Source: Octopus sinensis (Eukaryota). From it: DNA of 64,000 nucleotides. Location of the stretch: the NCBI RefSeq assembly GCF_006345805.1, contig NC_042999.1:96782001-96846000 (forward strand), given 5' to 3'. A program made the translations under genes and the position numbers. The notes under the pieces were generated by a model. That model was not told where the DNA came from. It saw only the letters and a list, made by a program, of their open reading frames with translations, and did not search any database. Of the stretch, positions 1 to 64,000 are shown one piece after another (the stretch's first letter is position 1; every line of letters starts with the position of its first letter).

Positions 1-401
1 TTCTTCATGTATTTGGACATTTGTTGAGAGCCACAGAAACTATCACATAGATCCGAAGATACCCAAATACTATATTTTTCCCAACGGGTATAAAAAAACA
101 GACTGTAGTAATATTTCGATATGTCAATAATATTGTGATTACATATATTATTAGTAGTGTGTGCGTATGCGTGTGTATTTGTGCGTGTGTGCGTGCGTGT
201 GTACTTGTATATGTGACTATATATACATATATATATGTATGTAAGTATGTATGTGTGCATGTATTTATGTATACATGTATGTATGTATCCATTAATACAT
301 ATATACAAATATAACTAATGTAGGATAAAATTTTTTTTCGAGAAAAACATTTTATCAATGGCCAGCATATCAAAAACTACTTTTAAAGGTTAAATTTATA
401 A

Positions 402-941
402 ATAATTTACAAGATAAGGGCAAAAGAAAACTTCTAATGCCAAAAATGCCGAAAAAAAGACAAAATTGTTAATAACCATTATAATTTATGCGTCTCGAAA
501 CAAACCGATAGAAATTTCTAAAGAATCCGTTATTACCGTATTGGTCCCAATTTCGGGGTTAATTCATAAGAATTTTCCCCTCTTCAGCGATAAATACGTG
601 AGATATAAGTGAAATACTTACTCACACCCATGGAAAAAGCAAGCACTAAGTCCTGAGCAGACCTAAGTACCCCAAATATATCCAAAATAGAAAATCTTCG
701 GCACATCTCGAGACACTTGTGATTCGAACTAGAAACTTTCACAGAGTGAGAGAATCCGGAGAGAGGAAAATTCTTATGAATTAACCCCGAAATTGGGACC
801 AATACGGTAATAACGGATTTTTTAGAAATTTCTATCGGTTTGTTTCGAGACGCATAAATTATAATGGTTATTGACAATTTTGTCTTTTTTTCGGCATATT
901 TGACATTAGAATTTTTCTTTTGCCCTTATCTTGTAAATTAT
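402..941. repeat. Inverted duplication, ~180 bp arms (402-582 / 761-941), ~180 bp spacer
   Basis: ATAATTTACAAGATAAGGG...TTCATAAGAATTTTCCCCTC is the near-perfect reverse complement of GAGAGGAAAATTCTTATGAA...CCCTTATCTTGTAAATTAT; a third partial direct copy lies at ~1067-1102. Confidence 0.9.
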
Positions 942-1157
942 ATATACAAATATATATATATATTCGAACACACACACAAGGTACAGGAAACTAATATATA
1001 CACCATTCAGCTTAGATAATGGAACTGCAGATATAGTATTCTTACGTATCTCACGTCTGTTTTTATATGTCAAATATGCCAAAAAAAAAGACAAAATTGT
1101 CACTCAGTATTTCATACCTCCTCTATTATAACTATTATTTAAACATTTTTTCGCACC

Positions 1158-1205
1158 GTCTCTGATGAAGGGATTTATAAAATATCCTGGAAACAGCTCT
1201 AAGAC
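1158..1205 (+). ncRNA. Degenerate minimal type I hammerhead ribozyme (Penelope-like terminal repeat type)
   Basis: GTCT-CTGATGA-AGGGAT..ATCCTG-GAAAC-AGCT-CTA-AGAC: stem I GTCT/AGAC, stem II GGGAT/ATCCT, palindromic AGCT loop III; G16.2 is changed to C. Confidence 0.6.
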
Positions 1206-1274
1206 CTTCTTCCCTTTATAAATGTTCTGAAAACTTTCACAGCTTTGAATTTTTATCGCATTCTGTTAATTTAT

Positions 1275-1344
<70 letters not shown>

Positions 1345-1607
1345 CTGGACCACTGAAATCTGCTAGTTTTTTTCATTCTCTCTCTGTTTATTATCTATTA
1401 TTCCTTTCTGTTGAAGAGCGTAAGCTCGAAACGTAAAAGTCTTTATCATTTTTCCCGAGAGTTAGATTAATAGACTTACTTGTTGTTGATATACCTGTCT
1501 TCGTCTTTTGTTTTTTCTAAAAATTTTAGCTATATATACATATATATTTTTTTTTTTTATTTTATCTAGTTTCAGCTCACGAGCTGTGGCCATGCTGGGG
1601 CACAGCC

Positions 1608-2070
<463 letters not shown>

Positions 2071-2835
2071 GTACGAATGGAACGAAGAGAATAATTCATT
2101 TGGTCTAACGACGTAATTGTGGATAATTGTCTTAAAGAGTGATGTTCTAAATACCGTAAGCAAAATGTTATTACTTAATAAAATTCTCACTTTAAGGTTG
2201 AGAAAGAGTATAAAAATAATTAAAGTCATCATTCCATTTTACTTAATTAGGAATTAATCTTGATACTTGGAGGACAGAAAGGCTGATCTTTGCAGGTAAA
2301 GGACTCCTGCAGACGTAATTTAGTTTACACACACACACACACACGCACACACGCACACGCACACAAACGTGTGTGTGTGTGTGTGTCTGTGTGTAGCGAA
2401 GGCGACTAACGCAATGTTTTGAGTTTTTGGCTCATATTCATAATGTTGTGGGTTCAATTTCTGGAACGAGTGATGTGTACTTTATCGTTCGACTAGTAAT
2501 ATTTCACTGTTAACGTCTCGTACATGTTAATGTATCATATATATATGAGCCGTTAACATGCACGAGACGCTAACATATTTTCATCTGCTTTCATGTAAGT
2601 TAACATATGACATTTTACCAATATATCTACTTGACTTTTTCTTATACTAAGCTCTGTAGATGAATATATTGATTTATTCTTACTTTACTACTCCAATATA
2701 CACAACCTTCTTCCCCTTTCTAAGGTCTATACCATGTCTTATACTATGTTTTTCATGTATAAATTTTATCAGTTAACGGTTTGCAGCCGTTCAGTCAACA
2801 TGCAGGAATTGAATACCTATTTTGTACATTTTAAA

Positions 2836-2918
2836 CTACCTCTGACGAGATTCGACTTACAAATTATTTTTGATTTTATTAATTAATTTTCTGAAGATCT
2901 TGAATTGAAACAGCTGTA
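2836..2918 (+). ncRNA. Decayed hammerhead-like remnants
   Basis: CTGACGAG near 2843 and CTGAAGA-TCTTGAATT-GAAAC-AGCT-GTA at 2891-2918; stems I and II are not intact. Confidence 0.3.
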
Positions 2919-2995
2919 ATGGAAGTTTGTCAATTTTTTAAAATTAATAAATAATAATTTATTAATTACCTATCTATTTTCTTATCTTATTATAG

Positions 2996-3049
<54 letters not shown>

Positions 3050-3183
3050 ACGGTTTATATAATGACCTTGCAGTTGAGTATTAACTGTAATTTTTAACAT
3101 TCTTTGTATAGGTAACTAACTAGTACTTTCATAGGATTTTTCTATCCCTGAATGATTTACTGTTAGGTGACTTTTGGCCAACC

Positions 3184-3228
<45 letters not shown>

Positions 3229-3322
3229 AAAATATTATTAGAGACAAAACCACTATTTTGCAAAACAAACAAGGAAAGACTTAATCAATACATAAAATTT
3301 TAATAAATAGTCAAAAAAACCG

Positions 3323-3365
3323 CCACTACAATTGTTTCTTGTCTTGATCGACAATCTTCAGGTGG
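3323..3365 (-). ncRNA. Intact minimal type I hammerhead ribozyme
   Basis: Minus strand CCAC-CUGAAGA-UUGUC-GAUCAA-GACAA-GAAAC-AAUU-GUA-GUGG: stem I CCAC/GUGG, stem II UUGUC/GACAA, palindromic loop III, predicted cleavage after GUA. Confidence 0.85.
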
Positions 3366-3425
3366 ACTTCCAATAAGTCAGTTTCAAATTATGAAGTCAT
3401 AATTTGAAACTGAATTATTGGAAGT

Positions 3426-3461
3426 CCACCTGAAGATCAAGACAAGAAACAATTGTAGTGG
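3426..3461 (+). ncRNA. Mirror copy of the hammerhead with stem II disabled by a 7-nt deletion
   Basis: CCAC-CTGAAGA-TCAAGACAA-GAAAC-AATT-GTA-GTGG. Confidence 0.7.
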
Positions 3462-3660
3462 CGGTTTTTTTGACTATTTATTAAAATTTTATGTATTGAT
3501 TAAGTCTTTCCTTGTTTGTTTTGCAAAATAGTGGTTTTGTCTCTAATAATATTTTATAATATTTTACTATAAAATTGGATTTAATCCTAAATCTGATTTT
3601 TTTCCCTGTAAATTTGGATTTATTCCCTAATATTTATTATTATTTATATATATATATAAT

Positions 3661-3702
<42 letters not shown>

Positions 3703-3710
3703 TATATAAT

Positions 3711-5390
3711 CATTATCATCTCATTGACTATGTCATTGTACGTCGTTCTGATAGACAAGATGTAAGTCTTACACGTTCTTACAGTATAAGGAAATGTTGG
3801 TCAGATCACAAATTGATCTGCTCCACAATCAAGATGAAAATCAAATGCCCTGTTAGATATCAACGTAGTTCTCCCATCAAGAGAATTGATGTGGACAAGT
3901 TGAAGGTCAAGGAGACCATGCAGTCGTTTCAAACGGCTACTGATGAAAAGCTGTCCTCCATTATATGTGGGAATGACATTGAGTCATCTTTGTCAGAGTT
4001 TAAAATTGCAGTGTATGACTCTGCCAAAGAATCATTAGGATATGTTCGAAGGAAGAACCAAGATTGGTTTGATGAAAATGATCCAACCATCCTCCCATCG
4101 CTCAGTAACATGCATCAAACCCATCAACTGTGGATTACTGACAAAAATTCTTCAGTGAAACACAAGGCTTTTCGAATGGCCAAAAAGTTGGCACAATCTC
4201 GGCTCCGGGAAATGAAACAAAACTGGTGGAAGTTGAAAGCCCAGGCCTTGCAAGATACAGCGGATAAGTGCGATTTTAAATCTTTCTACCAAAATCTCAA
4301 AGGTATGTTTGGTCCCATCTCAAAAGGAGCATCTCGAATATTTTCGTCAGATGGCACTCTCCTTACCGATAAGAAAGAAATTACTAAGCGCTGGGCTGAA
4401 CATCTTTCAAATGTTTTAAACAGAGAATTGACAGTGGATCAGGAAGTGATTGTTAATCTTCCTCAAAAGCCAACCATCGAGAATCTTGTTGACAGTCCAT
4501 CCATGTCGGAGGTCGAAAAGGCTATAAAGCAATTGTCAAATGGTAAGGCTCCAGGTGATGATGGGATACCCGCAGAAATATACAAATGTGGAAGCCAACT
4601 GCTAATCAGGAAACTAAGTGCTCTGTTTTCATCAATATGGGAACTTGGTACCGTGCCACAACAGTTCAAAGATGCTTCAATTATTCACCTATTTAAGCAC
4701 AAAGGAAATAAATGTGAGTGTGATAACCATAGAGGAATTTCTCTCTTATCTGTTGCTGGTAAGATTCTAGCGCGTGTAATCTTAAACAGACTCAATGATT
4801 CAATTTGTAAAACTGTGCTCCCAGAAACCCAATGTAGTTTCCGGTTTGCTGTGGATATGATCTTCAGCTTACGGCAACTACAAGAGAAAGCAAGGGAACA
4901 GAATAAGGACTTGTTTGTTACCTTTGTTGATCTCACTAAGGCATTTGATACCGTCTCCAGGGATGCCCTGTGGACTGTTTTGAGGAAGCTTGGTGTTCCA
5001 GATAAGATGTTGAATGAGATTGTCTCCTTTCATCATGGAATGATGGCGTCAGTACGGTCTGACTGCGAACAAAGTGAACCATTCGAAGTATCAAATGGAA
5101 CCAAGCAAGGGTGTGTCCTTGCTCCGATCCTATTTGCTCTTTTCTTTTCAGTGATGCTTGAAACAGCCTTCAAAGACACCTCGGAAGGTGTAGGTGCTGA
5201 GTATCGATCAAGCGGAGGGTTATTTAACCAGCAGCGGTTCAAAGCCAAAACCCGGACTTTTATGCAGACTGTTATTGATCTCCTTTTGCTGATGACTGTG
5301 CTCTTGTTACCCATAGTCTTGAGGACATGCAGAACATCCTCAACAGCTTCTCTGATGCATGTAAGGCCTTTGGTCTTACAATTAGCATAA
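3711..5390 (+). pseudogene. RTE ORF, endonuclease end plus reverse transcriptase (frameshift at ~5285)
   Basis: ORF 3813..5390 carries RT motifs; the reading frame extends upstream to 3711. Confidence 0.85.
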
Positions 5391-5439
5391 CGAAAACTGA
5401 ACCAAACCGAAACCAAACTCTTCGCCCTCTTTACAACCA

Positions 5440-6288
5440 GTGGTATATGTTGATGGTAAAGCTTTGAAAACAGTATCTTCTTTTACATACCTTGGCTCTA
5501 TTGTGCCTGATGATGCAAAATTTGAAAAAGATATCCAAAACAGAATCAATAAAGCAAGTGAAGCATTTGGTAGGTTGCGACACAGACTCTGGAACAGCCA
5601 CAATGTGTCTCTGAAAGTAAAAGTAGCAGTCTACAAATCTGTTGTTCTATCTACTCTTCTGTATGGTGCCGAAATGTGGACCTTGTATCGCAAGCATATC
5701 AATCAGCTTGATTCCTTCCATATGAGATGTCTGCGTTCTATTTGCAATGTTAAATGGCAAGATCGTGTTCGAAATAGTGAGTTACTGGAGAGGTGTGAGA
5801 TCACTGGTATTGAAACATTTTTGATTAAGATACAAATGCGGTGGTCTGGTCATCTCGTAAGAATGGATGACTCAAGAGTTCCAAAGCAGCTTTTTTATGG
5901 GCAATTGACAAATTCTTCCCGTCCAACAGGGCGTCCTTTTCTTCGTTACAAGGACAAACTAAAAGACAATCTGAGGCGTTGTGACATTGCCCTGAGCTCC
6001 TGGGAGAGTGCAGCAGGGGATCGCAGCAAATGGAGGAAAATGTGTTTTCTAAAGACTAGAGAATTTGAAAGTAACCTTTGTGCAAATTTGAAAGCAACAC
6101 ATCAGCAAAATCCACCAAACAATGCCTGTATGTGTCACTGTGGGTTTAAAGCACGAAGCAAAGCTGGGTTAGCTGTCCACTCGAGAAGACATTTTGAACC
6201 AACGAATACATGCAGGTGTACCATTTGCGAGAAAGTGTGCAAGACATCTGCTGGATTGAAGGTACACATGCGGTGTCACAAGGCTTAG
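5440..6288 (+). pseudogene. RTE ORF C-terminal part (RT thumb, RWSGHLVRMDDSRVPKQLFYG, two zinc fingers)
   Basis: FTYLGSIV; CHCGFKARSKAGLAVHSRRH and CTICEKVCKTSAGLKVHMRCH. Confidence 0.85.
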
Positions 6289-6384
6289 GAATTGTTGATG
6301 GTTATTTACTGAACCCTCATTCATCGTCTTCCATGAGAGAATCCACCATATATATATATATATATATATATATATGGGGGGGTG

Positions 6385-6427
<43 letters not shown>

Positions 6428-6517
6428 AAGTCAAAATATATAGATTCAAGTAATCCAGTTATAAATGGGAGAGAAATGATTTGATGTAATTTTATTTAAC
6501 AATTAGAAAATATCACG

Positions 6518-7175
6518 ACATAATACCTGATTTTTTCGTAATTCAGACATTTTTCTTTGACTATTTGCCATTATTCTGAACGTATTAAGGCAGCGAGCAG
6601 GCAGAATCGTTAGAAATGCTGGACGAAATGCTTAGGGGTATTTCGCTCGTCGCTTCGTTCTGAGTTCAAATTCCACTGAGGTCAACTTTGCCTTTTATCC
6701 TTTCGGGGTCGATGGTGCATTCTGAAACCTTGAGATCCTTTGCAATGACTATGCTTGCCTTTCCGGGGGTTTATCGATTATTTCTTGGAGTTTGGTACAA
6801 AGTAATGTGTTCTGATGAGCATGCGTTTTCCATTTAGCTATTAATGTCAGACACTCTATTTGCTGATCCAAAATGATGTCTGACATTATTTATCTGAAAA
6901 GTACGGTAAAAAAAAGTTAAAAGAAAGTAAGAGCTCTTGAAAGAGGTATCATCAAAAAATTGACGCACCCTCTATATGTAGCAATACTTCCAAATTTTGA
7001 AGAGAAGAAGCAAGTCGATTACATTTAAAAGATTATGGAAGACAATAATAATAAAATTGAAGCATTTCGTCCAGCATTTCTAACGATTCTGCCTGCTCGT
7101 TGCCTTAATACGTTCAGAATAATGGCAAATATTCAAAGAAAAATGTCTGAATTACGAAGAAATCAGGTATTATGT
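6518..7175. repeat. Inverted duplication, ~116 bp arms (6518-6633 / 7060-7175)
   Basis: Unique flank plus SINE head is repeated in reverse complement with ~3 differences. Confidence 0.88.
6588..6713 (+). mobile_element. tRNA-derived SINE family A (GGCGGCGAGCTGGCAGAA head), 3'-truncated
   Basis: B-box GAGTTCAAATTCC and family motif TTTGCCTTTTATCCTTTCGGGGTCGAT shared with many copies in the window. Confidence 0.8.
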
Positions 7176-8904
7176 TAACTTAACTGAGCCGCGTAAAAGT
7201 TCTGTTTATCCTATATATACTTATCAAAAGAATTTGTTACTTTGCACGACAGCGAACTGGATTGCACACGTAGTGTGTAGGAGAATAATGGTATTGAAAA
7301 ATTTACTCGAATACATGTGGTCGTATAACTTATTTGCTTTCCTTTACTTTCCCGTTGATATATTAATAGATATTAATATTAACACCGCATGTAAACTCAC
7401 GATTACGGATGTGCTCACATAGGGAATGATATTTTTCTCATCTCCATTCATCTTATGAACTACGAAAATTGATCTCAGCAAAGGAATTTGCTATCGGAAA
7501 TATATAATAATAGATTTCATATTACTGTAAGTCTCCTACAATAGTTCCTTTTCTTAAAAAAAAAAAAGAGACATTGTGTACAACAATCAAATACTTCACT
7601 TGAAAGAAAATGAATCAAGTTTATATTTGGTACAATTGGTGTAACTAAATAAAAACTACTTTTCTTCTTTAGCTTCCAATTCTTTCAAAATCACTCAACA
7701 AATATGAAAGGATTCTGGATTCAGATTAATTTGGCTAACACTGGATTAAACTTATAATCTGCAGAATTGTTTTTGCTGATATTTCTGTAGCAAGTAGCGT
7801 CATGGAGTGTATAAAGGAAAGAAAAGACACGAGGAAATGCTAACTATCTCGCAATGTTAAAAGTACGTCATGTTGCATCGAATTAGAATTAATTATCTGT
7901 AACTGAAATCTTCAATAATAAAAGTATCTTAAAAACCACATCTTTTAGAAAATATATATTGGAATTAGAATTTAGAAGAATTTTTAGACAACGTAAACTT
8001 TAATAATTGGTTTATTTGTTATAGTATAACAATACTTGTTATATATAACAATATTTGTTATATATAACGCACGGTTTTATTCCTTCAATCAACATTCTAG
8101 AAATGTCAGGAAAATTTCTTTTATATAAGTCTACACCATCTTAAAGTGAAGAATATATGACAATATAGTCCTAGACATGCTATGGCTAAAAACAAGTTGG
8201 CATGGCTACAGTTTCAATGCTTTTAAAAGTAGATTGTTCAATCAAAACTCACCTGTGGCTAATTAACAACATAATGTAAGAGAAGTGGTGATCTCTCTAG
8301 ATGACGTTGCTTATTTGTAAGTCCGCCCCGATCAAGAAGACCTACAATCAAAGGTATTTCTTTCGTGACTTTCATTTTATTTCTATATTCATGTATTTTG
8401 TATACGTGTTTGCATTTTTCAGGGCGTTTGTGCTGTTATTTTAAGACGGTAGGATGTTGTTTAAAAGAATTTTTAACAAATACTTAAAGCAGCTCGAGAG
8501 TGGCCACGTAAAGGTCTCTTCCCTAACTCGCCAGTTCGGTAGTTTAGTCGCTGGACTCACACGTTTAATACAAAGTGAATAAGACAATTAGAAGATAAGA
8601 ACCGTTAGCTGAAATATGTAATGCATTTTTAGACAGATACACTTAACTGTATACTCAGCAAAACACAGTCATACACACGCGCAAACACACATACACACAC
8701 ACATATATACACACACGAACACTCTGCACTCAGACACATTGATATATAAGTATATAATATTATGAGTCAGAGTAATAATACATGTGTGTGTGCGCGCGCG
8801 CGTGTGTGTGTACATGTGTGTGTACACATATACTTCTAAGTATATCTGTTAATACGTTTGCATACACATGCAAATATATCTGTGTGTGTATATGTATAAA
8901 CATT

Positions 8905-8952
<48 letters not shown>

Positions 8953-8990
8953 ACTCACGCATATACATATAAATATATATTCATATATTA

Positions 8991-9039
<49 letters not shown>

Positions 9040-9151
9040 GCACACAATGTGTATCTGCTTTTATACGTAAACAAAACCTATAAATATGTATGTGTACTCA
9101 AACATATACATACATATATACATATATACACACATTACGCATACATACATA

Positions 9152-9187
<36 letters not shown>

Positions 9188-9940
9188 TGTATGTATGTAT
9201 GTATGCATGTATGTATGTATGTATGTATGTATGCATGATATGCGTGGTATGTATATTTATATATATGATATCCGGTTAGCAGCCTAATATATGCGTGTGT
9301 GTGTGTGTATGTTTCTATGTAGGTGTGTATAGCTATAAGTATTTACACGTGAGTATGTACGTGTGTATGTATACACACTACAAAAACGGATATCTCTCTA
9401 AGCATATATGCATATTTATGAGACTTTATCTGTACATTTGTGTCTACTGCGGAATATTTCGAATATATGCTTGTTTTATTAAAGAAAAAAAAAAGACAAA
9501 AAGCAAAACGCAAGAACTTAAACTAACAAGAGAAAAGAAAAAAATAGCAATTGTAGAAGAGATGAAGCAAAAAGATAAGTAATATCCATAACAACGACAA
9601 TAACAGAGTAGCAGCAGTAATTGCAAGTTAGAATCTCAGTATAAACATAACAACAAAACGCAGCAAGTAACCTTCTGATGTTATTAACTACTAAAAGAAT
9701 CGGATGATTGCAACGACTGTTAAAGAGATGAAGGGGCTATTATAGGGTAGAAACGTGCATCAATAACACTTTCCAGATAATGATGCATTAATTAATCTTT
9801 ATTGAAATCATTCGAAGAACGTTGGCTATGGGCTATCCCCGAACAGTGTACCTTCCTTGTTTTCTCTACAACCTTTGCTAACCTCAATTACAAAAACAAA
9901 AAAGGTCGAATTGAAAATAAATGGAGCCGAGTTGGGGAGG

Positions 9941-9973
<33 letters not shown>

Positions 9974-10170
9974 ATATGGTATTAGAGGGGATTGAAGAAA
10001 AGTGATGAAGAGTGCGGTGAAATAGTGGGTGGGTGGGATCGATGCTGCATGGTGAGCTGTGGAACAGAATGGCGTTTTTGTGCGTGGAAAGGGCCCCGCC
10101 GCGCTCTCTCTCTCAGTCTGTATCTATATCCATCTATCCATCTCCTTCGCTCTCTCCCTCTCTATCTCTC

Positions 10171-10255
<85 letters not shown>

Positions 10256-10632
10256 GAGAGAGAGAGGGGGAGGGAGAAATACAGACATATAGATAGAGAC
10301 AGAAACCGAAAGACAGAGAGAGAAATAGATACATACATACATATATACGTACAAATATCTATGTATACACATACACATATATCGCATATATTGTAAACTA
10401 CAAACCTGGATGTCATTTTATGTATGTGGTGTGGAGGTGTTTCAGTCTGTGCCTACGTATATGTTTATATATGTGTATATATAGTTATACACATATAGAT
10501 ACATATACATACATACATGTACATATATATATATGTATATATATATATATGTATCTATATATATATATACATATACATATATATGTATGTATATATATAT
10601 ATATATGTATCTATATACATATACATGTATAT

Positions 10633-10732
<100 letters not shown>

Positions 10733-11918
10733 CTATATACATATATAGATGACGAAGACAGTGAAGATTATGATGATAACGATAACGATAGTAATAATAG
10801 GAGTACTGACGATGATCATAATCCTGATGATTATCATGATGAATGTAATAAGATGGCTGATGGGGACGGCAATATTGATAATACAGCGACAGCTCTTCAT
10901 GTTCTGAGCTGAAATTTTATCAACTTCAACATTGCAATTTCATCTTTTTGAGTCTGAGCGATAAAATAAAGTGCCACTCAATTGATGGGTTCTTCCCCAG
11001 CAGAAAGAGTTGTTTCTTCTCCGTCAGAAGGACATCCTCACTTTACATTTTCGTAGCTATTAACTTTCTATATTTTCAATTGGGTTGTTTTTTGTTTTAT
11101 CTTCTTTTCTTTTTTTTTTTTTTTTGATATTTTCTCAACCCATCGAACTCTGGCTCTTATTCTCATGCTTGGGGTTGTGCAGCTATCAGAGAGCGCTTCT
11201 TGGTCATTTAGTGCTAGATATATTGTCACTGAATGTGACCTGCTTTGTCTTTGCCAGTTAGGCCTGTGAGAAGCACTTTTAGGTCCCATAGCTCGCTCCT
11301 GGTTATTTGGACGAGGCGGTCTTATTTGCCCATTCACGAGTATTTCCTTGTTTGCCCTAAGGTCAACAAACTCCACGATCATTGTTTTTACGGTTGCTAT
11401 TTTAGATTTTCTGTGCAGAAAGCTTTTAGATAAGTTTGCTTCCGCATATGTAGCAGCTGATTTATCTATATTGGATACTGAACTCTAATATTTTCTTCTC
11501 AGCAGCCTGTACAGGATGCAGTCTTCATATTATTTTGTAGTCTTACTGGATCATGAAATCATACATATCATTATTATTCTATCCGACTTCATATCATCAA
11601 GTGCACATCTGCACTGAATCCCTACGCACATCGTGTCACGAAGGTAGTAACTTGGTAGGGGTTACAAAGAAAAAGTAACGCGGACTGTGAAAATAAATAC
11701 GTTTACAAATTACGAAGTTAGAGGGTTAGAGACGTTATACAACGCATGGAAAGGTATATTAAGAATTTAAATTTGCACACACACTCGCATATACATTACG
11801 TGCGTGCTTGAGTGTTTGCATACATGCACACTGATATGCATATATATATAATATAATATAATATATAGATGTATGTATGTATGTATGTATGTATGTATGC
11901 ATGTATATATATATATAT

Positions 11919-12315
11919 ACTAGCAGTATCGACCGGCGTTGCTCGGGTTTGTAAAGGAAATAACTATAAAGCATTTTTAGAGAGTTATAGCCAAACAATA
12001 GCAAAAACATGCATTTAAAAATGGAAAAAATATGATGGTAAATTTTTTTTAAATCGTTGACTCATCGTAGACATTTTTAGAGAGTTACTTCCCTTATATT
12101 AAAAAACATATGCATGAAAATGGAAAAAAATAATGGTAAATTATTTTTTAAATCGTAGACTCATCGTAGACGCGCGCTAATACCCAGAAGGGCTCGATAT
12201 GAATCATGACTATAAGATACCCGGTTTTGGTTAAACTGCACCGCAAAATATGGGAGTAGTTAGGAATCTAAATCGGAGTAGACAGACACACAACCTTTTT
12301 TTCTATATATAAGAT
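11919..12315 (+). mobile_element. Helentron-associated (HINE/DINE-1-like) non-autonomous element
   Basis: Starts ACTAGCAGTATCGACCGGCGTTGCTCGGG; two ~95 bp internal tandem repeats; ends GACAGACACACAAC...TATATATAAGAT. Confidence 0.65.
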
Positions 12316-12322
12316 ATATATA

Positions 12323-12600
<278 letters not shown>

Positions 12601-12623
12601 TACATATATATATGCATATATAT

Positions 12624-12666
<43 letters not shown>

Positions 12667-13609
12667 ATATATACATATATATATATATGCATACACGCAT
12701 AAGTTACACAGTAATAAATTTATACAATATGACAACAATAATTCAAAGATATTTAAAAAGAAATAAAACATGGAAAATGTTCTGGTTAGATTGAGATGAG
12801 TGCGATCCCGTTCACCCAAATGCACTAGTATGAATTTTTTTTTTTTAGATATTTGATGTTGATAAACACCAACATATTGAAGTCATGCCTTTTTAAGTTC
12901 GATATAACTGAAATTTTCATCTTAATTTTCTTAATATTAATCTTTTGAGTTGCTTAGTTTTTGCATGTTGTGTATATTCTGAATCTGTTTTTGTGTCATT
13001 CTAACAGTAGAGAGTCTGTGACACTACAGCTACACAGTTTTGTTAATTGAGAGGTTTTCTTAGTTAATCTTTTTTTTTTATTTATTTTCCTGGGGAGGGT
13101 TTTTCATGTTGTTTAAAGGAAATTATTATTTATCTGTTTCCGTTGTTTTTTGTTCTGCTTACTTTTTCTGTAATTCTTTTGTTTTTGTTTTTTTTTCTTC
13201 TTTTCTTGTGCTTCGTATTTTTAGCAACAAATTTTTCTTCCTCATCAGACGATAAAAGTGTGGTTGTTACTACTAGGGGACAAAGTATTTATTCATCCAT
13301 TAGTGTTATTAGGCTTAAAAATATTTCCTTTGCTATTTCCAGAATGTTGGCTGGTACTTCTCTGGAATCTAGGTTTTGTTGTTCTTTATGTTGTTGAAGT
13401 TGATTTTCTTTTATGTTCTGGATAGAGAGTATTTTTCCAAGTACCTATATATTAATAACTGTGGTCTTAACATTCTTCCTAAAAATGTATAACAATACGT
13501 TCTGAATGCAGGTGGTAGGAACTACATAATATCAAGTGCTTATTAAATTATTTTATTACAGAAACGGAGTTTGGTGTGTTACAGTGGGCAACGATCCTAG
13601 AGCACGTCA

Positions 13610-14200
13610 ACAAGAATTGAATTGAGAGAAACAGATACGATACAGGAAAAGACAGGGTAAAGAATAAAGATAATAAATAAGAATCAAGAGTAAAGAGAGG
13701 AAATACAGAAACGAGGGGCATTCACTCAGGAGGAAAAGAATGAAATGTATGCGAGAAATGGTGGTGGAACGTTACGTATGATGAACGATGAAGCAGAGAA
13801 GAAGGAGGGGGACAGCAGAAGAAGAAATTCTTATCGAGTATCGAGAAGATAAGAAGAGAAAATCAGAAATAAGTAGACATACAATGAATAATGAATTAAA
13901 TGAAGTAAAATAAATATACAAAGTAACATATTTAGAGAAATGAAAGGAAATAGAGACGAGAAGCGACAAAAACAAGAATGGGAGAGGTAAAGCAGAAATA
14001 GTCAAGGTACTACGAAATTGGTAGCAAAACTAACAAAAAGAAAAAGGAAAAATTAGCAAGTTGCCAAGTAAATAAAACACTACGAAAATTATCACAAGAA
14101 GGAAAATGAAAAGTAATAAAACAAAGTATAGGAGTAAAGGCTTTAGAGAGAGACTGAGAAAAAAATCGATGGGAAGGGAAGTGAGTGATGAGAAAGAGAG
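13610..14200 (+). repeat. Purine-rich (GA-rich) low-complexity tract
   Basis: Strong A/G strand bias over ~600 bp with no clean period. Confidence 0.6.
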
Positions 14201-14425
14201 AGAAGTTGCTATCATTTAACTACAGATCAGTTCCGGACCATCATGTCACTGATCAAAAGCATTCCACCTGTAACCTCCTACCTGGAAATACATTATCCAA
14301 GGTATCTTTAATTTCTCAAGATCGAAAGTCCAATTATCATATAATAGGAACTTCCTTGACACAAGCTGCATGCCCCATTTTCAGACTATTTTCCTTAGTC
14401 ATTGCACGGTGATCGCTATAAGTTT

Positions 14426-14790
14426 TAAGTAGCTTGCTAACCAACCACATGGCTCTGGGTTCAGTCCTACTGCGTGGAACCTTGGGTGAGTGTCTTCTAC
14501 TCTAGCTTCGGGCCGACCAAAGCCTTGTAAGTGGATTTGGTAGATGGAAACTGAAAGAAGCCTGTCGTATATATATGTATATGTATGTGTGTGTGTGTGT
14601 CCGTGTTTGTCTCCCCCCACCATCGCTTGACAACTGATGCTGGTGTGTTTACGTCCTCGTAACTTAGCGGGTCGGCAAAAGAGACCGATAGAATAAGTAC
14701 TGGGCTTACAAAAATAAGTCCTGGGGTCGATTTGCTCGACTAAAGGCATGGCCGTAGTCAAATGACTGAAACAAGTAAGAGAATAAAAGA
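14426..14790 (+). mobile_element. tRNA-derived SINE family B (CORE-like CTTGGGYRAGTGTCTT box)
   Basis: GGGTTCAGTCC B-box; central microsatellite; tail CAAATGACTGAAACAAGTAAGAG; further copies at 21.8k, 27.0k and 31.9k. Confidence 0.8.
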
Positions 14791-14818
14791 AAAAAAGAAA
14801 GAATATGTGTGTGTGAGT

Positions 14819-15195
14819 GTGGAAGGCAATGGTCCACTGGTTAGAGCAGCGGACTCGCGGTCTTAGGATCGCGGTTTCGATTCCCAAACTGGGCGTTCTG
14901 AGTGTTTATTGAGCGAAAACACCTAAAGCTCCACGAAGATCCGGCAGAGGTGGGGGTGAACCCTTCTGTACTCTTTCACCACAACTTTTTCCCACTGTTT
15001 TTTCCTGTTTCTGTCGTACCTGTATTTCAATGGGCCAGCCTTGTCACGCTCTATGTCACGCTGAATCTCCCCGAGAACTACATTAAGGGTACACATGTCT
15101 GTGGAGTGGTCAGTCACTTGCACGTTAATTTCACGAGCAAGCTGTTCTGTTGATCGTTTCAGCTGGGACGCTCGTCGTCGTAACCGACGCAGTGC
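14819..15195 (+). mobile_element. tRNA-derived SINE family C
   Basis: Head GTGGAAGGCAATGGTCCACTGGTTAGAGCAGCGGACTCGCGG...GGTTTCGATTCCC; the same head occurs on the minus strand at 26.9k. Confidence 0.8.
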
Positions 15196-15507
15196 TCATA
15201 TATGTATATATATATATATTATATATATATATATATATACGTTTAAATATTTGTTGTGCAAGATTTTTTATGTGAAGTCGTGTGTTGAAACAGATATTGT
15301 TATATTTCGGAATGGTCATTTTGCCAGTTTAGCCAATAAAACACACGCACTATATATTTGGTGTTACTTTGCTTCAGTGTTATTTATTTTTTACATTAAT
15401 CTTAATCTTATTTCGGCCAGAGTTCTTTCGTCACACTCCTGTGACCGCATCAGTGGTCCTTTGTTTTCTTCTTCTTATTTGTGTCTCTCCTTACTAACCG
15501 TCAGCCA

Positions 15508-15549
<42 letters not shown>

Positions 15550-15657
15550 GTGTGTGTGTGTTGTGGTTTGTGTGTGTGTGTGTGTGTGTGTGTATTTGTG
15601 TTGTTGTGTGCATATAATATATATTGCTAAACTGGCAAAATGACCATTCCGAAATTT

Positions 15658-15697
<40 letters not shown>

Positions 15698-16589
15698 TAT
15701 ATATATTATTATATATATAATACACTGTATATATGTATATGTACATATATACATACACATATATATAGTTTGTGTGTGTGTGTGGTGTGGTGCGTGTGTG
15801 TGTTGTGTATGTGTGTGTGTGTGCATATAAATATATATTCAAAAATGACTTCAGGTGGATATACTGATGATAATGCACCGACATTAACACCAAGCTGTAC
15901 ATCTAACAGTGTGCAGTTGATGCAGTTGGAATGCGCATAGGTCCACGAATAACTTTTTAATAAAATGTGGAGAGTCAACGTTCTCCTAATTATTATATAT
16001 ATATAATTATTTTTCCGTTAAGGTAAGATAAACAAAAATGGACTCCATCCAGTGAGAGGTAAATATTGTCTAATTTACACAGTATATAGTTATGAGCTAC
16101 TAACAGTTTGAGATATTTTCCAGGCAGCTTTTAATAACAGGCCTAGTGACACCAAGTAATCTTCAGAAGAAGATAGGCATGTGCTCGGAGCCTGGTGATT
16201 ACTTGGAGACATTGAGTGCGTCATTAAAACCGGCCTATAAGTAACTCCGGTGTATGAAACTATTACTAGCTCATAACTATATACAGTGTGCATTAAGCAA
16301 TATATATATATCACAGACTTCTGATAGTCCCCAGATGATAATAAAAAGACTCAAAAAGTCTGCAACCAAATAACTTTACTCAAAATAACATTTTGCAACT
16401 GATTCAGTGGAGGCAAAGATACCTCACCTTTACTTGACAATTCATGCACCACATTGCAGAAATCACGGTCTAAGTATATCTTAAAGCAAATTCTTACATT
16501 CTTGTACCATTGAATTTCAAATGACGCTCATCTTTTACCCTCGGGTGACTCTACAGCTTCCAAGACTACAATTGTATTCGTCTTTGCTT

Positions 16590-17427
16590 AGGAAAAATTA
16601 CTAAATTGTTGGGGTTAAGCCCCTATTAAATGGTCTTAGTAATCTCCTAAGGAGTTGAAATTTTAGGAATATTACTTCATTTGTGTCTAATATCTATGGT
16701 TAAAATTTCATCAACAGCAAAAATATATGAATTTTCATGGGGGATATGGCCTCATTTATGCCTCCTCATTTTCAAACATATACTGCATTACATCCGCCCT
16801 TTTGCATAGAATATAATTACCAAATTTCATAAAGATCCATTCAGTACTTTTTACCTTGTTTTGGATTATAAAAATGTCTAAAATTTGGGAGTTAGGGGGT
16901 CTTAGAATCCTCATAAAAAGCGGAAACTGGGAATACTTCTTGGTTTATGTCAATAACCAATGGTTGAAATTTAATCAACATCGGAAATTTATGAATTTTC
17001 ATGGGGAGTTTTACCCCCCACCCCTGTAAGCCCCCTTCAAGTTCACACCAAACATACTGCATTATACCCACCCTTATACATTGAATCTAAATTCCAAATA
17101 TTATAAGGATCCATTCAGAAATGTTGGACCATGAAAAATTACTAAAATTTGGAGGATAAGCCCCCATTAGGGGGTCTTAAATTCACCCAAAGAAATAGAA
17201 ATTTGGTGTATATTTCTAATATCTATGGTTCAAATTTCATCAAAATCCAAAGCATTTGAATTTTCAAGCAGGATTCTGCTCCCCTTTATGCCCCCTCAAA
17301 ATTATATGAAACATACGGCATTATCCTTCTCCCTAGGCTTGGATTTTGTGTTCCAAATTCCATTAGGATTGGTCCATAGTTTTCGAGTCTATAATACACG
17401 AACATACAGCATTGACTTTTATATAAT
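16590..17427 (+). mobile_element. Helentron/HINE-like element with three diverged ~265 bp tandem units
   Basis: TGAATTTTCA recurs at ~16728, 16993 and 17258; the CCAAATTTCAT..GATCC motif repeats; HINE-like 3' end TAGTTTTCGAG...ACATACAGCATTGACTTTTATATA. Confidence 0.55.
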
Positions 17428-17443
17428 ATGATATGATATGATA

Positions 17444-17520
<77 letters not shown>

Positions 17521-17580
17521 ATATATATACATAAATGATAGATAGATAGATAGATAGATAAGATAGATAGATAGATAGAT

Positions 17581-17621
<41 letters not shown>

Positions 17622-18459
17622 GGAAATGAGATGAATCTACAGCTCTAGGTATAAACATCCTTGCTGCTGTGGAATCAATTAAAATCGACTCCAGCAAGTT
17701 ATTGGGATATTTTTCATTGAATACAGGAAATGTGAAATGCAATGTTGACTCAGGTGGAACGCGAAGACAATAATTCGAAGCGTTATAATATTCTATTTTA
17801 TTTGTCAACCGTGAAAATGTTCATGAATGGTTCAGCACCGACGTACGAGAAAACAAAGCATCTGATTGGCTCATACTGTTTTAATCTGATCATGGATAGT
17901 AAAGATGACAATTCTAGATATGTTTTTCCCTACTAGATCTTCTCAGCAAAGCATAACATCTTATACTAGATTGGTGATATGACAATCATCGTATAGACCT
18001 ACGATGAATTTCACGCGTAGGCGATAAACTTTATCATAATGACAGAGGAAAATTATAGAGACAAAAAATAACACTCAAGTTAGTGACATCACAAATAATG
18101 TTGTAAGAATAAACATTCATTCAATTAAGATTTTTTAGTAGCTTATTCAGTAAGGCTCAATGATTAATATAAATTTAATCTGATCTTGGAAACTACTAAC
18201 GATAATCCCTAGACATATTTTGGTTAGTTTGAGTTACTGCTCGAAGAACAGTATTTCAGTTTCTGGATAAAAAAAAAAATCGATTGTTATATATTATTTA
18301 TTCATATGTATCTAAGCATGTTTCGCAATTAGTTCCAAAAACTTAGATAGATATATGTGAGCATGCATATACTATATATATATTTATTATATATATATTG
18401 ATTACACACATATATATACATATGTATACAGTTATGTACATGTATGTATACAGACAGAC

Positions 18460-18554
<95 letters not shown>

Positions 18555-19159
18555 TAGACAGATAGATAGGTAGATAGATATACATGAATATACATATACA
18601 TATGTGTGTATACATACCTACATGTGTACATACATACACGCATATATACATGCACAAATATTTGTGTGCATATATATATATGTGTGTGTGTGTTTCGGGA
18701 CGGAGTTTTTTCTTTTTTTCTCTTTTTTTTTTTTTTGCTAAATAAACACATGCACTAGATTTTTTTCCTTCACTCGTTTATTACTGTTCTTATTTTATTA
18801 TTTCAACTTACGTCCATTGTCAGGAAATCTTTCGTCACATTCCTTGCAATACAAATTGACAATCGTATATATCACTATGGAATGGATTAAACTCGGTCTC
18901 AGCATGTTATTGAGTAAATTATTTGAAGAAAATACATCCGTAAAACAAACATCATATGTCTGAAGTTTCCACTATGACCTCTTATCCGTGGATGTTCAAA
19001 GAAACTACACAATAGAATCTACACACTTTTTTTACGTTTTTGCTTTTACGATAAGTTACAACAAGGCTGATTATAATAAAATCTTATAACTCCCACGCAT
19101 TTGGCTGGAGGTGGATAATCGATTCACAATAGCTTCCAATATTAAATTAAATTAAGATA

Positions 19160-19530
19160 TTAAGGTGGCGAGCTGGCAGAATTGTTAGCATGCCGAGCAA
19201 AATGCTTAACGGCATTTCGTCTGTCGTATTTTATCCTGTTTCAAGTTCGATAAAATAATTATCAGTTGAGCACAGGATTCGATATAATCTATTACACTTC
19301 CTCCCGCTAAATTTCAGAACTTTAAGACGGCAAGCTGATAGAATCATTTGCACGCCGGGAGAAAACCTTAGCGGCATTTCGTTCGTCTTTACTTTCTGAG
19401 TTCAAATTCTGCCGAGTTCGACTTTGCCTTTCATCCTTCCGGGGTCGATAAAGTAACTAGTTGTTGAGCACTGGGTAGGCTTGCCCTTCTCTCGAAATTG
19501 CTAGCCTTGTGGCAAGATTTGAAGCAAATA
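19160..19530 (+). mobile_element. Two SINE family A copies (partial head 19160-19225; copy 19323-19530)
   Basis: Family head and GAGTTCAAATTC B-box. Confidence 0.75.
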
Positions 19531-19744
19531 TTAGATTTAATTCCTTCACAAGATATGAACTGAGAGAGTTTGAAGCTTTTTTTTTGCAGGGTATGCTAGA
19601 GTTTGTACATGCACATATCTGCTTACATATTTACATATGCACTACTCACATACGCATATATATATATATATATATATACATAATAAGTGACAAAAAAAGA
19701 ATACCTCGGTATTAGGTAAATAGAAGATACAGTGTATATTTCAC

Positions 19745-20770
19745 TATTTTTAGGGATGATGCTTTCGCTTTAGCTAAGAATACCAATGGACTAGCGCAAG
19801 ATCGGTTAAGGAAGGATATTATCAATCTTATGAAAACATTCGATCTTAGCATAACAATATATACCAACCTGACGGTCGTCAACTTCCTTTGAGTATCTCT
19901 GGATTTACAAAAGTATATTTACAAACCCTATAGAAAGCCCAACGGTAGACTTAATTATATTAATGTAGGTTCCTGCCACCCCCACCCACAGTGCTTAAGA
20001 ATTTAGATAAGAATATTAGTAAGAGAATTTCTAGCCTTTCTTTCCAATATAAACATATTTAATAATGCTGCCCCAATATATAACAAAGCCCTTAAAGCTA
20101 GTGGATTTAAGGAGGAAATATCTTACAGTCCTGCTGTTAGGCCAGAAATACAGAAAAGAAACCATAGACACGGGAAAATTATTTGGTTCACGCCCCCTTA
20201 CTCACTCAAAGTTATCTTTAAGATAGGTAAATAATTGTTGTCACTTATAGATAGACATTTTCCAATGAATCATAAATATATGAAACTCTTTAATAGGCAT
20301 AACCTAAAAATTAGTTTTAGGTCAACCCCAAATTTTAAAAACATAATTACACACAACGCAAAACAACAAAATGAAGCCGGCTGTTCCTGCAGGGATAAAT
20401 ACTTGTGCCTGCCAAATGGAGCCTGTATGACCGAAGCCACTGTAAATTCTACGAACGCTAATAACAGTTTCGTCAAAGAGATATGTGGGTCTCACGGAGA
20501 GAAATTTTAAAGCAAGTTTCAATGATCACACTTTAAGCTTCAGCCACTGGGATAAGCGAAAAACTACTAAATTATCCAGTCATATATGGTTCTTAAAAGA
20601 ACAAGGTGTCAGCAATAGGATTTACTGGAAGATCTTGGCCAACTGTAAACCTTGTACTAACGGTAGTGGCAAGTGCAGTTTTTGTAATAAGGAAAGATGG
20701 CTTATCTGAAAAAATTCCTTGGACCCCGCTACATGTCTAAATTTAAGAACTGAACTTTTTGGCTATGTCC
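19745..20770 (+). pseudogene. Penelope-like element, RT C-terminus plus GIY-YIG endonuclease, degraded
   Basis: FRDD, KPYRKPN, IWFTPPY, CSCRDKYLC..GAC, GLTERNFKASFNDH, TKLSSHIW, KCSFCNKERWLI. Confidence 0.85.
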
Positions 20771-21510
20771 ATATACGACTATGTCCATATCTGTTTACGG
20801 TTTCAGCACCCCCACCCCAATATCACGGATAGAATCCGCATTTTTACTATGTTCCTGCAAAAGCTTTCCATATGTCTTAACATTTTAAATTTTTATATAT
20901 ATATTTTTTCATTTTTCCTTTTTTAGTTATGTGAATGTGTACGTGTGTGAGTATATGTATGTATATATCAAATGTATATGTGCGTGCGGGTGTATATATG
21001 TGTATACGTGTATGTATGTATATGCATGTAGGACTGTGTCCGATGCATAAGTGAGACTTTCATGCACACGTCCCCTTCATTTATACCGATATGCATAAGC
21101 TTGTATATGTGCGATTGTTGCTACTATTTTTTTCTCTAATCTTTTGAAAAATCCAATAATCTTTAGTATGTCTGACCATTGTGCGAATTTAATCTTAGGT
21201 CTAAGATTCATTCTATACTTCACTGTATTCTTCATTTTGTTCTGTACTTTCTTCCTAATAATTTGACCATGAATACAGAATTGTAATTTATTGTTAACGT
21301 ACCCGTTTATTCTGCTCATTTCTTTATTTCTGTATTTTGTATTTTGATAATAATTGTATCTTGTCTGTCACTAAATCTATGGGTTTTGTTTTGCCTGAAG
21401 ACTGCTGAAAATGACAGATCACTTTAGGTATGCATTCTCACACTGAGTGAAGTAATAGTAAGATCTAACGAATGACTTATTTAAACAATCACCTGAGGAA
21501 GCGCATTCTA

Positions 21511-21558
21511 CACCTGAGAGTCATAATAATGATTACACGTGTCGAAACAATTGCAGTA
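21511..21558 (+). ncRNA. Degenerate hammerhead downstream of the Penelope-like ORF
   Basis: CAC-CTGAGA(G)...C-GAAAC-AATT-GCA: core deletion and GTA changed to GCA; same AATT loop III as the 3.3-kb HHR. Confidence 0.4.
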
Positions 21559-21812
21559 ATTTGAATTTAAAATGTCTTTCGTAACATATAACGTCATTTA
21601 CCTATTTATATAAATCTACGGATACTATGGAAGTCCTGGTGTATAACCAATAGCAGAAGCATTTCCATTGCACAAGGACATCAGGTAGACGAATTTTGCA
21701 TAGCATTCTACAGGGAATCTTATTAAACTGTTATACTCAGATGCCTACATACTTATATACACATATGTATATAGACGAAGCTATGTAGCAAAAGGCTCGA
21801 ATATTCCTAAGA

Positions 21813-21930
21813 AAATGGTTCCGGGTTCAGTTCCACTGGGTACCAACTTAGGCAGGTGTCTTCTACTGTAGCACTGAGCCGACCCAAGTCTTGTGCGGGG
21901 AATTTGGGAGAAGGAAACTGAAAGAAGCCC

Positions 21931-21966
<36 letters not shown>

Positions 21967-21976
21967 AACACATACA

Positions 21977-22012
<36 letters not shown>

Positions 22013-22105
22013 CACACATACATACATACATACATATATATACACACATACATACATACATACATATATATACACACAACATACATACATACATACATAC
22101 ATACA

Positions 22106-22137
<32 letters not shown>

Positions 22138-22340
22138 CGTGAGTGTATTTTCGTTTCTTTCTACGCCTGTCCACTGCCACCGCCTGACAACCGGTGCTGG
22201 TGTACTTACGTCCCCGTAACTTGGCGATTCAACAAAAGACGCCGATACAATATATGCCAGGCTTAAAAAGAAAGAATAAAATAATTACCGTTCGTTCCAC
22301 TAAAACTTCCCTAAGGTTGTGCTCCAGCCTGTTCGCAATA
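21813..22340 (+). mobile_element. SINE family B with expanded internal (TACA)n
   Basis: ATGGTTCCGGGTTCAG...GTGTCTTCTACT...GACAACCGGTGCTGGTG. Confidence 0.75.
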
Positions 22341-22383
22341 TGTTTTAGACATACGAACTTGCATTTATAAATATGTATAAAGT

Positions 22384-22474
<91 letters not shown>

Positions 22475-22996
22475 TACGCTTTCATGTCACTGGCCCTGAA
22501 CCGCATAAAATGGTACAAGCGCTCTCGTGACACTTGGTGTGTCGTAGGCATTTCTGACCTGACAAAGCGATTTCTTTTCAGTTCTAGCCGCAACCGATTT
22601 CATTTACAAGAAATAGAAAGAGTCAAACAGACGAAACGGAAGAGTCAAAGACAGAAGAATCGATTCCGAAGAACTGAGATTGAAAGACAATGTTGTGTTT
22701 GTATATGTGAAATGAATCAGGACGCAGAAAGCTGGAACTATTACCGCAAAGCAACTTACTCGACGCTCGAACGACTATGCCAATTGGCCGCTTTACAGAC
22801 GTACAATATATACATGTATTTTACTGCGCACGTGTGGTCTCTATCTATTCAGCAATCTGCGCTTAAATATAAAAAATGTTTAGTCTACGAAATAATTTAT
22901 TTTTTTATTTATTCTCACACACCGTCTCACTCCTTCTCAAACTGACACATTCTCTTTCACTTCCTCTCTCTCTCGCACTCTCACACGCTCTCTCCC

Positions 22997-23035
<39 letters not shown>

Positions 23036-23696
23036 ATATATTCATATATAAGTGGGTGAAAAAGCGCGCTACGCTCACATACGTACACATACACTAGATT
23101 CTGTTGAAGCAAACCTGTAATCAACAGCAAACGACTAAACATTCACCTACACACTTGCACACACACACACACATTTTAAACACACTCAGACGACCGTATA
23201 CACCCAGGGAAGCATACTTTAATCATAATCAGATAGCACAAGTATAGACAGAGAAAAATAAACTCCACACGCGCAGGCACATACACACGATATAAAAAGA
23301 TAGACGTAAAAGAAACCAAAAGAAAAAAGTTATTCCAGAGATCTCCGAATTAAGAACTCAACTAATTCAAGATGGTGTCGGTGAGATAACGCCGTGACGC
23401 TAATGGAAAGTTTAAAAAGTAGGACGGAGCTGTTTAAAGCGGTAACAACACCTGTTAAGTAACGGAGCGGCATGAAGTCCTTGGTGTCTAGATCAGCGTT
23501 TCATTATCAAACTTTCTTTTCTAAACCTGTAAGCCTGATATTTCCAGCTCCGTTGTTTTGACAAGCATCAAGCATCCGGTCCAGACTTGAACAGAGATTA
23601 GATTAAAAGTTGTTTTTTTATTTATATTTTATAATGGTGAGAGTTATTCCGTTAAGGGCTGCGGTGCTGATGGTAATAGCAGTGATAGTAATGATG

Positions 23697-23870
23697 GCGG
23701 AGGTGTGGCGGAGGCGGCAGTGGCGGCTGCGGTGGTGGTGGTGGTGGTGGTGGTGGTGGTGGTGGTGGTGGTGGTGGTGGTGATGGTGACGGCAGCGACG
23801 GTGATGGTGGTGGGAATGACGGTGGTAGTGGTTGCCGTGGTTGTCGTTGTTGTTGTGAACGTAAAGTTGG
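23697..23870. repeat. (GGT/GGC/GTG)n triplet repeat
   Basis: Directly visible. Confidence 0.9.
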
Positions 23871-24002
23871 TGGAAATTAAGAATGGATAACACTTTTCGT
23901 ACACATTTTGTTGGGAGTGTTAATACGCACATTCACTATAATACGTATATTCACTATAAAACGCTTACAGAGTTACATACATACATACATACATACATAC
24001 AT

Positions 24003-24043
<41 letters not shown>

Positions 24044-24048
24044 CATTA

Positions 24049-24090
<42 letters not shown>

Positions 24091-24658
24091 TGTTCGTGTG
24101 TCTGAAAAATGAATCAGTTAAGCGAAGCAAATGATAATAAATATATGAATGAATAGGTAAATAGCGATAGATTTCCTCTCTTCCACTAAGTGACGCTAGC
24201 AGTGGAGATAAGAAACTTAATAAAATGCACTCTGATTTATTACGAACCACTTGTTAACGAACCAAACAGCCATTACACTATCTTTTTTTAATTTCTTTTT
24301 TAATGTAGCATCTTTCTAGTCAACGAAGAAGCTCCTCTTTTATCGTTCTGCTTAAGTGCAACAGCAGCCAAACTCCTTCAAATTACAAGTTTCATTCCCT
24401 TCCTTGCTTTAATAGTTTGAATAAGAAAAATAGTGTTCAAAAGGCAAATCTACATTCTCTTTCAAAAAACAGAACAGGATGGTCATACTGGAATGCCTTT
24501 GAATATAGGTTTGCTGCATCAGCGCTGACCTGCGGTTATTTATTAACAATAAAGATGGAGTGACTGTGGATACGAAACTATATATTCCTTTTATCGCGGA
24601 TTCTCTTAGAAAGAGAATTCTCTTAGAAATTAACCTAACAAGAGTACATTAAAATATT

Positions 24659-25053
24659 TTTTCTACTCTAGGCACAAGGCCCGAAATTTGCGGGAGGAGG
24701 CCAGGCGATTAGATCAACCCCAGTACGCAACTAGTACTTAATTTATCAATCCCGAAAGGATGAAAGGCAAAGTTGACCTCGGCGGAATTTGAACTAAGAA
24801 CGTAAAAACAGACGAAATACCTATATCTTTACTACCCACAAGGGGCTAAACACAGAGAGGACAAACAAGGATAGACAAACGGATTAAGTCGACTATATCG
24901 TCCCCAGTGCGTAACTGGTACTTATTTAATCGACCCCGAAAGGATGAAAAGCAAAGTCGACCGCGGCGGAATTTGAACTCAGAACGCAGCGGCGGACGAA
25001 ATACCACAAAGCATTTCGCCCGGCGTGCTAACGTTTTTGCCAGCTCGCCGCCT
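24659..25053 (-). mobile_element. Composite SINE A dimer with an internal Tx1-like tail, flanked by a 16 bp TSD
   Basis: AGTACATTAAAATATT at 24643-24658 and 25054-25069; full head at 25053; second SINE body at 24659-24822. Confidence 0.85.
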
Positions 25054-26607
25054 AGTACATTAAAATATTGTCTGACCAGTCATCGTATTCTTAAAATGAT
25101 AGCAATCTTAAATTTGAAGATTGGTAACTGCCGGAGGAGTGGACTGGGGGTGTCAATTGACTCCTGATGTTACAATTCACGACATTACAGAAAGAGAGAG
25201 AGAGATGTACACACACGCGCACACACATCTTCGATATTGAATTTTAAGATATGTCTATTATGTACTTCTGGTAACGTATGTACAATGATATATAATAACC
25301 TTTTATATTGACCCACTTGTGATATTTTGAGATGTTCTTGTAAAAAGGCTGCGTTCGAGATATACTTCTGTGTGTATGTTGTATCTGATCACGGCTCTGG
25401 ACAAAATTTGCCTGATATTTTGAAAAATACTTTTATTATAAACTTCCGATAACGCAAGCGCAATGGTATACAGTAGATTCTTTTATACACCCGGCCGGTG
25501 TAAAATGTTCATGACCGGACTACAGTTTATGTGTATGCGCAAACACAAGCTACCCCTCATTCGAATTTCTATTTACCAAGCACTGCATGTTCGAACATCT
25601 GAACAACTTCATTTGCGATTTGTGTGATATAAGCCATTCAAAAATGTTCTTTGCTTTTTGCTTACACATTTATTATTAATAGTGTATGCTCTCTTCCCGC
25701 TTCTTTAATATTGATATTTTGTTTTAAACCTGTTTCAGTAACTGAAAACATTTTGTACTGAACCATTTCAATAGAAGGATTTGCTCGTATTACTACAGCT
25801 GCAATATTAATTTTTAGAAATTTTTATTTTCTTTTTCATTTAATATTTTTCATTTATTCATCATTGTTTTTTTTTATATTAAATGTTTGTTCTATTAACA
25901 ACTGCTTTGCAAAATTTCATCTTATAGCTGTCTGTTTAAAATTTTTCATTTTCAACTGATGTGTGATTCGACGGTCGTCTTCTAAGAATTAATATTTCAT
26001 TGTTTTAACAACTGTAAATACACTTTTAGTTTCTTTTTTCTGTTCAACATAAGTAATACTAAGATTACATTACTATTAAATATCTACATATCAGGTTGCT
26101 TCACTTCACTTTCATTTTTAGGCAACAATATCTGATTACATAACTGCATGCTATATACGAACAAATAGTATATTTCTTTCATTCGGTTTGCATCAAAAGA
26201 GTGACAATAATATGAATGAAATGGGCTTAAATTTTCACTATACGAAAACGTAGATGGGATAATGGTATTTACAGTGATATTCTATTTAGTAACCAATACT
26301 AACGATATTGTAACTGCAGTAAGTAGTATTTATTGGCAGTATTTAGGCAGTAAATTATCATTGCTTAATAAATACAAGTTCTTTTAACATAACTGCATTT
26401 CATCTTATAGCGTTATTTTACATTTTCCACTGTTGACATTGGAGCTCCCTTCCTGTCGCATGCCTTGCCTGCGTTCTTCTCACGTGCATGGCATATGTAT
26501 ACTTATGAATATATACTATAGGAATATATGACAAGTGATATTAAGGTAATGTAAAATTAACTATCTTTAAGATAGCGTGTTCGCACCTGTATAATATATA
26601 TATATAT

Positions 26608-26905
26608 GCGTGTGTGTGTCTGTTGTTTGTTCCTTCTCGAGCTATGGCTGGCTCATGAGGGTCATTTCCCGGTTTCATTGGCGTATAGGTTTCCCCCATG
26701 GTTGGGACGCTGGTCCGTCGCAGGTGAGCTGCTTCAGGCAGGAGTGAGAGAAAGTTGTGGCAAAAGAATCAGCAGAGGCTCGCCATTACTTTCTGCCGGA
26801 GACGCCTTTCGCTCATAAACACACACATCATCTGACCCGAGATTCGAACCCGCGATCTCTCGACCGCAAGTCCGCTGCTCCAACCACTAGGCTATGTGCC
26901 GCCAC
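26608..26905 (-). mobile_element. SINE family C variant
   Basis: Minus head GTGGCGGCACATAGCCTAGTGGTTGGAGCAGCGG...GGGTTCGAATCTC. Confidence 0.8.
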
Positions 26906-26959
26906 ACACACATACACACACACACACACACACATATATACATATATATATATGTGTGT

Positions 26960-27203
26960 GTGTTGTGTGTGTGTGTTACCCTCCACCATCTGTCCACCAT
27001 TTGTCACCCTTATCATCGCTTGACAACAAATGGTGGTGTGTTTACGTCTCCGTAAGCTAGCAGTTCGGCAAAACGGATCAGTAGAATAAATACTAGGTTT
27101 ACAAAGAAGTTCTGGGTCGATTTTGTTCGACTAAAAACCCTTTAAGACGGTGCTCCAGCATGGTCGTAGCCAAATGACTGAAACAAGTAAAAGAATAAAA
27201 GAA
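26960..27203 (+). mobile_element. 3' half of SINE family B
   Basis: CATCGCTTGACAAC...CAAATGACTGAAACAAGTAAAAGAATAAAAG. Confidence 0.75.
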
Positions 27204-27439
27204 TTTTATTGTTAAATGCTCGAAATACGAGAGTAGAAAAACAGCCAATAACTGTTGAAGGGTCGTTTTTTTATCTTTTTTGTCTTGTTTTCCGTTTGTG
27301 ACTTTCGTTGATCGGAAAAAATAGTTCATACTCCATATAATCGTACTACGTATTCTTTGTTGTACACGTTTCGTGACGTCTTGTGCCCACATGTGCATAT
27401 ATATATATATAAGAGCAACACATTCGTGAAGTTGATATT

Positions 27440-29575
27440 ATCTCGAGCAGAGATGCGGCAAAAGTACCCATAAAATGGAAGTCAGTGCGTGACCGTTTCT
27501 TAACGCCAAGGTTCAAGTGTAAGCTTGCAAAGGTAACTTTTGTGAAAGCCCATCCTCCAATATAAATTTTATGATGAACCACAGGAACTGTTGGATACCG
27601 AGTCCAGGCTCGGCATCAAAATAGTCGTTGAAGACATCAATACCCGATTTGATAGAAAGAGACGTCGAATTTTCTCGACTTTTGGACAGCATAGTTCTTC
27701 TGATAACAGAAATAATAACGGTACGAGACTGCTGACGATAAGCGGTTACTGTGTAATCTGCATCTGTAACACTTTCTTCGCTCTTAAACGAATCCATTAG
27801 ACGGCTAGGGTTTCAGATAAAGGAAACACAGCAAACCAGATTGACTACATTTACATCAGCATGAGGTGACGTTCATCCCTGCTAAACGTTCGTGCATACC
27901 GATGTTGATTTAGACCATAACTTAGAAGCGGGTAATGTTGTTTTGTAAGTCAAATAGCTGAAAATATCAAAGGCAGTACGACCATAAGCAACGGAAAAAC
28001 TTAAGCAGTAAGATCCAGTTCAATGAAACAAGAAAGAAGAGATTCCAGATTATGTTGGATAAAATCCTAAAGGAAAGTGGAAGTTGTTTCAGGAAGTCAT
28101 TACGGCTTCCTAGGAAGAGGTACTGGACAGGTGAAGGGGAACCATCAAACAACGTTGAGTCGCAGTTAATCCATGGAATTCGAATGATCAGTATCTACTG
28201 ATGACATTCCATTGTCTAAAGAGGCTTATACAATCTAAATCCTAAAGAACAACTATGCAGGTGTGCTTGATGTGGTGACTGCAGAAGTGCTGAAATTGAT
28301 ATAGCAAGGAACGAATTCACACATGTATTCAATCCTTTATGACATGACGAGGAAGTCCTTGGTGACTGGGAGCGTAGAGATGATCGACACCCTCTCCAGG
28401 AAAGGATGTTTAAGTGACTGCAACAATTGGCATGGAATAACCCTATTGTCTGTTTTTTCCAAGGTGTTCAGCAAAGATCATCTTGAAGCATTTGAACATT
28501 GCCGAAGACAAATACTTCAGGGATCATCAAACAGGTTTTCGAAGAGATGTCGTGGATAGAACAAACTCTCCTTTCGCAATATTACTGAACAAAGTCGGGA
28601 ATTTCAGAAATTGATCATAGTCAACTGTACCGATTTCAAGAAAACCTTCGATAGTGCCCACTGCGAGTCCTTGTGAAGGATCGTCGAGTTCTATGGTGTA
28701 CAATATCATACATTTGCTCTGCCGGAAGTCTAATTGTGTCAGTGCCCAAAACGGAAGCACTGTCATGTTCAACATGGTCAAAGCAGCGTGTCAAGGGTGT
28801 ATTCTATCAGCGATTTTGTTCTTGTTAATGGTCGAATTTATTATGACCCGGTCCATGAATAAATCGATCAATGAAATTAGCTGGAGACACAGTAGATTAA
28901 CAGGTTTTAACTTTACAGACGGAATCGGTCTGGTCAATTATACCTCCTGAAATCATGCAAAGGATGACAATTCTTTGTGACATCAACTCTCAATTTGGTC
29001 TCCCTATCAATTGCCAGAAAATCAAAAACTTTATACATAGGCAGAAAATCAACTCTAACCGATCAACCTTAGTTGTCAAAATATTGAATTTGTCGATTCT
29101 TTTAAGTAGTTAAGCAGTAATATTGGAAGAAATGGAAATGCAGGCTGCACTTGGCAAAGCGATGGCAGTTTTCCAACGATTAACACCAATATGGTCACGC
29201 CATCATTTACCATGAGATTAAACTTTGTCCATTTGCATCTAAGGCAAACGGATAGTTTTGCAATGCGGGGAAAATTTTCACTTCACAAATGATGAAACTA
29301 TCAGAAGAACTGATCTAAGTAAACTACACAGATAAATGAAGGAAGCTGCATGGTCATGTATTGCGTTTACTGGTGGAGAGACCGGCAAGGACAGACAAGT
29401 GGACAGCTGAAGTAGAAAGGAAGAAGAGAGACAGGCCGGTAAATACGTAGCAACGGACTGCGCAAAACACTTGACTGAGATTGGTGTCACCTGCGAAAAA
29501 AGATGCAATTTAGCTCAGAAGGATACTGCTTGGAGAACTTTCATCACCCCGATGCTCTTTGAGAGAACGGAAATA
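27440..29575 (+). pseudogene. Old, heavily mutated RTE-clade LINE (APE and RT remnants)
   Basis: WKSVRDRFLT, RNNNGTRLL, NQIDYI, NWHGITLLSVFSK, DFKKTFDS, QGCILSAILF. Confidence 0.75.
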
Positions 29576-29715
29576 ACACTCACACACACACACACAAACA
29601 CGCACGCACATACGTACACACACACACGCACACATGTACGTACATACATATATACATACAAACATACATACATACATCATACACACACACACACACACAC
29701 CCCACACACCACAAC

Positions 29716-29762
<47 letters not shown>

Positions 29763-30887
29763 ATATATATATTTATATATTATATATAAATATAATTATA
29801 TATATATATATAATTGTGTGTATATACCAGGAAATGGCAATATCGTCCACTCACTTTTCGCAGCTTCACAAACTTGTTCTTTTTTCACCAAATGTTGTTT
29901 CCCAAATGTTGATTCAAAGTTAGACACTAACCTGGCCAGATTATAGTTTCCAGGTAGTTTTTGAAAACCATTTCTCTGTTGCTCTTGCAGTATTATTTTC
30001 ATGAAATATACTCGGGATAGAATCTTTCAGAGATTATGAAAGGGCAACGTTCTATGATATAACTGCAAACCTCAAATCTGGATTCACCACTCAAGATAAC
30101 TATATTCTATATACTTGGTAAATAGTGCAATGTGTTCTTAATGTTTTGGGTTTTTGGTTCATCTTGTTAACAAAGGTTAACACATTGCTTAACATTCTTT
30201 TCAGTAGAATTAAAATCTCCTGATTGTTTCTGTAGGCTTTTCTTTCTTTCCATATGAGCTGAGTTTCGATCTTCTGGTGTCTGCACTTGTTGTGGTTCTA
30301 AGACATCCAAGATATTTTCTTCCTTACAGTAAAATCAGTTACCTCGAGGTATATATTTCTCTTTACGGCAAACAGAGAAAAAGTAATTTTCTTCTTCATT
30401 TGCTTGTGAATTTCTGAATATGTTGTAACTGCTTCATAAAGAATGAGAATTTTATTTTTAATATCCTCTTCAGCTTAAAATTTCGCTTCCATTAACGGCA
30501 CATCTAACAAGAAAGAGAAAAAAAGACGATTAATCAAGCTATCCAAGTTGTAATTAGAGCTATTTACGCACAACTTTTTATCTAAGCAGTAAAAGAATCT
30601 TCTTCCTTATATCAATTTAACAGAAAACTAGAAGTACATTTCTAGACGTTTTAGATGCTATTTTCAAACTTTTTCATTATCAGAATAATTTTACGCCTTG
30701 TCTAAGAGTACGCACCTTAAACCTAAATGATGAAATTATGTTAATTACCGGAGTTTCAGTTTCTTCAAAAACTCTATATGTAACTTTGTAAAACATAATT
30801 TACGGCTAAAACAATGCTATTAAGAGTATAAGAACCGTAACGTTTTGAGCAAATCTCCTATTTAAATGGTAAAATATGCAATGCTTC

Positions 30888-30944
<57 letters not shown>

Positions 30945-30952
30945 ATAGTATA

Positions 30953-31408
30953 ACTTTGATACTTACTTTTGATATGTCGGGCCATTATTGGCCCAGGCCA
31001 TGTCTAACTTAATAGCACCGACCTGGTGAAGTCTTTCAAGTCAGAATTTGGGCACTATGGCCCACTCAAGTAGAGAGTTATTGTTTACAGAGACATATCC
31101 GGGTAGGGGTTTATCCGGGATTTCTTGAAGGAATCTGTCCAAAGACTTCTTGAACCCTATAGGGTCAGTTTCTGTGTTTTAATGTGTTTTGGTGTAATGT
31201 TAAAGAGAGCGGGGCCAATTGAGGTGAAATAATTGTGCCGTATTGTTGTTATGAGATGAGAGTGCGATTTTTGTTTTGGCGGATGGCACGGGCCCAACTA
31301 TATATATTAGTTTAATCTAAACAAGAAAGTAAAAAAAACACAACAACGCGAGGACGTGGAACAAATATAGTATTATTGGACGCTCAGGAAAGAAGGAAAG
31401 AAGGAATC

Positions 31409-31450
<42 letters not shown>

Positions 31451-31763
31451 AAACAAAAATCGCACTCTCATCTCATAACAACAATACGGCACAATTATTT
31501 CACCTCAATTGGCCCCGCTCTCTTTAACATTACACCAAAACAGAAACTGACCCTATAGGTTCAAGAAGTCTTTGGACAGATTCCTTCAAGAAATCCCGGA
31601 TAACCCCCTACACCCGGATATGTCCTGTAAACAATACTCTCTACTTGAGTGGGCCATAGTGCCCAAATTCTGACTTGAAAGACTTCACCAGGTGGTGCTA
31701 TTAAGTTAGACATGGCCTGGGCCAATAATGGCCGAAACCTATCAAAGTATCAAAGTATCAAAG

Positions 31764-31764
<1 letters not shown>
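30953..31764. repeat. Inverted duplication (30953-31277 / 31450-31764) of a CR1/L2-group LINE 3' end
   Basis: Arms are reverse complementary; they encode HNYFTSIGPALFN and FKKSLDRFLQEIPD; tail (ATCAAAGT)3. Confidence 0.85.
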
Positions 31765-31794
<30 letters not shown>

Positions 31795-31847
31795 TCAAGT
31801 GCATGTCTATGTGTACACAAATATATTTGTGTGTATATATTTGTATA

Positions 31848-32296
31848 TCTTTCATCTTTTAATTGTTTTAGTCACTGGACTGTGGCCATATTAAGGCACC
31901 GTCTTGAAGAATTTTAATCGAATGAATAACTCCCGGTACTTACATTTTTAAAGCCTGATACTTATTCTATCCGTCTCTTTGGCCGAACTGCTAGATAACG
32001 GAGATATAAACACACCAGCACCGGTTGTCAAGCACTAGTGGGGACAAACACAGACACCAACACACATACACACGCACGCACACACATATAGTGCAGTCAC
32101 CGGCACGCACACACACACACACACAAACATAAATATATATGTATGACAGGTTTCCTTTAGTTCCCGTCTACCAACTCGACTCACCAGTCTTTGATCGGCC
32201 GGAGGCTATAGAAGACACTTGCCCAAGGTGCCACGCTGTAGAATTGAACATGGAACCATGTGGTTCGGAAGCAAACTTCTTGGTACATAGCCACAT
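31848..32296 (-). mobile_element. SINE family B
   Basis: Reverse complement of the family B head and tail (TAGAAGACACTTGCCCAAGG; CACCAGCACCGGTTGTCAAG). Confidence 0.78.
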
Positions 32297-32398
32297 GCAT
32301 GCATACATACACATATTCCTCCCTACTGGTTAAACGATATATATATATATACACACATACATATATATATGTATAGACACACACACACTTTTATATAT

Positions 32399-32436
<38 letters not shown>

Positions 32437-32442
32437 CATACA

Positions 32443-32473
<31 letters not shown>

Positions 32474-32538
32474 GAATATATATATACATATATACATAGA
32501 TAGGCACAGATATATATATATATATATGTATGTGTATG

Positions 32539-32591
<53 letters not shown>

Positions 32592-33094
32592 CACACATAC
32601 AGGGAGGGAATGATAGATTTGGATATCGATAGAAGGATAAATAGATAGACAGACAGACGTTTGTACATATAAAATGCGTGTAAAATGTTCGTATGTCTCA
32701 ATTTATTGTATAAGTCACATACTAATTAGGGCAATCTTATCTGATTTCTGCAATTATATATGACGCTGTTCCTATGACTGCACTAACATAAATATACACA
32801 CGAGCAAATACACGTATATACATGAGTGCGCGTGTGTGTGTATGACCGTGTGTGTGTGTATGTGTGTGTACGTGCGCGTGTGCTCTGTTCGTTGTTTATA
32901 CGTATAGTTGCCTGTATGCTTTTTTTTGCATGCGAAGCCCTATAATTAATGATATGCAATAAAGAAATAAGTATTTTGGTGTATATACAGGTATATACAG
33001 AAAAACACGCACCAGGCTATATGCATATGTATACATATGTAAACAAATGCATGCACATTCATGCACAAAGTTATGTATACATACATCCATGCGC

Positions 33095-33112
33095 TTATAT
33101 ATATATATATAC

Positions 33113-33168
<56 letters not shown>

Positions 33169-33686
33169 ATATATACATATACATATATACATATATATAT
33201 ACATATACATATATATATACATATATATATACATACATATATATATATACATATACATATATACATATATATATACATATATATATACATATATATATAT
33301 ATATACATACATATATATATACATACATATATATATATATACATACCTAAATATATATACGCACATGGATGTATGTATACACACACTCAACCACACACAC
33401 GCACACACACGCACGCACGCACGCACACACGAATATAAGAACAGACACAGTGTTAGTGATTGTATGAGACAAAGATCGTATGGATGTTGGCTTATGCGTG
33501 TATGTCTGTGTGTCTGTAATTTCCTGTGTGTGCAAGACGGGTTATGCGTGTGTATATGAGTGTGCGTGTGCGCGCGCCCGTCCCTAGGTGTGTGTGCTTG
33601 TGTGTTTGTATGATAGTGGGTGGGTCCTGTTTGTAGGATTTGCAGACGTGTGTAAGCACAAATGAATGAAGAGGTTTTATTGTATT

Positions 33687-33717
<31 letters not shown>

Positions 33718-33832
33718 TACACATATGGTAAAATTATGAGTGAAAGCATATACGTACAATACATATACTTAAGCACATATATACGCGTACAAACATATAT
33801 GTGTACAGAAACTTGCACACGCGTAAACACGG

Positions 33833-33865
<33 letters not shown>

Positions 33866-35219
33866 AACATATATATATATACATATGCATATATACATAT
33901 ATATATATGCATATGTATATATAATGTATACAAATATATATATATATTATATGTGTGTGTTATATATAATATATATATATTATATATATATATATATGTT
34001 GTGGTGTGTGTGTTGTATGTATACATACGTATATATATATATGTTTGCTGCTTTTAATAAAGCATAAGTTTTATAGATATATATACGCATACAAATATAT
34101 ATATATACATGTATATATATATATATATATACATATATGTATGTGTGTGTATATATATATATATATAAAACATATATATGTTATATATATATATATATAT
34201 ATATACTATGTATATACATATGTATATATATATATATATACATATGTATATACATATATAATATACATACATACATATGTATATACATATATATATAATA
34301 CATACATACATATGTAATACATATATATATATACATACATAATATGTATAATACATATATATATAACATACATACATATGTTATACATATATATATACAT
34401 ACATAATATTATATATACATATATATATATACATACATACATATGTATATACATATATATATATACATACATACATATGTATATACATATATATATATAC
34501 ATACATACATATGTATATACATATATATATATACATACATACATATGTATATACATATATATATATACATACATACATATGTATATACATATATATAATA
34601 TACATACATATATATATTACAATATATATATATACAACATACATACATATATATATATACATACATACATATATATATACATATATATATATACATACAT
34701 ACATATATATATACATATATATACATACATACATATATATATACATATATATAAATCTACATACATATTATATACATATATATATATACATACATACATA
34801 TATATATACATATATATATATACATACATACATATATAGATACATATATATATATACATACATACATATATATATACATATATAATACATACATATATAT
34901 ATACATATATATAATACATACATACATATATATACATATATAATACATACATACATATATATATATACATATATAATACATACATACATATATATATATA
35001 CATATATAATACATACATACATATATATATATACATATATAATACATACATACATATATATATACATATATATATATACATACATACATATATATAACAT
35101 ATATATATATACATACATACATATATATATACATATATATATATACATACATACATATATATATACATATATAATATACATACATACATATATATATACA
35201 TATAATATATACATACACA

Positions 35220-35255
<36 letters not shown>

Positions 35256-35320
35256 TATATATATATATATATATATATATATCTACATACTATACATATA
35301 CATATATATATATATATGAT
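33095..35320. repeat. ~2.2 kb compound (TA)n/(TACA)n microsatellite field with higher-order ~18-24 bp units
   Basis: Directly visible; source of dozens of spurious Y/I/H/T ORFs. Confidence 0.95.
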
Positions 35321-35787
35321 CGATATCCAACAAGCATATTGTAAGCTGCCAGGTTAGTTTATGCTAATCAGAGAATGGCTGTTACTCATCCAACTAAGAA
35401 ATGAGTCATTGGCGTGCTGACGTGAAATTTGATTGGCTGTTGTCTGCTTATACATACATGTACCTACGTATACATTCCCACGTGCGAACACACACGCACA
35501 CATACACATATACGTAGCGATATATATGCGCACGCACACACACACATATATATATATGTATATATCTATGTATGTTTAAGTATATATTTATTTGTATAAA
35601 TATATGTATGTGTGTGTATGTATATATATTATATATATATAATATATATGATATATATATATATGTATGTTATGTATATATGTATATTCATTTATGCTTA
35701 TTTCTACATACGTTATTATATGTATATACTGATATATGTGCGTGTGTGTGCATGCGTGTGCGTGCTTGTTTGTGTATACATACTTAC

Positions 35788-35818
<31 letters not shown>

Positions 35819-35979
35819 AATGCATGCATATATATATATATGTGTGTGTACATATACGTACATAAGTATGTGTGTGTGTGTGTGTGTGCATACGGTTGTA
35901 CTAATTATACATCTGATTGGCTGCTTGTAACTAAAAGCAAAAATCGATATCCACGCTCTTGGTGCTTTTCTATAAATAA

Positions 35980-36012
35980 TGATATGATGATGATGATGAT
36001 GATGATGATGAC

Positions 36013-36046
<34 letters not shown>

Positions 36047-36152
36047 CCGACGACGTCGACAACGATGATGATTATAACGCTGAGAAAGATGATGATGATA
36101 ATGATGATAACAGCAACTACAACAATAATAATAGTACTACTACTACTACTAC

Positions 36153-36216
<64 letters not shown>

Positions 36217-36460
36217 CTTTTCGAGCTTGTGCTCCAAAAGTTTTTCAGTGAGGAGGCCAGTCGATTAGATGCAACTGTACTTAATTTATCAACCACGAAA
36301 GGATGAAAGGAAGAAGAAGAAGAAGAAGAAGAAGAAGAAGAAGAAGAAGAAGAAGAAGGAGGAGGAGGAGGAGGAGGAGGAGGAGGAGGAGGAGAAGAAG
36401 AAGAAGAAGAAGAAGAAGAAGAAGAAGAAGAAGAAGAAGAAGAAGAAGAAGAAGAGAAGA
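35980..36460. repeat. Triplet arrays (GAT)n, (AAT)n, (GAA/GAG)n around a SINE A fragment (36216-36310, minus)
   Basis: Directly visible. Confidence 0.9.
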
Positions 36461-36461
36461 A

Positions 36462-36954
36462 GAATTGGATTTTCCAGTCAACACTGACAGAACGATCCGG
36501 GATAATCGACCAGATATAATTATTAAAGGCTGGGAAGTAAATACTTGCAGTCTAATAGATGTGTTCCCACTGATAAAAATATATCTGTAAAGGAATTTAA
36601 CAAAATAAGTAAATATAAGGACCTGGAAATTGAAATACAAAAGATGTGAGATCTTAAGTGAGAACTGTTCCTGTCATTGTAGGTGCCCTAGGTATGAAAA
36701 AAAAAAGAATGTCAGAAACATCTAGATAAGATCGCAGGAGGACTATATCTCAGAGAAATCCAAAAGATTGTACTGACAAGTACTGCCCACGTCCTTGGGA
36801 AAACCCTTTCCATTTAAACGTATGTGCTGTATTCCATGAAGATATTTCGCTACTTCCCTTCCCCAAGCTTTCAGTCATACTATAACATCCCTTGTCCTTC
36901 ACTCACCCCAAGACGCTGGGTGTATCTCGGCAAGTGACTGTAATAAATATTCAG

Positions 36955-36955
<1 letters not shown>
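36462..36955 (+). mobile_element. 3' end of an R4/Dong-like (restriction-like endonuclease) non-LTR element, family 1
   Basis: DFPVNTDRTIRDNRPDIII, KISKYKDLEIEIQKM, VPVIVGALG, EIQKIVLTSTAHVL; followed by (TAA)n. Confidence 0.75.
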
Positions 36956-36987
<32 letters not shown>

Positions 36988-37640
36988 GAGTGGATGAAGA
37001 CATTGCAACAGAGTGGATGAAATCATTTCCCATGACACGAACGAATGCCATAGACTTACCCAAAACCACTACAAGGTGTGGTGACACGACCAGGTAGAGA
37101 AAGTGCTCAACTGGAAACTGTGCGACAAGTGGGGGCTAGAGAGAGGCAAGACGTGGTATGAGCACAAACCGCAGAGGGTGGCAGAGTCAGAGATTTGAAT
37201 TTTCCAATCCAAAAAGATCAGGTGCCAGCGCATAACAAATCGGACCTAGCGGTGGTAGACAGATGCACCACATATGCTATATAGTTGATGTTACATGCCC
37301 CCATCACCCACGAATAGTCAAGAAAGAAGGAGAAAAGATAAACAGATACAACCCTCGTAAATACGAAATAGCCCGGCTATGGAAAAAGAAGAAGGTGAAG
37401 ATAGTATCAATTATAGTTGGGTTCTTGGGAACAGTGTCAGAAAGCATCAAGAGGAATGTAAAGGAAATTCGAATAGAGTGCCCAGTAGAACTGTTACAAG
37501 CGGTTTGCCTCCTTAGCACAGCCAGAATAATCAGGAAGGTATAAGATAGCTGAAAAGAGCGAATAGCATGGTACCGTAGGCTGAAGGTAGTAAGCCCGCT
37601 ACGCATGCATAACTCCCAGAGCTCCAACAAACCTAAAGAG
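36988..37640 (+). mobile_element. 3' end of an R4/Dong-like element, family 2, between (TAA)n tracts
   Basis: HDQVEKVLNWKLCDKWGL..WYEHKP, IVDVTCP, KINRY..KYEIARLW, IIVGFLG, CLLSTARIIRKV. Confidence 0.8.
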
Positions 37641-37698
<58 letters not shown>

Positions 37699-37723
37699 CA
37701 ACAACAACAATAATAATAATAAT

Positions 37724-38037
37724 ATGCCCTGATGAAGTACCAGGCAGTGACCCTCATGGCTTCTGATCTTAACTGATTGGAAGTGCTATCATGTACATTG
37801 TTTTGTCTTGGTATAAAAGATGGGCTACAGCAAATATTCTGCTTAATACCACTGAGTTGATTGTCAGTTGTTTGACCTTAACCAGTTGAGCATGTCCCTT
37901 ACTGGCTGACGATATGTGTATCTCTGATCACAAGCAGAAGTAGTGGGGAAGCATCATAGCCATGTGTTGAGAGGGGTTCTTTGGGGTTTGAATAATTCAC
38001 CTCTGGAAACATGGACGTTTTGTTCAACATCCTTAAA
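37724..38037 (-). mobile_element. SINE-like interspersed repeat
   Basis: Non-coding, bounded by (TAA/CAA)n tracts; resembles a recalled cephalopod SINE body. Confidence 0.45.
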
Positions 38038-38050
38038 CAACAACAACAAC

Positions 38051-38084
<34 letters not shown>

Positions 38085-38111
38085 TAATAATAATAATAAT
38101 GATAATAATGA

Positions 38112-38285
38112 TCCCTTCTACTAGTGGTACAAGGCCTGAAATTTGGGGATTGGGACTAATCAATCACATTGATCCCAATGCTTAACTGGTACTCATTGCA
38201 AGGATGAAAGTCATAGTCGAACCTGGTTGTATTTGAACTCAGAACGTAGAGGAGGTCGAAATGCTGCTAACACTTTGTCTAGCTA
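38112..38285 (-). mobile_element. Diverged SINE family A
   Basis: ATTTGAACTCAGAACGTAG and ACAAGGCCTGAAATTTGGGG. Confidence 0.65.
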
Positions 38286-38329
38286 ACAGTGATGTCGTTC
38301 AGCAGTAGCTGACCCTATATTTAGATATC

Positions 38330-39457
38330 TTCGAGGTCACAGACATTCAAACACTCTCTGAATGTTGCCATAACCGTGAGGGAGGGAGGTAAGTAGATAG
38401 GTGCGTACATATAGCAGTGACATCTGACTGATGAATTCTGTCTAATTTGCTGAAGTTTTCATTAGAAGTCAAATTAGGGTGTTTTTTAGGACGATCTTAC
38501 TGTTTGTCTCATTTTCTTTCCCACCTCGTTCACCACCACTGTAACCCTTTGTGTTGTGTTATGTACTCTATCAACAATGAATTGTTTATATTTTTTTTTA
38601 TGACGTTGGAGAAAACGAGGTGATTGAATGTTCACTATCACTATTACTGTTTTCTTCATTGTTCTTTCTTCTTAATGTTCTTCATTCTGCGTAATGTTAT
38701 TGCGATGGTTGTTCTTGTGCTTGTGTGCTTTCTCCACTTGCTTTTGATGTAATTGTGGATGGAATTTTCTTCTTGTTTCTTGTAATTTGTTTCAGTAACG
38801 CTTCTTGTTAAGTCTGTGGGTTTTCCTCTTGGCTTTGTTTTCGTATTTGTTGGTTTACTTCTTTTTTCCTGTATCGGTGGAGGTGGTTTTGGCTGTGGAG
38901 GTAGTAATAGTGGTGTACATGTTAGTGTGGATGTTGCTTCTATTGTCGATGGTGGTGCCGTTTCTGATGTTGTTCATATTGCTTCCGCTGGATTGGGGCT
39001 CACAATGGATGTGGGTATGTAATCTACTAAAAGCGCCAATATTCTGCTAGTAATTCCTTTGAGGTCATTGTCATCAACACTATCTTCAACACTATTGGAA
39101 TTCTTATTGTTATTAATAATGGTGGAATTGGCTGTGCTTCTTTTGGGCAACCATGATGTCGTTGCCACTGTTTAGAGAGTGAAAAGGGAAAGTCGCATTG
39201 TTTTTCCCCTTTATTTTGCTTTACTGAAAGGTCGACTTGGCTTCTCCACCCTCTTGTTTTTTTTTTTTGCTGTTATTTCACGATATCTGTTGCTTCAGTA
39301 AACATAAACGTTTTTGTTAAAATATAAATATTTTCTTTAAATAAATAGTTTTGAAAGTTAGAAAAACGAAATGAAACCGCAAAACGGTCTAAATGGGCCA
39401 AATCTACGACAATTATATTGAATCAACCGGGCGATAAAAAGTTGTAACTCACTCTTG
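38330..39457 (-). pseudogene. 5' end and ORF1 remnant of a Tx1-like LINE abutting (TTC)n
   Basis: Minus ORF MATTSWLPKRS... with a T/P/K-rich linker; EERTMKKTVIV and IEYITQHKG weakly resemble the EKTVIY and VRYVGRG motifs of the 50-kb ORF1. Confidence 0.4.
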
Positions 39458-39580
39458 AAGAAGAAAGAGAAGAAGAAGAAGAAGAAGAAGAAGAAGAAGA
39501 AGAAGAAGAAGAAGAAGAAGAAGAAGAAGAAGAAGAAGAAGAAGAAGAAGAAGAAGAAGAAGAAGAAGAAGAAGAAGAAG
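39458..39580. repeat. (GAA)n, ~40 units
   Basis: Directly visible. Confidence 0.95.
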
Positions 39581-40655
39581 AGATCGGCCAGACTGTTCGT
39601 CACTTCCTCCTAGTTCTTCAACAACTTGAGATATGTACCAAACCAGACCCCTGTCTCTCCGTCCAGCGTCCCACGACGTTATTGGGCAACATGGATCTGC
39701 CTCTCCAGATGTTGGACTACAGGCCAACTGACTTTCCTTGGTTAATTTTTGCTCCTAATACCGTCTCGTATTCTTTTAGAGCAGTGCCGATCAGATTTGT
39801 GTGCCTGTTGTTCGACATTATGAAGGGTGACATTGTCTGCATATGCTTACACGGTTCTCCTACTCTCTAGTTCGTTCAGGATGCCTAAGAATGCTTCACG
39901 TTTCTGCAGAAGAAGCTCCCGAACTCCGATAAATAATCATTCCCTTCAACAACCACCGAACAGATGTCGCTGTACATTGCGGCAATCTATTTACGAGCAA
40001 CGTAACTGAAACTAGCCACTGTGAAAACGGCCACCAAAGTATTGGTGATCGGCTCTATCGAAAGCTTTTCATTGGCTCAAATTGATCAGAGACCCACCCA
40101 TGCCAGCTTCTTTACCCACCCTGCATGAGGGGAAGATTGTCGTCGATAGAACTGCGCATCGTCAATGAGTTCTTCGACGGCCAGCGCCATCTCTTCGCCA
40201 ACACCTTGGCCAAAACTTTGATATTTGCGTTCAGCAGCGTTATGGGCCTAAACTTTTCTATTTCATCTCCCTTGTTTTGGTCCTTTCTTAGCAGTGCCGC
40301 CGCTCTGAAACTCACAGAACTAGGAATTCTCCCTTCTGTTGCTACTTGCGGTAGATATCTGCTAAGAGGCTGACAAACAAGTCTGGGATATAAGTTAAAG
40401 CTCGTAGGGCAGACCATCCTAACCAGGCGATTTGCCCTCCATGCAGCCCATCGTCGCACCTCATATTTCCGTGGCTATTAGCAGCATTTCGCAACGCTCT
40501 ACTCTCTTGCTGAGAGTTGTGGCATGCTGTTGAGGTAGGCATTGGAGTCTATCCTGCATTCCGATCTGTCATTCGTCCCACAGTTAAGTAAAATGCCGCT
40601 GAAATAACGCACACATCTGCTCGAGCTCGAGTACTATGCGCCCATTTTGGCCAAC
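39581..40655 (-). pseudogene. Degraded Tx1-like ORF2 (RT) fragment
   Basis: KGDEIEKFRPITLLNANIKVLAKVLAKR, closely similar to KGDNISNYRPITLLNVELKILAKVLAER in the intact element. Confidence 0.8.
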
Positions 40656-40674
40656 AAAGAAAGAAAGAAAGAAA

Positions 40675-40707
<33 letters not shown>

Positions 40708-42859
40708 AACACCTCTACTCTCTTACCTTTCCAGAAACTTACTAGAGAACATCTACCTCTTCAATGCTTCTTTTGTAAGTGGAACTTGAAAAAATCGTTG
40801 CATGCTTACCCACATCGAATAAAGAAAAAAAATATTGTAACAATAGCAGATAACAGTATATTAGCATGGGAAGGCTTCCCAACAGGGTGGGGCACCAACT
40901 AGGTCGACTTCGCCTTTCATCCTTTCAGGGTTAATAAAATAAGTACCAATTGATCACTGGGGTTGATATAATCGACTAACTCACTACCCTGAAATGGGTA
41001 TGTACTAGAATGTGAAACCAATTTACTGGAGGACAGTACCTTTATTTCGAGTTTCATCTTCTCTTTCAGTAGAAATTGAAAAGGTCGATGAGGGCTTGCC
41101 CGAAAATAAATAGCGTTTGTTGTCAGTTCTTCCTGTTCACTGGCTAAAGTAGCAGTAAAACTATTATAATGAATTTAAGTACAGTAGCGAAGACAAAACG
41201 TGTGGAGGTGTGCATAAATCAAAAATAATTGTAACAACAAAAGATTTTTCTTTAGAGGAAAATGAAATATGAATTACATCGGTAAATTTTGACATTAATG
41301 TCTTTTTGCTGAGACACAAATAATAATGTAATACATTTATTCATAAGATAAGTAAAGCTGGGACTAAGAAATGAGAAACAAGTGAAAACTTACGTTCAAG
41401 AGAAGATATCTTCAAATTGCAGTAGCGTTTGAAATAAAAGTTAATACAAGGACAATACTTTAAGGAATTGGATGAATGACTGGCGTTGTAAAATTATAGC
41501 CAAGGAAAATTATAGTCAGTCAGATGTAAAACATGACACTGGAGTACTTTCTCCAAACAAATTATAGTAAGTTACGTATAAGATTACTAAATTATCGTTT
41601 TGAAAAATATAGCGAAAAAGTGGCATGTTCTTAAGAGTGAAAAATTGGTATGTTCTTAAGAATATTTGGTTCTATGTTCGAATAGCCATGGGTCAATTTA
41701 AGCTTTTAAGTAAAATTGGATAGTTGGGAAAATGTATAAAATGTATTACAGCCCAACCGATGAACTGGGACTGTTTTTTCGCTAGTAATCAAAGCTCGAG
41801 AGAACACTATCATTTAGTTCTTAGGCGACTTTAGCAGAATTAAATTTTGTAGTCATTTGGACCAGATCTCTGATAATTTTTAATTCGTGGTTCCTTTCAA
41901 AGTGTCTCACACTGATCTCAAGGACCAGGAGAGAAAGTTGTATGCACTGTTTTTGTCATTTGACTACGTCCTCCCTTGTACCATCGAATCGGTGATTTCC
42001 TTGAGAAGCTGTGTATTTGTCATGAAATATTTGTGTAATAATACAAAGGAGGTTTCTAAAAGATATCATGTCATTGGTTAGATGCAAAAACGTCATCACA
42101 CTAGACCCAGAACAAATATTGTAAAAAATCTTATGCAGCTCCTTAACAATTCCATCAGTCTATTTCCCTGGGCATCTGCTTCATTTTATCGACTCCCAGT
42201 AATGAAAGATTAAATTAATCTCAATGAGATTTGAACTCAGAACGTACTGATTGGAACGAATACCCCTTGATATTTTATATGGCGCTTTTAAAATTCTGTC
42301 ACTTTCTCACTTTCTCCTTTGACTATGTCACCCAAAATGTGACAAACCATCACAGAATGAATGCCTTATATGCTGATGAGTTGATCAGTTACATCTATGT
42401 AGTAAGCGAATACCAAATAGTCTTCGAGTAAACCTTGATCTAAAAGCAGACAAAAACTTTTTGGCTTCAAAGTAAAATATAATTCGAAAGTATTGCATAA
42501 AAAATGAAGTAAAGCAGATTTGAAGAGAATGGAAATTGTGTATTGATCATTTATATTTTAATAACTTAAGAAACTAAAATTGTGATCTACGAAAAAGAGA
42601 AAACTGAGTAATATTAGCTTTTCAAGTGCAGAATTATAGCTATTTAGTCATTTACTAAAATAAATTAAGTACAGGAAGTTATCGGGTTATTGTATTGATA
42701 TTAGTAGTACACATTTCTTGTTAAGGTAGGAATTAGAATTAGGGAAATACCATTGAACCTATTTTGTTAGAAATAACTACATATACTAGGTAGAGTTTAG
42801 AAGATCTGAAAAATATTTAATAAAGCCAAGGCTGAAGTATGATCTGGAAAGCAAACTAC

Positions 42860-43869
42860 AACATCGCTTTAATATTCTAAAGTGGCGGACAAAATGCTTT
42901 GCAGTATTTGTTCTGAATTTTTATGCTGTGAGCTCAATTCTCACAGTGGTAAATTTTGCCTTTCCTTCCCTTACGGATCGGTAAAATAAATTACCAGTCA
43001 AATACCGGTGTACTTTGTCATCTAAGCATCTCCCTCTGCTTCAGGTCTTGAAATAATTGTTGTTGCTGTTATTTCCCTGAAATTTAGAGTATTTAGATCA
43101 ATCTTTTTATGTTCTAAATGCAAGTTCTTCCCAGAGGGAATTTAATTTTTATTTTTCTCGAGTCTATAAATGTAGGACCAATCAATCACTAAAGTTGAAG
43201 AAATATACTACACATCTTTCTAAGGTGTGTGGCCTTGACCCAAAATAAAAAAAATTCTTTATTTATATTTCTGTGATACTCAGGAGCAACGCTAAGGGGA
43301 GATAAACTACTAAGTCAGTTGTGTAATTGATACGGTTATGCAAGATATAACGGCCATTAATTCTAAAAAGTGGGTCGGAAATAAATTGTCAATATTATTA
43401 TCCAGGCAGTTAAGGCGACGAGATAGCAGAATCGTTAGTACGCTGGGCAAAAGGTTTAGTCGCATTTCGTCTGTCCTTACGTTCTGAGCTCAAATTCCAC
43501 CGAGGTTAACCTTTCCTTTCATCTTTTTGGAGTCGATAAATTAAGTACCAGTTAAGCACTGGAGTCAAACTCTACACATGCACACACAAACACACAGTGA
43601 AATTGCTAGCATTGTGCCAAAACAAGAAACCATTATTATTATTATTTGGGTAGTTATGGTGGCGAGCTAGCTGAATCGTTATCTTACAAAATACCTAGCA
43701 TAATTTCATTGGGCTTTATGTTCTGAGTTCAAATTCCGCGGTGGTTAGCTTTGCTTTTCATACGTTCGGCGTCGATAAAATAAGTACCAGTGAAGAATTG
43801 GATCGATGTAATCAACCAGTTCCTTCCCCCTTATAGTAGAAAAGTTGTTTATTATTATTATTATTATTA

Positions 43870-43907
<38 letters not shown>

Positions 43908-43930
43908 CATTATTATTGTTATTATTATTA

Positions 43931-43969
<39 letters not shown>

Positions 43970-44230
43970 CTAAGTAGTTAAGGCGGTGAGCTGGCTGAGT
44001 TGTTACCCGCCGGACTAAATGCTCAGTGGCATTTATTGTATTTTTGTGTTCTGAGTTGAAGGTTGGCTTTGCCTTTCATCCTATCGGAGTCGATGAAATA
44101 AGTATCGGTTAAGCACTGGATTCGATGTAATTGGCTACCTCCTCTCCCATAAAATTTCAGACCTTTTGTCTATAGTAGAAAGAATTATTTCTCGATTAGT
44201 TGAGGTGGTAAGCTGGCAATATCATTAGAA
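42860..44230 (+). mobile_element. Cluster of 4-5 same-orientation SINE family A copies separated by (TTA)n
   Basis: Heads at ~42880, 43412, 43657, 43981 and partial ~44206. Confidence 0.75.
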
Positions 44231-45846
44231 AGTCGTGCAAAATAGTTGGTGTTATTTTTTTCTGATTCATTACGCACATTTTCTATACCTAAATTCATAC
44301 CAATACTCAAACTAGATTCATTTATTCTATGCAACAAATGTAACATTATCTCCAGCATACAACTTGGTGTCATTTATATATGGCTGAATGTTAACTTTTG
44401 TACCCATTACTTTCAGTTTTAGCATGATGGTTAAATGTTTTTGTGTTAAGCATAAAAGAATCCATTGGAGTATTAATCTTTTACTGAGGATAAGTTTCGT
44501 TTTTATATATTCTCTCCTTTGTTAGTATGTGCCAAATTGTTTCCCATTTATTTTGACGTTTGAAAAATCTGCCTGTTATCTTATTCATGCCGAATGTTTC
44601 CAGAATTTACAGGTCGGAAACACTCTCAAAAGTTTTTTGTTGTAAACTTATGCCCTGCTCGCATCCATTTTTCTCCTGTTACAATTTTCAGCTGTAATAA
44701 TTAATAGTTATTAACATATAATTTTAGTTGCATCACGACTATCCTTGTGGAAGTGAGGTTTTTCTTATGAATTTTATCGGTCGTTATTTATCGTCAGTGA
44801 TATTATTGCAATTAATTCTTATTAAACTAAAGGCGGGAAGAATTTGAATGTGTAGTTTTAGAGTTTCGTTTTTTCATCGGACTTAGGAAGTCACTTAATT
44901 TCATTTCGGTGATACATTCAAATATTATTTCTAGCTGTTTCAATTAATCATTTAATATTTTTCGTTATTTATTATTTTTTTTGTTAATCCTGTATATTTT
45001 CTTGTAAATGTTCCATTTCTAAGATTGATATTTTGTTTTTGGAATGTATTTTCTTCCATAATTCAATCTGCTGTGATTCAAATTTATATTGTGATCAGAG
45101 TTAATTTTCCACTTTATTTGTGTAACGGCTCACAATGCTCTCCTAACTGAAACCGTTCCTGAATATTCTAGCCATATTGTCGATTTCCTAGATCACTTCG
45201 TGTGGAAGGGCGACGTCTTGCTACTCAAATGATGATCTGTTGCTAACACCCATTCCAGACAGGTGGTTCTATGATTCCTTTGATAGATAGTGCACAGGGA
45301 TGCACTATTGTCACAATACGAACAGAAATACTAGACTATAGACCAAAAGTCGTCGTCGTTTGCAAGATACATCTATTCACAATCGGTAAATCGTAGGGTA
45401 AAACTGGATAATTGTTGGTGTTTAACTATGACACTTTACATTCTGCTTTCATATCTAATTACAGTCAAATATGCTCAATATTACACCGCCTCTTTACAAT
45501 CAGTCTTTTTACGCAGTTCTGATTAGAATATTGACACAATATGGCCTTCTACTACAAAAACCTCTATACCTCATCATTCACTCGTAAAATAAAGACGCTG
45601 TAATGTTATCTGGTTTACTCTCTCTTTCCTTTGAACTGTATGCCTAATATTGCAAAAAAAGCTTCTAGCATTAATAAAGAGGCATCTTTCAATCAGCAAT
45701 AGAGAAAACAATGTGTATAACCTTGCACTAAATTACAACTAAGAAGAGTTTAATATCATTGAAACAAACTAAATTAAGGCCGACTCTAAGGGCAGAAATA
45801 AAAATGCATACCCCTTAACATTGTGTGCAACACTGAATTGATTATA

Positions 45847-46570
45847 CTAGATCTGATCAATAAGTATCCGGACTGTTGCCATAGTAACAAAGCTGAAGCA
45901 GGCAGGGTAAAGCCACTTGGCAAGGATTGACCTGGGACTCTGTTGTGCATGCACACTAAGTTGTAACGCTCTCGATCACTTTCACTGTTTATAGCTGTAC
46001 TTGGAATGAATGTATGTAGCGTGTGATTGTTGCATTGACCATGACAGAGAAAATTGTCATGGCGATACCTGATCAGATGCTTACGCAAAGTTGCAGAAAG
46101 TGTATGGAGAGGAGTGTATGAGCCACTTGCAACTGTACGAGAGGTTCAGATGTTTCCAAGATGGCCGAAAAAATGTCGATAGTAACGAACGTTCTGGGAG
46201 ACCCGCAACCAGCAGAATTAAGAAAAACATTGCAGATATGCGTACAGCTGTGAGGGGAAATCGTCGAATCACCATCCGTGAGTTATCAGAAGTTGTGCAG
46301 ATTAGTTACAGTTCAGTTTAGTCCATTATCGCTGGAGATGTGGGAATGAGACGTGTGTCTGCAAAGTTTGTGCCAAAACTCTGCTCAACTTTCTCTGTCA
46401 TGGTCAACACGTTCCTTCCAAGCATTGCTGTAAACAGTAAATGTGAGCTAGAACGTTGAAACTTAGTGCACATGCACAACAGAGTTTAAGGTTAGTGTGT
46501 GCCAAGCGGGTTTACTCTGAGTGCTTTAGCTTCGTTACTATAGCAACAGCCTGAATACTTATTGATCACG
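45847..46570 (+). mobile_element. Non-autonomous mariner derivative with ~200 bp inverted ends
   Basis: TA-flanked ends GATCTGATCAATAAGTATCCGGAC / CTGAATACTTATTGATCA; transposase N-terminus VYGEECMS..RSGRP..RRITIREL..VSAKFVPKL, then the inverted left end. Confidence 0.85.
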
Positions 46571-47727
46571 TATATCCAGTAAACTCCGCCTTTACCAAAC
46601 CAAACTTTGACGACGTGTGTAAATACTATCTAGGTAAAATGTTATTCCTTCAAAATATAGATAAAAGTAATACCATAAAATTATCATATGATGTTTGGTG
46701 TTTTGATGAACATTCTACAGATTGTTACATATGAAGAGAATCCTATTACGATGTAGACCACCTGAAACACGACAAAATTTTGCGGATTGCACATAGTTTA
46801 GAAGAGGCTTATTTCAAGGACATTAATAAACATGAACAGTCAATAACAGAGTTGAATTTGCCATTAAATGTCACCACAACAAGTAACCTTTGAAGCACTG
46901 AAATATTTGTCAACACCTGACGGAATGAATCTAGACGTTACTGGTGCAATCCCACACTCTGTGTTTCTATATCCGGTCTGAACACCATACGAACAAACTT
47001 CACTGTATTTTATAACAATAAACGCTTTAGCATGTTCAAAACATCATTCTTTATCTTTCATTTAGCAGAAGAAATCCTTATTAACTGTGTACAAAAAACA
47101 ATAACATTTTTAGTATTTCTCTCTTAAAATTTTAATGAAAAATACACACATCGAATTTCATTACAGTTTAAAATATTACAAAATTTCATACATCATATGC
47201 TCAAAATTTAACTTCCATATACATTTAGGAGTCTAGGAATCTTTTCTTGCCCTATGTGAATTTTGAAGCCTATCACCTTTATCTGTGTGTGTCTCTCTCT
47301 GTATATATATTAATATATGTGTGCGTATATATGTATATGTGTATGTAAGTATGTATACATGCATGTATGTATGTATGTATGTATGTATGTATGTATGTAT
47401 GTATGTATGTACGTACGTACGTACGTACGTATGTATGTATGTATGTATGTATGTATGTATGTATGTATGTATGTATGTATGTATGCTTGTGTATAACACT
47501 TTTTCTAATAGCCAAAGAAAATTATCTTCCGCCAACAATATTTTAATGTTAGCTCTTATGTTCTTAACTATTTTATCCAAATATTTTACATAATAACTAT
47601 CCATAATGATTACTTGACAGAGAAGGAGCGTGAAACGGGAAGCTACTTTCTATAATCACAAAATATATCATTATACACACACGCATGCACATGCACATAT
47701 ACATATGTGCACACACGTACACACACA

Positions 47728-47768
<41 letters not shown>

Positions 47769-47795
47769 ACACACACATATATATATATTTATATA

Positions 47796-48691
47796 TAGGG
47801 TGCTTCAAAATATTTGATATCATTTGAGATATAAATATTACAGAAACTACATAGTCAAAGCAAATGAAACTAAACAGGCTTAATGTTTAGCAACATAAGA
47901 TTTTTCCTCCTAATTTGAATGAGAAATTCAAAGGTTTGTGGATTCCATGAACGATTTCACAAAAACGAGCCATGTAGATACTTATTGGAGACGGCGCACA
48001 ACACATTCACTTTTATTGAGTCCTTCTCATGCACAGCTGTGGCATTTGGATTTTCTTCGCCTCAAATGCGAACATTATGCTTATTGACTTTGCCTTTCGT
48101 ATGAAATATGACCTCAACACTGAAAACAAAACGTTCCTTGAACTCGGCTTCTTCAACTTTCTCTTGCATAACAACACAGAATTGTTTGCGCCTTCGCTTG
48201 TTATCTGCTGTTATGGCCTGAACGAGCTGCAATATGTAGGGTTTCATTAGCAAGCGTTTCTTCATGGCGCGCCATATTGTCGTTGGCGGAATCTGGGCTT
48301 CCAGACGTGTTCTTCTTATGGACTTCCTGGCGCTTCGCAAGAGTTTTGAGTGAACCCGCTCAACCATCTTTTCCGACGTCAGTGGTCACCCAGATCCTTT
48401 TGCCCTGCACAGACAGCCTTCCTCTTTGAACTTTGTGTGCTATTTCCATATCTACATTGCCGTTGGTGATGTTTTAGACAACTGTCTCACAAATGTACGC
48501 TGCACAGTCTTGTTCGGCTGTGTTCAAGTATATTCCAACACAGTGAATGCCTGAAAAGATAAACATATTAAACATTAAACATAAAATTTTGACCTGCTTC
48601 TACACATCCTGTTAAAATTTGAAGTCATTTGAACAAAAACTGGCAAAGTTATTAGATCGCGAAATGATATCAAATTTTTTGAAACACCCTG
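47796..48691 (-). mobile_element. Internally deleted Tc1/mariner-superfamily transposon
   Basis: ~31 bp TIRs (T/C)AGGGTG(C/T)TTCAAAA(T/A)ATTTGATATCATTT; minus transposase remnant RKSIRR...KPYILQLVQ...FVFSVEVIFHTKGKVNKHNVRI. Confidence 0.85.
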
Positions 48692-48696
48692 TGTAC

Positions 48697-48753
<57 letters not shown>

Positions 48754-48763
48754 ATATATATAT

Positions 48764-48858
<95 letters not shown>

Positions 48859-48907
48859 ATATATATATGTATACATATATACGTATATGTATGTGTATAT
48901 ATATATA

Positions 48908-49276
48908 TAATAGAAATATTAAAATTACTAAGTCTCTCTAAAAGAGAACAGCGGCAGCGTTCCCGGAAAATAATAGTTATCGCCATACTAATATGGCATT
49001 CTTATAAAGATAAGAATAAAACCATCGAACAGAGATTGTCAGAAGCGACACCTACTGGCTGGCTACGCTGCATTGAAAAGGGGCAATACCCCGAAACGCG
49101 TCTGTAGCTGCCGGTCAAGTAGTGTGGAGCGACTGACCTCCCTTGTTCGAAGGTTATATGGATAGTGTTTGTGTATCAAATAGCTAACTTAAGGCGATGG
49201 CCTCATGGAGCTAGTAAGCGGTCAGCTTTATTCTTATTTTTATAAGAATGCCATATTAGTATGGCGATAACTATTA
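48908..49276 (+). mobile_element. HHR-bearing retrozyme/Penelope-like terminal unit with inverted 5' segment, inside (TA)n
   Basis: 48971-49020 is inverted relative to 49227-49276; 48908-48951 is inverted relative to 49798-49841; intact HHR in the middle. Confidence 0.8.
49052..49122 (+). ncRNA. Type I hammerhead ribozyme, U3:A8 core variant (copy 1)
   Basis: GCUGCA-UUGAAAA-GGGG-CAAUA-CCCC-GAAAC-GC-GUC-UGUAGC; stem I extended by GGCUGGC/GCCGGUC and CUACU/AGUAG; predicted cleavage after 49102. Confidence 0.88.
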
Positions 49277-49277
49277 T

Positions 49278-49337
<60 letters not shown>

Positions 49338-49416
49338 ATATTATGTATATACTTATAGATATATAGACAGACAGACAGACAGACAGATAGACAGGCAGAT
49401 AGACAGACAGACAGAC

Positions 49417-49452
<36 letters not shown>

Positions 49453-49473
49453 GATAGATAGATAGATAGATAG

Positions 49474-49555
<82 letters not shown>

Positions 49556-49740
49556 TGTTTCTTTATTAGCCACACAGGGCTGCACACAGATAGAACAAAT
49601 TACAAGGTAGAGCTTTTCTTTTGAAGGTTTAAAAAAAAAAAAAAAAAGGAAAGGGGGAGTTTCGATCAAAAGGGATCGTAAAAGGAGAGAAAGAGGACAA
49701 AAAAGGGGGGGGTTAAAAAAGGGGGGAGAGGTAAAATTTA
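49556..49740 (-). mobile_element. 3'-terminal fragment of Tx1-like family b adjoining (GATA)n
   Basis: Near-identical to 55701-55875, the 3' UTR end of the minus-strand zf-RVT-coding element. Confidence 0.8.
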
Positions 49741-50138
49741 ACCCTGCCCTCCATCTACCCCCAAACATTTTGAAGATAAAAGAAGAAAAAAAAGAAACTG
49801 TTCTCTTTTAGAGAGACTTAGTAATTTTAATATTTCTATTATTGAAAACAAGTGGATGTATTCCACCGAAACTAGATAAATAAAACCATCGAACAGAGAT
49901 TGTCAGAAGCGACACCTACTGATTTTTCCTTGGATTACGTCGGATTATTTTACGCTGTAAGCTGTTATGTTAGTTCGTTCTGTTCTGGATTTATACGTAC
50001 AATTTTTGGAGTATTAACTTGTGAAACAAAGTAATTTTCGCCCTTCGGGGTAGAAAATTTCTTTTTATATATGAACTTTAATTCAGTGTGGAAGTAATTT
50101 TTATCTTGTCTCTTGTGACAAGTCACTTGCATTTTAAT

Positions 50139-51245
50139 ATGGATCTTGACTTAACGTCAAATTCTGATTTTCCCGAGATGGGAGAAGTTATAAAGCAAAA
50201 GGATACAAAGGAGAAACAAAGTTTTTCGGAAGCCGTTGGAGGCAATGTTATAGAACTGGAAGTAGCAATGGGGGATCTCTTCAAGTTCAGAAAGTTCATA
50301 CAAAGGAATGGAGAAGAAACGAGAATAATACCGCCCCCTGACTCCTTACAAGCAATCCGTGAGAAGACGGTAATTTATAAGGTATATAATATTAAGGAAA
50401 AAAAGATTGCAGATGTAAAAAATGAATTGGTAGAACGGTGCATGGCACCAATTTGGAACAAGGTTCGCTATGTTGGCCGAGGAGTGAGAAGCGCTACTAT
50501 TGAAGCCCATTTCGAGTCGGCTAGCATAGCGAAGGAAATTTCAACTCAAACGTTGAAGAGTGCAGACATCTTGTTGCTGCCCACGTACTTAGGGCGCAGA
50601 ACAGCTAAGGTAACAATAGAGGATATACCAACAGGTTACGATGTAATGTGGGCAGCAACAGCGGTCGTATTCGACGTAGAAGAGAAATTAAACATTTTAA
50701 ACATGAGGATGAAAGAGGCAAAATTTTGGAAAGGTCAGCAGCTTGAAATGATCGTTCAAGCTGACAATGCAACGCTGGAGAGTTTGCCAGACAGGGTCTT
50801 CGTGGGGGATGGACACACTATGCGGGTATCGGTGGAGGGACGTAGCCCCAGATGTTTCAAATGTGGGCAGAAGGGTCACGTCCGCTCAGAGTGCAAAAAG
50901 AAAAAACCCGTTATTGCCCCCATTCAAACCGCTGTGGAGAACAAAGCAGACATCACAGCAACAACAAAAGAGAATACCCGGAAAAAGCAAAATGAAAGTC
51001 AAAAGGAGGAAAAGAAAATGAATGGAAAACAAAACGAAAACGAAAACGAGGTGGAAAATAATTTATCAAATGGAAAAGAACTGGAAGTAATGGAATATAC
51101 GACTGTAACCAACAAAAAGAAGAAATCCAATACCCCGGACTCCCCACCCCAAACAAAAAGAAAAACAAACGCAGAAGAACAACACAAAAAGAATTATCCA
51201 ATCCCACCCCGCTGGCACTACTTTTGTAGGCCAGCATTTCATTAA
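50139..51245 (+). CDS. Tx1 ORF1p, gag-like nucleic-acid-binding protein with zinc knuckle
   Basis: First ATG at 50139; CFKCGQKGHVRSEC (CX2CX4HX4C); K/E-rich tail; C-terminus probably frameshifted. Confidence 0.85.
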   Translation: MDLDLTSNSDFPEMGEVIKQKDTKEKQSFSEAVGGNVIELEVAMGDLFKFRKFIQRNGEETRIIPPPDSLQAIREKTVIYKVYNIKEKKIADVKNELVERCMAPIWNKVRYVGRGVRSATIEAHFESASIAKEISTQTLKSADILLLPTYLGRRTAKVTIEDIPTGYDVMWAATAVVFDVEEKLNILNMRMKEAKFWKGQQLEMIVQADNATLESLPDRVFVGDGHTMRVSVEGRSPRCFKCGQKGHVRSECKKKKPVIAPIQTAVENKADITATTKENTRKKQNESQKEEKKMNGKQNENENEVENNLSNGKELEVMEYTTVTNKKKKSNTPDSPPQTKRKTNAEEQHKKNYPIPPRWHYFCRPAFH

Positions 51246-51324
51246 ACCCCAGCCCCCAACTTTAAAAGGATTCAAAAAAAACCGATAGGTGCATTGCTTA
51301 TAACACAAAAAACGAGAGAGTAGT

Positions 51325-51621
51325 TTGGTACATAAAGGCGAAACCAAACATAAAATGTTTCAAATCATCGGAAAAATCCCGGATTGGAGGTATGCGAAGG
51401 TTGGAGAGGAGGAATGGAAGGAGAGACTCTTCCAACTACACGTGAGGGACAACCTGATTAAAGATGTCACACAAGAGGTGATAGCTGGAAAATTGAATAT
51501 TAGCCCGGCAGCCACTCCATCCCAGAGCCCGGTGGCAACGCCGGTTAAATGCCCAGCAACAACGGAGAGTGTGGGGGAGGCAGGCAGACAAAAGCTGCCA
51601 TGCTCCCTCTCACAACCGTAA
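51325..51621 (+). pseudogene. Probable out-of-frame continuation of ORF1
   Basis: Open frame ending just before the ORF2 ATG; no motif recognised. Confidence 0.4.
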
Positions 51622-51645
51622 GTAACAAACTTTCTTCATTCATCG

Positions 51646-52968
51646 ATGATTAAGTTGGGCTGTATAAATGTGCGTGGAATGGGGTCGAAATGGAAACAGG
51701 CTTGCTTGCTGGACGACCTCAAGACACACAGAATAGATGTAGCCATTGTCACCGAGTCCAAGATGAGAGGAACCCAAGCGTTCTCGCATCTTCTCAATGG
51801 TTACGAGAAATTTATTTCTCCTAGCCGAGGAGGGAGTGCAGGCGTGGCAGTCCTTATCAGGAAGAACTTGGACTTACAGGTAAGTACTGTCTTTATGGAC
51901 CCAGAAGGTAGGCTGGTTGTCCTCGATGTAACTCACATGAGTAAGCAGTCCTTCAGGTTGGTAGCTGTTTATGCTCCTAATGAGGGTAGGCAGACTGGTT
52001 TTTATCGGAACTTGGAGCACTTTCTAGTGACGTCTAAATCGGTAGAATTGGTAGGGGATTTCAACACTATCATCGATGCGCGGATAGATAGTGTGGGCTC
52101 GTCTGATAGAAGGGGGAATCCTTGCCTCAAGGGACTACTGACGAGCTTTAATCTAGTAGATCGGTTTCGAATGGATGAGCCGAGCATTCCACAGTGGACG
52201 TGGAGTAACAATGACGGCTCACGCAGATCGTATATAGATAGGGTATTTGTTAAAGAACGAGATAGGAATAGCATTAGCTGTCCACAATTTTGTATTGTGC
52301 CTTACACGGATCACAAATTAGTGACGTGTGAGGTACATGTAGATAAATGCCATAGACAGGGACCCGGATACTGGAAAATGAACAAGTCTATTTTGTCTTG
52401 TGAAGCTTTCCGAAAACGGATTATGGAATTAGTCCAGAGGGCATTATGTGGAACCATCATTAATAATAGATGGTGGATCGCCCTCAAGAGAGCCATCCGT
52501 TTGGAGTCCATTAGATTTAGCAACCAGCTAAGTTTAGATAGGACTAGAATAGAGGGCGATTTAGTTAAGAACTTAGACGAGGCAATGGGATCTGGCTGTG
52601 CATCTAGAGTGTTAGCAGAGAGAACGATCTTGTACCGTCACCTCAATGCCAAGCATGAAGGATGTAGAGTCAGAGCTAAGCTACGTGCAGTGAAACGAGA
52701 AGGTATTAATGTTGCCGGATGGGCACGTCGTGTGGAGAGTCAGAAGGGCAAAAAGTCCTCTATTAAGTCTTTAACTGACGAACAGGGACGCAAAATCTAT
52801 GGACAGGAGGAGATACAGAAGGTCTTTCAACAGCATTTCGCTCGGTTGTTTGGGGAGGGCGATCCACTAGAGCGAGGGGAGGACTTACAGAACTTCCTAG
52901 CTGGTGGGCCTCGGCTCTCGCCAAGCAGAGCGGAACGCTGGAAGGACCGATTACTCCCGCGGAGGTAA
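51646..52968 (+). CDS. Tx1 ORF2p N-terminal part: apurinic-like endonuclease
   Basis: MIKLGCINVRG, VTES, VAVYAPN, LVGDFN, SYIDRV, TDHKLV, GYWKMN; -1 frameshift at ~52940. Confidence 0.9.
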   Translation: MIKLGCINVRGMGSKWKQACLLDDLKTHRIDVAIVTESKMRGTQAFSHLLNGYEKFISPSRGGSAGVAVLIRKNLDLQVSTVFMDPEGRLVVLDVTHMSKQSFRLVAVYAPNEGRQTGFYRNLEHFLVTSKSVELVGDFNTIIDARIDSVGSSDRRGNPCLKGLLTSFNLVDRFRMDEPSIPQWTWSNNDGSRRSYIDRVFVKERDRNSISCPQFCIVPYTDHKLVTCEVHVDKCHRQGPGYWKMNKSILSCEAFRKRIMELVQRALCGTIINNRWWIALKRAIRLESIRFSNQLSLDRTRIEGDLVKNLDEAMGSGCASRVLAERTILYRHLNAKHEGCRVRAKLRAVKREGINVAGWARRVESQKGKKSSIKSLTDEQGRKIYGQEEIQKVFQQHFARLFGEGDPLERGEDLQNFLAGGPRLSPSRAERWKDRLLPRR

Positions 52969-52976
52969 GAGGGGTT

Positions 52977-55043
52977 TTGGCTGAATGCGCCCGGGAAAAG
53001 TCGCCGGGACTGGATGGTCTGCCCTATGAGTTTTATTGTTGTATGCCGGACTTGTTCGGAGACATACTGGCAAGCGTCTACGCAAATTGGCAACAGAATG
53101 GGAGGATTCCCAGTTCTGTGAGCCGGGGAGTTGTGACGCTGATCCAGAAAAACCCGAGCAAGGGGGATAATATTAGTAATTATAGGCCCATAACTCTACT
53201 TAATGTAGAGTTAAAGATTTTGGCCAAGGTGTTAGCAGAAAGGTTGAAGGTCGTCATGGAAAAACTTGTCGGAAAGGCACAGACATGTGCAATCCCAGGC
53301 AGGTCGATCGAAGATAATCTTCACCTTCTACGCTACACTATAGACAGGGTTGGGCAATTAGCCGGCAAAGGAGGGGCATTGGTCCATTTAGACCAAAGTA
53401 AAGCATTTGATAGGGTAGATCATCAGTACCTGGCGACGGTTCTCGAAGCGGCTGGGCTAGGCCCTGACTTTCGCGGGTGGATATCAGCTATGTACAGCGG
53501 TATCAAGTCCACAGTCCAGATAAACGGTTACTTAACGGAACCGTTTTCGATTAAGCGTTCAGTTCGTCAAGGATGTCCCTTGTCCCCTCTCCTGTACGTT
53601 TTGGCTCTTGAGCCATTGCTGTGGGAGTTGGAGACGGTGAGATGCAATCCTAATGAAATCGGATGCGGTAAGTCTGTTTCTGCGTATGCGGATGACGTCA
53701 CCTTCATCGTGTCCAACGAAGCACAACTAACTCGTGTAGAAGGTGCTCTCCGAAGATACGAAGCGGTGGCTGGGGCAAAAGTTAACAAGGACAAGTCCAC
53801 TGGTTTGCGCCTCGGCACCTGGAGGAACAAGCCGATATCGTCCAGTGTTGTTGGACACTGGACAGATGGTCCTGTTAAATTGCTTGGAGTTTGGTTTGGT
53901 TCAGACTCCCAGACGGAGAAAAATTGGAGCGAGGTAGTGACCAAGGTAGAAGCCATAGTTCGGGAGTGGTCCGGAAGGCATCTTTCCTTGAAAGGGAGGG
54001 CGGAGGTGGCACAGGTGTTTATAGCATCTGTAATCACCTATCGCCTGACTGTCGTGCCTTGCCCCGATTTGTGGCTAAGCAAGTTGGATCGACTCCTTTT
54101 CCGCTTTTTGTGGAAGGGAGGAAAGCCACTTGTAAGACGCTCCGTGTGTTGCCAGGAACCACTAAAGGGTGGGCTGGGGATGCCTTGGTTAATGATGCGC
54201 AGGCATGCGCTGAGACTGAGACATCTCTGGTTTCACCTGGAAGGTGATAAGGTGTGGAGTCCGCTGGCAGATAATTTCTTCCCGCAACCGGACTCTATGG
54301 AGAGATTTAAACCCGGTTTCATTAAAAGACGGAACCTGACTCTATGGCAGAAAGAGTGCCGACAGGCACTCTGGCTGATCCACAAGATAGGCAAAGCCGG
54401 CTGCGGGAATACCACCTCGACATTTTATAGAAGGATGGTAGAGGCAAAAAATGACGACGTCCTAAGAGGGGCTCTGGGGTTCGATGAGGATCAACTATCC
54501 GACCTGTTTAAGAAGACTTTCAAGCCGGGGTATTTGAACAATTACCAAAAATCCCTGACTTGGCAGTGCTATAGGAACGCTCTACCTGTTCGCGATAAGT
54601 TATATAGGCATGGAATGTCAGTGCCACCGACATGTCCAAGATGTGGGTTGGACGATGAAACCGTCCAGCACGCTTTTGTACATTGTCAGGAGCTGTCAGG
54701 CTTAATAAGTTACGTAGAACACGTGTTGTCGCATCTGGGACGAGTACAGCTATCGGCTGGTTCTATAATAAAGATGATACCGCCAGCTGGACTCTCAAAG
54801 GAAGGTGAGGCTTGTTTTCACTGTACGGTGGCAGTACTGAAAGAGTGTGTGTGGAGAACTAGATTGGAAGGTTTGGTGTCAGGAACCTTTGTCTCTGGAT
54901 ATGGTATGTTAAAATACTTCAGAGACCATCTAAAGAGCAAGATGGATTTAGAGAAGAGGAACCTGACACAGAAAAAGTATGTGAATCGATGGAAGGATGT
55001 GATAAAAAAGGTGGGTGTGAGTAACCCTGCTTGGTCATCATGA
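52977..55043 (+). CDS. Tx1 ORF2p C-terminal part: reverse transcriptase and zf-RVT
   Basis: KSPGLDG, YRPITLLN, DQSKAFD, RQGCPLSP, YADD, KLLGVWF, CPRCGLDDETVQHAFVHC. Confidence 0.92.
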   Translation: MAECAREKSPGLDGLPYEFYCCMPDLFGDILASVYANWQQNGRIPSSVSRGVVTLIQKNPSKGDNISNYRPITLLNVELKILAKVLAERLKVVMEKLVGKAQTCAIPGRSIEDNLHLLRYTIDRVGQLAGKGGALVHLDQSKAFDRVDHQYLATVLEAAGLGPDFRGWISAMYSGIKSTVQINGYLTEPFSIKRSVRQGCPLSPLLYVLALEPLLWELETVRCNPNEIGCGKSVSAYADDVTFIVSNEAQLTRVEGALRRYEAVAGAKVNKDKSTGLRLGTWRNKPISSSVVGHWTDGPVKLLGVWFGSDSQTEKNWSEVVTKVEAIVREWSGRHLSLKGRAEVAQVFIASVITYRLTVVPCPDLWLSKLDRLLFRFLWKGGKPLVRRSVCCQEPLKGGLGMPWLMMRRHALRLRHLWFHLEGDKVWSPLADNFFPQPDSMERFKPGFIKRRNLTLWQKECRQALWLIHKIGKAGCGNTTSTFYRRMVEAKNDDVLRGALGFDEDQLSDLFKKTFKPGYLNNYQKSLTWQCYRNALPVRDKLYRHGMSVPPTCPRCGLDDETVQHAFVHCQELSGLISYVEHVLSHLGRVQLSAGSIIKMIPPAGLSKEGEACFHCTVAVLKECVWRTRLEGLVSGTFVSGYGMLKYFRDHLKSKMDLEKRNLTQKKYVNRWKDVIKKVGVSNPAWSS

Positions 55044-55290
55044 AGGGAGAAAATAGTCTCTGGGCTCTTAGGCTGTCGGGTAAGAATCCTGACTGTGATA
55101 TACCTAGCTGGCCAAAATCATTTTTAATTTTTAAAAAAAAAGGAGAAAGTAAAGTCTAGTATCATAATCAATAATCAACATATGTAAATATCAAACGAAC
55201 AACGTAAACTTTTTGTAATTATGTTTTGTACTGTAATGTACTATCTCTGTAAGATTTTTATAATCATAATAAAGATTTTAGAAGCGACAC

Positions 55291-55361
55291 CTACTGGCTG
55301 GCTACGCTGCATTGAAAAGGGGCAATACCCCGAAACGCGTCTGTAGCTGCCGGTCAAGTAG
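55291..55361 (+). ncRNA. Type I hammerhead ribozyme, U3:A8 variant (copy 2), immediately 3' of the LINE
   Basis: Identical to copy 1 at an offset of 6239 bp; predicted cleavage after 55341. Confidence 0.88.
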
Positions 55362-55522
55362 TGTGGAGCGACTGACCTCCCTTGTTCGAAGGTTATATGG
55401 ATACAGTTTGTGTATCAAATAGCTAACTTAAGGCGATGGCCTCATGGAGCTAGTAAGCGGTCAGCTTTATTCTTATTTTTATAAGAATGCCATATTAGTA
55501 TGGCGTTAACTATTATATATAT

Positions 55523-55555
<33 letters not shown>

Positions 55556-55631
55556 TTATGTATATACTTATAGATATATAGACAGACAGACAGACAGACA
55601 GATAGACAGGCAGATAGACAGACAGACAGAC

Positions 55632-55700
<69 letters not shown>

Positions 55701-55702
55701 TG

Positions 55703-56862
55703 TTTCTATTAGCCACACAGGGCTGCACACAGATAGAACAAATTACAAGGTAGAGCTTTTCTTTTGAAGGTTTAAAAAAAAAAAAAAAAAAGAAGGGGGG
55801 AGTTTCGATCAAAGGGATCGTAAAAGGAGAGAAAGAGGACAAAAAAGGGGGTTTAAAAAAAGGGGGGAGAGGAAAAAAATTGATCAATAGGGATCGTTAT
55901 CACAGAAATGTCAATATGAAGTGTAAAGGGGAGGACAGGTGACGTTTACCCGTGGAAAGAAAAGCCTACGGAAAAGACCACGGTAACCTCGGTCAATGAA
56001 ATCACATTTTATATTTCTTTTTTTTTTTTTTGCAAATAAGCAAATCTCTGTTTTCAATTTCTGGGTTCATAGGACTATGCTCAAGGTGGCTTCGTCATTC
56101 ATACGTGCCATTCTTGCTACATTCACCCATCTTTTTTTAAAACATTCGCTAGACAAAACTTGCCTCTCTACTCTCACTTTCCTTTTCAAGTGGTACTTGA
56201 AGAAGTTGATGAGAGATTGACCAGAGAGGAAAGTGTTTGTCTCCAATCCTTTCAGACGCGTCCACCAGATACATTCTTTCGCCATAGCCACAAGGATGAT
56301 GAAAATAGCTCTTCCTTCCCGTTTGAAGGAAGGAGGTGTGACAATATTGACGATAGACTCAGCTGATAAACCGACTCGTCCCACACTTGACAGCAGTTGT
56401 TCGACATAAGCCCACAGGTCGGAAATTGTTGGACACTGAACGAGTGCGTGCAGAACGGTTTCGTCGCTCTGACCGCATCTCGGGCAGGTCGGCCCCGTGT
56501 TTCTCGAGCCGTGTCTGTAGAGCTTATCCCGAACGGGTAGCGCTTCTCGGTAGCACTGCCAGGCCAGGGATCTCTGGAAGTTGTCCATGGGCCCTGGCCC
56601 GAAAGTCGTCCTGAACAGGCGGGTCAGGTACTCCTCGTCGACGTCCAGGTTCGCCCCGAGCTCGTCGTCGTACCTCCCCTCCACTAAACCCCTATAGAAT
56701 GCTTTGGTTGTGTTGAAGTCACTTAAGGTCGACCCAGGACGGCAGAGTTGCTTGAGAGCAACGCGACACTCGTGGTGCCATTCGCCCTTCCTCGGCCTCT
56801 TTTTGATCCACGACTGCAGTTCGGTCATGGAGACGAGCTGCGGGAAAGCGTGCCTCACAAAC
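55703..56862 (-). mobile_element. 5'-truncated Tx1-like LINE (family b) inserted in (GATA)n
   Basis: Minus ORF ending at 56067 with WQCYREALPVRDKLYRH..CPRCGQSDETVLHALVQC; (GATA)n at ~55630-55700 and 56863-56930. Confidence 0.9.
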
Positions 56863-56931
<69 letters not shown>

Positions 56932-57530
56932 GGATATGTCATGCATGTGTGCAGCCCGAAATACTTGTCGTTAATTATGATACTTATTTCATCAATCTTG
57001 GGGTAAAAGAAGGCAAGTCCACCCTCCACAGAGGTTTACAATCAGGATATAAAAGCACAATTACTACCAGGTACTTTACCTCACGAACTACCAATTCTAG
57101 TATACCTCACCTTTCACCGACAAGTTTCTAACGTATACACAAAGGCAATCATTCTGGTGAGTGGATATAATTGATTAAAACAGTCTCAATACTTAGCTTG
57201 TACTTATATTATCGATCCCCGAATTATAAAATTCATAGTTTACCCCGGTGGGACTTAAAGAAAAGAATGGTTTCCTCAATGAATAATTGAATTTAATCAG
57301 TGTAAATCAATTAGTTGCAATCGTCTGATGAAATCAAGCCAGAGGTATTATAACAGTTTCTTGGCTACAATGAATGCATGACCTTTTTGCTAATACTTAC
57401 AAGCTACTTCAGGTTTGGTAAAAATAATTACACCATATTATACGCCTACATTTTGCGCATCCACACCCCTATGACTTTGTGAACTATGCTTTCTCTCTCT
57501 CTCTCTCTCTCTCTCTGTATATATATATAT

Positions 57531-57562
<32 letters not shown>

Positions 57563-57778
57563 ATATTATATATATATTATATATATATATATATATATAT
57601 GTATATGTGTATTTACATATACATATATATATATATATACATGTATATGTGTGTGTTTGTATTTGTGCGTATATACACACACATACAATCATGAACACGC
57701 ACACACTCACACACACACACATGCACATACACACAACACACACGTATATATATGCTTAAATGTAGATAGATCGATAGG

Positions 57779-57844
<66 letters not shown>

Positions 57845-58167
57845 TGCATGTATGTATGTAGGAGCATACATACATACATATGTGTGAGGTTGCGTATGTA
57901 TTTGCAAAGCATATACATAAAAGTACAGATTCATATAATTGTGTGTGCAAAGATATACATATAATCGCATGTGTATATATAAATATAAATGTATCTGACT
58001 GTATGAATGTGTGTGTTATGCGTATGTGTGCATCATGTGCATCTGCATCTGTGTACGTGCGTGCATTTGTATATATATTTGTATATTATAAATATAGGTA
58101 GATAAACACATAGACACATGCAATCACTTACACACACACACGTATATACCTAAATATATGTACATGC

Positions 58168-58202
<35 letters not shown>

Positions 58203-58235
58203 GGTGTGTGTATATATATATATATGTATATATGT

Positions 58236-58272
<37 letters not shown>

Positions 58273-58347
58273 TATATATATATATATATATATAATATAT
58301 ATATATATATATAATATATATATATGTATATATGTATATATATATAT

Positions 58348-58688
58348 AAAACATTATTGGTGAATTGAAGAAATGGAGCTGAACGCAGATTGAACAGAAT
58401 CGTTTATTTCATTCTACACGTGTTTCGAAAGGCACAAATTACCTTAATTTGTGCCTTTCGAAACACGTGTAGAATGAAATAAAACGATTTCTGTTCAATC
58501 TGCGTTCAGCTCCATTTCTTCAATTCACCAATAATGTTTTAATTTCAATTATCCGCACCAACGCACGGTTGCAACACCATATGGTTGTACCTCCAACCGT
58601 GCTGTTTACTGCTGTGATTTTTGCTACTAAGGTATCGGTTAAACTTTTGATTAATCTACTACAAGATTATTCATCTTTCTATTTCACA
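58348..58688. mobile_element. Fold-back element: 193 bp palindrome (58348-58540) plus 148 bp tail, inside (TA)n, with HHR 3' half
   Basis: Centre AAATTA-CCT-TAATTT; GAAAC-ACGT-GTA at 58460-58471; same family as 12431-12563. Confidence 0.85.
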
Positions 58689-58720
58689 TTATATATATAT
58701 ATACATATATATATACATAT

Positions 58721-58818
<98 letters not shown>

Positions 58819-58833
58819 ATATGTATATATGTA

Positions 58834-58868
<35 letters not shown>

Positions 58869-58871
58869 GTA

Positions 58872-58950
<79 letters not shown>

Positions 58951-59297
58951 CATATATATATGTAAACATGTATATATGTACATATGCATATATATGTACA
59001 TATGCATATATATGTGCGTGTGTTTGTGTGTGTGTGTATAGAACCATGTATGAACGTATGTATTTATATAGTTTTTTTCAATCGTAAACCTACACAGATA
59101 CAAAGCTAAACTCAGGTGTATTCAGTAAAAATAACAAAAATTCCCTCAAAATAGCAGGAAAGCTATTGTAAGAAATTTTCATTACTACGTACGTACTACG
59201 ATATAGTAAATACAAAATTTCTCCATTATATATATATATTTCAATGCTTGAATATACTAGACTATCTTGGACTAAGGAAATGTATTTCTGTGTGAGA

Positions 59298-59382
<85 letters not shown>

Positions 59383-59540
59383 GTTTGTTCAAAACGCTGT
59401 GTGTAGGCATTCTTATGAAAAGGCAAGTTTTCTTTTATCGTTTTACCGCCATTATTACTACTATTATTACTCCGTCACTAATACTGTTTTCATATCGTCT
59501 ATTACATTACTACTACGACTACTACTACTACTACTACTAC

Positions 59541-59603
<63 letters not shown>

Positions 59604-59899
59604 GAAGAAGAAGAAGAAGAAGAAGAAGAAGAAGAAGAAGAAGAAGAAGAAGAAGAAGAGCAACAACAAAAATTACTGCAACTACTACCAACATTTAAAA
59701 TCCTAGTTTTCACGTGTTCTGCATTGTAAAACCTTATTGTTATGCTGTACATTAATGAATAACTGTGATTTCTGCTTTATTTCAGAACTTGCCTCAATAT
59801 TTTTTACGAATAAAACGTGCATGAAATTTTATTCGACGCACTAATGAATTTAACACATATCTAAAATATATTTAAGTTTGCTCTTTAGTCTAACCGTTT

Positions 59900-59930
<31 letters not shown>

Positions 59931-60074
59931 TGCATACATACATACATACATACATACATGCATACATACATACATATATGTACATGCATATATATATAAA
60001 TATAAATACATACATATACATACATGCAAATACATATATATATATATATATATATACTATTCTGTATTTTATTG

Positions 60075-60302
60075 TTACCACGTTTCGGCTGATGTACTCT
60101 CCAGCCTTCATCAGGTGTTCTGGTGGAATTTCGAACCCAGCTCTTTCTTTGACTCATGGGGTACTCTGTTCTCATTCCAAAGCTATACTTTTTTTGCTGG
60201 TGTTATTTATTTGTTGACATCATTTCCAAAGCCCTTGCCTGGGATTGAACTCAGAATCCGAGGGTCAGTAACCCGCGCTCTTAGCCACTATGATATATGC
60301 CC
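60075..60302 (-). mobile_element. tRNA-headed element ending in a hammerhead motif (SINE-like or Penelope-like terminal repeat)
   Basis: Minus: TAGTGGCTAAGAGCGCGGG..GAGTTCAATCCC head, then AACAC-CTGATGA-AGGCTG..CAGCC-GAAAC-GT. Confidence 0.72.
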
Positions 60303-60439
60303 ATAGGTACTTATAGAGTTAATTTGGGGGCTTAAAAAACTTAATATTTTATCTTTTCTTAATACCGATTCCCATATTACATTCATATCTGCACTTGGTT
60401 AGCTTAGGAGGTTATTGTATCTTAGTATGTGTGCTGCCT

Positions 60440-61310
60440 CTTTAGGATAAACACCACTAAAGCCAACCCTATGGCTTCGATATGTTGATGACAACTTTAT
60501 ACTCTGGCCCCACCAGTTGGATGTTCAAGTACTGCTAGATCATGTGAACTCAATAAAACCATCCATAGAGTTCACAATGGGAAAAGAAGAAGACAATCAG
60601 CTGCCATTCCTGGATGTATTAATAACACGCACTGAGTATGGGTTCAGGGCATCCGTATACTGCAAGTCAACCTTCACTGGACAATACCTCAACTTCAATT
60701 CCCACCATCTATACAGTAGAAAGGGAGGGAATACTCAGTGCTTAAAACATCGAGCAAAGACTATAAGCAGCGATCCTGATACACACCACGAAGAAATGAT
60801 CAGACTAAGAAACAATCTATTATGCAACAACTACCGAGAAAATATATTATCCATTCCAATTAGGAAGAGGAGAGAGTATGATGCCCATAAACTGAGCACA
60901 GTCTATCTTCCGTATGTCAAAGGCCTCTCGGAAAAGATACAAAAGATGTGCGGTCCATATGACACCAGGACAGTATTCAGAAGTAATACAACTCTTTGCA
61001 AATATCTTCTCCGATTAAAACTATCCCTAGAAGATGATATGACCAAACACTGCATGTACTTCATCCCATGCAGTTGCGATAAGTTATACAAAGGCGAAAC
61101 GTGCCGTGCCCTTAAAATAAGAGTAGAGGAACATCGTAAAGCTGTGATACAAGGGGATATTGAAAAATCTGGTATAGCCGATCATGTATGGGCAAACGGA
61201 GACCACTTCCCCTTGTGGGATGAAGTTAAAATTATAAACAAAGAACACTGCAGGAAAATACGAAAATTAAGAGGTAGCAGATATGCTAGGACACAATAAT
61301 CTTCTAAGCA
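60440..61310 (+). pseudogene. Penelope-like element 3' part: RT C-terminus plus GIY-YIG endonuclease
   Basis: WLRYVDD (60481), IEFTM..E..LPFLDVLI, VY.KSTFTGQYLNFNSHH, LYKGETCRALKIRVEEH, SGIADHVW. Confidence 0.88.
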
Positions 61311-61394
61311 GAACTAGTGCAGATATGAACGTAATATCAGAACCGGTATTAAGAAAATATAAAATATTAGGTTTATAAACACCAAAATTCACTC

Positions 61395-61598
61395 CATAAT
61401 TGCCTACGAGCATATAGCGTAGATTCTGAGTTCAGTCATAGACAGGGACTTGGGGAATGATATCAACAAAAAATAACAACAGCAAAAAAAGAATACTTTA
61501 GGAATGAGAACAGAGTACCCCGTTAGTCAAAGGAAGGGTTGGGTTCGAAATGCCACCAGAATACCTGATGAAGGCTGGAGAGTACATCAGCCGAAACG
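61395..61598 (+). repeat. Penelope-like terminal repeat with truncated hammerhead, homologous to 60075-60302
   Basis: GAATGAGAACAGAGTACCCC...CCACCAGAATACCTGATGAAGGCTGGAGAGTACATCAGCCGAAACG. Confidence 0.75.
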
Positions 61599-61717
61599 CA
61601 GTACGCAGTTGAAGCTATAGTCCTTTATGTATAAGAAATAAACCAACAGCAGTACTCAGTAGAAGCGGCTGTTCGAGAAAACAGACATTACATACAGCCA
61701 AATTTCATATAGATACT

Positions 61718-62230
61718 TAATGCTAGCTAATTAGCAGATAATCTAATGTAAAAGCCGTGTAAACGGTATGTGCACAGCTCCATCTGGACTATTCCATTTC
61801 TGCACGCTAATTTTATTTTTAATTTATCCCCATTCATGTGAAACCACTTATTCAAGTTCAAGTCTTTGATGCAATTTTATACCAATTGCTATTTTTACTT
61901 TTGTTATGTTACGATTATATTATACTTTAGTTTGATTTTAATTATTACTTACTACATATAATTCAATTGTTATTATTATCTCTAATTTTTATTGTTAAAG
62001 TGAAAGTATCTGACATAAAATAGAGAAATGTTTTTGTTTCACTTTTAACACGTAATACTAAAATAGTGGAGAAGATATGATATTGCTATGGGCTCGACCT
62101 AGACAAGAAGTTGAACATTTTTTAGCCCATGAAACTACATGGACCCTAAGTAAGGCATGTGTAAAATTTTAGGGAAACAGACAGACAGACACACACACAC
62201 ACACAAACATTCTCAGTTTGATATATATAT
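61718..62230 (+). mobile_element. Possible HINE-like element
   Basis: Starts ATGCTAGCTAATTAGC; ends AAAATTTTAGGG..(GACA)n(CA)n..GATATATATAT. Confidence 0.35.
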
Positions 62231-62707
62231 ATGCGATGAGTTTCCTGCTTTCCGTCAACCAAATTCACTCACAGGGCATTAGTAGAGCTGCTTCATGGTA
62301 AACGACACAGGCCCAAAGTTCTCCGTAATGTAACTGGACTCGAAACCAAATGATTGCAAATCGAGCTTCTTCACCATTCAGTCAAAAGTGCTCCTGCAAT
62401 GGTAACTATTAATAAAAGAGAATTTTGTTTTATTTTGTTAATTCATCTCTCATTGTCATGTGACCGAGCTGGAGCATCGTTTATTTTTCTTGACTATCTT
62501 AACTTCAGTATTAATTTCAGTACTTTTTGAATGGCAATTATTTCATCAATCCTCCCCGCTACGCCGGAAGAGGAAGAAAGCAATGGTGTGTGAGCTAAGA
62601 GGGATGTAACTGCGTAACTGAGAAGAATCTAAATGTCACAAGGTATTTTTCTTTGATATCCCATCTTCGTACAACATCCTACGCTAATTTATATGTGTAA
62701 GTGTGTG

Positions 62708-62752
<45 letters not shown>

Positions 62753-62775
62753 GGGATGATATGTATAAATGTATG

Positions 62776-62809
<34 letters not shown>

Positions 62810-62924
62810 TGTCTGTGTGTGTGTGTGTGTGTGTGTGTATAATTAATGTGTATGTATGCATGTATATACACGCACACAGACGGGCTTACACAGACACATT
62901 CATATATACACAATAATACATACA

Positions 62925-63170
62925 TATGGCCCGACTCTCCGTCAGTGCAAGTGGTTGAGCACTCTACAGACACGCGTACCCTTTTCGTAGTTCTCGGGGA
63001 GATTTATTGTGACACAGAATGTGACATGACTAGCCCTTTGAATTACAGGTACTACTCATTTTTGTCAGTTGAATGGGCTGGAGCAACGAGAAATAAAGTA
63101 TCTTGCTCAAGAACACAGTGTGCCACCGGGAATCGACCGAATAGTCTAACCACAATGGAACGCGCCTACC
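62925..63170 (-). mobile_element. SINE related to the family C tail, CORE-like CTTGAGCAAG
   Basis: Reverse complement of CCCCGAGAACTAC..GGGTAC(G)CGTGTCTGT, shared with 15070-15110. Confidence 0.65.
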
Positions 63171-63553
63171 CTATACACACACACACACACACACACACAC
63201 AACAACAACAACAACAACAACACACACATATATATATATTTAAAGATATTAGAATTGGATTCGAAGAATCAAGTGGAAAGTACAGTAGGCACTCCAGACA
63301 TAGACCCGGCTATCAGGTCAGATCATTAATTAAATTGCAATGTGATTTATCTGGATCTTGCAATCGTAAATCTGAGCCATACAAACAGTAAAGTTTTCTT
63401 TGTGAAGTATACAATACGGAAATAAAACAAGGAGAGATAAGAGGAAAGAAGTATTTTAATACTTCCGTTGAGATTAACAAGTTTCATAGCCTACTCAGAA
63501 TTATATCAGCTTTAATGCAGACATGTGTAAACGCGCGCGCGCACGCATATATA

Positions 63554-64000
63554 CAAGGTATTCAAAAAGTCTCTCCATAGTACGTATTTTATTGCAAAAT
63601 AAATATTTATAAGGTGGTATAAGACTACTAAAGAATATATTAGACTTTACAAGATTTAACAAAACTTTATAAGAGGTGGTGAAAGTATCGTCCTTCATTT
63701 TCAATACATGAAATTTAAAATCTTCTTTACTGCCGTGTGAGCTCTTCCTAGGCTTATTTCCGTTTCCTGCGACAATCTGCGTAAGAACTTTGACGGGCTT
63801 GCTAACAGTTTATCAGAAATATTGGAGAGTGTTTCATCTGAAATAACAGTAGGCCTACCGCTTCTTAGAAAATTGCAGGCCTTATATCTAAATTCGAAAC
63901 CATTATGAGGACAAAATAGTCCTCATCATAAGTTACGATGGTACATTACCACAAATCTCTACTAGAAAGATATAGCCGATTACATACAAGATAGATACTG
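63554..64000 (-). mobile_element. Tc1/mariner-superfamily remnant, probably running off the window
   Basis: TA followed by CAAGGTATTCAAAAAGTCTC end; minus frame RSGRPTVISDETL..SPSKFLRRLSQETEIS..KKILNF (63710-63880). Confidence 0.65.

What the first reader, a model, noticed from the sequence alone, without database searches (positions are those of the whole stretch)
49905..55361. Full-length Tx1 LINE inserted precisely into the 5' arm of a hammerhead ribozyme element
Seen: a 5.36-kb LINE with TSD AGAAGCGACACCTACT(G); the uninterrupted target is preserved 860 bp upstream (49041-49057). The TSD includes the distal 5' strand of HHR stem I, so the ribozyme is regenerated intact right after the LINE, which has no poly(A) tail. 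Established: Tx1-clade elements are frequently sequence-specific for multicopy targets (snRNA or tRNA genes, microsatellites, other transposons). Inference: a Tx1 family whose target is a ribozyme retroelement, gaining a self-cleaved RNA 3' end ~62 nt downstream that includes target-homologous sequence. I do not recall such a target being described.
Basis: partly seen in the sequence, partly recalled or inferred. Interest (0 to 1): 0.9.

Follow-up and report, generated by a model that had tools for sequence, protein, structure and literature searches.

The report
Octopus LINE that targets hammerhead-ribozyme elements
A 5.4-kb octopus LINE sits at one spot in the stem of a hammerhead-ribozyme repeat, and related copies in two other octopus species sit at the matching spot, so the family appears to home in on ribozyme-bearing repeats.

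Summary
A 5,358-bp LINE (49922-55279, + strand) is flanked by a perfect 17-bp target-site duplication, AGAAGCGACACCTACTG. Joining its flanks rebuilds the uninterrupted copy at 49008-49278.

That "empty site" is a paralogue from a local duplication, not an independent element copy.

The LINE has a zinc-knuckle ORF1 and an ORF2 with endonuclease, reverse transcriptase and zf-RVT domains. Its best solved-structure match is human L1 ORF2p. It has no poly(A) tail. It is full-length but dead, with one frameshift in each ORF.

Rfam finds no hammerhead. The target nonetheless has the exact canonical animal type-I architecture, with a U3-A8 core variant already documented in the literature. Three octopus versions support the fold by covariation.

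Two non-orthologous copies of the same LINE lineage (83-86% nt) were fetched through ORF1 homologues:
- In Octopus sinensis the copy lies in the same helix-I 5' strand of a diverged hammerhead element, with a 17-bp duplication.
- In O. bimaculoides two LINEs sit in tandem at one site whose flank looks homologous.

Target specificity is therefore supported on a small sample. Use of the ribozyme to form the RNA 3' end, and strict Tx1 placement, remain untested.

The parts
48910..48969 (+). 60-bp leader between the (TA)n microsatellite and the element; possibly a PLE-type 'tail'. A 45-bp piece of it recurs inverted at 49798-49842.
48970..49020 (-). Inverted 51-bp copy of the element's 3' end. It looks like a terminal inverted repeat and fits the inverted 5'-truncated copy typical of Penelope-like insertions.
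   Evidence: 98% to 49227-49277, inverted; PMC8557442
49021..49277 (+). Hammerhead-bearing element, uninterrupted copy A, flanked by (TA)n.
49041..49057 (+). Empty target site in copy A (AGAAGCGACACCTACTG).
49064..49109 (+). Type-I hammerhead core of copy A: UAC bulge, 6-bp helix I (GCUGCA/UGUAGC), core UUGAAAA (U3-A8), helix II GGGG/CCCC with loop CAAUA, GAAA, helix III AC/GU with a 2-nt loop (ACGCGU is a palindrome), and C17 at 49102.
   Evidence: architecture as described in PMC4209133
49555..49736 (-). Duplicated 182-bp 3'-UTR piece of LINE-X. It shows that copies A and B are segmental duplicates.
   Evidence: 94.5% to 55700-55877
49874..49921 (+). 5' stub of element copy B, equivalent to 49008-49057. 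It ends with the 5' TSD (49905-49921) and carries no ribozyme.
49922..55279 (+). L1/Tx1-type LINE, 5,358 bp, full-length, no poly(A) tail.
49922..50138 (+). LINE 5' UTR. Its start, ATTTTTCCTTGG, is shared with the O. sinensis copy. A conserved hairpin lies at 50033-50059.
50139..51621 (+). ORF1 with a CCHC zinc knuckle. It is open from 50139 to 51245. Its C-terminal third continues in another frame to 51621, after a frameshift around 51115-51190.
51646..55043 (+). ORF2: AP-type endonuclease (51646-), reverse transcriptase and zf-RVT. It is broken by a 1-nt deletion between 52940 and 52941.
55044..55279 (+). LINE 3' UTR. Its end, ...ATCATAATAAAGATTTT, is conserved across the three species and includes an AATAAA signal at 55268-55273.
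55280..55296 (+). 3' copy of the TSD.
55280..55517 (+). 3' part of element copy B with the regenerated hammerhead (55303-55348). C17 is at 55341, 62 nt after the LINE.
55701..56864 (-). LINE-X, a 5'-truncated relative (46% aa in the RT C-terminus). It is flanked on both sides by (GATA)n. It is context and not part of the insertion.

Best explanation
This is one copy of an Octopus LINE lineage that integrates site-specifically into hammerhead-ribozyme (HHR) repeats. The repeats are non-LTR retrozymes or Penelope-derived non-autonomous elements. The LINE is of the L1 superfamily and most likely the L1-Tx1 group.

Shown:
- The element carries an AP-type endonuclease and a reverse transcriptase.
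- It has a 17-bp TSD and no poly(A) tail.
- Three non-orthologous loci in three species have the LINE in the same orientation as the ribozyme, inside the distal 5' strand of helix I.
- The TSD re-creates a complete HHR hairpin 59-62 nt downstream of the LINE. It leaves a ribozyme-less stub upstream that still carries the target sequence.
- That stub can be hit again, as in the tandem LINE-LINE array of O. bimaculoides.

Inferred:
- Integration is by target-primed reverse transcription. The first nick is on the bottom strand at the 5' base of the helix-I hairpin (...TTGTC^AGAAG in the window). The top-strand nick falls 17 bp further in (...CTACTG^GCTGG).
- Recognition is by the endonuclease or ORF2 protein, possibly helped by RNA-target pairing.

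This particular copy is dead, with two frameshifts. It landed in the right-hand copy of a locally duplicated HHR element.
For: LINE anatomy:
- Pfam finds zf-CCHC, Exo_endo_phos, RVT_1 and zf-RVT.
- The best solved-structure matches are human L1 ORF2p for both halves.
- In O. vulgaris the only L1-superfamily class among active LINEs is 'L1-Tx1', at about 5.4 kb per insertion (PMC13282606).

Precise insertion.

The target is a real HHR:
- The descriptor is hit only here, with 0.02 expected.
- The architecture equals the canonical metazoan type I. The U3-A8 covariant core is documented (PMC4209133).
- Across three Octopus versions, 94.9% of cells pair and 6 of 13 pairs show compensatory changes. 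Slid controls give 27-51% pairing and 0-1 such pairs.

The host element looks Penelope-mobilised:
- It has (TA)n flanks and an inverted 5'-truncated copy.
- In O. sinensis the elements are partial tandems of a 356-bp unit, and the interrupted one has its own 13-bp TSD (PMC8557442; PMC7229834).

Specificity:
- L042 (O. sinensis) and L043 (O. bimaculoides) were retrieved by ORF1 homology only.
- Their LINE bodies are 83-86% identical to the window's, while the flanks are not detectably homologous by blastn.
- Both sit at the corresponding place, with TSDs TTCATCGCTACCTGGTG and TCAAACAGCTGGTCG.
- The LINE 3' terminus is conserved and abuts the TSD in all three.
- Relatives in the same clade also show target association. 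LINE-X lies between (GATA)n on both sides. L037 ends in (ATT)n. L040 sits in a Ty3-type LTR with a 22-bp TSD.
Against: - Only three loci were examined, and the window was pre-selected for this feature.
- In O. bimaculoides the ribozyme half of the target is hidden behind an assembly gap. The homology of its 5' flank to the O. sinensis elements is weak (9-11 of 500 shuffles reach it).
- The nick positions relative to the UAC bulge differ by 4 nt between the window and O. sinensis. The sequence at the bottom-strand nick is not conserved.
- The O. sinensis target hairpin folds no better than shuffles (z = 0.14).
- Tx1-clade placement was not tested by phylogeny.
- Rfam models do not recognise the ribozyme. 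They also miss the Penelope-element motif at 61565-61597.
Confidence: 0.75

Rival explanations
1. The LINE is target-specific, but the ribozyme plays no part in its life cycle. The LINE recognises a DNA sequence or hairpin-prone structure that happens to encode helix I. Its RNA 3' end is made by ordinary AAUAAA-directed cleavage and polyadenylation a few nucleotides into the flank.
For: - An AATAAA signal lies 6 nt from the LINE end in all three species.
- The HHR has a U3-A8 or U3.G8 core and a 2-bp helix III. Such motifs cleave poorly as monomers (PMC4209133; PMC7229834).
- The O. sinensis target HHR has a C.A mismatch in helix I and an unremarkable fold energy.
- Sister families target microsatellites or an LTR and have no ribozyme.
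Against: - No copy carries a poly(A) tail.
- In both loci where the ribozyme can be seen, LINE and ribozyme share one orientation and the ribozyme is regenerated. The spacing is 59 and 62 nt.
Confidence: 0.45
2. This is a one-off nested insertion by a LINE with no target preference. The resemblance of the other two loci is coincidence.
For: Nested insertions are common in this repeat-rich window. The window copy was flagged because of its flanks.
Against: - L042 was chosen by ORF1 homology alone, yet it sits in the same helix-I strand of an HHR element with a 17-bp TSD.
- Four or five such elements (two of them duplicates of one locus) were seen in about 128 kb of Octopus DNA held here, roughly 1-2% of it by rough count. 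A hit at the same ~10-nt position is therefore very unlikely by chance.
- L043 has two LINEs stacked at one site.
Confidence: 0.07
3. The LINE and its flanking ribozyme element are copied together as one composite unit, by segmental duplication or co-mobilisation. The association then reflects a single ancestral insertion.
For: Within the window the target element was indeed segmentally duplicated.
Against: - LINE bodies are 83-86% identical between loci, while the flanking elements are too diverged for blastn and have different TSD sequences.
- The duplicated copy A in the window lacks the LINE.
- The O. sinensis host element is bounded by its own 13-bp TSD, and the window element by (TA)n.
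Confidence: 0.03

Closest known systems
Target-specific Tx1-clade LINEs: Tx1L into the piggyBac-type Tx1D in Xenopus; Tx1-Mar into Mariner-N4_AMi; Tx1-9_AMi into Harbinger; Tx1-8_Crp and Tx1-4_AMi into LTR retrotransposons; Keno into U2 snRNA genes; Kibi and Koshi into (TC)n and (TTC)n (Kojima 2015, PMC4494074)
   Same: - It is an AP-endonuclease LINE of the L1 superfamily.
- It inserts at one position of a multicopy sequence, including other transposons.
- It has no poly(A) tail.
- Sister families target microsatellites.
   Different: - The target here is a hammerhead-ribozyme retroelement, a target class not found in the literature searched.
- The TSD rebuilds a self-cleaving motif just 3' of the LINE.
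- Tx1 placement was not tested by phylogeny.
R2 and its HDV-like ribozyme (PMC3774820, listed)
   Same: It is a site-specific LINE whose transcript is associated with a self-cleaving ribozyme and with co-transcribed target sequence.
   Different: - The R2 ribozyme is encoded by the LINE at its 5' end, is HDV-like, and has a shown function.
- Here the ribozyme is a hammerhead that belongs to the target and lies 3' of the LINE. Its use by the LINE is only inferred.
- R2 uses a restriction-like endonuclease, not an AP-type one.
Animal non-LTR retrozymes and Penelope-like-element hammerheads (PMC7229834, PMC4209133, bioRxiv 10.64898/2026.07.22.740005)
   Same: For the target element:
- It carries a canonical type-I HHR with a 6-bp helix I, a 4-bp helix II and a tiny palindromic helix III.
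- It is AT-rich.
- It has ~356-bp units in partial tandems in O. sinensis.
- It has (TA)n insertion sites and an inverted truncated copy.
- The U3-A8 core variant was reported for Schistosoma Penelope-like elements.
   Different: - In the window only a single unit is present, plus an inverted 51-bp end.
- Expression, cleavage and circular RNA were not tested.
- I found no cephalopod examples in the papers read.

Membership tests
L1 superfamily / Tx1 clade of non-LTR retrotransposons | ORF2 with an N-terminal AP-type endonuclease followed by a reverse transcriptase | tested here: met
   Pfam finds PF03372 and PF00078 plus PF13966. Both halves match human L1 ORF2p best: 2e-42 for the RT half, against 2e-22 for R2.
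L1 superfamily / Tx1 clade of non-LTR retrotransposons | RT-domain phylogeny placing the element inside the Tx1 clade rather than L1 proper | not tested
Indirect support: the only L1-superfamily class among active O. vulgaris LINEs is labelled L1-Tx1, at about 5.4 kb per copy (PMC13282606).
L1 superfamily / Tx1 clade of non-LTR retrotransposons | Insertion at a specific position of a multicopy target | tested here: met
   Three non-orthologous loci and four insertions share one site, with TSDs of 15-17 bp. The sample is small, and the O. bimaculoides target is only partly visible.
L1 superfamily / Tx1 clade of non-LTR retrotransposons | ORF1 with a CCHC zinc knuckle | tested here: met
   PF00098 at residues 238-254 of ORF1.
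Hammerhead ribozyme, type I | Three helices around a junction, with helix I open and the order helix I - core - helix II - GAAA - helix III - H17 | tested here: met
   Descriptor hits at 49066-49108 and 55305-55347 only, with 0.02 expected. Covariation across three sequences supports the helices.
Hammerhead ribozyme, type I | Invariant core CUGANGA ... GAAA | tested here: not met
   The core reads UUGAAAA (window), UUGAUAA and UUGACGA (O. sinensis), so positions 3 and 8 deviate. U3-A8 keeps the 3-8 pair and is a reported natural covariant (PMC4209133).
Hammerhead ribozyme, type I | Match to the Rfam hammerhead covariance models | tested here: not met
   No hit at the gathering score or at E<=10, even on a 121-nt slice. 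The models also miss the Penelope-element CUGAUGA...GAAAC motif in the same window.
Hammerhead ribozyme, type I | Self-cleavage 3' of position 17 | not testable with these tools
   This needs in vitro transcription of monomer and dimer constructs.
Animal non-LTR retrozyme / Penelope-derived non-autonomous element | Short AT-rich tandem units (about 150-450 bp), each with a type-I HHR | tested here: inconclusive
   O. sinensis elements are 1.3 and 1.7 units of ~356 bp. The window copy is a single 257-bp body plus an inverted 51-bp end.
Animal non-LTR retrozyme / Penelope-derived non-autonomous element | Penelope-type insertion signature: microsatellite (TA)n target and an inverted 5'-truncated copy | tested here: met
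   (TA)n lies on both sides in the window and at L042 39300-40016. Inverted terminal copies are present in the window and in the LINE-bearing L042 element. The criteria come from PMC8557442.
Animal non-LTR retrozyme / Penelope-derived non-autonomous element | Expression as self-cleaved linear and circular RNA | not testable with these tools
   No transcript data were available.

The most novel reading that the evidence does not exclude
The LINE exploits its target's ribozyme. Read-through transcripts are cut by the regenerated hammerhead 59-62 nt past the LINE. This gives a poly(A)-less RNA whose 3' tail is complementary to the nicked bottom strand of the next hammerhead element. That pairing positions reverse transcription exactly at the LINE's last base. 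It would be the first LINE whose 3' end formation and targeting depend on a ribozyme supplied by another retroelement.
Probability: 0.25. Interest if true: 0.8.

Novelty: new member of a known kind. Interest (0 to 1): 0.6.

Why it matters
Sequence-specific LINEs are natural models, and starting points, for targeted DNA insertion, and their known targets are few.

A lineage that homes to hammerhead retrozymes adds a new target class. It also links three retroelement types in one locus: the LINE, Penelope-like elements and retrozymes.

It gives a natural setting to ask whether a LINE can borrow a self-cleaving ribozyme to define its RNA 3' end.

It also shows that cephalopods carry canonical type-I hammerheads with a U3-A8 core that standard Rfam scans miss.

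Tried and rejected
- **Rfam scans.** I scanned the whole window at the gathering score and ran permissive scans of 421-nt and 121-nt slices. None gave a hammerhead. A control slice over the Penelope-element motif was also negative, so I did not treat the negative result as decisive.
- **Metagenome scan.** An exact-match scan for the LINE's last 20 nt gave 34 hits, all chance AT-rich matches of 20-29 bp.
- **Other collection scans.** Scans of bacterial/archaeal genomes and viral contigs for the ribozyme core found nothing. Scans of the same collections for the RT C-terminus also found nothing.
- **Protein searches with the RT and endonuclease halves.** These found no relative above 60% and 53% identity. 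Only the ORF1 search reached the same lineage.
- **More distant relatives.** Argonauta L001, L002, L037, L039, L040 and L041 do not sit in hammerhead elements.
- **Microhomology at the junction.** The LINE end (AGATTTT) and the target upstream of the nick (AGATTGTC) share AGATT. I judged this too weak to use.
- **A very long TSD.** I considered whether copy A could be one and rejected it, because the sequence abutting the LINE's 5' end matches copy A for only 48 bp.
- **Tx1 reference sequences.** None could be obtained. The one paper checked held no supplementary files as text.


Full report
**1. What is in the window**

The window is AT-rich eukaryotic DNA. The LINE's closest protein relatives are cephalopod: Argonauta hians, Octopus sinensis and O. 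bimaculoides.

A LINE occupies 49922-55279 on the + strand. Its parts are:
- a 217-nt 5' UTR;
- ORF1 with a CCHC zinc knuckle;
- ORF2 with an AP-type endonuclease, a reverse transcriptase and a zf-RVT domain;
- a 236-nt 3' UTR.

Both halves of ORF2 match human L1 ORF2p best among solved structures, well ahead of R2.

The LINE ends ...ATCATAATAAAGATTTT with no poly(A) tail. It is flanked by a perfect 17-bp duplication, AGAAGCGACACCTACTG. Joining the two flanks with one copy of the duplication gives a sequence that differs from 48990-49290 at only 3 positions.

**2. Corrections to the observation**

*The copy is not intact.* Compared with the O. sinensis ORF1 protein, ORF1 shifts frame around 51115-51190. 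Compared with both other species, ORF2 lacks one base between 52940 and 52941.

*The upstream empty site is not an independent copy of the target.* Copy A (49008-49736) and copy B (49874-49921 plus 55280-55877) share the following:
- the element itself;
- the same (AT)n and (GACA/GATA)n tracts;
- 182 bp of the 3' UTR of another, minus-strand LINE, here called LINE-X.

This is a local duplication. A 137-bp linker between the copies contains an inverted 45-bp patch. The LINE entered the right-hand copy afterwards.

**3. Is the target a hammerhead?**

Rfam says no, at the gathering score and at E<=10, even on a 121-nt slice. Rfam also misses the CUGAUGA...GAAAC motif of a Penelope-like element elsewhere in this window. 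The negative result therefore carries little weight.

Read by hand, the sequence has every feature of the canonical animal type-I hammerhead:
- a long distal helix I;
- a UAC bulge opposite a single U (I recall the same arrangement in the Schistosoma ribozyme; this is from memory);
- a 6-bp proximal helix I, GCUGCA/UGUAGC;
- a 7-nt core;
- a 4-bp helix II closed by CAAUA;
- GAAA;
- a helix III of two pairs with a 2-nt loop, so that ACGCGU is a palindrome;
- C17.

Cervera and de la Pena describe this same architecture and its dependence on dimers (PMC4209133).

The one deviation is the core, UUGAAAA instead of CUGANGA. Both changed positions, 3 and 8, pair with each other. The same paper reports U3-A8 as a natural covariant, with about 1,300 hits in Schistosoma.

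A descriptor requiring helix I >=6 bp, helix II >=4 bp and at most two core mismatches finds only these two sites in the window. The expectation from shuffles is 0.02.

**4. Comparative support for the fold**

Two further versions turned up in O. sinensis DNA fetched for another reason (section 6). Their sequences around the core are:
- UAC CGCCCG UUGACGA GGGA...UCCC GAAA C-UG-G U U CGAGCG U
- UAC CACACG UUGAUAA UAGG...CCUU GAAA C-CUAG-G U C CGUGUG U

On the three-sequence alignment:
- 94.9% of cells form pairs;
- 6 of 13 pairs carry changes on both sides;
- sliding the partners by 1-3 columns drops pairing to 27-51% and compensatory pairs to 0-1.

The 3-8 pair reads U-A, U-A and U.G.

I conclude that this is a genuine, conserved hammerhead-type structure. 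Whether it cleaves is untested.

**5. What the host element is**

The window copy lies between (TA)n tracts. Its left end is an inverted copy of its last 51 bp.

In O. sinensis, the interrupted element has its own 13-bp duplication, an inverted 5' part and about 1.3 units of a 356-bp repeat. A second, uninterrupted element lies in (TA)n as 1.7 units of about 356 bp.

These traits match published descriptions:
- Penelope-like insertions show (TA)n preference and an inverted 5'-truncated copy (PMC8557442).
- Animal non-LTR retrozymes have ~300-400-bp AT-rich units carrying type-I hammerheads (PMC7229834).
- A recent preprint argues that animal retrozymes derive from Penelope-like elements.

**6. 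The decisive test: flanks of other copies**

Searches with the RT and endonuclease halves found nothing closer than 60% and 53% identity. DNA scans of the available collections were empty or gave chance hits only.

The ORF1 search returned two annotated Octopus proteins. Their loci, L042 and L043, contain LINEs 83-86% identical in DNA to the window's over nearly the full length. Outside the LINEs the loci share no blastn-level homology with each other or with the window, and they sit next to different genes. They are independent insertions.

*O. sinensis (L042).* The LINE (9747-15273) ends ...ATCATAATAAAGAAAAT and has the 17-bp duplication TTCATCGCTACCTGGTG. It is followed at once by the hammerhead described in section 4, in the same orientation, with position 17 lying 59 nt downstream.

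*O. bimaculoides (L043).* LINE1 (9783-15396) ends ...ATCATAATAAAAATTTT and is flanked by (T)TCAAACAGCTGGTCG. That duplication resembles the O. sinensis one. Immediately after the 3' copy, a second and more diverged LINE begins. This is the tandem stacking expected when a duplication regenerates the target. The far junction is lost in an assembly gap. The 5' flank's similarity to the O. sinensis elements is only modest.

The window's duplication, AGAAGCGACACCTAC..., matches AGAAGCGATGCCTAC in the uninterrupted O. sinensis element at 13 of 15 positions.

**7. Relatives**

More distant members of the clade also lack poly(A) and show target association:
- LINE-X in the window sits between (GATA)n on both sides.
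- A 57%-identical relative ends GTGGCCAATAAAAGAAATC followed by (ATT)n.
- A 44%-identical one sits in a Ty3-type LTR with a 22-bp duplication.

This is the behaviour summarised for the Tx1 clade by Kojima (PMC4494074). In O. vulgaris the only L1-superfamily class among active LINEs is labelled L1-Tx1, at about 5.4 kb per insertion (PMC13282606).

I could not run a phylogeny against Tx1 references. The clade assignment therefore remains likely rather than shown.

**8. Mechanism**

*Shown:* the anatomy, the duplications, and the shared site and orientation.

*Inferred:* target-primed reverse transcription, with a bottom-strand nick at the 5' base of the helix-I hairpin and a top-strand nick 15-17 bp inside it.

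The duplication contains the distal 5' strand of helix I. As a result the ribozyme hairpin is complete again downstream of the LINE. The post-LINE fold is as stable as the original, with z = -4.07.

This idea is consistent with three facts: the missing poly(A), the constant orientation, and the 59-62-nt spacing.

It competes with ordinary AAUAAA-directed 3' end formation, since that signal is conserved 6 nt from the LINE's end. It also has to face the weak monomer activity expected from such short helix III motifs. I put it at about one in four.

**9. Novelty**

LINEs that target other transposons are known. I found no report of one that targets hammerhead elements, though the library is incomplete. 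The established part is a new member of a known kind. The ribozyme-assisted mechanism would be a new variant if it were confirmed.

Noticed in passing
window 60060-61640: A Penelope-like element fragment lies here, inserted next to (TA)n. It has an RT C-terminus and a GIY-YIG endonuclease at about 60400-61300 on the + strand. An inverted 5'-truncated copy at 60060-60350 mirrors 61350-61640. Each arm carries CTGATGAAGGCTGGAGAGTACATCAGCCGAAAC, at 60082-60114 (-) and 61565-61597 (+). This may be a minimal Penelope-type hammerhead, but Rfam does not detect it.
   Followed up: partly
window 55701-56864 (-), with a duplicated piece at 49555-49736: LINE-X is a 5'-truncated relative of the main LINE (46% aa). 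Its 3' end, ...GTGTGGCTAATAGAAACAT, abuts (TATC)n, and its truncated 5' end also abuts (GATA)n. This suggests a microsatellite-targeting sister family.
   Followed up: partly
window 49008-49921 and 55280-55877: This is a local duplication of about 730 bp. The two copies are joined by a 137-bp linker (49737-49873) that contains an inverted 45-bp copy of 48907-48951, so the rearrangement was complex.
   Followed up: partly
window 50033-50059; L042 about 9878-9905; L043 about 9897-9925 and 15540-15570: A conserved hairpin (AATTTTCGCCC-TTCG-GGGTAGAAAATT) lies in the LINE 5' UTR. It is retained in all four LINE copies, including the diverged LINE2, with some changes on both sides of the stem. Its function is unknown.
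   Followed up: no
window 47790-48690: A mariner-like element remnant with terminal inverted repeats (GGGTGCTTCAAAATATTTGATATCATTT / AAATGATATCAAATTTTTTGAAACACCC) lies just upstream of the (TA)n tract.
   Followed up: no
L042 39363-39965 (O. sinensis): An uninterrupted hammerhead element of 1.7 tandem units of ~356 bp is inserted in (TA)n. Its core is UUGAUAA and its helix III loop is CUAG. It shows that these elements are multicopy in Octopus.
   Followed up: yes
L043 9783-20290 (O. bimaculoides): Two LINEs of related lineages lie head-to-tail, separated only by the 15-bp target duplication. The second is cut by an assembly gap.
   Followed up: partly
L040 about 690-7285 (ENA metagenome contig): A 44%-identical relative is flanked by the 22-bp duplication ACACCTGTGAACTGCGTGTCTT. 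It lies just downstream of a TATA-like box and upstream of Ty3-type gag/pol genes, so it is apparently inserted in an LTR.
   Followed up: no
window 4524-5159 (+), 5560-6040 (+), 39589-40445 (-): Other, unrelated LINE reverse-transcriptase fragments lie here. A relaxed hammerhead-descriptor hit at 5779-5826 falls inside coding sequence and is a chance match.
   Followed up: partly
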